The notes under the pieces were generated by a model. It saw only the letters and a list, made by a program, of their open reading frames with translations. It did no database searches and had not been told where the DNA came from. From NCBI GenBank assembly GCA_973895155.1, contig OZ316893.1, positions 25,223,520-25,287,519 of the forward strand: a DNA stretch of 64,000 nt. Reading direction: 5' to 3'. The position numbers and the translations under genes were made by a program. This DNA comes from Marsupella aquatica. Lineage: Eukaryota; Plantae; Marchantiophyta. This document shows positions 1 to 64,000 of this stretch, piece after piece (within the stretch, counting starts at the first letter, position 1; every line of letters begins with the position of its first letter).

Positions 1-110
1 AAGGAAATGCTAGTCACTGTATTAAATAAATGACATGATGGACGTCAAAACAGCTTGGGAACAACGATTGGTTTCTTCCTTTGTTCTAACTATCACGAAT
101 GTTTCTACAG

Positions 111-3100
111 GTCCAGTATAAATCGTTTGCACAAATAGAAGCAGAGAAAAAGCAATTTTCTTTTGCGGGACTTTTTAGTGGTGAACTCCTAACAACTGCT
201 TACAAGTCTGTTTTCGGAGAAAGTGGCATTAGCGTTGGAGATTTTATGGGCGACTTTATGTCAATGCGAAATAGCGGCATTGATTTATCTAAACCTGCAA
301 ATGCCAACCTGGATAAGTCGAATGCATCTGCTGAGCAGGCAAACCAGCTGTCGCAAATGAGTAAGGGTGGGGTGGCAGACCCTGAACTTGCCAATAGGAC
401 TTCACTTAAAACCATAGTAGTGCAAGAAGGAACGTCGGACAAGCCAAACGATGGTAACCCTCTAAAACGGACAGGGAATGCAGATAAAGCTGGGGAGGTT
501 GAAATTTGGGACAATGTCGCTGAGAGTTTGCAATCATTTGGAATAGATAATTCTGGAATCCTCAAGGACAAAGAAGCTTGGGAAGTCGGTGAAACTATAA
601 AAAACCTTGGGCTAGAGTCTCAAAAAAGGGCAGAACTTCTGTATGCAGAGAGCGGCCTAGCTGTCGTGGAAGGTCAAACGGAAGGAAATCAAACGTCTAG
701 CGCTACGGAAATAAATGGAGACATGTCTCGAAAACATTCGGATCCCTTGCTAGCAGGAAAGGAAGAATTAGAAGGCTTGGTAAAGCAGACTGAAGGTATC
801 GTTGGGGCGTGGGCTATTTTCAACAAGTCCCAAGGAGAAAACGAGGGTGAAGGACAACAGCAACCCACGGCAAAAGAATCAGAAACAGCGGTGACAACAA
901 CGACTCCTTCCACAGAAGATGAGAAGAATGACTCTAGTAAACAAGAAGATGTGGATTCAGAGACTGATGGAATAAAGACAACAATGTTTAGCACCGCAGA
1001 GAGTGCCATGGAAGCTTGGGCCCTGCTAGCGACAACATTGGGAGGAACTTCCTTCGTCAAGTCAGATTTTGAAAAAATTTGTTTTGTAGAAAACAAGGAG
1101 ACAGACACACAGGTGAGCTGCTCCTACACAGCTATGGATGTGGTCTATTGACTTCTCGGTGTAGTCTTGTGATGGTGAATTTATTCAAACACGGTTGGCA
1201 CTGCTGCCGTTGTTTTCCTTGTGTCTTCCTAAGCTAGTTGAGGTTCTGAACTTACTGTCAACTTTTGGTTTTCAAAGGAGTCTTCATTCGCAGAGGTGAG
1301 AGTAACTTCACAGCGAATGGGTACTCAACTGTGTCGTGTTCGTATCTGCCTAGGTGGCCCTTTGGAAAGATTTGAGGCGGCAAAGATTAGTTGTGGCTTT
1401 TCGCGGGACGGAACAGGTTTAAATCTAGTATCCCGTATCACAGCTTTGTAATTATTTACAATTGATTTCCCAGTTTACTATCGTTCCTGTCACAATGCAG
1501 TCTAGAACCTCTGTTGAGAAAGTTGAGAAGCTCGTGTGATTTGTCATGGATTATCACTCGTTGTTTCTTCGTGGGTTTATCAATCCACGAAGTGCTTGAC
1601 ATCACAGTTTGTTTATCATGGTTGTGTGAATCCAGACAAAGTGGAAAGACGTGGTAACCGACTTGAATCTACTCGCAGCTGGGTATGGAAGAATTACCCC
1701 CGATTTGCTTTCCTAGCCTAGTCGTGCATTGTAGAGGTGTTGTCCTGTATGTCGTACTTTTACGTCTTTGAAATCGATTTAGTCCTGCTGACATGTTTCT
1801 AGCCCCAGAAAACCAGTCTAGTTACGGCCTTGAATGGTGGAGAGAGCTCTTCTTAGTCAAGGTTGACAGAACGACTCACGCGTCACTTGTGCATTTGTTG
1901 TCGATGACGTGTGTTATAAATGTAGATAGGCATGGAGGGAATTGACGTTTAGATGTGTACTCTTGATCAGCTTTAATCCTGAGCGTGTTACTAGTGGCAG
2001 CAACCTGAAGGAGGAACCTTTGGTGAGAATTTTGGTCTCCACTGCAAAGTTACTTTACAAAATCATCCTTTTGTTGTTTAGTAAGGATGGTATCCTATCG
2101 TGATGAATCCATTCTCTTAGATTGGAGCCTTGTCAGCAAGCTGCTTTGTCGATGAACTCTATTTCGTTGCAAATTTTTAGGAAACTTTTATTGTGTCAGG
2201 TGCATAGCGGCTTTCTTAAAGCCTACGATTCTGTGAAGACAAGACTTCTTTCGCTTGTTCGAGCTTCTATTGATTCCAGGTACCATCAAAATTTGTGTTC
2301 TAACACAATTGTTCGTTTGCTGAAGTAGAGAGACTACGTTGTACTTGCTGGTTACTGTGCCCTTCTATTTAGATGTGCTCACTTCAGGCATAAATCAAGA
2401 CAAGTGGCCAACTATTCTGAAAAGAATTGGATTTCCAAGGCAGCAAAAACGAAGGCGACAAGTGGCCAAAACTCTTTCAAGGCTTTTGTCGTCTGAGGCA
2501 TGGCAAAACGAAAAAGATGTGTGCATACCATCCCCCAGCCGCTTGACCCGCAGCCACGTAGTGCGAAGACAGAGGGAGAGGGTCGACCAACAGGAGAGGA
2601 CGGGAAATCGGAGACTGGGAAAAGCTGAAATAGCTTTTTGGGGGACTGTAGCGGAAATCACAGAATGTCTCCTGAGTATTCTCCTTGGATATGAAGGACT
2701 AAATTATGCTGGTCGATTATTTGTGGCTAGCAGAATTAAACCTGATGAAGATAGTCAGTGGCATATTTATGTGACGGGGCACAGCCTAGGGGGAGCCTTA
2801 GCAACGCTGTTCGCTCTCGAGCTCTCGTCAAGTAAACTAGCTAAGTATGAATTACGCCCCTAAACACTGGCAGAAAGTCGAGCAAAGTTTTTTCCAATTG
2901 TGAAAGAATCTTTATGCCTATCAGGGTTATACCTACCATTCCTCGATTGTCCGATGTAAAGAATTCAAACTCAATTTTCTAATATCTTCACCAACGTTTA
3001 CCTTCTTCCCAGCAGTAACAAGTTGGCATGTGGATCTATTGTACAGGAATCAGAACCTTCATGTGACTATGTATAATTTTGGCTCACCTCGAGTTGGAAA

Positions 3101-4378
3101 CAGAGTTTTTGCGGACAACTATAATAAGGTGCTCCTCCTTTGGCTTTTTTCAAAGCCGTCTTTGATATTATGATCTCTCGTACATTTCATAATATAATCC
3201 TTGACACACTTTCCCTGCCTCTTGTGAAATACCTCTCAGATAGTCAAGGACAGCTGGAGAGTAGTAAATCACCGGGACATTGTTCCAACTGTTCCACGGC
3301 TTATGGGATATTGCCACGTTGCTCAACCAATCTATCTTACTGCTGAGAAATCCCGAGTGGTGCGTCTTCGAGATGCTCTCATGTTGGAGATTATTTGAGC
3401 TGCAGGTCGTCTGTCCATGGGATAGAAAGGATTCTTCTAATTTATGTACTTCATTCAGCTCGCAACATGTGCAAGTTCCCTTTCATCGGAGATGTTAGAA
3501 TGTACCAATTAATCGAGAGACACAGAAAAGAAACCAGCTTATTGTTTGAAATTTTGATTTAGGTGTTTGATTATATAAGAGCTCCCGTTGAGAGGTCGTC
3601 CCTCTCATCAGTTGAGTTGTTGAGTTGTTCTTGTTATACTATTTTTTCTTTGAAACCCACTTGTCCTCTTATGGTGTACGAGTTCAGTCGGATCTCTTGG
3701 ATGATGGCTATGACGGGGATGTCCTGGGAGAAGCAACAGCGGACGTCATCATTGACAAGTTTGTCCGTCTCTCGTTTCACCAAACAGATTTTCTTTCTTT
3801 GTCACAAACGCTCATGTCGGGTTCTGTGGATGATTGGAGCATCGTAGGTTATCCCTGTCTTTTTTTCGTAATCAGCCTACTTGTTTCTTATCGTGCAACT
3901 ATCTCCCAACCAAAACACAAGATAGATCCATGTGTAAACTACTTGAAATCCAATGGATGGAGAAATCTAATGGTAGCCAATTCGTCATGGTCTATGCAGA
4001 TGAAAGGAGAACAGACAATACTACAGAAGTTGCTCGAAACAGAGATTTCAATGCTTCGGGCCATGAGGGATGGCAGTGCAGTCATGCAGCACATGGAAGA
4101 CTTCTATTATATCACCTTATTGCAGGTACATATTTGATAAGTAGTATTTGCCTGCTGATACACAGACTTCGGTAGCAACAGGAGGTTTATTGAATGGCTT
4201 GGATCATCAGCTTACCTTACTGGCAAAACACTTTGATCCTCTCTCCAACAGATGTGTGTTGTGGAATTTCAGGTGCTAATTTCATCCTCTAGCAATGGCA
4301 AAGTTCACTTAAAGGCTTTAATTGAAATTTCCTATATCGTGTTGATTTGTGCAGCGTGTAGAATCCAGATTACGGTAG
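111..4378 (+). CDS. C2-domain / class-3 lipase (alpha/beta hydrolase), paralog 1; 5' exons lie outside the window
   Basis: Spliced exons at ~111-1112, 1354-1416 (VALWKDLRRQRLVVAFRGTEQ), 1636-1682, 1971-2022, 2200-2279 (VHSGFLKAY), 2734-2844 (YVTGHSLGG nucleophile elbow), ~3047-3128 (YNFGSPRVGN), ~3241-3357 (RVVNHRDIVP), ~3688-3762, ~4000-4125 (QHMEDFYY) and 4355-4378 (RVESRLR*). GT-AG borders; Ser-Asp-His triad motifs of Lipase_3 are present. Confidence 0.9.
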
Positions 4379-4876
4379 TGACGCACAAACTGGTTCCAAA
4401 ACCTCATGAATTTACATACGATGATATCTATCGTCCCTCCATTTCCGGTGCGTTGGTTCAGAAGTGAGCAACGCCGACCAGATTCTACAAGCTGCATATT
4501 ATATGCTATGATGGCACCTATCTTTCGCTATTTGGAGGAGGCTTGTGTCAAATATTGTGGGTCATCAGTAAGTGACGACCATGGTGTGACAAAAATTGAT
4601 ACGAAATCTTGATGGTAGCCTTTCATTTTGACCTTTCAAGCTTTGCACAGTATTTCGGCGGAGCACGGATTGTTCCCGTCGCTTGCCTATGTTCCGGGTT
4701 CATGGACTTCAAAATTATTTGATTACTGCATGCATGCATTCTTTCAGGTGTATCATAATTTACTCCTTCTGGCCCCCTTTGCCAGTTGTACTGATCGCCT
4801 TGATGGAAAGCAGGAACGCGTGAAGACAATTGCAGCAACTATTTGCACTCTGTGACATAGCACCTATGCAGATGCC

Positions 4877-5026
4877 AGTGAACTCAATATAGGTTCATCA
4901 CTAGGGGGTCTCAAATATAACCAGTGGTCAGCTTCACAGCAGTCCGGTTTTAGTGAACTCAATATAGGTTCATCACTAGGGGGTCTCAAATATAACCAGT
5001 GGGCAGCCTCACAGCAGTCCGGGTTT
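4877..5026. repeat. 75-bp tandem duplication that includes the left end of a MITE
   Basis: agtgaactcaatataggttcatcactagggggtctcaaatataaccagtgg... begins at 4877 and again at 4952. Confidence 0.9.
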
Positions 5027-5267
5027 AAGTTCAGAGGAAGGTTTAAGTTCAGAGGAACGCTGCTGGAAAATGTGTGGCCTGTGCACTTGTGTCACAGGAT
5101 TTTATTGTTCCCGCTTGGCACTCCCCCCCCCCACACACACACACACCACGACCAAAAAAAATGAACCTCAAAAGGTCTTGGCATCAGTGAAACTCACAGG
5201 CAGGCCACATTATGGATAGTGGCCCTATCCCGGAGAAGAGCTAAACAGATCCTTATTTGAGACCCCC
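4979..5267. mobile_element. MITE with TA target-site duplication (Tc1/mariner-Stowaway-like)
   Basis: Left end ta|gggggtctcaaatataa; right end ttatttgagaccccc|ta (5253-5269). The paralogous 3' flank of lipase copy 2 (~18800, tcacta|ataccat) lacks the element. Confidence 0.75.
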
Positions 5268-5614
5268 TATGGATACCACTCTATGATATCAACTATTGCT
5301 GCCATATTCAATTGGCCGCCGTCTTATGCAAGGTTTCCTCGAGCATTAATATAGGCAAAAACACTCAAGTAGGGATTAACCTTGCATGTTGTCAGAATCA
5401 AACACAGCTGTGTAGAGGATCGAGGTTACTAAAATAAATTTAAAGTGTTCTCAGAAAAGTAAGAAAAACATTGCTTTGGTCTTCCCAGGACCTGATGGCC
5501 AGTGGGGGTTTAAATCTCACTTGAAATTTTCCCTGTCAATTAGACCTCCTTTACCTTGCACACCCTTCTTGGCAAGAACTTCAAGACTAGTCCTATCATT
5601 CAACGCTAGTGCTA

Positions 5615-5963
5615 CACCTTTCACCTAAATTAGTGTTATGTAAAAATTAGCATTACTATCAAATTAGTGTTCCTCAAAGTAATTTTGGTAAAAAGTGATC
5701 TTAAGTCCAACGTAACACTAATTCTTGGTAGGTTCTTCAATATAGTTTTTTTCCACTTTTGTTTAAAGTGCTAGTTAAATTAGTGATCTTGAGTCCAAAG
5801 TAAGGCTAATTCCTTGTGGATTTTTCAAAATAGTTTTTTCCACATTTTTCTGCTTTTGATACCAGAATAACAGAATTAGTGTGAGTAACAGTAATTCATG
5901 GGTACAACACAAAAATGTCAGTTCTTGAATTAATGTTGGTAACACTAATTACTGTGAACAGTG
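5615..5963. mobile_element. MITE family A, copy 1 (AATTAGTGTT-rich, TA TSD)
   Basis: TA|cacctttcacctaaattagtgtt ... aacactaattactgtgaacagtg|TA. Internal arrays of aattagtgtt/aacactaatt. Homologous along its length to 39187-39571. Confidence 0.8.
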
Positions 5964-8900
5964 TAGCATTGTTAGACTTGTCTTCAGGGGGACTGTCCTT
6001 CCTTTGGCCCATGTGGAGCACCGTGATGCTCCCATGTCTGGATAACCCAGTCCAGTTTATGCCCTGTGAGTAATCACACATCAAGATGTGCTAATATACG
6101 ATGTGCACTCATTGATTTAAAAGAAAATAAAGATGTTGTCATAGTATGGATTGATGTCGTACATGGTGTATGTCATATTTTGATGTGCAGTTACCAGGAC
6201 CCAATTCATGTGCTGCACATGGGCCAAGGAAAAACACTCGTGCTAGGACTAGTGATCCCAGTCAGGCTCATCCATTGAAATTCCACTTTACCGTTAGGGG
6301 TCTTAATACTCAAGCAATATGGCAAACAGGTTCTCTTCATAGATCATCAAGTGAAAATTGTTTATGTTTGTCCTTTTGTGCTCAGCCTATGAAGATTCCT
6401 TAGCATGTCTTGTGGATGTCTGTTAAGAACAAAAAGTAACACCACACTTATCCCCACTCCAATTATAGTAGAACAAAAAGTAACATCACGCTCATCCCTA
6501 GTCCAAATTATAGTATAGATGTTGGACTGGCCCATGTGGGGCGCATGAGCTGGACACATGAAATTGTCCAGACTGAAACAACGTACAGAGAGGGCAAGAG
6601 GGTCATTGCCTTTCCAATTAGCCATTTATGCAATTTCCCACCACTGTCCACAAGAAACTCTCTACACAAAAAGCTCTTCCAATTTCCAAAACATAAAGAA
6701 CCTCTTTGGATTTTCTGTCTCATCTCTTTCTCCGAAATTCCTTGACTATTGGTCACTTAAGAGAATTCCCATGCATGCTTAGGATTGTTGTCAATGACAG
6801 GGGAGAAATCCAATTTAATCAATAATTTGCAATCGGCAGGTACACGCAGGAACCTAGCCTATAGTCTAGAGTGAAGTGAGATCTCTAGACTCTAGCCTCG
6901 TGGCAAGTTTTACAGATGGGGCAGGGAACTGTGGGCCAGCATATTTTTTAAGGTTTTAAATTTTTAGCCAGTGTGGCCAATGTTGGCTTCTCTAAGGAAG
7001 AGGTTCTAGAAATATTCTTTATCAAATTTTACAAATTTACATCATGACCATCAGATATCCTTAGATTTACGGAGTACCTTTAGATTATGGCCAATGGGTC
7101 CATGATTTGAAGGAAAAGTGGCTAAAGGTGTTAAAAAAAATATGGCAAATATTAGCCAAAATTGGCGAACATTTTGGGGGGAAGTGAAATTTGACGAAAA
7201 TTCGCTCTTAAAAAATAAGCTGTTGTGGGTCTCAGCAACGCTGGGGCGTTGAGGTTGTTTCACCCCCCTCCTTTGCTGTCATTGCACATTAATTACCGAT
7301 CTTATGGTCCAAAACGATTGGACAGCAATTGCCAATTGCTGACAAAGCTAGGGCGTTGGCTCAGGAAGTACAGGCGGTAAGGTCGTACACAAGTACGAAT
7401 AGCCAATAGCTAATAAGTATGAAACAATTGTATAATAGAATTCTCTACCCTTGATAATTATGAGGGTGAGGGTACAAGACTCAACAAGCCCCTAGTTTTT
7501 TTGGAGGGCACATGAAAGGGCAGGGAGACTTACTTTCATGACGTGATTCCTGGAAATGGTGCCCAGCTTCTAAACCATGCAGCCGCGTGAACCGTGACAC
7601 CTTCTTTTATAATTCATTAACTTACACCCTCTCGTTTTCAAAAAGCCTTATTTTCAATATCTCACTTAATCTCAGGCAAAATAGGCTCTTCTAAAATTGA
7701 GATTTATAAGTTTCTGAAGATTCCTCCAGAACTTTGCATTCCTGAAGTTTCTTAGCAGCTAGCTTTGACATTCAAGATCTCCTCCATATCACATATAATC
7801 TGATTATTGTTAGTTCATAAGAACCTGCTTGGACCTGGCTTGGACAAGAATTTTCTAATGAGCATCATACAGTCAAATTTAATTGAAAATTAAGAGACCT
7901 ACAAATTTACAAATATGATTATGTCATTGTCTTGCCAGATTTCACTCGTTTGGTGTAATTTGTACAGTCCATCCAGGTTGAAAAATTATCCAAGAATTTT
8001 GACAAACCTGGATCCACCCCGGCTTCAATTTCATACTTCCATACATTCTATGTTTGTAATTCCATCTAGGTCGTGCTAACGGCCTTAGACATTTTCACAG
8101 TAACTATATGGTACTAGGAATATCCTTTGTTTAGACTAGTTGTGCTAGAGGAGTAGGTAAGCTAGACTTCCATCAAAGTGACAATGAATTTTGGCCATTT
8201 TGGTTAATTTTTCCAACATGAAATGAGCCCGGAAATGAGGTTAGGTAGATATCATTGGATCAATTTTCACTCTGTCAACATGAAATATTTGGTCTTGTGT
8301 TTTTTCTTCTCTACAGTAGTTGCCTTGCAAATGCAAAACTACCAAATGATGTATGACTCATAATAGTCAAGGTATGGACCCAAATGTAGTACACATGAGC
8401 ACTCTGTCCAATGTGGTGGTCCAGCTAGGGTGACATTGGCTACCCTAGCTAAAGAGAAAAGAGGAAAGCATCAAAAGTGACCTCTGCTCTACGCCATGAT
8501 TGAACTGAATTGTAAGTTACCAAGCAAGCAAACAACAAGCCCTATTGTCAATAGTCTAGAACACCAAAATTCTTGATGCATTTCCTTTCAAAAGCATCTA
8601 TTACGACAGTTGCAAGTACTGTACTAAGTAAACTGATAATTGTACAATGTAACATAAGAAACACGTGCGAATTCTTTGCTCTGTTCCACTTTCACCGTGT
8701 CAGGACAAGACAAAGGCCCTCCCTGACCCTCGTGGCCCACCTTGGACCCATCAGCTGACCCTGGTCCACCTTGGTCTTGGCCTTGGTCTGCCCTCATTAG
8801 TAATTGTTCCGTTCTACACTGTTTTCCTACTTAATTAGTTTTGAGTATTTCTGGCCTAAAGGATAAGACTTATTTTGCCATTGTTGGGACTGTGTGGCTT

Positions 8901-10965
8901 TTTCGTCCTTTGGTTTTCCTCCCGTTTTCTCCTCCTTGTTGGGTCTCTTGTTTTGGGATCATGTCTCAGCTCCCTATCTTGCACGTTTCATTCACTGGCA
9001 TCGCAATATATATTTTTTACAACAGAAAAGAATGGTAAGAGAGTCAACCCAAAGAAGGTTTGATGAAATTCCATAAGAATTTGGGAAAATCAAAACATGT
9101 GTTGTAGAAATTTGGGCCTTAGCCTCCTCGTGACAGCCCTGTTGTTGGTTCTGAGTGGTGGAATGATCTTGGGAAATTTAGATCTCTCTCAATTCGAAAG
9201 ATCTTTCCACTGCTCTTCTAATGAGCCCAAAACTTGCTGATTCCATTCAATATCAAGAGAGATGTATGGAGTCAGGAAAAGTGTCAATGAGTGAAAGTGT
9301 AAAGGTATCACTGTCCATGGGGGTTGCATTCGGGTGGAACTGTTCATGTGCTGGGTCCATTTAAGCATCACTGTCAAGTTTGAGACCTTTCAAGAACAAA
9401 TTATGTACTTATACTAATAAATTTGATCCAACTGTGTACTGACTTAAATTCAGTATTGCTGCTTCTCGGGTCCTACCATCTAATGCTGTCAGTTATTTTG
9501 CACTGCCCAGAGAGCCTAGAAAGTGAAGACATGAGGGTTACGTCTTCTCCTTTTGAGCACGAGGATCCACATCACTTACAGCCTGACATTAGGTGTCCCA
9601 ACAGCTTAGCCTAACACTAGCGGTCTTGATTGTGGCAAGTGAAGTTCCTGTATGGGACTTTGTGCACAAAGGAGTCCCATCCCAAAGTAGAGTTCACCAA
9701 AAGCCTTTTCTACGCAAAGCGCTTGACACTTAAAAAAATTGAGATCAGTCTCTTTATCACCTAAATGAAAATGGGCAAGCAAGCATTATCTCAAAGAGGG
9801 ACCCCAAAAAATTGGAGGTTCCACTTTTATCACCTAAATGAAAATGGACAGGTCAACAACATCGAAGAGTACATGGATTATAATAAATGAATTTTTCAGG
9901 AATGGTGGGACCCAAAATGAGGGTTGCACTAAGTAAGGAAAATGTGAAATAGTAAAGTGACATTTTCAAAGAACTGGGCCACTTTCAAAGAACTGGGCTG
10001 GAAAAATATACGTTGCAGGAAATGGGGTGGAAATTATATAGAAGACACTCCAGCCTGAAAAATTCGCATGCCCCTGAACACCTGTTATCTGTTCAAATAG
10101 ATGCCTTAGTTGGCAAACACCCACATTGGCTGAGGGGTGTCAGCAAAAGACCAGTATAAATATTCTGAGAAAACCGTTTGGCTCAGAAAAATGTAGTCTC
10201 AAACAAAGGTACTAGTCTGTTACAGCGATGTCACCTACGTGGAAATGGGCAACCCGGTAACATCTAAAGTGGGATCCAAAGGGGTTATACTAAATCACTA
10301 AATGAGTTTTCCAGGAGCCCTTGTACCCAAAGGTCCTAATAATAAATTGTCCGTAGACCCACCTGTTTCGTCAGATTTCCTGGAGTTTTGGTATCCAAGG
10401 GAACCTCATAAATATTCTCTCCGGAGACCCACCGTTTCGTCTGATATAGTGAAGACAATGCGAAGAAGTTTCGTTGGAGTTGTTTGAGCTTTTGGGACAA
10501 GTATTCTCTGGAGTCCAACGGTTTCCGTCTCCTATATATTTGCGGCATGCATTTCTGGAAACGACAGTGATGAGTGATGTGAGCAGAACAACGACCTGGC
10601 CGGCGTCCAGAAATTCTGGAAGCCGTGTATTGAGTTATACTCTTTGATTCCGGTGTGACGAGTCTGGTTCGACTGTTTCTCGAGTTTCCCAATTTTCAAT
10701 ATTAATATCAGACCTTCAACTTCTTCCGAATCAGTAGTTGTGTTTTTGGTTTTCCTTGCATGCTTTTTCTTCCCCTTTAATTTTCTCACAAGATCAAAAT
10801 CTTCTTCGTGGGGCTGTCACCTCAGGTCTGGAAACTGAATGTTCAGAAGAGCATTCGATTTGAATCCACTCGTTCTCTTTCTGTGACATATTTTAAATTT
10901 AGATGTGCTAGCTGCCTCAGCCTGCTGCATCAGTTTACAGTTGGAGGGCTGCAAATAGAGCAGAA

Positions 10966-13900
10966 ATGGCTCTTGCTGCCACAGACTGTAGGAGATTGCA
11001 GGGTCACGAGCTGCTGTTAACTGGCCCGCTAAGTGCTTTGAACCAATCACGGTTTCCATTTGTTCATAATCTTGTTGGCTCGTACTTTGGGCGAAGGCAA
11101 GAACGCCTTCGCTATAACAACAGTGGAGTGAAGAAAATTGGACTATTACAGCGGAACAGTTCTCCGTCGAGCATGTCATCTCAATTGAAGTCGGGACAGT
11201 CGATGACCAGAAGCATTTCAGAATTCCGTTTGAGTACTAAGGTCAGCAAAAGAGGGGAGCAGGCGGATGGAGATCACCGACGTCCTTTTGATTTGCACTT
11301 GGCTGTCCTCTTGGCGGGATTTGCTTTCGAGTCGTACAACACACCCGCAGTAAATTGCTCCTTTCCTCTCACGTTTCTTAATTGCTCGACGTATCTTTCT
11401 CTCACATCTCCATCATATGTAGCTCATTCGATCTCTACAAGCTGCTGCCATTTTTGTAATCTCAAAGTCATGTGACTATACGTGATCAAACAGGAGTCTG
11501 TTCATCGGCACTTTCTGACTTCCTGCTACTCCGGCCTGTGTGTCTTCCGCTTGAAATCAGTAATGTACACTCATTATCGTCTCGTCTTGGATTTCTTCTT
11601 TTGGGCATACTCTTTGCCGCATTGAAATCGCATTCCGTGGGCCTATCTAAAGTGCTGTTCCTTTTATCTCCAATATATATAAGTTCTTGTCCCATCTCGA
11701 CGTTCCAGTACGTACGTACAGCGCATTGAAGCTCAAGCAGTGCGAATTGGCGTCTGTTCGTTCGATGAAAAAGAAAAGTAAAATTGGCTCCGTGTCTACA
11801 GGAAAATGCTGGTGTTTTAGAGACGGATGGATATGCATGTGAGACAACTTATCTTTCAAGGTATGCCATCTCCCTCATGATAGTGCCATTTTCCGCGTCT
11901 TGACCATTACTTTTCAGTCCGCTATTCCAGAATTTGGAAGGTCCTGCAGCCTAAACACATGGGACTGGGGAAAAACACGTCGGTAACTTGCAAACAACAG
12001 ATCCTTTGAGCTGGAAAGGAAACTGGCAGCAGATCTGTGTTCGATGACAACTGCTGTATAGAAAAACGAAAGAGTGGAAATAATCATGAGATAAATTCGC
12101 CCTTAAACTATCATCCTTTCACATTTACACGTTTCGCTTGCAGTGGAACGTTGGAGGCGACTGTCCAGCGTCCTTCATACCAATCGTGTAGATTATCTCT
12201 CTCTTAGAGGCGAAGAATTAGACAAATTGCGTTGTGCGATTGTACCGATTATTACAAACCTCTTCTGGTCGGCATGCATTTGCATCAAATGATTGGTGGG
12301 ATCTGTTGATTTGTGTCACCAGGCGGTTTATTAAGTCAATCTACGATGGACAACTGTTCGTGAATTTACAGAAAGGGGTTCATTTCCCTGGCTTAGATAT
12401 CTGGGTCAGATTCTTATTTACCTTTACCTGGTTTATATCTCGAGGAAGGAAATGAATAGCGAATCCATTGTTCCAGAAAATTGAATGAACCGCAACAATA
12501 TTTGATGTAACAGAAGCCGGGCAGAAGTCCCTCTTCTCTCGTTACCGAGGTATTTATAACAACATTGTTCCAAGTAGTACTTAACTCTGGCTGTTAGTTA
12601 TTCGTTGTTGCCCTGCTCAAAATTCCAATCATGGATTATCTAAAGTGTCGAGCATCATTGAAGGTACCTTTTCTTGGACGCAGGGCACCAGCGACCCCTT
12701 CGTGGTATTGCGCATTGGAAACTGCTCTGTCCGAAGTAGGACTATATGGGTGTGAGTTGCTTTCAGATCTCTCGTATTCCCTTCTTGATATGTGCAGTAA
12801 AGACTGCAAACTCGAGAAGGCGACGCCACTAAGTCTGGGTACTGCGTCTTAGCTCTGTGCATCAAATCTGAAATGGTCACATTTCGATCTTTATATTTTT
12901 ATCTGCGTTCTTGATTGGTGTTTCAGAAACAAGGATCCCGTCTGGAATGAGAAGTTGACTCTCAATGTTAAGACGTCTCCAGGACAGAATTTGCAGGTGA
13001 GATGCTTGTCTCTGCATTAGACCCAAGCTCAGCTTCCAGTTCTTTCTCCGTGAAGGTAAAAAAGAGGCCACCTAGGAAATCTCTCGGATGGTACGTAATG
13101 ATACTCTCGAAGACCATTGACAGAACACTGTGATCGCTGCCATAGCTACATGTTGCTTTTTCTTCCTTGGCGCCATGGTGCTATAAAACCGATTAGCGAA
13201 GGGTGGCAAGAGTCCATGTCCTTACGTCTGAACAAGGCTTGCCTCCATAATGCTTACTATTGAAGGATAGGGTGTGCTTTTGTGAGAACAGTCTTGAATT
13301 TCAGGTACATAAGAACAATCGCCGTGAAATGGGTCCGGGAATGTGTTGTTAAGTTCTTCGCCAGCGGCAGCAATTGAATGGTTTGTTTTGGACAGGTGGC
13401 AGCCTGGGATGCAAATATGGTCATCGCACAGCGGGGGATGGGAAACACATCTGTGAGTTTGGATACTCTTTGTGACGGTAATTATCTGTACAATGGATCT
13501 GTGCAACCGATGTCTTTTGACTTTGGAAGAATGTGACTCAAATGTCTTACTCCCACTACCGCTCTGCACAGTGTCAGCTGTTTCATGCGCACCGTGAAGC
13601 CGTCTTTCTACCTATCAATTCCCACATTGAAGACATTCAAACATTCCTCCGATTCAGTTATAGCCCGATGTTCTTAGCTTACTTACATTGCGGTCAGCAG
13701 ACTACAATCTGCGATGAGATGCTCACATGCTCACACACATATCCTCTGTTCAGGCAAGCCGCACAGTTTGGAACTAGATCTCGAAGGTATGGGTGGAGGC
13801 GGACGAGTGTTTCTTGAGGTGCGTTTTCACAATGCAAGTTATATTTGTCCATGACTCTTACGGGTACTATTGGGCGGTGCAGGGATAAAGAATTGCTTCA

Positions 13901-16900
13901 AAACTCTAAGCTGTCTGGTAGATAAGTCAGGGCTACCTTGGAAAAATTATAGGGTAATGTGCAATGAAAGGCTTATCTATTGTCCATCAACTTATCTAAA
14001 TCTTGTTTAAGAGATTGTTTCGCGAAGTATTCGTAAAAGGGATTTGACTTCTGTAACCAGATTAGATGTACTACAGATGTTCCACAAACAAGACCAGAAC
14101 TCTACGTTTGATAATTGGTATCTGCTTTTGTTGTAATCGTACGGGTTTGCTTCTACAGGTCCAGTTCAAATCGTTTGCTCAAATAGAAGCGGAGAAAAAT
14201 CTGTTCTCCTTTGCGAGAATTGTTGGTTCGGAACTCCTAGAAAATGCATCCAAGTCTGGTTTTGGAGGAATCGGCATCACTGTCGGAGAATTTGTGGGTA
14301 ATTTTATGTCAATCGTAAATAGAAGCGTCGATTTATTTGAGCCTGAAAATGCGGCCCTTAAAATTTCGAATACATCTGCGTCTGCCGAGGAAACCCAGCA
14401 GATAAGTAAGGGTCGAGTGTCAGACTCCGAGGATGCAGAAGGACCTGCACCAAAAACCATGGTAGCGCACAAAGGAGGGTCTAACAAGCCAAAAGTAGGT
14501 ACCCCGATCAACGAGACGTCTAGCGCTAAGGAAACAAATGGCGGCCTGTTTGGAAAAGCTTCGGATCCCTTGCCAGCACTAAAGGAAGTATTTGAAGGCT
14601 TGATAAAGCAGACGAAAGTTATTGTTCGGGGATGGGCTGTCTCGAACAAGTCTCCAGGGGAAACCCAGGGTGGCGAGCAAGTGGAACCCACGGCGAAAGA
14701 ATCCGGAATACCAATAACAACAAGGACAGATTCCACAGAAGATGAGAAGGCGGACTGTAGGAAGCGAGAAGATGTTACTAATGAGATATTAGATGGAATA
14801 AAGACAGCGGTGTTTAACACTGCAGAGAGTGCCATGCAAGCTTGGGCCTTGCTAGCTACAACCCTCGGAGGAACAGGCTTTGTCAAGACAGATTTTGAAA
14901 AAATATGTTTTGTAGAAAATAAGGAGACAGACACACAGGTGAGCAGACTCTACACAGCTATGTATATAGTATATTATGGACTGCTTGGTTGATGGTGAAG
15001 GTTGTCAATTACGGTTAGCACTGCTGCAGTTACTTTCCTCGTGCTTTCCTAACCCAGTGGGGCTTGTGAAGTCATTGTCAATCTTCTCGACAGCAAGTTT
15101 TCACCTGTGCTGTGTTCATATCTGCTTAGGTGGCCCTTTGGAGAGATTTGAGCCGCCAAATAATAGTTGTCGCCTTTCGCGGGACACAACAGGTCTAACT
15201 TAGTATCCCATATCACAACTTTGTAACTACTTACCATTTGCAGTTTACTTTCTTGTTCCTATTGTTCCTGTGAACCGGTCTGAAATTTGTTCTGTTGAGA
15301 AAGTTCAGAAGCTCTTGTCATTTATCACTTAGTATCATTCGCAACACAATTCGTTTTCTGCCTAAACGCTGTTTCTTGGTGGATCTATCAATCCACGAAA
15401 GGCTCCTCACCACACTGTGTTTGTGTGGTTGTGTGATTGCAGACAAACTGGAGAGACGTGGTAACGGACTTAAGTCTACTCGCAGCTGGGTAAGGAAGAA
15501 TCACCCCGTTCAACTTTTTTCCTAGTCCCGAAGGGCACTGTACAGGTGTTGCCCTGTATGTCGTACTTCTAAGTCTTTGAAATGGACTCAATCGTACTCA
15601 CAGACAATTCTAGTTTATGCCTGGCAGGGTGGAGAGAATTGGTCTCATTGAAGCTTATCTAAACGACTGTCTCTCTCGTCACGTCTGCATTTGTAGTCGA
15701 TGATTTGTGCTAGGCATTGGGGAATTTGCGGGGAAAATTGACTTTTAATGTTTTTTCGCAACTGAGCAGCTTGAATCTTGAGCATGTTAGTGGTGGAAGA
15801 AACCACGAGCATGAACCTTTGGTGAGAATTTTTTGGTCTCTACTGGAGACTAAGTTTCCCAATTTTATTGTTCAATAACGATGGCATTATGATTAATCAA
15901 TTCCCTGAAGTATTGCACTTCAGCAACATGCTTTTGCGATGAACTCTTGTTCTAGCAAAATTTTAGGAGCCCTTTCATTGTGGCAGGTGCATAGCGGCTT
16001 TCGTCAAGCCTACAAGTCTGTAAACACAAAAGTTCGTTCGCTTGTTCAAGCTTCTATGGATTCCAGGTATCTTTTCAAAATTTGCCTGCTAAACACTACT
16101 GTTCGTTTGTTTGACCAGCAGAGAAAGTAAGTTGTATTGGCTTCCTACGGTACCCTCCAATAGATGTGCGCACTTCGTGCACACATCAAGACAAGTGGTC
16201 GACGCATTTTTGATAGGGTTTTTTCGACCAAGATGGCAAGTAGACTATGTGTGCATCACCGTCCCCCAAGCTCCTTTGTGTTCTGTATGACCCTTGACTA
16301 TTCTCCTTGGATGTGAGGGATTAACTTGTATGCTGGTGCATTATTTGGATTGCAGCATTGAACCTGGTGGTGATAGTCAATGGCATATTTACGTGACCGG
16401 GCACAGCCTAGGGGCAGCCTTAGCAACGCTGTCCGCTTTCGACTTATCGTCAAATAAGTTTGCTAAGTACGAACGACGCCTGTCGCAGAAAACCAAGCAA
16501 AGGTTTTGCTCAGTGTGAAAGCATCGTTTATGACTATCAGATTTGTAGCTACTTCTGCTCTATTATCTGGTATCAAGAATCCAACCCCAGGCAGTTCGCC
16601 TCTACAATTTTAAACCTGGTGAAATTTTCGTGCTTACAGATTTCTGGTAGATGTCTCCACCAAGGTTTACCTCCTCCTGCAGTAACAAGTTGGCATGTGG
16701 GTATTTTGTACAGGGATCACAACGTTCGTGTGACCATGTACAACTATGGCTCACCTCGAGTTGGAAACAGAGTCTTTGCGGACAAGTATAATGAGGTGCT
16801 ACTCCTTTGTTCTTTCCCAGTGACTTGTGTGAAGCTCGCAAACCAATAATATTATATGCAGTGTTTATCATCGAAAGGACCCTGATGGCACGAGAAAATG

Positions 16901-18232
16901 CATGGCCTGTACAGTATAACTATTGACATGCTTTCCGTGCTTCTGGTGAATTTGGCTCTCAGATAGTCAAGGACAGCTGGCGAGTAGTAAACCACCAGGA
17001 CATTGTTCCGACTGTTCCACGGCTTATGGGATATTGCCACATTGCTCAACCAATCTATCTTACTTCAGAGAAATCCCCAGTGGTGTGTCTGCGTGATGCT
17101 CTAACTTTGAAGAATATTTGAACTGCCTATGTGAACTACTGGTCTTTGTCATACCATAAAGAGGATTCTTTTAGGTTGTGTACTCCGTTCGCTTCCTGAC
17201 ATGTACAAGTTCTTGTCCATCGGAGATATTGTAACGTTAATGTAGCAATTTATGCGAGAGAACGAGAACAGGCACAAGCTTATTCTATTTGGAATTCCCA
17301 ATTAGCTGTGTGTTTCTCCTTGTCATTAGATAACAACGTGCTCCCGCTGTGAAGTCGCCCCTTTCATCAGTTGAGTCGTCAATTATTCTTGTTATACTAA
17401 CTCCTCTATAAAAACCCAATTGTCCTCCGATATTTTGTACGACTTCAGTCGAATCTCTTGGATGATGGCTATAATGGGGATGTAATCGGAGAAGCCACAC
17501 CCGACGTCATCTTAAATGACTTTGTCAGTACCCCCCTTCACCAGTTACAGACCTGTTTTCTTCTTCGCAAACATTTGTGTATGTTGAGTTCCCATTAAGT
17601 GGATGATTGGAGCAATGATTGGAGCTATGCTTGGATCTCTGTAATTTATCGCTGTCTCATTCTGGTTATCATCCTGCTTGGTTTTTTCTCTTACTACTGT
17701 CTCCAAGCCGAAAACCAAGTTAGATCCTGGTGTGAATCTCCTGGATGGGGAAATCCAGTGGTAACCAGTTTGTCCTGGTCTACACAGATGAAAGGAGAGC
17801 AAATAATGCTTCAAAAGTTGCTCCACTCAGAGATTTCAATACTTCGGGCCGTGCGGGATGGAAGTGCATTCATACAACACATGGAAAACTTCTATTACAT
17901 GACATTGTTGCAGGTACACGTTGGGATAAGTACAAATTCGCCTGCTGATTCACATAGGATTTAGCAGCAAGTAAAGTTTTTATATTGTTGTGGTAGCACC
18001 TAGAAACGTTAATTGAGTTTCTGGTATCATTGGGTCTGGAAAGCATCGGTTTACCCGCTTGGCTAAACACATGTTTCTTCTAGACTCTTCCACAGATGTA
18101 TCTTGTGAAATTTCACGCGCTGCTAATACTTCCATGCTACATCAATGACAGCGCTAACTTCAGGGGCTTTTTGTTGAAAATGTGCCTAATGCTTTTTGAT
18201 TTGTGCAGTGTGTCGAATCCAGAGGCAGGTAG
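10966..18232 (+). CDS. C2-domain / class-3 lipase, paralog 2, complete, with probable plastid transit peptide (architecture like Arabidopsis At4g13550/HIL1-type lipases)
   Basis: Exon 1 at 10966-~11349 has an S/R-rich N-terminus then PFDLHLAVLLAGFAFESY. C2-domain exons: GTSDPFVVL (~12685), PVWNEKLTL (~12927), VAAWDAN (~13396), LEGMGGGGRVFLE (~13754). Large exon at 14159-14938. Then VVAFRGTQQ, VHSGF, VTGHSLGA (~16390), YNYGSPRVGN, RVVNHQDIVP, QHMENFYY and last exon 18209-18232 (CVESRGR*). Exon structure is collinear with paralog 1. Confidence 0.9.
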
Positions 18233-21213
18233 TTACAACAAAATGGTGTCAAAAAGCTTGTAAGTTTACAAATGACGATACGCATGCTTTGTCTTGAACT
18301 TCCACTTGAGCAGCGTTGTTCAGAAGTTGTTCAGAGGCAATCTACGCGAACTAGATTCTAAAATTGAACTATGTGTTCATAAAGCCACCCCTTGTTTGCA
18401 AATTGGACAGAAGGCTTGTGACAAATAGTGTGGGTCATGAGTAAGTGGTGACCGCGGTGTTACGAAATTGATATTGAGTCCTGATCCCGGTCCTGATGGT
18501 AACCTTGCAGTAAGCTTTTACATTACATTTTCAGCGGTATTTATTAGTTTTGTCCTGAAAATTTGCCGGTTTGTACCTTCCATTGCCCATTCTGCAGGTC
18601 CCTGGACTTTAAAACTCAGTCATGCATTCATGGATGAGTGCAGTCTTTCCGGTGTATGATAATTTTTTCCTGCTGGCCTGCTGGCCACCGTTGCCAGTTG
18701 TACAGTTAATAGTCCCTGATGGAAAGCAGGAACACAGGTAGACACTGAATTGAGATCAGAAGCACAGCTATTCAGGTGCCAATGAACTTCTCGTTTGGTC
18801 ACTAATACCATTGTATATCCACAGAAATTTGTAAATGCCGACTATATCTGCCATATGCCACTGTTGTGATCTTATGCAGGGTTTCCAACTCGATACTACA
18901 CCTAGAGATATGGCTGAGTGAATTAGTAAGAGATTACTTAGCTGACTTCCTGTTGGGAAGCTGGTAAATTTTGGAATAGAGTAGTGCTGGGGACACTGCA
19001 CCATCAACTGTGCGGTTCATTTTTTAGGATTGTGAACAGCTCATCACCAAAAAACAACTTGCCACCAATCGACATTAGAGTTCAAATACTTTAGTATTGT
19101 AGGATCATCATTTCTACACATATTTGCAGAGTGAAACCTATTAATTTATTCCCAACACACTGAGAATGGCTTGAAACTTTTGGAAAATGTGGCTCAAACA
19201 GGACATACTTTTTGTTGTTGCGCAGTGTAGTCTACTACAGAGGTAGTAAATGGCACGCCAGATTGGAACTTTACCTTCTATGGGAAGGAGAGGATGTGAC
19301 ACCATTTCTGTAATCGGAGCTTGAGTTAAGATACACAATTTCATATATTTCTGTCTATGAGCAAGTGAAAGAGTGAGACGGGGAGTGAGATTTTTGATTG
19401 ACCTAGACAGGGTACTTTGATATTTCTACTATAATTCGTGATCAAAGTTTACTGTTCATGACCTACTCAATATACTGAGCTAAAGGCCGTAATGTTTTTG
19501 GTAACAAAAATTCGTTAAAATAAGGTTGTGAGTAGGATGGCACAGGGAGCCTGGGTACAAGGAGCCCTGGCTTGTTTTGCATATCCATTGGTGAATGTTA
19601 GTTGCTTTGCATATTATGCCAGAAATTAGTGTTAAAACTCTAGGTTCAACCTGGTGAAAAATTAAGTCAAGTTTATTATCATTTAGAAATCAGGGTTATT
19701 ATTGGATCTAGAAATCACCTCTAGAATGTCAGACGTGTGCATTTCTACTTCCCATTTAAAAGACCAGTTACAGGTAAAACTATCACATAGAACAGTGCAA
19801 AGAACAAAGGGCTCCATACAGAGAGACATGATCCCAAAGGCAGCAAACCCAAGAACGGGGAAACAAAAGAAAAGTCTGGGAAGACCAGAGTCAGCCAAAA
19901 AGCGCAAGTCACAAAGCAAAACAGTCCCTAACAACCGCCAAAGAACTGGAGCCTTACTGAGCAACAGACTGAAAAGTCTGGTAAAGCTTATAAGAAGATC
20001 AGGAAGAAGAATTTGACTAGAAGCCCTAAACCAACTGCCTCAACCCAACAAGGGTCCCAAGCCAAGAACCTCAAACTGGCAGAAAACACCACCCACATGT
20101 GCCCCAAAACGGCTGCTAGAAAGTGCTGTCAGCACTGTTGTGTCTAAGATGATTATTTTAATTAATAAATTTAGGTATCATATGATAAGCTTTTCTATAC
20201 TTTTTCAATAAGTCAAAAGAGGAAAGCATTGAAAAGAACATGTTATTTCACAACCCTGGAAGATAGTTTCTCAATCTATATAGGCATAAGGGTCTCAGTA
20301 TTCACCCCAACCTATCTTTCTTTTTCTGTTTTGAAGTACCCTTTACTAACAAGGAAATGCAACAGTGCAGCCGAGTCAGCCCCAGTAGAGACTGACTGAG
20401 GGGTCAGGTAAGTCAAGACACTTCCTGACCACTGAACCACAACCTATCTTTCAAGTGCTAATCCTTGCAGATGACCAGGCATGCAAGAGTGTGTTTCTTG
20501 GGTATTCCATTTAGTCATTTATTGCACCACTCAGGTCTTAATTTTCTGTTGCAAATGTCTTCCTGTAATGTTGTTAACTGAACGAGTGAAGTAGTTGTGT
20601 TGGGACCTGGAAAACTCAAAGCAGTATTTAAAAGGTAGGTCAAGATTAATGCAACCATTATTCCCAAATATACAAGACAGCAGCCGAGAGACAGGAGGAA
20701 TGAGACAGTCAAGCATATCACTGTGTTTAGTCTTTGTAACCATTAAAATATTGGGGTGCTGAAGTTTATAGTATAGTAGATGGAGACTACCACCAAAGTT
20801 ATATTGGAACCTAAGAGCATCTCCACCAGTATGGCGACCAAGTCTTTGCAAATCATATTGATAGTTGTGAGTGTCATAGGATTTCAATTTCTGAATTGCC
20901 ATCTAAAACAACAACAAAATTCCAAGCTGACCACTATTCCCAAAATTATAGTTTGTACTTTCAAATAGGTCTAAACTATGTGCAAATCAATCCTCGGTTG
21001 TATCACTTTGACCCTCAATGAAAGTGGAGGTCTGCATGATGGAGTCTCGGACAGCGTGCTTTGGCAACTGCCATTCTTTCTAAAACTAGCAATCATGAGT
21101 TAGGATTTGGATTTGTACCACCCCATAAGTCAGGGTTTATGCCTTTGGGATTAGGCAAAACAACCCAATAAAGGGAAAGAAAAAGAAGAGGGAAGGGACC
21201 CAAGAGGTCTAAC

Positions 21214-21910
21214 TGTTGAGCATAGACAACAATTGCAACGGCAAACCCATGAACCATCCAACGTACAAGAGTCGACACAAAGAGATACGTGGTTCACCTC
21301 CACATGAGGCTACATCCACGGGAACACACATGAACTTTACTGCACTCTAGGCCGACTGGCCATACCAAGCATCCACAGCGCAAGCTCTCTCTATTTTGTT
21401 AGATATTGCTCTAGTCTTGTGACTCATGAGCTAACCATAGTTAGTCTAACTTGGGTTAGGATTTGCTAAAGTTAGTGGTAGTGTTGTTGTGTATATAGTC
21501 AGGGCTGATGCCAGACCCTGGTGGAACTTAGGCTCATTGTTACGGAGCTAGTTGAGAGATAGGGAGAGCTTGTGCTATGGATGCTTGGTATGGCCGGTCG
21601 GCCTAGAGTGCAGTAAAGCTCTTGTGTGTTCCCGTGGACGTAGCCTCATGTGGAGGTGAACCACGTATCTCTATGTGTCAACTCTTGTGCGTTGGATGGT
21701 TCATGGGCTTGCCATTGCGAATGTCGTCTATGCTCAACATATCTCTCAACTAGCTCCGTAACAATGAGCCTAAGTAAGTTCCCACTCTCCAAGCAAACAC
21801 AGTTTGGTTATAGAGTGTGCACAACATGACTAACCTAACCAAGTCTACGACTAAGGTTAGCCTTAACTACGGTACAGTCGTAACTCTAGACCTAAGAGTA
21901 AATTCTAACA
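21214..21910. mobile_element. Solo LTR (outer), interrupted by a nested LTR
   Basis: TGTTG...TAACA termini with 5-bp TSD CTAAC (21209-21213 and 21911-21915). Contains the acgtggttcacc motif shared with 40862-41193. Confidence 0.85.
21397..21739 (-). mobile_element. Solo LTR of the same family, inserted in opposite orientation inside the outer LTR
   Basis: TGTTA...CAACA termini; TSD tattt / tatct (1 mismatch) at 21392-21396 and 21740-21744. Its right part is the reverse complement of 21214-~21390. Confidence 0.85.
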
Positions 21911-23275
21911 CTAACAAGGCAAGGAGTCCCCCATCACAACCTAGGAACAACGACAAGAACCAAGAGCCCCCAAAGGAACAAAGAAGACTAAAACCCTACT
22001 CTGCGGAGAACTGAAAAGCTTGGTAGAGTTCCAGAGTATATGCGGGTCACAAAGTGGAATCTGTCTAGAGACCCTAAAACCAATGGCCTCGTCCTATGAA
22101 GGATAGTGAAAGCCTGAGCCCTTTGAAGAGCCACTGATACCCTGTGTCTAAAGAAGGCAGTAAAGGACACAGAGAGGAAGAAAAGATCTCCGCTCAATAC
22201 AAACAAAAAAAACCACAAGCCCTGAGTAACTGGTCAGAGATGGCATGGAAGACTCTTATAAGACTTGAGTCATGGAATAAGTCATTCTCGCATGGCCAAC
22301 TTGTGAGATGCACTAGTATTCTAGTATTTTAAAATCATTTGGCCCTATAGAGGGTGAAAGGGAGCACTGGTGGAGAACCTCTACTGTAGTTGGGACCCTC
22401 GAAAAACCATTTCAGAATTTTTAGGCTCCTTCTTCGCTCCTAGTCCAACCTATACAATCTCTCTTTGTACACGGACCCACATCAGTGATGGAAATGAGTT
22501 CTCCTTGGGACCTTTGAGCATTTTTTCCCCTCGTTGGCTGGCCAATGTAGATGCCATCTGCAATGTGGACGACACACTCAGTGTCTGCGTTAAGTTTCGA
22601 GGCAAAATCAAGAAAGAAGCATCTGCAGTACAGTAAGAACAATCAATTCGACGGAGGCTGTGACGTCGTTCTTTGATAGTCAGGACTGCTTACAGTGAAC
22701 TTCGGCAAGGATGTATATTCAATTCAGGTTCAATTCAGAGTATCTGGCTAGCTCGAATCGTCTGGAGCTGTACATATCGACTGAATTCGGTGTATTATTT
22801 CGGTGATCCAGAAAGAGAGTCAAGCAAGTCTTACTGAGCGGGATGGGCGCTTTGAATTGATGCATGTGACGGGAAGAAGACTTCCGACGCTGGAAGGATT
22901 TCTTTGAGGACGTCATCGTGCTTCGAAGGAGGCTCCTGACCTTGAGTGCCTCTTTGACGAGGTCAGTTGAACATACTAAGTTATGTTTGTCCCCTTTTTT
23001 GATGGTGGGATTTGTTTGTGTTTATGAGTAGCAATGGACTGGGGAAGGCTTTCCTTAATTCGTTGTACTCAAGATCAGCAAGAGTGGGTCCTTTGGGAAA
23101 ACAACAAAGCCCCTTTGAGGGTGATCCAGCCCTAAGCTCATGATGGAAACATAGTTTACAGAGCTTCCATCATTCTGCATCCTTGTCCCCAAGAATGAAG
23201 TAACTGTGATGACCTTCTAGGTTTTGGAGAAACATCGGATGTACAATAGTTTCTCTTACCATCTCTGTTCTGTAG

Positions 23276-26200
23276 ATGGCAGAAGAATTAGCTGTAGTAG
23301 TTCCGGCATCCACAAACACGCAGCCTTTGCCTCCCTTCAAGCATTTGCACACGCGGGAGTATTCGGCTCACAAGAAGAAGGTTAGTGTAAACTGTGACCA
23401 ATTTTTTTATGAATTCTGGCAAATTTTTAAAAATAAAATCTTAAGACGAGCTGAAGTTCGCCAAAGGAGGTTGTCAATGATTGAGTTGTTGAAGAGGAGC
23501 CTTGCTCTTGTACAAATTGTGTTGCTTTGCTGTGGGAGTCTATGCTATAGCCTCGGTTTAGACCGAAATTCCATTTATGCGGTGAGCTGAATTCAACCGA
23601 TTCCTCGGATAAGTGGGCTGCACACCAGTAAAGAGCTCAGTAGGTGTTTGAGAATCGGCGCGCATGATGTTTGTGGTTCTACTGATAGTTTGTATGCGGT
23701 TTATGGTCAGGCAAGACTGGGACAACAGCTTAGGGTCTGCAGCGACCTAAACACTTGCTTCACAGGTTTCTGAATCACCTTGCAAGGTTCTGAACTAAAA
23801 TAACACCCAGTTCCTTCGCTGAAAGTTAAACTCTCGCGTTGCAATGTGGTGACAGGTACATTCTGTAGCATGGAATTGTCAAGGGAAGAAACTTGCTTCT
23901 GGATCCGTGGATCAAACTGCTCGTATATGGAACATTGAGCTTCATGGTTCCGTGAGTACTTCCAGCGCCTCTATGTTTTTGCTCTCGCTTTTAATGGTTG
24001 TGCAATTGGCAGTCGACATTATTTGGTGTCGCAGACATTGATGGTTGTTACCACTGGTCAGCACAGAAATCATTTAAATCTGTTCGTGTACAAATTGGGG
24101 CGGCTTTAAGCCAGGGAAATTCTCTCCACGTTCCAGATTGCGGTCGTAGCATTCTGGTAGAAGTCCCCTGTTTTTGGGTGGTAAGATAATTGGCGTAGAT
24201 AATATGACCAGAGGCTAAACCTGCCATCTAGTGCAATCCTATCATCTGTGTATAAGGTATTTAGGGTTTAGGGTCTATCGTATTTCTCACCAAGTGTCTT
24301 TTGTGTGCTTGTAAAGAACAAAGCCAAGGATATTGAACTGAAGGGGCACACTGACAGTGTCGATCAGCTTTGCTGGGACCCAAAACATGGCGACCTACTA
24401 GCTACGGCTTCTGGCGATAAAACCGTTCGCCTTTGGGATGCTCGTAGTGAGTCTAAATTACATGTCTTCACTCTCTTGTCCTTTTTATCTTAGGTTCGTG
24501 TGTTCACTAGGTTTTTTGAACTTACTTTCTTGTAATTCTAAGATTCTTTGTTGATAATCTTTCGTCTGGAATTTCATAAGCGTTTCTCAGCACATTTGTG
24601 TCGTGGTTTATGGGACGGATATTTGGAATGGCGGGATGTATACCAATCTCGGCAACTGTTATTTAACTCAACAACTTTTAATGCAGCTGGCAAATGTTCT
24701 CAACAAGTGGAGTTGAGTGGTGAGAACATCAACATTACTTTCAAGCCTGATGGAAGTCATATTGCGGTTGGCAATAGGGTAAGTCATAGCTTCTCCACAT
24801 ACCCGAAAGTATTCCTCTGGACATACTTTCTTCTGCCAAAAGAACAGGCGTGCACCAAGCCTGCGGATTGATTTGTTGTTTAGAGAGCTCCTGTGACATT
24901 ACACACCTGAACTACTGTTGCCATTGTTTTTAAGAACTATACGGAAGGTGGGCTGACACAGTATTCCAGTGGTCTGGCTGTAGTAAGTTCCGATTCTGCA
25001 ATTTCAATTATGTGCTAAATCAAACTTTGAGCTTAGGATGCCTGTTTTCAAGACGGACAGTCATAGGACTCCGTAATAATTGAAAAGAAATCCGAAGCCC
25101 GCTCAAGGGTGGGCTTTTTCTGTGCTGTTTGACTCCCACGAGGTAGTTCTTACTGTAGGTGTATGGAAAAGCAGTTTTCGTGTCGCGTTTCCCGTATATG
25201 TTCGAGTTATCTGAGTAGAGCATAGACCAAGGAAAGTTATTGAACTTCTCCAAATTATACCTCTGTGCAGGATGATGAGCTCACAATCATTGATGTGCGG
25301 AAGTTTAAAGCGATACACAAGAGGAAGTTTAATTACGAGGTGGAGTAGCTTTTGACGTATTTCTATGTTACATCCTGTTCTGGATAACCATCGCCGTTCA
25401 GATTGCGGATGTGAAACCTTTTGATCGATAAGATGTTGCCATAAAGCTACGTAGAGTTCGTACTGACCTAGCAAACAATATTTGTTTGTGAAATGCATGC
25501 CTCTGATAGCTTGAGAACTGATTGGTTTGCTTTTGATGGAAAGTGCAGGTGAATGAAATAGCATGGAACACTACAGGAGAATTGTTTTTCTTGACTACTG
25601 GAAATGGTAGTTTATCCTCTTTACTAAATTGACCTTGAGCCAAGGATTGTTAATCTAAGTTTCATCTGAAGTACTAGCGCTACAATCTCAAAAGACAAGA
25701 GGCATTAAGGGTCTCAGTGGGCACTCAATCTTATGACATGGTCTGTACGGAACTGGATGCTTTTCTTCTCAAGGATGACCACTGACTTGAGATCCCTCAT
25801 GTAGGGACGGTGGAAGTCTTAGCCTATCCATCGCTGCAAACGCTTCATACACTTGTTGCGCATACAGCAGGATGCTACTGCATTGCTATTGATCCGACTG
25901 GCAGGTGAGATATTTAATCTGTGTTTAAACCTATCACAGACAGGAATGTGTGTTCTGGTCAATATGATATATACTTTTCTTCTCTGTCTATTATTGCCGT
26001 GAGCATTAACCTGTCAGCATTCACTTAACTCTTAGGAAGTCGTCCGTTTTCCATTTGGCAGATACTTTGCAGTTGGAAGTGCGGATGCTCTAGTTAGCCT
26101 GTGGGATGTCTCAGAGATGCTGTGTGCCCGAACCTTTACCAAACTCGAGTGAGATCTTTCATCCCTTCCTGGAAATGCCAACTTGTTTGTGATGTCTTTT

Positions 26201-27006
26201 TATGTGGCCGACAAACTGGTGTACTGGCTCATGAAGGTGTACAGATACTCCGCCACCAGCAGTAGCTTTAGTCAAATTACTGGAACGTGGGCAAGCCCTT
26301 TACAACAGGGGCTAATTTTTAAGTGGCATGATCATGGTCACCCGCAGATGGCCTGTTCGAACAATTAGCTTCAACTACGATGGACAATATATTGCTTCTG
26401 CAAGTGAAGATTTATTTATTGATATTGTGAGTTGTCGCTCAGATCACTCACTATTCAGTGATTGCAAAGTTTGCGATTCGATTTGTCATGTATTGGAATT
26501 GGTATCTCAGGACTGTCTTCATTGAGAAGGATCTATCACGGATACGGTGTCAGCGTTTGCTTCCTATTTGCTTATGTGATTAAGGTTTTGTTCTAAACAC
26601 TCAGTATTGCCAAATGTTCTCCATGCAGTCAGAGGTGGAAAGTGGACGGTCAGTTCACCAAATCCCTTGTCGGGCAGCTATGAACAGTGTAGAGTGGAAT
26701 CCAAAGTACAACTTGCTTGCTTTTGCTGCGGATGATAAGAACAAGTATCAAGCTGATGAAGGTACTTGCTTTCTGACCAAAGAGTACGAGTGCATAGCTT
26801 TGACAAGTACATGGAAAATATGGGGTAATCTATTGTTCTTATCTTATCGTTGATGTTGTTCTTCGCAATACTCTTGGAGACTTGAAAGTCGCTTAAATGT
26901 ATCCTTGGTGACCAGAATTTAAAGCATGATCATTGTGTGAAATCCCATCTAATTGCTGATCTCTTTCGCAGGTGTGTTCAGGGTATTTGGATTTGAGACC
27001 GACTAG
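23276..27006 (+). CDS. THO3: THO complex subunit 3 (TEX1), WD40-repeat component of THO/TREX
   Basis: 11 coding exons: 23276-23380 (REYSAHKKK), ~23856-23951 (VHSVAWNCQGKKLASGSVDQTARIW), ~24316-24446 (LKGHTDSVDQLCWDPKH), ~24688-24778 (ELSGENINIT), ~25271-25339, ~25549-25607 (VNEIAWN), ~25806-25904 (AHTAGCYCIAIDP), ~26062-26148 (YFAVGSADALVSLWD), ~26348-26426 (WPVRTISFN), ~26629-26761 (CRAAMNSVEWNPK) and ~26972-27006 (VFRVFGFETD*). A probable 5'UTR intron (~22962-23275) ends tgtag|ATG. Confidence 0.95.
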
Positions 27007-27606
27007 ACTGCCCAATTCTCCAAATTTATCCTCGCATTTGATGGCTTGAGCGTAACCTTACCAATCGGCAATTTCAGGATCAATCGTTTTACACTGCACC
27101 CAGTTCAATTTATTTGATGTAGAGCTGTGATTGTTCTTCTGGGACGGATCGCACGTTATCTGGAAAAATGTTGAGAGGTCCCATTACTCGTCCATGGTTT
27201 TAGTAGAGTAGTTGGAGGTGATCCATGTCAAGTTTAGGTTGAGGCGAGACAGATTGAGATAAGACAGAGCTTGTGCTGGTAGCGGATAAGAGTAGTTAAT
27301 GGCTAAATTTCTCCAGAAGCTGGTGTTCACTAGCTTTCGATGAAATTGGAGGGATCGAGAAATAGCAGTGTTTTGATATGATGTACTTTCTCTCCGCAGC
27401 ATGTTGTGAGATCAATGGGGAAACGACAATGCCTCCTGCATTGCAATGAAATGATGACATTTTAATGGTTACGTTCATGTGATTGAACATCATTTTAAAG
27501 CACCAGGAAGCTTGATCACTTGGAATGGTATTGATCTAAAACTAGCCCAATGCCAGTGAATGCATACTGTTGTTGATGGTAAGTGATGTTGAGTGGAAAT
27601 GTTGTC

Positions 27607-27835
27607 GAGTATAAGTGAGATGATCAGGAAATTGAACAGTTGAACATAGTGGGAGGAAGTGAGTTGGTCCGCAATTGGAGAACAAGGAGAGATTTTGTTG
27701 GGTATAAGGGAGATGACCAGGAGTATAAGTGAGATGATCAGGAAATTGAACAGTTGAACATAGTGGGAGAAGTGAGTTGGTCTGCAATTGGATAACAAGG
27801 AGAGATTTTGTTGGGTATAAGGGAGATGACCAGGC
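27607..27835. repeat. ~115-bp tandem repeat, 2 copies plus a partial third
   Basis: gagtataagtgagatgatcaggaaattgaacagttgaacatagtggga... at 27607 and 27722; explains the repeated peptide in the - strand ORF 27490-27948. Confidence 0.9.
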
Positions 27836-28077
27836 AGGTGAACATTGTGAGTAAATGAGTTGGTCTGCAATTGGATATCAAAGAGAGTAATGGGTTGGTC
27901 CATCTCATAGTTAATAAACAATGTCACCATAGTCATAAATGTCACCATAGTCCATAGTCAAAGATTTTACCATAGTCCAACACCCATAAGGATTTTAGCC
28001 AAAATGATTTCATAAACAGACCATGAGAAAAAAAAAGTACCAGATTGCAAATTATAGTGTTAGATTACGAACATAGA

Positions 28078-28725
28078 AACATATTGGGATTGGGTCTGAA
28101 AGTACCAGTACTTTAGTTGAAAGTAAAACATATTGGGATTGGGTCTGAAAGTACCAGTACTTTAGTTGCTATATGGTGAATTCATCTTTCATATTTTGTC
28201 TTATTTAGAGTTTTGGTGTCATATATTTTTTATTTCAATGTGCCTTATCAAGGGGCAGCCTGTGTATAATATACATTTTTATTTAATTTATGGACTCCTT
28301 TAATTTTAGGATTTTAGGGTATTTTGAACTTATTTTGGCAGCCCCCTTATAAATTTTAATGTTCCCTTATAAATTTTAATGTTTGTGATTTATCAGAGAT
28401 GAACCAAAAGCTCCACCACTTGAACAAAGTATTCTCATGAGTGAGAGAAAGGGTTCTGATTGTGTCTTAAGTTCCCAAAATGTCTTTCTTTCCTAAGTTT
28501 ATGGTTTTTATTGAAATGAGTGTCATTCTTCATGAGGACATTGAATTAAGTGCAGACATTGTAACACCCTTCATTGTACTTTTCATTGGTCACTGTGCAC
28601 CAATCCTTCTAGTTATGTTCTCATATTTTATTTACTTTCAAATCACTACAAGACAAAAACTCAAACATGTTTGAGGATGAGCATGCTATATTGGGATTGG
28701 GTCTGAAAGTACCAGTACTTTAGTT
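28078..28725. repeat. ~38-bp direct repeat, three copies
   Basis: atattgggattgggtctgaaagtaccagtactttagtt at ~28081, ~28130 and ~28689. Confidence 0.85.
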
Positions 28726-29377
28726 ATGTAGTATTTTAGCCCAAAGACCCATTTCCCAATGACCGTTTGGACATTGTTGATATCCCTGATTTTGGAATTT
28801 TGGGTTACAATAGAACTCAAAGTTTTCTAAACTGGTGGCCCAATTCTTAGTCCCCTTGAGACCAATTGTTTTTCTTACCGAACAAGATTAGAAATTATGA
28901 TATTGACAATTGCAAAACTAAACTAACTCATTGAAAATATGAGTGTCTTGTTTCTGTCGCATCTCACTCTCACCTGCAGTATATATCATCTGAGCAACAA
29001 GAGGGTTTCTCAAGAATCATCCTGGGCTGCAAAAGTCCATCCCAGCGTTTGGCAAACGGTTCATCAGTGCTTTAACTTCAGTAAGAGCACAGAAGCCCAT
29101 TGCAGAGTATTGGCAAAGTGGAGGTCAAATTCATTTTTTTGTTGCATAAATTTGCCAAATTCCTCCTCACTCAAAAGTGTTTGACACCTTTGGTGTAAAA
29201 TCACCATTTTTTTAGTCTTTGAATAGTCAATTTCTTACCTAGTCACAAACCCCATTAGCCATAATTCGACAATTATCCCTAAAGCCAGGCAGATCCAAGT
29301 GCTAGAAATGATTCTAGGAAAATTATCTATGTAATATTCTTAGAATCTTCTCCTTTGGACACGGTGATATTTGCCAC

Positions 29378-30423
29378 GAGATATATGCTTGATGGGCCCC
29401 CTGGTGAACCTTTCTTACCTGATGGGCCCCTAGGTAACTTTTTTTACCAAGTAGGACCCCTCTTAATGACCAGTACACCTGTTCTTGTGTGGTGCCTACA
29501 CTTGACCTTGTATGGTGCCTACTATGTACAATGACTCCAGGCAAATTGCACGGTTTAACAGTGCAGCCGACCCTACATGGTTGACCGAGAAACAACAGAG
29601 ATTATTCGGGAGAAACCGCGAAAAGCGATTGCTGTTGTCGAATCTGTGATTCGAAGACAATATGCATTATGCCTTCAGATTCAACAGGTTAATGCCTGAA
29701 GACACAATGGATTATGTCTTCGGGTCCAAATTTTTACCATATCGTGGGGTAGTTATTAGGTATGTTTTTCACGCTGTGCACATGGGTTTTTCACAATGTT
29801 TTCATGCTCGACTGTCAGCGTCAGTGCGGGGTACCTCCAAATGTCCACAAAGAATATTCAAGATCAATGTTCGGAATTCGCCCACTGCCGCCACAACAAA
29901 AATCGGCAAATGATTGACAAATGTGCTCAAAAAATGGTGATACTCCCCTGTGCAATGCATACAAACAATTTCAAAAGAAGACAAACCTGAAGGTGTCGGG
30001 GTACACCCTAAACCCTAAACCTTGAAACACGGGAAGACATAATCCATTGTGTCTTCAGGCATTAACCCATTGAATCCAAAGACATAATGCATATTGTCTT
30101 CAAATCACAGTTTCAACAGCGGCAGTCGCTTTTTGCGGTTTCTCCCGAATAATCTCCATAGTTTCTCAGTCAACCATGCAAGGTCGGCCGCACGGTTCAA
30201 CCATGCAGTTTGCCTGGAGTCACTGTACATAGTAGGCACCACACAAGGACAGGTGTAGGCACCACACAAGAAGAAGTGTACTGGTCATTAAGAGGGGTCC
30301 TACTTGGTAAAAACAATTACCTAGGGGCCCATCATTAAGAGGGGTCCTACTTGGTAAAAACAATTACCTAGGGGCCCATCAGGTAAGAAAGGTTCATAGG
30401 GGGGCCATCAAGCATATATCTCC
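29378..30423. mobile_element. Non-autonomous Mutator-like (MULE/foldback) element with ~345-bp TIRs
   Basis: Left arm gagatatatgcttgatgggcccc...ggattatgtcttc (29378-~29720) is the reverse complement of the right arm (~30034-30423). 9-bp TSD atttgccac / gtttgccac (29369-29377 and 30424-30432). The right arm carries a ~48-bp internal tandem duplication. Confidence 0.85.
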
Positions 30424-31324
30424 GTTTGCCACCCTTGCAAAAAAGGAAAACTAATATTTATTAAGTTCTCACTCTTTTTTAATCTAAATATAGACTTTGC
30501 CATTATTTCTAGTTTAAGTGCTACATTACCATCTTTTGGGTAAGAAAATCTACATATATAATACTGGATCCCGCCAAAAGTCGTCAATTGTCCCCTTACA
30601 AAATGAGATTTGGTGGGAACATTGGGTCACCATTGGATTTATGTTATCCTTTATTCTCACCTTTGATCAGAATGAGTGTAACCAAAGCAAACAAGACAAT
30701 AAGGTCCCTAGTGTAGGTGGTAACTAGGTGATAATAATTGTGAGTGAACACCTAGCAGGTACTACAGCATAATTTTTTGTCACATATGAATATTTAATAG
30801 TCTATACAATCGTTAGATGTGAAAATAGTTTGTGCTATTGGAAGGAAATAGATGTATAATTAGAAATACTCTCCAGCTAAATGGGTTTAGATGATTTTGA
30901 ACAATATATTTATTAGTGGGAAGGGAAATTTGCAGTTTTTTTTTCTTTCTCAAAAAGCTAAAATTTGATTTTCCCTTTTAATGTATCTTTCATGTAATGA
31001 TAGGGGGAAAGGAGTGTCTCCCATATAATACCCTATTCTACCAAGAAGATGAAATAGTTATTTTCCAAACTCATAAAAAAAATGGGAATCAATCTTAGAC
31101 CTTTATCAAAACATTGTTTTTTTTACACTGTCAGATCTATCCATACACACCATTTCCAATAAATGTCTACCCTAACTACAATTTAGCCTGCCTGCACCTA
31201 CCCAAGATAATAACTTAACTTTAAATAATCAACTTGATTTATATTTAGAAAAATGGGGATAAAATTTTTAATTTTTTTAAATGGAATGTAAATAAAGCAC
31301 CAAAAATGCTTATTTCTCTACAAA

Positions 31325-31979
31325 TTGAAAACCTTCATTAAAAAACACATTTTTTACTGTCACTTGGTTAGACTCTATGATGCGGTGGTCGCTATCTTGC
31401 TTCTCCAATTTTTATGTGCAACACGAGTTACAAAACAACCACAACAAGAATTTGCACCAATACCAACAACTACATGTCAAAGCTCTTTTATATGTCTCCT
31501 TAGCATCTTTTTTCACTTGCACATACTTTTCTAACTTTTACATATGTATTGCTTTTCAACATCTTTTTCTCATTTCGCCATTTTTCTCACATTCACATCT
31601 TTACCTCACCATGACATTTTTTCCTCACTTGACATATTTTCTCCCCTCGGTATCTTTTTCTCTCCTCCACATCTTCTCTCACCTTGACATCTTTATCTCA
31701 CTGCGACATCTTTCCCTTATGCTCAACATTTCTTTCCTCAACATATTTTCCTCATTTTTACATTTTTTTTCACTTTGCCATCATTTCTCTCCCCAACAAT
31801 TTTTCTTCACCTCGACTTCTTTTTCTCTCATCGACGTATTTTTTCATCTCAACACCCTTTCCTCACCTCAACTTCTTTTTCCCTCCTCAACTTCCTTTTT
31901 TCTCATCGACATCTTTTTTTATCATAACATCTTTTCCTCACCTCAACATCTTTTGTGCAACGCACAGGCATGGGGCTAG
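31325..31979 (+). mobile_element. 3' part of a non-autonomous Helitron, with pyrimidine-rich low-complexity interior; 5' end uncertain
   Basis: Hairpin tgtgc-aac-gcaca (31954-31966) followed 9 nt later by CTAG|T (31976-31980), the canonical Helitron 3' terminus. Start coordinate is approximate; a possible 5' end is A|TCTAAATATAG at ~30483. Confidence 0.6.
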
Positions 31980-32928
31980 TGAACTATAATTAGCTTGAAA
32001 TAATTCAATAGTCAACAGGTTTCACCATTGGATGGTAGTCCATGTTCTCTACCCTAACCACAGCACCCTTCCGAACCTTGGCATTGGGTTGGGTCTCTTA
32101 CTCGAATATAGGAAAGCTCGAAGGGGTCGCCTGAAAACTGTGGGCGTCGGGAGGCGGATGTCTCGGGCTCGGCTCTTGAGCTGGGGCTGGGGCAGAGCCT
32201 CCCCTTGTTGCCGACCTGATCTTCTTCTTTTGGTTGGTTAGCTCACTCCTGGTTGAGGGTGAGAGAGGTTGAGCTGAACTTGACGGCAAAGATGATCTCA
32301 TTGATGATGAAAAACTTCCAAGATGTTCACCATTGGATTGTTCTAAACAAACCAGGGTTGCTTTGCTTAACCAGTGTTAAAAAGGTGGCAATGTTGTGAC
32401 AAAACTGAAAAGAGAGGCAATATAATAGGGCATGTCAAACCAACTTTTTCCAGATATTTTCTGTCAGCTGTTACAAGAAGATATTGTGTGTGACCCTGAC
32501 CAAAACCCAACTTGTGGGCAAACTTAATCCAAGGGGTTCATGGTTTGAGATGGGTCACAACACCTGCCCACATCATTGTTGTTTTCTGAATACTTTTTTT
32601 GGTTTTAAGGGGAAATCAGTGAAACCCCACAAAAGGGAGGCAACAACAATCAGTTTGAACCCAAGATCGATGATTGAGTCCCTACTCAAGTGAGCTACCA
32701 CTCAGCCATGTCTGCTTTGGCACATCATTGTTACTTTGATGAAGGGCGCCAACACATTAGCGGTGGACTGATTTATTGTAGGGGCGCCTGTGCAATGATC
32801 ACCCGAGTTAGTGACAATAGCATTCTTTCAAAAACCACTGACACATTTTTTACCATCACCATCCCAGTCAAGGGGGATCTTGTGGAGCAGGTTTGAGGCA
32901 CCCTAAGAGGTGTCTCACCCCTGTGAGT

Positions 32929-33186
32929 TTTGCCTCCTGTCTCGGTCAAGGTAGATTTCCCAAACCTACAGTGACGGACACGAAAAAGCTTCTCCACACA
33001 CTCATGACCGAAGACCAGAACTGGTACTTTTGGGCCAAATAGGTGTCTCAAACCATGAAGTTTGCGGGAAACAAATTTGGCCTCATACCACCAGTTCCAG
33101 TCTCTTGTCAGGAGTGTGCGGACATGCATTTTCATGTCCGCCACCTTTTTCCCGGGAATTTGCTTGACCGTGACCCGAGGCAGAAA
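32929..33186. mobile_element. Possible degenerate MITE (imperfect ~33-bp inverted repeats)
   Basis: tttgcctcctgtctcggtcaaggtagatttccc pairs imperfectly with gggaatttgcttgaccgtgacccgaggcagaa. No clear TSD. Confidence 0.4.
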
Positions 33187-34990
33187 GAAAATATTTGAGA
33201 TGCCCTAATATAACCAGTATGTGGGTCCAGCTGGGATTTTCTACCACCATGCATGTCTATCATTGTTTAAGTACCCTCTCCATTAGAACATTGCCTTATC
33301 ACAACACTGCCCACAACATTGCCAAAAGAATTACATAGAAATTCATATATATATATATTTATATATATATATTTATTTTAATGTGTCAAGTGAACAGTTG
33401 CAACCCTTCAATTAATAAATTTTTGATTCATAGAAAGAGTAAGTCAGGTTTCATTTACTTATTCTCTTTTTCCCACATTGATTGATTGATCTTCAGCATC
33501 TTCCTATGCAAATCAAGGTATGCCCATCAATAATCTTCCAAATGTCTGAAAATTATGGATGTTGATTGAACATATCATGATGGATGTGTGCCTTGCTCAG
33601 TCCAGAAAATATGACTGACTTGATTTTGAATTTGTTTATTGACTTCATTATTGTTTATGTGGGAGTTGAGAGACAAATGTGGCTTCATTGGTCCTGAACC
33701 TTTGGCGGTTATGACTGGATTGACTAACAATGCTCATGGTGGAATATTGGTTGGTATTTTGCAGAGCTTCTCAATTTGCTGAGGTTGTTGATAATATTAG
33801 AGATGTTGCTAACAAGATTACATCTGATCGAAAGCTATTTGTGGGGACTCTTCTTCACAAGCTTTGTGTGATGTGACTGTAATTAAATAGGTGTTAATAA
33901 ACATTGTTTGAGAGTGGACCAAAAATGAACAATCCTTTCTTTTGTTGGTCTGAATTTTGGAGATTTGAGGGCTAGTTTCAATTGGATTCGTACCCTCACA
34001 TTTTCTTCAGGTTCTATCGATAAGAAAAGTATCTTTGCACTAGTCATGCTTCCCTAGAATATACCTTTATTCTCACTATGAGGCCCCTCAAGAAAGAACT
34101 CATTTTTGTTGGCTGCATGCTTTGGGCAGGGATATTAATTAGGGCGTGGGAAGATGTGAGGGTTTAGATGAAATAAATGTTCTAGATGAGGAGAATACCC
34201 TTCTATTAATAGATGTTTGCACCTCTCAGGAAATTATGAATCAAAAATGTCACAACTTAAGGCATTCTGATACACACATCCACAAGGGTCGGTGTATTGT
34301 TTGACCCCAATTGTGACCTTAACATCAATAAATTGCAAACTGTTGTCATTTCAAATAAAATTATCATTTCTATCAGCTGGACTCTACAATTGGCATTACT
34401 TGTTTTGTGGGTACAAATAACATTTGAGGAAGGTGAGTATTGGGATTAATTTAGGGTTAAGATGGGACAACATTTCCTGGATGGCCATAATCATAAAGGT
34501 TAGCAAAGTAATTTCATTGTTAATTTACACTCAGGCTGTGTGGTATATTGTAGACTATCTTTCAACTTTTGCTTTACAATTTGATTGGCATTTTGGGCTT
34601 TGTTTGCCTATTGTGCCCCCCTTCCAAAATAGTAATTATTTTTTTCTAAATATTTGCAAAAGGCCTGAACAAATGAGTCAAGATATGGTTGGGTTTTAGT
34701 CAACCCACCATTTCTTTGTTAACATGTTTTAGACAAACCCATATGTACTATCCAATTGCTCACCTGGCCTCCTTAATTTGTGTGTGAGGGCTCTTCCCAT
34801 CTTTGCTAGCCTACTAACGCCATCCAATTCAACCATAAAAGAGCTTTGGACGAAAGTTTTCTCTAACCTGCTCCCCAAACTGATATACGCAAACAATATT
34901 CAGAACCAACATTGTACATCTATGGGGGCTTTTCTTCAGGGTTCCAAGAACACTAGAGAAAATTAGACTCCATATTCCTATATATAACAT

Positions 34991-35270
34991 TGACAAGATG
35001 CTTAGATGGGCTCATAAAACCAGATTATCAGGGTTCTATGATTCCATAGGGGCATCTTGTCAACCTTTGTGTCTATGAGTGATAATCCACTCATCAAACT
35101 ATGCTCTTTAACACAATTTATAATTTCTATACTTACTTTTGACAAGATGCTTACATGGACTCATAGCACCAAATTTTCCCCGTGCTGCGATTCCATGGGG
35201 GCATGTTGTCAAACCTTTGTGTCGATGGGTGATAATACACACATCAAACTATGCTCCATAGCACAATTTA
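34991..35270. repeat. ~149-bp period diverged tandem duplication
   Basis: tgacaagatgctta.atgg.ctcata...catcaaactatgctc..ta.cacaattta at ~34991 and ~35140. Confidence 0.8.
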
Positions 35271-38200
35271 GGGGTATTTGGTTGCCCGTTTGGTTGATGG
35301 CCCCCCAAAAGAAAAGTGTTGCTCCATAGTACCCCTGAGTGATCCAAACCCTTGATTGACCATGATAGAGTTTCAATCAATGTTCCCCAAAACTCAAGAG
35401 TCCTATCAAGTAACATTGTTCTCTTGACAGAGGGCCTTTGTGTTATTGTTGGGTCCGATTGTGCCCATCAGAGTTTCCAGAACCATTCTTTAGGTCTATG
35501 AGGGCTTTTCTCTAGGGTTTCGAGATCCAGAAACTCCTTCTCAGGAATCTGAGCAGCCGTATCTTTTCTTGATTTTGTGCTCGATTTTTGCTATTCCTTG
35601 TTTTTGTGTTTGCTTCATTGAAATTGGAGCTCATTGTTCTCTTCATGGTCTACTACTGCACTATCTAAATTTTCTGTAGTTCGTTTGTTATAAAGTTTGC
35701 GCCTCAAGTGTCTGTGGAATCTCCATTGAATTCCGGTATTGACTAGAGCAGAATCATCACCGCCGGTTTCAAGGGGATTATGCTGACCGTGCCTTTCAAC
35801 TTTCAATGGAAAAGCGGGCTGACCTATAGCCTACATCGTGCGCCTATAGTCATACACCCTACAAGCAAACTCTATAAGTTTTGTCTCGTACTGTGAGAAT
35901 ACTGCTCTGTATCAATTGTATGATTGTGCGAAGAGCATTTTTGGAATGGAATGATCCATCAAAAAGTTATTGGATGGTTGAAAGTCTACCTTCCTGCGCT
36001 ACATCTCTACGATGCACCAACATAGGGTTCACTCAAACCTATAGTTGTCATCCTACTCTTTTTTATGATTATCCTCAAGTCCAGTGGAAAAGGGAGGGCT
36101 ATTGTTCTTCTCGGGCTATCCTATCGGGAATCCTAATTGGAAATCTATGATCCATGCAATTGATCAAAATCTACTATTGACAAGTTTAAGACCGATTTCA
36201 GCCTCGACGCAATGAACCTCAATCTCCTTGTTGTACGCTTTATATAATATATCGTTTTGTGGTTTTAACTTTACGACTAGCTTCCATTGGCTCCCGTTGA
36301 ATTCCAGTAGATCCTTAGTGGAAATTTGTCTAACGTGTGGACAATTGAATCTCTATGTTTCCTCACACCTCCAGTGTCTGAACTTCCTATATGTTTGATC
36401 GGTGTTGCTGCTCCGGGTGCTGCTCCCTCAACGGATGAGAGTGCTAATATTTCTGACTGTGCAGTGCTATCTGGACTGCATCTGAGCTATCTCCGACAGT
36501 CCTCAAATTATTTTTGACTCGAAGTCTAGCCCTGAATATAAGTTGAACTTGCATGTGAGTATCACTTATTCGAGAGTACCTAGTGCGTTAGTTAGGGTCG
36601 AAAGTCAGTGCCTTCAAATTAAATGGCTTGGAAACTTAAGAACCTGGCAAGGTATTCCCAATACAGAATCTAATGACATAGACTCATATTTCAAAAAGTT
36701 GTTGTTGATTGTTTCCGAAGTGACTTCATTCATAAGTGAATGAAATTAAACATCGCTTGAAACGGTGTTGGAATACTATGTCATTGGAGTGACATAATTG
36801 AACTTAATTTAACACCAGTTGACCAGCTCTGCTGTACCTGTTGCACAACACTTACCTAGGTGCACAGTTTCCGCCATCAACTAATAATTTTGAATTGATA
36901 GCAACTGTGGATAGTCCTGGCTTGTGAGAGGCTGTCAGCTTTCCAATGAACCATGTGTGACCAACTTAGCAGAATTGCAGAAAGAGTACATATATTACCC
37001 GCGATGGAAGAGGATTTGCCGCTCATTACAGTTAGTTTGGGATCAAGGGAATGACAAATGGTCATGGAGGGTTCAATCAGTAGTGCTTACTTACGCATAC
37101 ATAAGGCCTTTCCAATTACTTGCAGCAGGCAAGGGTTTACTGCTTGTGAAAGGGTTCATGTAATTGTTTGTGCTACTTACTTAAGTTCTCTTCAAAGCAC
37201 CGTCTTCACGCCCAATTGGGATCAGAGCACTCTCTGGTCAATCGTTTGTGTTTATTGCCCAGGTAAACAGCTACAGTAGTGACTGTAGCTAGCTACTGAA
37301 TGTCTTTATACAGTAGAGTTAACTAGAATTTTTCTCGCTCAATAGAGTGGCTCCATAGAAATTGTCAACCAGCATATATTGCAGTAGTGTGAACATCAGA
37401 GAACATTAGACAGCGGCAATGCCGTCTGGGAAAACATCTCTTCAATTCTCCTTTAGTGAGCACCGATCCTGTACAGTCAAGTGCATTCCGGCGACCGTCC
37501 ACTTTAGCAACCTGCTCAACTTCCCGTTGGAAGCCATTGCTGGGAAGGAGAACAAAATCACGTCATACGGTCCGAAAAGAGTACTGCTTGGGAGCTTCAA
37601 ATTGGCAAACACGCTATAAATCCTGATCGCTTTGCTGTCATCGAACTGTTTGTTTGGGGAGCAGGTTAATGAATATGCACTAGAGTTTTGCATATATGCG
37701 GTTTGAATATCGCACCTGGCTACACTAGAGGAAGACAACAAAATATGATTGAGCTAAGATTTGGCATACACCTTTGTGACAGGTAGCTGCACTAGGGGAT
37801 GACAACAAAACGTGGTTGAAGCTAAGGCTTGGCATGCATACACCTATATTACAGGTATTTGCATGTGTATCAGTCAAGGGATGCTTTATCGTGCAGTTTG
37901 AGTTTCTTGTGGTCAATAGTACATTGACTAGGGCTTTGAAGAAGGGCTCTCTGCTAAGGAAGAGAGAGGAAGTGTCCATGGCAGTGTACTCACAGCCATT
38001 GCAATAGGCATTAATTTTGTATGTCTTTTATATCCCGTTCAATCCATCCTTGGTTGTGTGGTCTATGGAAAATAACCTAACCTTTTTTGGGTATCATGTT
38101 TCTAAGTTTTTTGTGTTATCCACTTGCAGATTGTGGACAACCTTGAAAGTTGGAACTTTATGAGAGGAAATAGACCTTTTGCTACGAGGCACATTTACTC

Positions 38201-38289
38201 TTCTCCTTCATACAAACAGCGCCAAGAAAGTAAGTATATCATGAGCCCCCCGTTGGAGAAGAAAGTCTTGTCCTTGAAATAACAAAATA

Positions 38290-38620
38290 CATGTTTGAAA
38301 AAATTCTAAAACTTAGTTACAAATCAAGGCATTTTGGTACACACATCCGAAAGGGTCAGTGTACTGTTTGACCTCAGTTGTAACTTTACAAACCTAAAAA
38401 ATATGTTTGAAAAAACTATGAAAAGTTACAAACTAAGGCATTCCGGTACACACATCCAAAAGGGTCGGTGTACTGTTTGACCCGAGTTGTAACTTTACAA
38501 ACCTAAAAATATATGTTTGAATTTTTTTTTAAACTTACAAATTAAAGCATTCTTGTACACACATCTGTAAAAGTTGGCGTCTTGTTTGACCCAAGTTGTA
38601 ACTTTATGAACTTAATAATT
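38290..38620. repeat. ~110-118-bp minisatellite, ~3 copies, inside the putative intron of the dioxygenase gene
   Basis: gcatt..ggtacacacatc..aaagggtc.gtgtactgtttgacc..agttgtaacttta at ~38328, ~38437 and ~38547. Confidence 0.85.
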
Positions 38621-39186
38621 TTTGTTTTCTTGCAGATGGTCAAACGAAAAAAAACTCACCTGATTGAAAATAAATGTGAAGCATGGGAAGATGATTTCTC
38701 TGTTAATTTATTTGTTCAAATTTGGGTATACTTGAGAAAATTGCACCTTGGAAAAGAAAGGCACTGTATTGGATTCTAAGAGACGAAAAAGTTCTTGTAC
38801 TTTTTGTTACAAAAGTACTCAATATCACGCTCAATAGATCCTCAAAGTTTTCCAAAGCTATACTTTGGAATGGGTAATAATAAAAATTGCAAGGAAAGAC
38901 AAAATGAAGTTCCTGTGTTCTGTCCGGATACATGGAAAGAAATTGATGAATTTTTTCCAATCATCAATGTAGGTTGAACTTACCAAAACCCATACGTCAG
39001 TTCATTGGAATGTTTTCTCACTATACTCAAAGAAAACTTCAAACTATGAGAAAAGTTCAAGAAACCTCTTGTGCTACAAGTAGTTTTTTTTTTCTAAAGT
39101 AGAAGTAACTGCCCATCGTATCTCTTCCTCTCGTGTTGCACATTACAAAGGGTGCATCCTTGGAACATGGAATGGTAAGAAGACTA

Positions 39187-39571
39187 CACTGTTCACCGTA
39201 ATTAGTGTTATGCAAGAATTAGTGTTAGTAAAAAATTAGTGTTACTAACACTAATTTTGGTAAAAATGATTTTGAGTCCAAGTAACACTAATTTTTGTCG
39301 GTTTTCAAAACGAATTTTTTTCAGTTTAGTTTAAATTGCTTGTAAAAAATGGATGATCTCTAGTCCAAAGTAACACTAATTGTTGTGGATTTTTTTTACT
39401 AGTTTTTTTCTTTGTATTTTGCCACTTTTAAGACCATAGTAACACTAATTCATGTGCGTGAAAATAGTGTTAGCACAAAATTAGTGTGACTAACACTAAT
39501 TCGTGAGTAGACCCTGAAAATGGGCACTCTCGAATTAGTGTTAGTCACACTAATTACGGTGAATGTCAGTG
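39187..39571. mobile_element. MITE family A, copy 2 (TA TSD), inserted in the dioxygenase coding region
   Basis: TA|cactgttcaccgtaattagtgtt ... acactaattacggtgaa(tgt)cagtg|TA; same family as 5615-5963. Confidence 0.88.
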
Positions 39572-40545
39572 TAGTTCTTCCTCTGCTAATGCTGGGTTTA
39601 TATTTAGGGACTTCCCTAATGATTTTGTGGTTATGGACAAAACCCATAACTGTACATATTTTTACGATAGGTCAGGATCCAAGCCTTATCTTATAGCAGT
39701 GGTTGTACGCCACCAAAAACTATCATGTGAAACTATGAGTTTCATTCGAAGTTTATTAGTTTCCTTATTTGATTCACATTACGAGATTAAAAGGGGAAAA
39801 AACAAGGCATCATTCGAGAGTTACATGACAAGATTTGGTCCTTTTGATAATCCATACAAGTCCAAAAGAGTATCTTTTTATACTCACAAAACAAAAATCA
39901 GGCATCTCTTAGCAGACTGTGCACCATCCATGACTTCCGCTTTTGAGGATTTAGTTGATAAGTACTCTCATCTTGAGCTTGTCAACATCATTTTGGCTCT
40001 CTAGATGTGGTGGTGCCCTACAGTGTTGGAAAGTTATTTCAAATACTCCCACCCATCTCTTGCTCCTGAAGACCACGATATGTCATTTTTTGAGAAAGAA
40101 TTGGAAAGTAAAGGGCCAAGCTCTTATCAACTTTACATCAGCAAAGATTTCTGCACCAAAATGCACAAAGATGAAGACATGGCAGAGTTTACATTATGTT
40201 ATGCTAGTCATCCAGATTCAACAATTTTGCCAATCGATTTTGTGATTCCTGAATATGGAATGCATCTGGGAATTGAAGATGGCAACCTCTTTGCTTTCCG
40301 TAGTGATATTGTACATGGCACGGCATACAGGAGCTCAACTAGTAATGCCGCTTATGTAGGTGCTCTTACGATAAATAAAAAACTGGATAGATTGTTACAA
40401 AGGAATCATAGAAATACTTAAATTTGTTAGATTGTACATCCACTTATAAATCTTTCAAAAATGATTTCTTTGTAGTCTCTAGTAGTGATCATCAAAACTT
40501 AACATTGCTAGACCTTTACAAATGATTAAAAACATTTTTTTCAGT

Positions 40546-42335
40546 CTATTTTGCACTACATTTTTGACAACTTCTATTCTTAACTATTTGATAAACATCC
40601 CAAAGCTCTTCCAAAAGTTCCATACAAGCCTCTTCTTCCTGGAATGTTGGCTTGAAAAACATTTTCAGCAACCGATCATATTTCCATCGATACATGGCTT
40701 TTCCTTCACAACCTCCGCTGACTAGCCCACTACGATGAATTCTTGGATTGTCTATGCATTCAGTTTGAGTACTAGTATTCATGCTGTAAATAGTCATAAC
40801 ACTATTATCACATGAACTGCAACTAGACTCTTCACCTGAAACACATTTAAATTAATAGTCCTGTTGAACTAAGACGTCATTCGCAACGACCATACAACCA
40901 TGACTCATTCCATGCACACGTAGTCGACACAATCTCTACGTGGTTCACCTCTTCTCCAAGGCTACGTCCACACGAACACTCAAGCTTTACTTCAAGAGTA
41001 GACGAACACACATGCTCTTCCTCTTCCTCAAGTTGCTCCGTTACAATGAGTTAGCACCACTCACCAGCGGCTTACACTAGCCCTGGTATATACAAGGTCA
41101 CACACGACTAACCTAACCTCAGCTAAGACCCTAACTGTGGTTAGCCTAAGTGCCGTAACCTTTGAGTCACAAGACTAAGAGCAATCCTTAACAAGTCCAA
41201 TCAAATTCACACTACTACTCAAAATGCAGTAATCTAGATTGTCTCACAAAGATATAATTGTCATAGTCACTATTCACTCAAGCAATTACTTTTTTTGTCA
41301 ACTAATCAGTCATGTACTTAAAAGGTAGTACAATATAGTGTGGTGAAATTTTTTTGTGTGCTGATCTCCACAAATTAAAGTAGCAAATAGTCTCACGCTT
41401 ATGATAGCATCCACATAACACTACATGTAGTTAAAACGTATATGTTCTATGTACATTTACGTTTTCCTGGAGATACTTCTATCTTAATACTTCCAGGAAA
41501 GCTAGAAGTAGCACCATCATCAAACAAAGAACGCTTAGGAATATCTCGTAATCCACCTGCATCTCGTTCGTTGTTCATTCGAGCAATGACTTTCCCTGCC
41601 TGGTTTGCTGTCAAATTGACCAAAATGTCCACAGGTACTTTGAATGAATGACGTAGCTGTCTCAACTGATCTATCGCTGCTCCTCTTGTATGACATTTCA
41701 GTAATTTCATGCTCTCTTTCCTTGTTAGTGTTTCATTATCAAATGAAACATGTTTGTAACGTAGACATTCTTTTACAATGCCTGCACACAAGTCCAGATG
41801 TACATAAGAATCACACAATATATAATCTAGTAAAAAGAATTTGCCATGTATATATAGCTAAACAATTTAGAAAGTAAGATTCATACCAGATGCCGGATAC
41901 TCTCCATGCATATCCAAAAACATTTGTTGCCATTCCTTTTTAGCATCAATGAGAAGACTCATGCCCTTCACACTTATACCACCTTCCCATCTCTGTTATC
42001 TCTATCCCCAATGAATCTGCATAGCTAATTTGTTTTGGTGTAGGCTCCTTCATTGGTTCCTCCCCTTTATCTTCTGTGTCTTCATCCTTGATATCAACAA
42101 GGATCATTCGTAAAAACTCTTCGACTGTCGGGGTTCCATGTTCTGTTGCCGTTGCTCTTACTTTCACTTCAGGTGACAATTCAGATGCCAAGTTGATTGG
42201 AGATTGTTGTGTACCATTTCCGTAATTGAAAACAACATTCTCAGTTGCTTTCAAGTTCTCTGTGTTGTGCAAATTCCTCTTCGGTGCCATTTCAAAAGAT
42301 CTGCACATGTCATTCCCCAACTTACTACATCTCAT
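40546..42335 (-). pseudogene. Fragmented ORF(s) of unknown function directly downstream of the Helitron helicase
   Basis: Co-oriented ORF pieces at 41946-42335, 41447-41818 and 40546-40797 with protein-like composition and Cys/His clusters (WYKCEGHESSH, CDSYVHLDLC, CQKC). The first overlaps the helicase stop by ATGA. No recognisable domain. Confidence 0.4.
40862..41193. mobile_element. Solo LTR (332 bp), related to the LTRs at 21.2-21.9 kb
   Basis: TGTTG...TAACA termini with perfect 5-bp TSD AGTCC (40857-40861 and 41194-41198). Shares gtcgacacaa, acgtggttcacctc and gagtcacaagacta motifs. Confidence 0.88.
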
Positions 42336-43613
42336 TCTCTGTAGACAGTAACATCCAAAGGAGATAACTTACCCATAATTTTTAAATTCTTCCTATTTGT
42401 AACACGACTCAACATCACATATGTTAGACCAGGAGCAAACGCTTCAGTTAGCACAACCAGAACTTTTCCAGTTAAAGTACTTCCTTGTGATTTATGTCCA
42501 ATCATCGAATATCCTAACATTAGTGGAAATGTTGACTTCTGGTAACTAATCATGTTCTTGATTCTTTTGTATTTAGTACAAGATCTCACAACTCTTACTA
42601 GTTTGCCGTTACTATGTAGTTTAACAATTATTGTAGACAAGTCATTCTCATCAAAAAGCAAATCATGTACTTCTCCACTACTACCGTTAGCAGCTTCATT
42701 TGAAATATCAATATTCTGAGCAGTCAATAAAACTCTACAACCAATAGCTATATGTGTTAGTTGATGAAACTTTGGGTCAGAGATCCATTGCTTTGACCAC
42801 TCTCGACAGGAGCATTTGTATGGACATTAACTTCTACTATATGATCTATAGGAAAAAAATTTAGTAAACACATTGTATTATATTTAGCCACTTTATCTCT
42901 ATGCGAACAAATAATTGTAGTATTCTCGTCAACAAATCTGTATCCTTCTTGTTCAGAGACAAAACATTGTTGCAGGCAGTCGTCTATTGCATGCTGACTA
43001 GGATTAGTTAGACGGATAGAATTTAAGAAAGCTAAGAATTGAGGGTCAGATGCTTGACGAATAACAGATGTCAAGTGATACCGCTGCATATGTTTGTATA
43101 ATGAATACGAAGATAAATGACACTGAGTACATATATACTCAGTTTCATGATTACACACAGGAGGCAATTGACACATATCTCCTACCAGAACAATTAGCTT
43201 CACTGTAAATGGATCATTTCCGCGATCGTTACCTTGAAGAACTTCATGCAATCGTGAAGCTATGCTTTTCATGATTTTTGGTGTAAGCATGCTACATTCA
43301 TCAATAACTATAACATGAGAAGAAGCCAAAGAATCAAAAATACTATTACTTCTATGCAACGGTAATAAAGCTCCTCTAATTGGTATTTTGAATGCATGAT
43401 GGACAATCGTTGCCGAAGCATCTAGTCTAATTGCATCAACTGCTGTAGTGGATGTTAAAAGCACGTTCTTCCCTTGTTGCTCCCAATAGCTCTTCATAAA
43501 ACCCATAAAAAAGGTTTTACCTGTTCCCGGGGAACCTGTAATCATATGTAGACCACTCTTTTGAGATTTCAGTTTCAAGAACACTTCTGACTGATCTAGC
43601 TTCAATGACAAAA
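42332..43613 (-). pseudogene. Helitron PIF1-family (SF1B) helicase domain, frameshifted
   Basis: Walker A ITGSPGTGKT, Walker B IVIDECSML, LVGDMCQLPPV, LTSVIRQASDPQFLAFLNSIR, FPLMLGYSMIGHKSQGSTL and GLTYVMLSRV. Frameshift near 42730-42790. Confidence 0.92.
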
Positions 43614-45265
43614 ACTTACATATTAGATAAAGAGTATAATACACTTAGAAGCGTTAAACCAGACCTAACAGAAGAGGAAATTTTCTGATTAATGATAAAG
43701 CATAATATATCATGCTCAGTCCCGGGTAGTCCAGGTTGGCACAGTCGTCATTTGAAGGACCTGATGTGCATGGTTCAGTACTGGGGTTTGCCTTCTTTTT
43801 TCCTCACTCTTACTTGTGATGAAGTGAGCCCTACTAGATGGGTAGAGATTGATGACCTAGAGAAAGTTGTAAAGTGTATCAATGCAACCTCAACATGGAA
43901 AGATTGTCCTGTAGAGTGTGCAATGATATTCCATACCCGTGTTCAAAGTTTTCTTAGAAAGTACATTCTCTGCGGTGAAAATGGTGTCTTAGGAAAAGTG
44001 GAACATTACATTGCCCGGTATGAATGCCAAGGTAGGAACTCTTTGCATGCACACATTCCGCTTTGGTGTACTTTAGATGATGTAGATAGGGTCAGTAGTG
44101 AGATCTGTGCATACATTCCAGCTCATTTTGATGATAGTCCTGGTAAGTTTACTGAACAGTTTGATAACCCGATGACTAAATTATTGTATGGATATGTCAC
44201 TTCAAAGCAACTGCATCGTTGCAAGGAAGGAGTGTGTATTCATACTGATAGCGATACCGGTTTATGATATTGTAAAATGAGTTTTCCGCATGAACCGCAC
44301 ATGGAGAAGAGTCCTTCTATTGACCCTCGAAGCGAAACATGGCGATATTTTCGTCCAGGAGTGGAACACAGAAATGTTGTTCCATATCATCCTGTCATTT
44401 TATCATTGTGGGGTGCCCATATGAACCTCCAAAGAGTGACAAATGAAGCATGGTCTTTCTACCTACTTAAATATGCTATCAAATGTGAACCAATGGGTTC
44501 ATTGAATATTAATCTTGAAAATGCTAAGTCTTTAGGATTAGATGCATTGAGTGATACCCAGTTAAAGTTGGTTTCCAGTGTTGTTCTGTCAAGACCTATT
44601 TCTTCTATAGAAGCAGCACTAACGTGTTTACAAATTTCTACTATACATAGATCGTCATCGGTCACTCTTGTGGATTCCTCTCCACCAGATAGACGTACTT
44701 CTCTATATCGAAAAGCTTCGGTAGTCTGTCTTCACCCTACCCAGGTATATGCTTTGAGACCTTTGAGGTTAGGAAACTTGTCATTCTATGAGTATTTTCG
44801 GAATTATGAAGTGTTGCCTGAGAAAAGTAGAGAAACAGATTTTGTGGATGTGGACTTTCAAGGGAACTATGTGTTCACTACTACTAAGTTGGTACGCTTT
44901 TCAGACTTTCACCCTGTGTACCATTCTAATCAGTTTTTTTATAATGTTCTTCTTAGACATGTACTTTTCGGTCTGAAGTTGAGCTATTGCTTAGGACAGA
45001 TTCTGATTGGACATATCTCCATGAATGTGTGTATCGGAAATTAATTAGTTGTGATAAGGATATAGAAAACCTGATATGTGATTACGCAGATAAACACCTA
45101 TACTCTTCTCTGTACAAAGCAGAGATGATTGTAAAAATTAAGAGTCGTATTCCACCCACATTGTGGGATGAATCATTTGCAGGTCCTTATGTAGCTTTGA
45201 ATAGATCTTTAAGACAGTCTGGAGTTCAGACAACTACCATTAGACCACAACACTTGTCTTTAAGT
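43614..45265 (+). pseudogene. Helitron Rep (HUH endonuclease) domain, inverted relative to the rest of RepHel
   Basis: PGSPGW; motif 1 GLPSFFLTLTC; motif 2 RYECQGRNSL-HAH-IPLW; RNVVPYHP..LSLWGAHMNLQ; motif 3 FYLLKYAIKCE. In-frame stops at ~43686 and ~44265, frameshift at ~44970. Confidence 0.92.
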
Positions 45266-46381
45266 GATTTTACTTTGACTTGTGAGCTGTATCGACTGTT
45301 GTAGTTGGTAACTAATAAGCATATATGGTTTGTACAACGTAAATGGACTAAACAATTGTTGAGTTCTTCTCTTAATATACTCAGCAAATGTTATACCACC
45401 GCGGTAATGACCATGTTGATAAGTGAATAAAAATGGAAACATTGTTGTCTCCAATGTCACATCCTGGTCTTCAGACACACCGTCCCCGTTAGTCACCATT
45501 GGCTCTCTTAGTAATAAAGCATTCTTACAGTGCAGGTTTCCAGACTCAAAAAGATCATACTTACGCTTCCTAGATACAGGTATTGAATATGACACATCAT
45601 GAAGTATTTGAATATCTGGATCATATAGATTGACTGTCATAGAATAAGTTGCAATCCCTTTTTCTCTTTGCTTTTCTAAGATATTCTGCACTGCATCAGG
45701 TGTTAGAATACAAACTCCAAGTGAAGGATCCGGCGTTTCAAGCAGATAGAAATATCTTTTAAATAGTTTGTTAACAAGCAAGTTAGTCGCAAACACCTCG
45801 TAAACCTGATTCATAATCATACCAATATTATTACACTGTAATGTATCCAGATTCCAACAAATAAGCGGACTATCTAGTAAGCTCTCGTTGCGTACAAAAC
45901 CTGAATGAAACCCATTAAACTTGTTTATTATCCCCAATCGACAATCTATTAAAGATAAGAGTTGTAGATACAAGGGTTTTGCTTTTAGAATAGACCGAAT
46001 ATATGAAGGTGACATGAAGGATAATAGACTTCCTCTATCTCTATCCTTTACACAAGCCATGCATATATTGCAATGCATGTTATCAACGTGTATGTAAGGT
46101 ATTAGAAATGCATTACAATATGCATACGGAGCTACTCCTGTACTATCTACACGCACAATTTCAAACAATTTTCGTTCTAAGTTATTTCCATAACATACAA
46201 ATCCACAATTCCCACAGACTTTCATGTTCTGAATGGTTTTCTGACATAGGCCCTTCCATTCTCTACATAAGATATCAACATTCAGCCAATGCCTTGCAGA
46301 CGGTCTAGTTGAATTCCTTTGCAGATTAAATGTTCGTTGTCGCGCAATTTCCCGACGTAGGTTTAATGAACGTAAAGACAT
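45266..46381 (-). pseudogene. Helitron RepHel N-terminal region (Cys-rich putative Zn-binding segment plus pre-Rep region)
   Basis: 373-aa ORF with VCGNCGFVC and CNICMAC motifs, plus LETTMFPFLFTYQHGHY...TFAEYIKRR, typical of the region preceding Helitron Rep. It joins in frame to the inverted Rep at the ACTTA junction. Confidence 0.8.
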
Positions 46382-49300
46382 AGCTTATAGAGAATATTTA
46401 CCTCTCACCAATCTGTCGCAAAAATGCAAAGCTCAGGAATGTTGATCGTAGCGTGCCAACAGCTCAAGATCTTGCACTAAACACGATAGATAAATCTGCA
46501 TTGTGACATGTAAAGTAACCCATATCAATGACAGACAAAAATGATCAAGTGACCCACAAAGCAAAGTAGTCCAGAACTTAACATAGAATCAAACATCGTC
46601 AATTGTGCATAAAAGTTAGACACTTACTTTGTCAAATGCATCAAACATAGACTGAAGTGGCCAACTTATACTCAGTCAGTCCACTTGAACTGTGCGAGCA
46701 TGCCTTGGATACCCGTTCGAACACCTAACACATCTTATCTACCTACATAATAGTAAATCTACTTACACAACAAATCCAACTAATTCATCCATATATGGCG
46801 GCGCTTTATAATTGTCTTTGTTGGGTATAATTGTCTGTGGTGGGTTGTTCAAAGACCAAAAAAAAAGCATTAGTTAAACATTACGCTTCGCTTATTTAAT
46901 GTTTTCACGCACCTTCACAATAAGGCTACTTGAAGGTGTTATGCATGTCTCATAAATACAAAGATAAAGGTACAATAACAAACTCATCAATAGACAAAGA
47001 ATCTATCAAAATATGGCGGCGTAACATAGCCGAGTTCATTGACACATATTGGACACAACCTAATTGTAATTTCACAAGCAATAATTATCACTTTGCGCGT
47101 GGCAAGTGGCATCAACCCCACACGCGTTACAATTCTCGCACGCCTTATCGGTCAAACACACATTACATTTTTTGTACAAGTAAAACCTGTCCATTGATTA
47201 CGGACTAAACCACGTTACACAGTGCTGACCATTGATAAAACACTATCAATGGTTCTAAATAAATTCTTGTCACATTTTTGCCTTATGTACTATCCAAGTT
47301 TATATTAGAATTTGGCACCATAAAACATGTATCATTTGTGCATAGAAACGATCAATATTCTTCATGCTAGTCACACGTGTGTTCTCAACCATCACACGAG
47401 TGACAACCCACGTTGCACGATCTACACCATCGATAAATAAAATCCAACGAACATGAATTGCCTGGTGATGTGTAATTTTCTTGTTATTTATAAATTTACA
47501 AGAGTCTCTAACTGGACCCGTAAATATCACCCCCCCAAAAAAAAGCCTTGAAAATTGCCCATGCTCCATTACTCCATCATTCATCGTAGCTCCCCCAAGA
47601 GGCGGAGAGATTCATACTTTGGCGCCGGTCACCCCACCGAAACTACCGGGTATCAACCGTAAAGTCCGGTAGAGAACAGGGCTGTCCTTTACATCCGCTA
47701 GAACGCAAAAGCGACCTTTGAGGTCCTCGGGGAAAGAAACCCTCCCTTTCTCTTTCCGCCATTCGCGTGTCTTTCGCTCCCCCCTCTTTCCAGTCCCTTC
47801 CCTTCTACGTTCGCCCTCGTCGTGGCCCAGTATAGCGTAGGGGCGCATTTGGTACTGTAGCCATTCTCCGTGACCGAGGAGCGAGAGGTTGCTCGCGGAT
47901 TGAATACGGCATTCGTTTGCGCCCACAATTGTCGATTGGATTCTCTCGAAGGAGGACGATTTTCCTAACAATCGTGCTGGGCATATCATTGATTCACTTC
48001 CTGTGCAGTTAGGTCTTCGTCCTTCTGCGGAGAAATTATAACTCGGCGGACGAAAAGGTCACCGCATTGTACTGCTGGTGCAGCGGAAGTGGTGTTCACT
48101 GTGAAGAGCGCTTTTTTCGTTTCTAGTCTCGTTTCGTGTGGTCTCGTTTCGTGTGGTCTCTCGTCGTGCCTGATCCGACGAGGGGAGTGAGCGAAGATAG
48201 TTTAGTTCAAGGATTTTCTTCATGCTTTTTGCTGACTGCAAAAGGCGGAGGAGCAGATTGGGGAGTGGCGAGGAGGACGCGGGAGGCCTAGTACTGCTGC
48301 ATGTCGTGGAGGAGGACGGAGGTAGGAAAGGGTCGTGGAATCGGAGTTGGCGCAGTGCAGCCGGGAGAACAGAGGGATGTTCGTAGAGTAGAGCAGAGGA
48401 GCTTGATGATCAGGTTGCTGCCTTGTGAAAGGCTGGTTCGGTTGTCGCCGGTTGCGCCACTGGGATTCGGGCACGAGGTCGGGCTTCCTCGGCTGTGTAG
48501 TGGCCGTTATTTTCAGGTCTGATATCCTCTGATCAGGTTTTCTCCGGTCCTCAGAAATTCTGCACACGATTAGAGCCACAGCACGAACTAGAAAAAGAGG
48601 AAATTCGATACTTGTGTGCCTCCCTGCCCGCCTGCCTACCTGGAGAGTTGCCGAGAGAGAATGTCCATCAGAATGTAGGTTTTGAGAATTGAGGGGTGCC
48701 TAGGCCATTCGTTCGAACCTAGTAAGCGGCTCTTGCGACGGAAGTTCTGTTTAGGCGAATACATTGTCGTCCCAATACAAAATCACGTAGGAGGAGAAAG
48801 AAAGCAAGAAAGAAAAACAGCCCATTGTTCTTTATCAAGTCTGTTTGAATATATTGCCACGAAACAGGAAATGTTTGAGCTTGTGCTATATTACACTAAG
48901 GAGCCTGGCAACAAAAAATTTGGTCATGAAGAGAATAATACTGGTCTGCAGTATTTCGTGTCCAAATTGTCATTCTTCTGAAGCTACAGAGGAACAGGGC
49001 GCTGTAGTCGTGGGACGTTGAATGCCGCGGACAAGACTAAAAACTTAGCGCTTTTCACAATGTTACTGTCGCAGGTCCGTTGCCGAGAAAATTGAGGTCC
49101 CATCTAACACTGCGTTTGGCTCCTTGACAGGTTTCAAAGCTTACACCACGACGACCTCTCACTCTCAGGTGAATCCTCTGCAGTGGGCCATCCTTTACTT
49201 TGGGCTTGAAGGGCATGATGAAGCAAGAGGTCTTGTTCTCCATCCTCTACTCGTCCATTGTAAAGAATCACCTGCTGAATTTATCTTTTTGCTACCTTGT

Positions 49301-49486
49301 TCTTGGATGGGATGGTCTGTTCGTGCTTGTATCTGTGTCTACTTCAAGTGAAACTCGTAAAGAGTCACATCCAGGTATTTTTGGAAGTTTCGAGGAAGAC
49401 GATTCCACCCGTGTACATTTGTAACTTTCACTTTTGACTTTACTGGATCCTGCCGGGGCCATGTTCAGGGGAGGAAAGGATCAGTA

Positions 49487-51652
49487 ATGTACAAGAGTCA
49501 GCTGCAAGAGTATGCCCAAAAGGCTGCTATCCCACCACCTGTATATGAATTTGTAAAGGAGGGTGCATCGCATGAGCCGCGCTTCAAAGCTGTCGTGATT
49601 CTCAATAATGTCACTTACGAATCACCTCCTGGCTTTCCAAATCTGAAGTCTGCTGAACATGCCGCGGCGAAGGCAGCCCTCGATGGGCTTCTCCAATCGA
49701 ATAATCGAACCGGGGTCACGCCTAGTCCTGTGGTATAGTCACTTCTCTCTGATTACTGTTCTCAATATGAAGATAGAAAGGCAAACTCTGAAATAATGCT
49801 GAAATTGTTAGATCATGATTCTGATCTCGTTATCCTCTAGCTTTCCTCGGGATCTGAGTTTTCCTTGGCCCTACCACGTCCACAAGTGAGGAGCTTCTTG
49901 TAGCATGTATTGCAGTCCGTCTTCTATAAACATAAGTCTTCCAAATGAGTCAGAGCGAATTATCCATCACATCGCTTCTAGTGTAGGCTCCAATAGTCCT
50001 TAGAGATAGAAACCATTTGACATCTTCTGTGTAGATGGATACTAATTTGTTACATCCTGCTAGTACTGCGCTTGTGCTTCCCTTGGTGGGTCAATTCACT
50101 CGATAACGTGTATTGACAGGCGTTACTTAGAAGAAAAGGCTCAATTAGCTAAGAAGACAATCTGCTCATTTAGCTAAGAAGACAATCATTTCTTCTTTTG
50201 GTTCGGCAACACTAGGATGCTTATGGTCTAAGGTAGCTTAAGGTAGTCTTTCAGTGTCCGGCCCCAGCAATGAAAACTTTGGCTATAGGAAGTGAGCTCG
50301 ACTTGCCCGATTCAATACAACTCTCGCTCTTTATCGATCGAATTTTACTAGGGCTTTGAATGTGATGACGAATTAATTCTGATGAAGTTTTACCTTTAGG
50401 ATGGGACAAGCGACTGCTTTGTGTGTGGAATGAGACAAACATTCTATACTTATGATAACAACCAGAGCTGGTGGTCATCTTTCATGATATCTCTATTCAG
50501 CTGAACTTGTCTGTGCTCACAATTTGGTCTGGTCATTGGTGCTTATGTTTCACAGCATGAATCAGGGTTATGCAAGAATCTGCTTCAGGAATATGCGCAA
50601 AAGAATAGCCTGCCGTTGCCTGTCTATCAGTCACAGAGATCTGGGGAGGACCATGCTCCAACCTTTACTTCAAGTGTGGAAATAGCTGGGGTGAAGTACA
50701 GTGGGGGTTCCGCTAAAAATAAGAAAGAGGCAGAGATCAAGGCTGCTAGGACAGCATTGCTTGCCATCCAATCAGCACAAGCTTGTAAGTCCTTGTGCAC
50801 AATCTTTTGGATCACTTTCCACGTTTGCAAAGCACGGTTCAGCTTGGCTGAGCTCAGTAATCTTGTGATTGGTGGTGGATCTATTAAGCTTAAAACCTGT
50901 TATTTTCATAATTATCAGTACAGCGTGATCTTGACAAATGCTTTGCTGTTTTTTTCCCATTTCTTCTCCAAAAATCAGCCGCGCCGGTAGTTGCCCCGGA
51001 ACCCCCCATCAGCGTTGCTCCACAAGCACAAGTTGGTTTGGCAACATATATCTCGACAAATCTCAACAATACCCCTGGAAAGAAGAGAGGTCGCGGAGCT
51101 ACAAACGCAACTGCGGATGAGCCAGCCGCTGGCAGACTTAAGACTGGTCCTCAAGTATCTCAAGTGCAGCCGGAGGTTCCTGCCAAGGCCAATCCCGTTA
51201 CTCCTGTGATGAAGGCCATTCCTCCAGCAGAAACCCTAGACAGGACTGAATCAGCCGTGAATTCGACAACCCCCATTGTTCCTGAGGTACAAAAGGAACC
51301 AATTACCACCCCAGTAAAATTATCTTCTGTAGATATTGCTGACCTCTTTGCCACACCAGGAGCTAAAAAGATTCTCCAAAGTTCAGCTCCAAAACCCCAA
51401 CAAACAGAGAATTTGTACTTGTCGCAGGGAACCTCTCTTCTTTCGCCTGGACAAGCCACTACAAGTTCCTTGCTCTCAGAACCTACCAGAGCAAGCACTA
51501 TCATGGATATTCAAGGACAGAGCGACGCAGTGCACAATATTATAGCTGAAGACGTACAAAGAGAGCTCGTCAATGCGTCAGCGGAAATGAAAGAGGACCA
51601 AGCATTTCTGCAGGCAGCCCAATCATCCGGCCTTATAAGCTTGACGGGGTAA
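49487..51652 (+). CDS. HYL1: dsRNA-binding protein, HYL1/DRB1-like (~382 aa; two dsRBDs plus disordered C-terminus)
   Basis: Exons 49487-49732 (YKSQLQEYAQK...KEGASHEPRFKA..GFPNLKSAEHAAAKAAL), 50556-50784 (HESGLCKNLLQEYAQK...AKNKKEAEIKAARTAL) and 50979-51652 (KKRGR NLS-like, P/T/S-rich). Intron phases are consistent. HESGLCKNLLQEYAQK matches the DRB1/HYL1 dsRBD2 signature as I recall it. Confidence 0.88.
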
Positions 51653-53999
51653 TTTACTCATATTCCTATCTTCCATCCTGGCCTTCCCCCGTCAAGTTTT
51701 CGAAGAGTATTTTAGGTTTGTAGAGAATGGGAGCTGAAGAACCACCGTGAAATATGTCTAGGCTGGTTAGCACCTCTTTCGCTTGAAGAATTTCTTTCCT
51801 GAACTCCATTTCAAGAGATAGGAACATGTTCGACTCTGACTTGTGTTCAAACCATCGACTTGTAATTTTTTTAACTCAACCAACTTACGGGCAGACCAGA
51901 ATGGTCAACTTGTATGTTATGGGCCTTACAGAGATAGTACAGAACTTTGGGTATGGTCGTAATATGTGCAATTTGGCCTTAGAGGATGTTCCACCTACTT
52001 GTGAAAGTTGGATATTGAAACTGTTTCTATCCTCGGTGTTCGGAAAAAAACATCACCTATTAAAGCAGGAAAGAGTAGGTGATATCATTCACGAGGAGCT
52101 GCTTTGAGTACTGATGTGCTCCATTGATTGACATGGATTCGCAAGGGAGATGTACTTTCAGTTAGCATGCATGTAATCTTCTCGATATTTTTTATTGATA
52201 TGTAGAAATGCTTTATTCTTCATTGTTGTAGGTGATTACAATGTGACTCCACGACGAGATTTCCTGTCGAACTGGTTCTACTACCATTCAACTCAAGGAT
52301 GACTTTGACTGATGCAAATCTACGTACCTGTTTTGAGAGGGGATCAGACTTCAAAATTTCGGCCTTCCCAATGCTTTGGCCTGCACTGATAGTAGAACTC
52401 GTCAGATGATGTGCACGTACATTGGGTTTCCCTTTGGACGTAGTCTTTAGTCAAATCTTTCAGGAGATAGGGAGGTAGTATGTATTCTCTCTTGAATTCT
52501 TACGGACTAAGAAAATACATAATACCTTACTCCACTTTTGAGTTCGTTATGTTACCTTGTTTGTTAACTGGTTGTCCTTCTCGTAGTAAGAATGCATGCA
52601 AGGTTTTATAGCACCGCAGGAGCATTATGTGGTTGCAAACTAACAATCAGAACCACTTGAGTGGGGACCACTGGTTACAAAATATGCAAGTGTAATATTT
52701 TTCTGTATCCTTACAGATTGCAGCGACTGGACCAAGGGCTCAATGATCACTTCAGCTAGACCAGGGCATTGGATCTAGGATTGAACGGTCTCAGGTCAAT
52801 TCCCTTTCCATGCACAGGTCATGTTGGATGCTCGGGCTGTGTGCACTTGTGACAAAGCCTTGGATCTAGGATTGAAAGTCTCAAAATAGTTTTCCTTCTA
52901 TGCACAGGGGTGTGTGGAGGGCATAGAGTGGGTGTCATGTTGGATGCCCAGACTGGTGCATGCACAAAGCAAGCCCTTGGTCCAATCGCTGCATTCTCTT
53001 TCTCAAATTACGAATGCCTGTGAGAAGCACGCATGACCTCAGTGAGTGGAACAGATATGCTATCCGTGGGTCCATGAGGGGGTGGCCCCTTAGTTCTATA
53101 TATGCATATGCCATTAATGAACCGCCAGTGGGCTGCCCTAACTATGCACATGGCATCAGTAATGCGGAGTGACCTCCTCGTGGGTTGCTTTATATATATG
53201 AATCCGGAATCAGTGCAATGTGGGATGATGACTAATAAGATTTCTGACTAATTTTTGCAATAAGTGCAGTGTGGAATGACGAGTGTTCTGAAGTAGAAGT
53301 TAGTAATATCAGATGATCAATGAGTTTTTCTGTGAACAGTGATGATATCCAAAGCACTGGTAGATTTTTATCTCAGGTCTTTCCATGTGAGAAAAATGGT
53401 TCAATCTTTTTTTCACAACAGGGTTGGAAATTAACACTGTGATTGTTTATCTTCCAACCTTGGATGCCAACTCTGATATAAATCTCCTAGACCAGCAGAC
53501 CTGACGTTTCAATGAACAAGATCATAAGATGCAGGTTTCAATTGTCTATTTGAACGTTGCTATGTATGACACTAGGGAGTTATAAGTGATGCCCTTCCAC
53601 TCCTTGATAAATGTGGGCTGGATAAGTTCAGAAATACTGTGTCTTGTCTACGACTAAATCTCTCGTCGTGCTCTTACTTTTAGTTGGTTACCAAATAAAG
53701 ATATTCCATTCTTCTAAGATATATTGAATGTATCATGAGTGTTTTTATTGTCTATGTACCAATTACTGAATTTAAAGCCTGGATGGACCAAGGGGCTTAT
53801 TTTACCCATCCCCATTGGCTCTCTAATGTTGCTAATTAGAAATCCTCCATTTCTAATGAGTGCAAAACTGATCAAATATTTTAAACCAGTTGCCACCAGA
53901 TGTGTCATGCTTGACACAGAACAGTTTAGCAACTTACCACTAGGTGAACTATTTGAAACCAGCTGCAAAGGGTTACGAGCCTGTGCACATGTCACGTTT

Positions 54000-54210
54000 C
54001 AGTCAAACCTGTAAAAGATATTACCCGAGTCCTTTTAGAAGTTCTACACCAGTCCATCCAAGTTTTGGTATCAGTCAAACCTGTAAAAGATATTACCTGA
54101 GTCGTTTAAAAGTTTTGCACCGGTCCATCCAAGTTTTGGTATCAGTCAAACCTGTAAAAGATGTTACCCGAGTCCTTGAAGAAGTTCTACACCAGTCCAT
54201 CCAAGTTTTG
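54000..54210. repeat. ~71-bp tandem repeat, 3 copies
   Basis: cagtcaaacctgtaaaagat.ttacc.gagtc...agtt...cacc.gtccatccaagttttgg at 54000, 54072 and 54143. Confidence 0.92.
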
Positions 54211-57200
54211 GGAATCCACCCAGACGACTAGACAAACCTATTTAAGTGGGAGGATAGTCCAAAATTTGTCAACATAGTTAGGAAGAGGCAAAATTTGATC
54301 ACCAAATATTGCAGTGGTTTTTAAATTGAAGTCCAAAGCCATTTGTTCATCTTTGGACAGGGATAAAGGAGTGTATCAAGGCCAAAGTGAGCAACGGTGG
54401 TTTAAAGACTCATATAAAGTTCTCTACTTTCATAGTATAGGGGATAATGAATCCACTGTCCAGACATTCATATTGAAAGGTGGTTTGGTGCGATTTGCCT
54501 GAGTGTTGAGTTTTCTGGTCCTTGCGAAAGGTATGATAAAAACCTCTCGACTCTTCAAAGTTGAGAACACCACTAATGGTATCAATCAGATCCGAATCAA
54601 GCCTAGAGCTCCTGCGCAATCAAAACTATAACTGCACAAGGCTGTCTTCAGGGACAACTAAGTGGCAAGAACTGTGTAGGGGAGACCTTGACCATCCTTT
54701 GCTTCACAGTTTGAAGAGAATTGAAGAATCTACTTCCTCCGAATACGGACTTTGAGGTATAGCTTGTCCTTACCCCCTGGCATCATCAAGTCTCTAGGAA
54801 AGCGTAAGAGGACCTCAAATTCACCCAAATTTGTTAAGTCTGTAGGCAACATGACATTCGAAGCCACAAGCTCCACTCCCATCTGCCTTTTCACCTGCCA
54901 AAGAGTAACAAAGAGCCGGTAAGAGGCCAGAAGAACCAAAAGATCCAAACTGGCTAACCTAATACCAAATTGGCATTTTGAAGACTAAACTCATCGGTGT
55001 CGGGATAGACTTTTCAACCTTACGTCACCTACGATGATCTGTAGGGTAACCTAAGCACTTCATGGTGGCAACTCGCTCACTCGGTGACCAATGTGAAGAA
55101 GAATACGGTTGAAAAGTCAATTAGATGAAATGTACAGGAGATTCAGAAAAAATAGAACTTACTTCAAAAATAATGTCCTCTTTTGTGACAGCTTGCTGCA
55201 AATTGTTTAGACTACTCACATGTCGCCTCAGTACCTGCATTAAGGACGTAGATTTAAAGCTTTGCTTCGAAAGTATTTACTTCAGTCTAAAATCTGGACA
55301 CAATCCTTCGAGGAATCATAAACCTCTGCCACATATGCCCATCTATGTGTTATGACAGACTACCACAAACTGAGCTAGATGGCAATGGCATTGTTCTCTG
55401 ACGAAAGACTCAGATCACTTCCAGTTTTCCTGAAACACATTTTCGAGTACCAACACAAACAAGATGAGCGGTTTAACAATCATACCACTTTCCCAGCATC
55501 CAAACGTCTCAAAGCAGCTTCAATCTCCTCGAACTTTTCTTCTTCTGAGATGGTTTCGGTAGACTTGACATCCTCCTTTTCTACCAGTAGGTGAGGCCTG
55601 GCAAACTGCTTGCCAAAATCAGGTGTTGGTTAATAATTTGGGATATCCAAGAAGCCAGCATCACCCGCCCCCTTCTGTTCAAGAATATTACTCCCATTAT
55701 AAAGGTTCTCTAAAATGTTCGGGGCGTACCTTCAGCTGCTTGTTGACCAGAGTTACATATTTATCGAGAGCGGGTAAAGCCAGATGGTGTGGAATAAGTT
55801 TGTTGCGAGCGTAACCAGGAGCAACACCCACAACCTGACCTGCACGTCCTAAACCGTCAATCTCCTGCACAACCAAAGAAAATCGATAGCTTTTCAGTAC
55901 CTACAACAGGACCCAGCAGCTCTTCAGGAATGCTGAAAAACATTTTCGTTAACGGGTTCCAATTCAAGCAAAGCCGGTGATCTCTCTGCAGATTGTATTG
56001 ACTTGCGTTGATGTATGATACTCACAGGCTCAAGGTAGTACTTTTCATCAAAAGCAGTTAGAACACTTCAGCACGAAACAAAACCCTTAAACCAGATGAA
56101 AAGAAAAATCCTACCTCTGTAAGAACGACTTTCAGTGTTTTCAACCCCCTGACTCCGAAGATTCCTAACTTTTGCGATCCAGATGGGATTTCCTGTAAAA
56201 TTCCAACCATGTCTCATGTCTCAGTTATAGGAACTAAACAAGAAAAGAAAAGAAAAAGTACAAAGCAGAAAGCGCAAAACTAAAAGGCAGCCGCATTTAG
56301 CCAACCAAAGGACAAAATCCTCAACAATGTCAGCCTAACCATCTATCACACAATCTGTACCCCGAAACCCACGAATTTTGACGGCAACAGACGGGGAGAG
56401 GGACAGAGAGGCCAACCAACCATGAGTCTGAGTTACCTGGAGCAGATGAGGTGATCCAGAACTCTTAGCGTGATTGTTAAGGGAGGAGCTATGTCTTATG
56501 GACCTCCTCAGATCTTGATCAAAATTGGTACAGTCTCCACCCACCGGAAACGATCCTGTAGAAATCCATCTCAGCTGACGAACATGCCTCAAAAGGAGGT
56601 GATCGCGCATCATATCTACAGATTCAGGCGACAATGTAGACCCTGACGAGCTGCGTGCCGTGCCGTGCTTATACCCTAGCAGAACGGCACAGCTTTCCTA
56701 AACAACCAACCATCCACGGACAAAGTCTCAGAAAACGCTCGCCTCATCAACCTGGCGCATTCCGATCTCGCTCCAGCTATAATCTTCTTAGAGCAGTCCT
56801 GTGGCAGCTTCACAGACGGTGGTTTCTGGCAGATTACTACAGTAGGCAGAGCTTTCCCACTCATCACAGCTTGCAGCCTGATCAGTACTTAGCTCGTTTG
56901 TGAGCTTTTCCTTTCATTGGCAAATGCCATTTTGCTGTTTAGAATCCTCTCCTGTTATGCCTGCTGGATCTCGTGCACATTTACTCTTCTGGGTGCTTGC
57001 GTTTGGCTTCTCCATTTGCAGGTTCGACTGTTTAATTTGGTCTTGGAACTCTTCCTCGTTGGCCAATACGTTTCGATGTGGTGCAATTTGGCAAATTTCT
57101 GCCAAAAAAACGCTGATGTAAGGGAAACCGGTTTACTGTAGATGGGAGTAAACCCTCGTCTTGTATGTACCAAGGGTTTGCTCTTAATTGGGTTTGCTGT

Positions 57201-57277
57201 TTAATTAAACAGCCACTATAGAAAGAGAAGTGTCCAACACTTCCTTCAATATACACACTAGCCTGAATGGACATTCT

Positions 57278-57418
57278 TTGAATGTTAAGAATGTTGATAA
57301 GAATGTTAAGAATGTTACTAGAGATAAGACCAAAAAAAACCTTGCAAAAGAATCTATGTGGAATGTTAAGAATGTTACTAGAGATAAGACAAAAAAAAAC
57401 TTGCAAAAGAATCTATGT
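57278..57418. repeat. ~60-bp tandem duplication with gaatgttaa sub-repeats
   Basis: gaatgttaagaatgttactagagataagac.aaaaaaaac.ttgcaaaagaatctatgt at 57301 and 57361. Confidence 0.85.
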
Positions 57419-58629
57419 TGTTCCTCTCATCTTTGCTCCCATTAGTGGTTTTGGTATTCACTCAGTTTTGTTTTTATTAGTTTAGTCTTTATTCTATGTT
57501 GTTCCCCTTCTCGACAGGCTTCCATTAGTGCTTTTGGTATTCACTCAGTTTTTTAAATTTGTGTAGTCTTTATCTATAGTTACTGTCTAGAGGTTTCACT
57601 TTAGAAATCTAGACCCCAACTGTAGGTTCTGTTCGTGCTTTATAAATAAGATTCCATTCAATTCTGTGCCAGTTTGTTCCATGAATTCAGGAAAAAAAAA
57701 CTACTGATGCTGAAACCTGGTGGATCCAGGTTTGTGTCATGGCTAGCAGTGTTTTAAGCCATAGCTGCCACTATAAAAAGGGCCTGGCCCCTAACTTGCC
57801 ATTGTTCATTTACTTAAGTGAACAGTAGACCTACCCTCTAGGCCCTCCCACTTACATCCCATCATAGAACCCTTATATGATTTGTCTTGATTTCTTAAAA
57901 ACTATGAACTTCTTAGATGCAGTTGATTGTGCCCATCTCGTTGAGAGTTATGTGTTAGGAAGCACTGTATTGCCCCCTATGGTGAGCTAATGAGATGGCA
58001 CTGATACTAACAAAATTTAAATTTAAGTGTTGTGTTATAATTATACATGATTCCATTTTATGTGAAATGATTACTTTATACAGAACTGGTGACCTAAGGA
58101 AGTAAAAGGTTAAGGTGATGATGATGAAAAATTCTGAGACTGCTGTATGGTGGTAGCTTCTGTTGGTAATAAGACAAGATAGTATTTTGGCTTTTCATTT
58201 TTCATTTAATATAGTTTTCCAGTATGTTTTTGGAGGTGATTTATTTATCCCTGGAGTCCTATAAGCGAGGAGATTGAATATTGTTTTCTGTGATTTATTT
58301 TTTCCCTCTGCCAAATTATTTTATCTTTCATTGTGGCCTTAAGCAACTACATGCACCTACTTTGAGTCCAGTGAATTGGCAACACGTGTCCATCCTCTTT
58401 GTCCAGAAACTATGTTCTCCCAGGGGTCTTGTACTGCTGTTATACGTACCCAAACACAAGTATGTGAAACATTCGGTTGCTTTGACAGGGCCAATTCAAC
58501 AAAACAGAATGCCAAATTTTCCTTCAGGGACTTCAATGGGTACCAATGTAGCTGCCCCGGTCTAAGACAGGGCTAAGCAATACATCACATTTGAATGGAA
58601 ATTCAGAAATCAATGCGTTCTTTTCTCAG

Positions 58630-58797
58630 GTTTGCTCCATGAACTCTTTTATCTTCTTTTATTACAAAATGCGTATATTGCAAAAGTTTGCACCATGAAC
58701 TCTGTTATCTTCTTTTATTACAAAATGCGTATATTGCAAAAGTTTGCTCCATGAACTCTGTTATCTTCTTTTATTACAAAATGCTTATATTGCAAAA
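58630..58797. repeat. ~56-bp tandem repeat, 3 copies
   Basis: gtttgc.ccatgaactct.ttatcttcttttattacaaaatgc.tatattgcaaaa repeated three times. Confidence 0.92.
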
Positions 58798-59498
58798 GGT
58801 GTAATATGTACATCAGGAACAAAGATGGTGTGAGTAGATCCATCCCCATCAGGCCTGCCTTGCAACGGAGAGCCCAAAATTACTACTGCTACACTTACAG
58901 TAGGCTGTATAATATATGCAGTTATACATATTGCACTTATCCACGGTACACTGTACTACTAAGGTACACAGAATACTCTGTTGCGAACCCAACGTAACGT
59001 AATGATGAGTGAGCGAGGCGAATTCGAAACTCGATTCAGATATCTTTGCCAATTTTTATATTGGCTCGAAAGTGTACTGTGAGACTTTTCCCGAACACTA
59101 AAATTGCTCTGATCGTATATCGTTTTTTTTTATGATGATGCCCGTCCTTGTTTTCTATTATGGTCCCCCCCAGACGGAGAATCTTCGTAGTAAGATCGAA
59201 GAAGAGGAGAAAGAAAGAGAGAAGAAGCTTGCACAAGAGTACGAAGTCTGCCCACTTTCTTGACAGCATCTTATTTTTCTGGTCTTTAGCCTCAATCCTG
59301 ATCACTTTTGTGAGACTTTTATGGATTTTATCCCTACTCCAGTTCATGTTGTGTCTTGTTGTAGGTGCTTTTGTATGTGAGCGTCTGAGCTTTACAGCGT
59401 TGAGAATACGCTGTTTAGACTCTTAGTTTATATAAAGCAGTGCGGTCTGTGCACTTCGACTCCTGTGTTTTAATTCCGGGTGCCCTTCCAATACTCAG

Positions 59499-61626
59499 AG
59501 AAGAAGAACGTCATGTGCTAAAGCGGAAGAAAAGGAGAGCCAAGGGGCCATCAAAGTTGTCATTTGCGGATGAGTTTGAGGTTGATTCTGACGAGGACGT
59601 GAGTGGAGGTTCGAGTTGAAGGGTCTTTTATTCTACAGCCAGATACGAGTTGAGTGGGTTGAAGACGGTCTTACAAGTTTACTTTCTCTGCCTGCAACAA
59701 CTACTAATAAAATTGCGATCACGAATTGTGCAATGTATAGAGTTAGAGGAGGAGCGCAAAGCAAAACTGTGCAAGTTTGGAAAGGATCCAAGTGTTGAGA
59801 CTAGTTTCTTCATACTCCGGACAGGTATGAGGAGTTTATATCGTCATGCCTTGCTGAAGTTTTTTTCTATGTGAGAGGTGCCTCGAAGGCTTGTTCTTTC
59901 TTCTTTCAATTGTAACATCTTGCTACTTTTTTCATCTGCTGGGAAGGATCATATTCTTCAAACGACATATATATGTCTGATCAATGATGGGCCTTGGAGT
60001 TAGTCGTCGTGTTCATCACTATTTGAACTCCAGAGTGTTAGGTCGATGCTGCATTGACTCTTTCCCCAACCTGGTAATAAGGGAGTGGAGGGTGCTACTT
60101 CCAGAGAGCGTGAGGCTGAGGAGCAAGCTGAGCGTGAACGTTTGCGTAAACAGTGGTTGAAAGAACAGGAACGGATACGCAGTAAGTTTTCATCTCAATT
60201 CTTCTGTGATTGATGATTTTCTGTGGTCTTGTTGACCTAAGTGCCCTGTTTATATTGCATAAAGAGCGGTTGTTTCTGAGGTCAATCATTTGGGATGGTG
60301 CAGATGAGCCTTTGAAGATTACATACAGTTATTGGGATGGCGCTGGTCATCGACGCGTTATTCAGGTGTGGGTTTTTACCATTAGTTTGTTATGAAGCGT
60401 TGTTCAGAAACTGATCGTCAAACTTTGTCATTCAAGCTCCGCTCTTGAGGTGAGTGATTGTTACTGCAACATCATGTGGCGTCCTTGATTTTTGGGATGC
60501 AGGTTCGCAAGGGAGATTCTATTGCTGAACTTTTACGTGCGTCCAACAACAACTTGCTTCGGAGTTCAGAGAGATACAGTACTGAATCAGTTGAAAATCT
60601 TCTTTATGTGAAGGAGGACTTGATAATACCCCATGTAAGATGACCAAACATGCATCTTTAGAAGTTCTGCTCGGTTTAGTTTGTCCTGGGTATCACCTAT
60701 CTTCGATTCCGCGGGTCATGAAAATGATTGTTATTGCACATTGTTCTGATATGCCCCTCTCTAGTCTTGAGAGCTGATGACTTTGTACAAAGTAGAGGTC
60801 CAAAATGTTAGCTAAGACATCTCAATTTGTTTTGATGAGGCGTGGTCGATCTGACGATGACATCGGCATCTGTGAACATAGCAACATAGTTTCTATGAGC
60901 TCATCGTCAACAAGGCTCGGGGAAAAAGTGGTTCTCTAAGTCAGACTTCCTATTATTGTCTTGCGGACCTAGATATCAAAAGTAGATACCTGGAAGAAGG
61001 CCATTCTCAATGTGCTAGGCCTGCACGAGGTTTACTTGAAGGAATGTATTGTATCTTTGAAGCTCTTACATCTTTTCAAACGTGGGTATGCAGCTGTTTC
61101 ACTTCGATGTACATGAAGATATTAGAACCATTGCAGATGCTACTATCGAGAAAGATGAGGTACAGCGCTTTTTTGATGATCTGCTGTCTTACACCATAAA
61201 CTTCATAATAGTACCCAGACCTACAACAAACCTTATTTGTGACCTGACGATTGTGGATTTTGGACAGTCTCATGCAGGGAAGGTTGGAGAGCGGCACTGG
61301 TACGAGAAAAACAAGCACATTTTCCCAGCTTCAAGGTGGGAGGTATTGTCTCACAACTCTATTATGTATCTTCTGTGCCTAGAGACTTGCAATTCAGCCC
61401 TCGTCGTCAGATGTGCAAGCATCCGAGACAATAGGTGGAGACCGAGTATCATCAGCCTACTTTTAAGAAGTCTTGCAGTGAGATGGACAGCAAGCTGCTA
61501 CGTTTTGTAGTCTTTGTGATATTAATAAGTTGCATTTATGTTTTTTTGCTGTGTTTTCAGATTTACGACCCAACAAAGAGATGGGAGCGGTACCCCATCC
61601 ACGGTGACCAATTACATCAATCATAA
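59499..61626 (+). pseudogene. XCT: XAP5/FAM50 (XAP5 CIRCADIAN TIMEKEEPER-like) intron-containing pseudogene lacking the N-terminal exons
   Basis: Exons encode [150 protein letters not shown] and IYDPTKRWERY.IHGD. Lesions: frameshift at ~59810, paired indels at ~60540/60577, donor site reads ctaagt (~60936), and the expected stop after IHGD reads CAA. No N-terminal exons are found upstream. Confidence 0.88.
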
Positions 61627-63106
61627 GTTGTGGATTATTCATTTCATTTCTAGAAGTAGCTCCCAAGCTGATTAAACCACGCATCGGGGTATAAAAGGGC
61701 ACGTTGGTGTCGGGTACTAAACTTTACCAGATTGTTTTTGAAAATGTGAGATATATTATCAGACGCACAGATGGGCTTATTATTTCCCAAACTGTAGTCC
61801 AGTCCCACGAATTTTTAGGTGTTGAGCTTCTATCAGAAGAAGCTGATGCATGCTACCTTGGTGTGGATTCTGAATTTATGACGGGACCCAGAGAACTGTA
61901 GACAGCAGAGGATAATCGAATTCAAGTCCCCTGGTTGACAAGAAAGCAAGAGAGGTGTGGGACATGTTGTCAATTGACCACTATTGTCAAGCCTTCCTGT
62001 TGTTTTCTCGAAAGGCTTTCTTTTGAGGTGTGGCGAACGAAGCTCATTTGGCTGCTAGCACTAAGTAAGAATCTTGGCCAAGAAGAACATCCAACCGAGA
62101 AGATTCGTCACAACTGATGTGCATCAGTAGTTCTTAGTGTGGATGAAATTCGTATAGGTTGTTTGGGGAACGGTGACAAGCACTCTCGGAGAAAGTCTTT
62201 ATCACCATGAGCAAATAAGGCTGGCTTTATGTGGTTCGGTTTTTCGTGCATCTCGTTGCAACAACAACCAGACGCACTAGCGTTGGAAGATTGTGTTTCT
62301 TGGCTACTCTTGCGTTTTTGAGCTTTTTGGAAAGAGAATGCCATTTTTGCCAGATCCAAGACAATAGGTGGAGACAAGCCCAACCCAACCGTAATGACGA
62401 CGAAGGAATTCTCCTGAGGAGTAGTGTACACTGATATGTTTCCAGGAATGAAACTCTTGAGTGGAATCTGTAGATCCTGTCCTGATTGATTGAAAGGGGA
62501 GCCTACGCTAGGAGTCGGGGATAAGTTTCCATGGACCATAAGATGATGAATGATGTAAAAAGGTTCGAAATTGAACAAACTGTGTAAACTGGTATTGTTT
62601 TACTTGTTCTTAACAGGATTCCTACGGTTACATGTGATCTTTCCTTACTTTCACTAGACATCATTTTTATTGTTTATATTAATTACAAATGAAGAGAATC
62701 GGTATCTCACATAGGATAATAGAGACATAAATTACAAAAAAAATCATTTTGATCCCAAAGGCAAGAGAACTCATTTTGATCCTAAAGGCAAGGATGGGTT
62801 AGACACAAGGAACAAAAGAATGAGCGAGAGACAACGACGAAGAACGCAGTCACGCATGCATGTGCCGAAAATACTATAAAACGTGGGACTATTTTACTGC
62901 GTCAATAGTACAAAGCCGAAATCACGACAGTCACGAACGGAAGAGTAGCTAGCAGTTTCATGGAAATTGACTGAATGAATCGCTGAGTTGATGGCAGTTC
63001 GTGTGAGAGAAGGAAACTGTGCAGGCAATATCGATGATCTTTATGGAGGTAACGTGATTTTGGTGCATGTACAACATCTGGGTGTGGCGGGGAGACGGAC
63101 CGACTG

Positions 63107-63234
63107 AGATTAGTTGGCTGGTTGTTCAGATGTAAGAAAGATTGTGGGGCCAATCGATGGAGTTAAGCATAGATTAGTTGGCTGGTTTTTCAGATGTAAG
63201 AAAGATTGTGGGGCCAATCGATGGAGTTAAGCAT
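63107..63234. repeat. ~64-bp tandem duplication
   Basis: agattagttggctggtt.ttcagatgtaagaaagattgtggggccaatcgatggagttaagcat twice. Confidence 0.9.
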
Positions 63235-64000
63235 GCAGAGCTTTGATGAGCTTGTCGATCGATGAGCAAGGTCATCCACCTTGAACCTTCGGGGGAACGG
63301 GATCAAACGAATGTTTCGGTACAATGCACTGTGTACAATCATGCACGTACTGCTATTTGGAATTTTGCTCTTAAAAAAACTGACTGTGATGCAGACGATC
63401 TATGACATAGTAATGGCGAAGAGGAATATCTGGAGGCAAAGTTCTCAAACGCGTTTCCATGCATCGGAAAACACACCCCCAGACAGCCAGGCTTGATTCG
63501 ATGACGCCATCAATTCCTTCGAGCGAAATGGGGCCCTCATGGATATCAAACAAATCTGTGATCACAGATCCTTGCTCACAGATCCCAGCTCACAGATCCC
63601 AATGATCAGGGATCTGTGAGGAGCCCAAACGAGGGCCCAATAAAATTAAACCCCACCGTTTTGAGGGAGGATTGCGACTGCGACGCCAGCGAACTAACTC
63701 GCGCTGAGAAAAGCTTACTCCTGAAACAGGAAGCACTTTACGAAAACTTGGTGCAGCGTATTAATAATTGGTCGCTGCAGCACCCATCTAAAAACACGCA
63801 AACAAAGCACAAAAAGCTGGCTCGATGGAGAGTCAGATGGAAAAGGGGAGCTAGTGATGATGAGTGATAGGGACACTTCGGAGAATTGCCTCCGAATCGG
63901 TGGCAAAGAGCCACAGGCGGCCAGGCATAGCATGTTTTTCAGTAACTATGACGACGCAGGCACTACCGAAGCAAACAAGCATGCTACAAGAGAGCAGGTC

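Follow-up and report, generated by a model that had tools for sequence, protein, structure and literature searches.

Helitrons that carry genes for TET/JBP-type enzymes have been described in fungi, where both Helitron1 and Helitron2 families bear TET in elements of 8-15 kb (Kojima 2025, PMC12730594), and in Chlamydomonas, where Helitron2 families contain the majority of the TET/JBP genes, which number at least ten (bioRxiv 10.1101/2022.06.16.496473). A role in transposon anti-silencing has been proposed for the fungal genes (PMC12730594). CMD1 is itself transposon-borne (bioRxiv 10.1101/2022.06.16.496473), and the question whether enzymes of its type exist beyond a few green algae was raised in a 2024 review (PMC11066809); active demethylation in plants is described in reviews as glycosylase-based (PMC11065753). 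Here we analyse a 64,000-nucleotide stretch of DNA from the land plant Marsupella aquatica (the window), in which an initial annotation had proposed a TET/JBP-like dioxygenase gene beside a Helitron RepHel locus. That annotation knew of no such described pairing; the fungal and algal elements show that the pairing is not new. We report a dead RepHel and a gene for a predicted TET/JBP-type enzyme that likely form one Helitron of ~14 kb; the full reading, in which intact copies would oxidise 5-methylcytosine (5mC) and blunt silencing, we regard as evenly balanced between true and false.

Results

The dioxygenase gene lies on the + strand. Its long exon, delimited by tblastn of relatives, runs from ATG to stop at 38636..40421; its ancestral frame has about 465 codons and a basic N-terminus, and the exon is broken here. 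The gene had been annotated from the position of what proves to be a small upstream exon (38130..38229, coding or untranslated, with AG/GT splice signals read directly), and the ATG of the long coding exon is now set at 38636. Three repeats of ~110 bp lie in the intron (38284..38627), with a fourth copy at 34245-34321. The previously given positions of HKD (40164), HGT (40314), the in-frame TAG (40002-40004) and the end of the stop codon (40421) are all correct, and PEYG starts at 40248. Searches gave 46 relatives at E<=0.001, and because these keep the first His (29/30 rows), the Asp (28/30) and the distal His (24/24), the dioxygenase motifs are not a product of chance. One relative, P0002, is intact and shares 48% identity with the window protein over 270 aa; in a tree of 22 rows the window protein fell in no supported group, and P0046 formed a long branch. 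Word-based protein searches yielded 1, 1 and 4 proteins, and no related dioxygenase locus was found in viral and JGI contigs.

A Pfam search matched nothing in the window protein or P0002. Among 40 aligned members it gave weak matches to Tet_JBP (2/40) and 2OG-FeII_Oxy_6 (4/40; best E 3e-4). PDB sequence searches with the dioxygenase found no TET match; hits to a DNA polymerase (E 0.07) and USP16 (E 0.003) were set aside as chance. We modelled the structure of intact P0002 (pLDDT 77.6) in place of the window protein, and in three structure searches with this model TET2, CMD1, CcTet and NgTET1 came out best (Z 14.9-11.6, about 210-255 residues aligned). VIA-align gave Z 14.9 for TET2 (249 aligned, rmsd 4.1), 14.1 for CMD1 (246-254, rmsd 3.8-4.0), 13.3 for CcTet (256, rmsd 4.5), 11.8 for NgTET1 and 11.8 for AlkB (170, rmsd 3.2); Foldseek placed CMD1 first (E 6e-7), with CcTet and TET2 next, and in a search over 48,161 chains the first four ranks all went to the TET/JBP structures. 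The model has a double-stranded beta-helix with the N-terminal extension of TET/JBP enzymes. These comparisons, made with the very structures that had been suggested (NgTET1, CcTet and CMD1), together with the weak Pfam matches in relatives, support the annotated TET/JBP type, and on the model a TET/JBP fold is very likely. HxD...H is common to the whole superfamily and would equally be found in a 2OG-type oxygenase acting on small molecules or proteins, and prolyl hydroxylases reach Z of about 11, but they align over 167-186 residues against 203-256 for TET/JBP, and a feature search and phage structures likewise favour the latter; such an activity is highly improbable. With TET2, NgTET1 and CcTet the family shares the extended fold (Z values above, P0002 model), the Fe triad and a candidate first Arg; unlike them it has no zinc-binding inserts and has an N-terminal helical domain (residues 15-146), for which an atlas search gave no usable match.

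The active site departs from that of canonical TET enzymes. Tallied by alignment rather than by residue-level superposition, an Arg at 39792..39794 is invariant (16/16 rows) and may be the counterpart of TET2 Arg1261 and CMD1 Arg244. HKDED (40164..40178) joins the Fe-binding HxD to a second Asp (27/30 rows), a candidate reader of cytosine N4 that most rows have at +4 instead of +5, while HGT (40314..40322) holds the distal Fe-binding His and a Thr (20/24). The 2-oxoglutarate-binding Arg expected after the distal His, which the initial annotation could not place, appears to be truly missing across the family: it is present in 0/24 rows at the inferred column (P0046 has an Arg one column off, and two other rows three columns off), and the last core strand of the window protein (40344..40376) has no Arg. 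With the register taken from alignment range ends, this strand shows Ala at the distal-Arg place, Thr at the stacking-aromatic place and Asn at the base-reading place, and 0/23 rows are aromatic at the inferred column of the Tyr/Phe under the base. TET2, NgTET1 and CMD1 each have an aromatic stacked on 5mC, which appears to be replaced here. TET2 and NgTET1 keep both the distal Arg and the stacking aromatic, whereas the window family seems to have neither and, judged by its sequence, would not be classed as a canonical 2-oxoglutarate-using TET.

Identity with CMD1 (PDB 7CY4-7CY8; PMC7854593) is 13-17%. CMD1 has no usable distal Arg either, and by spacing alone the window family has Thr/Ser (23/27 rows) at the place of Thr337, Tyr at first His +12 (40200..40202; 24/29) at that of Trp358 and the Thr of HGT at that of Thr399 (CMD1 numbering from PMC7854593). 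In CMD1, Trp358 blocks the 2-oxoglutarate pocket (PMC7854593). CMD1 keeps Arg410, Phe416, Arg418, Ser335 and Ser414, where the window family apparently has Ala, Thr, Asn, Tyr/Phe and Ala/Cys/Gly, the counterparts of both Ser being lost. Since the distal Arg appears to be gone and an aromatic residue, by spacing, occupies its place, the family likely does not use 2-oxoglutarate held in the TET manner; by analogy with CMD1, ascorbate is the leading candidate for the co-substrate.

These replacements bear on the base as well. A Helitron-borne TET/JBP-type enzyme might act on thymine, 6mA or RNA, or write a mark rather than relieve silencing: Thr and Asn apparently stand in for the stacking aromatic and for the His/Arg reader, the second Asp is shifted by one place in most rows, and CcTet acts on 6mA and JBP on thymine (PMC12730594), while CMD1 writes 5gmC. 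However, the Asp at the matching position in CMD1 reads cytosine N4 and disfavours thymine (PMC7854593), and 5mC is what silences land-plant transposons (PMC11065753). We judge a different base or role rather unlikely; by analogy, 5mC in DNA would probably be the substrate.

Tail-to-tail with the dioxygenase gene, as already annotated, lies the RepHel. It comprises a Cys-rich N-terminal part (45285..46384, - strand) that matches related RepHels, a middle part with the HUH Rep (43598..45284, + strand; PF14214, Helitron_like_N, E 7e-23) that is inverted in the window copy, and a C-terminal PIF1 helicase (42332..43597, - strand; PF05970, E 9e-24) with no endonuclease after it. The relatives are colinear, and with the inversion undone the frames fit and give 1350 codons in which the HUH Rep is fused to the PIF1 helicase, as in Helitrons, so the RepHel identity stands. 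Compared with published diagnostics (PMC4067079), the window Rep has the Arg before Rep motif 2 and the Ser in RG(S)xHxH, IARYECQGRNSLHAH, with a misfit at the two residues preceding the Arg. On this Arg and Ser it would belong to the Helentron/Helitron2 type, and like Helitron2 it lacks an endonuclease; Helitron2 termini were not found in the window. A decayed spliced ORF of no assigned family (40546..42290, - strand; nothing under E 0.07 in Pfam) starts ~40 bp past the RepHel stop and ends 125 bp from the dioxygenase stop, and no credible Pfam match was found for open frames at 35878-37160. Beyond the locus, one flanking exon has THO complex subunit 3 as its best match, and the other flank Arabidopsis HYL1.

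Both genes are dead in the window copy, which carries a stop, four indels, a MITE, a solo LTR and the inversion of the RepHel middle; the decay had been recognised from stops, frameshifts and insertions, and the inversion overlooked. The premature TAG (40002..40004, + strand) replaces a Tyr of the intact relative. The insert in the dioxygenase exon (39187..39571) is a MITE with CACTG...CAGTG ends and a TA duplication; sibling copies lack it (joint 39184-39572 in runs X2 and X4). The solo LTR (40862..41192; TG...CA, 5-bp duplication) is missing from one sibling contig (joint 40832-41194, run X2), and the un-inverted RepHel joint is present in contigs of runs X2, X4 and X5. Contigs of the public runs reveal siblings without the indels, MITE, LTR and inversion, with about three near-identical copies across dioxygenase and RepHel, and sibling dioxygenase copies appear to keep an open frame. 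Host DNA does get picked up by Helitrons (loci L016 and L018 hold an LRR-like fragment), and the quick decay of the window copy would suit a host gene caught passively by Helitron read-through with no benefit to the element. Yet the sibling frames look open, NCBI and UniRef had no record for any of the ten relative clusters queried, which sets them apart from an ordinary plant gene, and unrelated Helitrons have acquired the same cargo (PMC12730594; bioRxiv 10.1101/2022.06.16.496473); passive capture is quite improbable.

The two genes fall within a low-copy repeated unit, the inferred Helitron (approx. 33140..47650, - strand), flanked by single-copy contigs at 31956-33136 (X1) and 47646-47994 (X4). 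Its right edge lies ~1.2 kb upstream of the RepHel frame, against ~1 kb in a related family. Contig depth, which is not equivalent to copy number, was raised inside the unit in X1 (65 at 34364-34600, 18-20.5 on the flanks), X3 and X4, and not clearly in X5 (1.9-21.6 inside, 4.4-5 outside); run X2 was read to 57%. Near-identical X4 contigs at 38044-38333, 41461-41832 and 42298-42604 had depths of 343, 341.5 and 347, with flanks at 101-131. Run X6, from another organism, covers the catalytic exon and the RepHel at >=80%, with 34602-36203 and 41544-42077 uncovered.

This equal multiplicity on both genes, with no Helitron 3' end between them, makes it likely that dioxygenase and RepHel are parts of the same mobile unit, although neither a contig joining both genes nor a terminus or empty site was found in the public runs. 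A 3' end mapping within 40421-42332 had been named as evidence against cargo status; we looked for one and found none, and the - strand of the stretch that separates the genes holds no hairpin-CTRR before T. No convincing - strand end had the Helitron1 signature (5' TC, 3' hairpin-CTRR, target between A and T), and the ends may have decayed; shuffled sequence gives 0.8 such hairpin hits per 15-kb strand. Two candidate 3' ends were rejected, a hairpin-CTAG before T at 37928 (- strand), which X2 and X4 contigs bridge, and CTGG before T at 33214, which has no stable hairpin. The best subterminal inverted repeats match at only 13/14 positions (34242 / 47280, E 3).

The dioxygenase could instead sit in a different transposon or a small segmental duplication that merely adjoins the Helitron. 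Apart from the missing termini, MITE-free dioxygenase contigs reach depths of 598 (X4) and 763 (X2), against 220 and 281 for RepHel contigs without the inversion, and a fraction of the dioxygenase copies may therefore be RepHel-free; 0/21 related Rep loci carry the dioxygenase gene, one related family terminating cargo-free ~0.8 kb past its RepHel in a hairpin-CTAG before T; and fungal TET genes switch transposon superfamilies (PMC12730594). Internal deletion derivatives, however, would equally yield an excess of dioxygenase over RepHel, the near-identical contigs have equal depth on both genes and between them, single-copy DNA bounds the unit shortly upstream of RepHel, and the layout is convergent and compact, with just 125 bp between stops. 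We consider separate units unlikely.

Discussion

The locus resembles the fungal TET-bearing Helitrons in pairing a Helitron with a TET/JBP gene, but its host is a land plant (PMC12730594). In 11 rows of Table S1 of that study, read by eye, the PE type has aromatics at first His +8 and +12 (+12 in 5/6), a YG.R strand, HGT, and Gln at the distal-Arg place in the four rows reaching that strand; PE enzymes are marked by HxE, whereas the window family has HxD (Asp 28/30). In the same rows the PU type has an INKK end in 3/5 and lacks the distal Arg in 3/5. Helitron2-2_cRei and Helitron2-3_cRei (bioRxiv 10.1101/2022.06.16.496473), compared by description, are also of the green lineage, though from an alga rather than a land plant.

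As a single Helitron with a TET/JBP-type gene, the element could work as follows. The enzyme of an intact copy would enter the nucleus by way of its basic N-terminus, the invariant Arg and the second Asp would form a pocket that receives the flipped cytosine, and the 5-methyl group would be attacked at the HxD...H iron. Intact copies would in this way oxidise methylcytosine in DNA, thereby likely blunting host silencing; by analogy, it is about an even question whether anti-silencing is what the element gains. It is possible, if doubtful, that recently active land-plant Helitrons carry an ascorbate-using, CMD1-like branch of TET/JBP that has lost the 2-oxoglutarate Arg, and that their intact siblings evade methylation silencing by adding 5gmC or some other oxidised cytosine to the plant genome.

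The window copy itself is inactive. To the extent that these readings hold, the novelty would lie in a land-plant Helitron that bears a TET gene with a CMD1-like pocket for the co-substrate and has multiplied recently; the pairing, already described for fungi and one green alga, would be the first for land plants. A multi-copy TET/JBP family with apparently open siblings offers a concrete enzyme and genome in which to seek oxidised or glycerylated cytosine, and, if true, the transposon anti-silencing proposal made for fungal TET genes would reach land plants.

Results

The initial annotation had proposed a TET/JBP-type dioxygenase on the + strand of the window, and its motifs were found where it had placed them, with HKD at 40164, PEYG at 40248, HGT at 40314, the stop at 40421 and a premature TAG at 40002-40004. 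The long exon starts with an ATG at 38636, is split by a TA-duplicating MITE (39187-39571) and differs by four small indels (38760, 38876, 38948 and 39084) from contigs of sibling copies of the same element. With the MITE removed and these indels applied, one stop remains. The TAG site is a Tyr in P0002, an intact 456-aa relative (48% identity) retrieved by a word-based protein search. The window copy is a real but dead copy of a TET/JBP-type gene.

In a full HMMER search, P0002 matched 46 representatives at E<=0.001, ten of them at 1e-30. Ten clusters of the family were looked up and lay on 1-4 kb contigs from Logan, ENA or JGI, with no name or as 'hypothetical'. A comparison with the Pfam Tet_JBP profile had been proposed initially; the Pfam scan recognised neither the window dioxygenase nor P0002, which counts against the TET/JBP assignment. 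Comparison with NgTET1, CcTet and CMD1, also suggested initially, favoured it: in a Foldseek-independent search of 48,161 structures, the P0002 model, built from the family alignment (pLDDT 77.6, pTM 0.82), ranked TET2, CMD1, CcTet and NgTET1 first to fourth. The top Foldseek matches were the five CMD1 entries (E 6e-7 to 8e-6), followed by CcTet and TET2; FTO and AlkB came only from E 3e-4. For this predicted fold, TET2 (Z 14.9, 249 aligned, rmsd 4.1) and CMD1 (Z 14.1, 246-254 aligned, rmsd 3.8-4.0) tied as closest structures in VIA-align, alongside CcTet (Z 13.3), NgTET1 (Z 11.8, 211 aligned) and AlkB (Z 11.8, 170 aligned). The best named viral model match was a phage JBP1/TET protein (E 2e-6), and a feature search returned unnamed fungal clusters (0.96) and others in which 16% of members carry Tet_JBP or 15% carry 2OG-FeII_Oxy_6.

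The family alignment comprised P0002, 37 of the 46 representatives and two unchanged window stretches; the nine others were fragments or N-terminal-only matches. Counting only rows with a residue at the column, and including the misaligned P0020, Arg253 (P0002 numbering) was kept in 16/16 rows, His376 in 29/30, Asp378 in 28/30, Asp380 in 27/30, His426 in 24/24 and Thr428 in 20/24. A register is implied by where the aligned ranges of TET2, NgTET1 and most CMD1 entries end, rather than by a superposition; presuming no end gap, the distal Arg corresponds to Ala438, the stacking aromatic to Thr444 and the base-reading His/Arg to Asn446. The initial caveat that the 2OG-binding Arg was not clearly placed holds, with Arg in 0/24 rows at column 438; an aromatic occurred in 0/23 rows at column 444. 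Another Arg, five residues past the distal His, is conserved in 18/23 rows and could in principle replace the missing one. The distant, long-branched member P0046 retains R-x-T on the last strand and is a possible 2OG-using outgroup.

The RepHel gene lies in three pieces, the middle one on the opposite strand: an N-part (45285-46384, - strand), the Rep part (43598-45284, + strand; PF14214, E 7e-23) and the PIF1 helicase part (42332-43597, - strand; PF05970, E 9e-24). With the inverted part turned back, the gene spans 1350 codons and contains two stops and three frameshifts; a colinear order is seen in related RepHels. The window Rep carries the Arg and Ser given as Helentron marks in PMC4067079; the endonuclease is absent.

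Six public sequencing runs (X1-X6) contain the region; contigs of five were compared throughout and those of X3 on the left part only. Contigs of siblings lacked the MITE, with the joint at depths of 763 (X2) and 598 (X4); the solo LTR was likewise absent from siblings (125 in X2), and so was the inversion (281 in X2, 220 in X4, 3.5 in X5). In X4, near-identical contigs at the 5' end of the dioxygenase, at the ORF between the genes and at the 3' end of the RepHel had depths of 343, 341.5 and 347, about three times those of the flanks (101-131), and in X1 the depth at 34364-34600 was 65 versus 18-20.5; X5 showed no clear excess, and contig depth is not equivalent to copy number. The unit is bounded by single-copy contigs at 33136 and 47646. 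A neighbouring HYL1-like gene (E 1e-19) marks the host as a land plant, and the X1 contigs on the flanks, with zero differences and one depth, would be compatible with a haploid bryophyte. A Helitron 3' end between the two genes, named initially as evidence against cargo status, was not found on the - strand; nor were element termini, or a run contig spanning both genes. The TET/JBP-type gene is probably carried by a land-plant Helitron that has multiplied recently.

Repeated co-occurrence of the two genes, proposed initially as a test, did not appear: the dioxygenase was present at 0/21 Rep loci related to this one at 34-51% identity, of which many are redundant and only six extend >2.5 kb past the RepHel match. 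Because one related family ends in hairpin-CTAG|T ~0.8 kb after RepHel with no cargo, the cargo is not clade-wide. In a related family with a Rep of the Helentron-like clade (L016:6409-6950, L018:9887-10428, L020:13607-13945), the hairpin stands just 2 nt before CTAG|T, and an LRR-like fragment overlaps the Helitron end in L016/L018.

Several other features were observed. Several decayed open frames at 35878-37625 (+), inside the repeated unit, resemble exons of an additional cargo gene, and Pfam gave no credible match for three of them. At 47369-47402 (-), within a higher-copy patch, a hairpin followed by CTAG is either the 5' hairpin of the element or the terminus of a different small Helitron. 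At 31100-31980 (+) lies a distinct non-autonomous Helitron that contains CT-rich tandem repeats; it ends at 31980 in hairpin-CTAG|T, where each run has 50-136 loose-ended contigs. Three high-copy elements (29378-30422, 32423-33210 and 28167-28691) comprise a ~1-kb element bearing inverted arms of 300 bp, a MITE flanked by TA and a sharp-ended repeat, and 5612-5966 and 21213-21739 hold a second TA-MITE family copy and solo LTR relatives. Two similar tandem genes (90-4137 and 14066-17964), the first with a GHSLGG motif, are presumably lipase-like.

Discussion

In CMD1, according to PMC7854593, the site of the 2OG-binding Arg is filled by Trp358, and ascorbate serves as co-substrate. By spacing, the present family has Tyr for Trp358 (24/29) and Thr/Ser for Thr337 (23/27), whereas equivalents of Ser335 and Ser414 are not kept; ascorbate as co-substrate is therefore no result, only a lead. 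Among the fungal Helitron-borne TETs (11 rows of Table S1 of PMC12730594, compared by eye), the distal Arg is likewise often missing, and in the PE type an aromatic stands at the spacing of the family Tyr; the unusual pocket thus appears to be a trait common to transposon-borne TETs.

The initial annotation knew of no such pairing, yet Kojima 2025 (PMC12730594) reports TET genes on Helitron1 and Helitron2 elements of rusts, Pezizales and Agaricales and proposes, without experiment, that the elements thereby escape silencing. The Chlamydomonas v6 preprint (bioRxiv 10.1101/2022.06.16.496473) reports at least ten TET/JBP genes, most in two Helitron2 families, with CMD1 in a different transposon. 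No paper on a land-plant TET-bearing Helitron was found in the literature searched, whose coverage is incomplete. The TET-bearing Helitron is of a known kind; what is new is the host lineage, together with the HxDxD, Arg-less variant of the enzyme.
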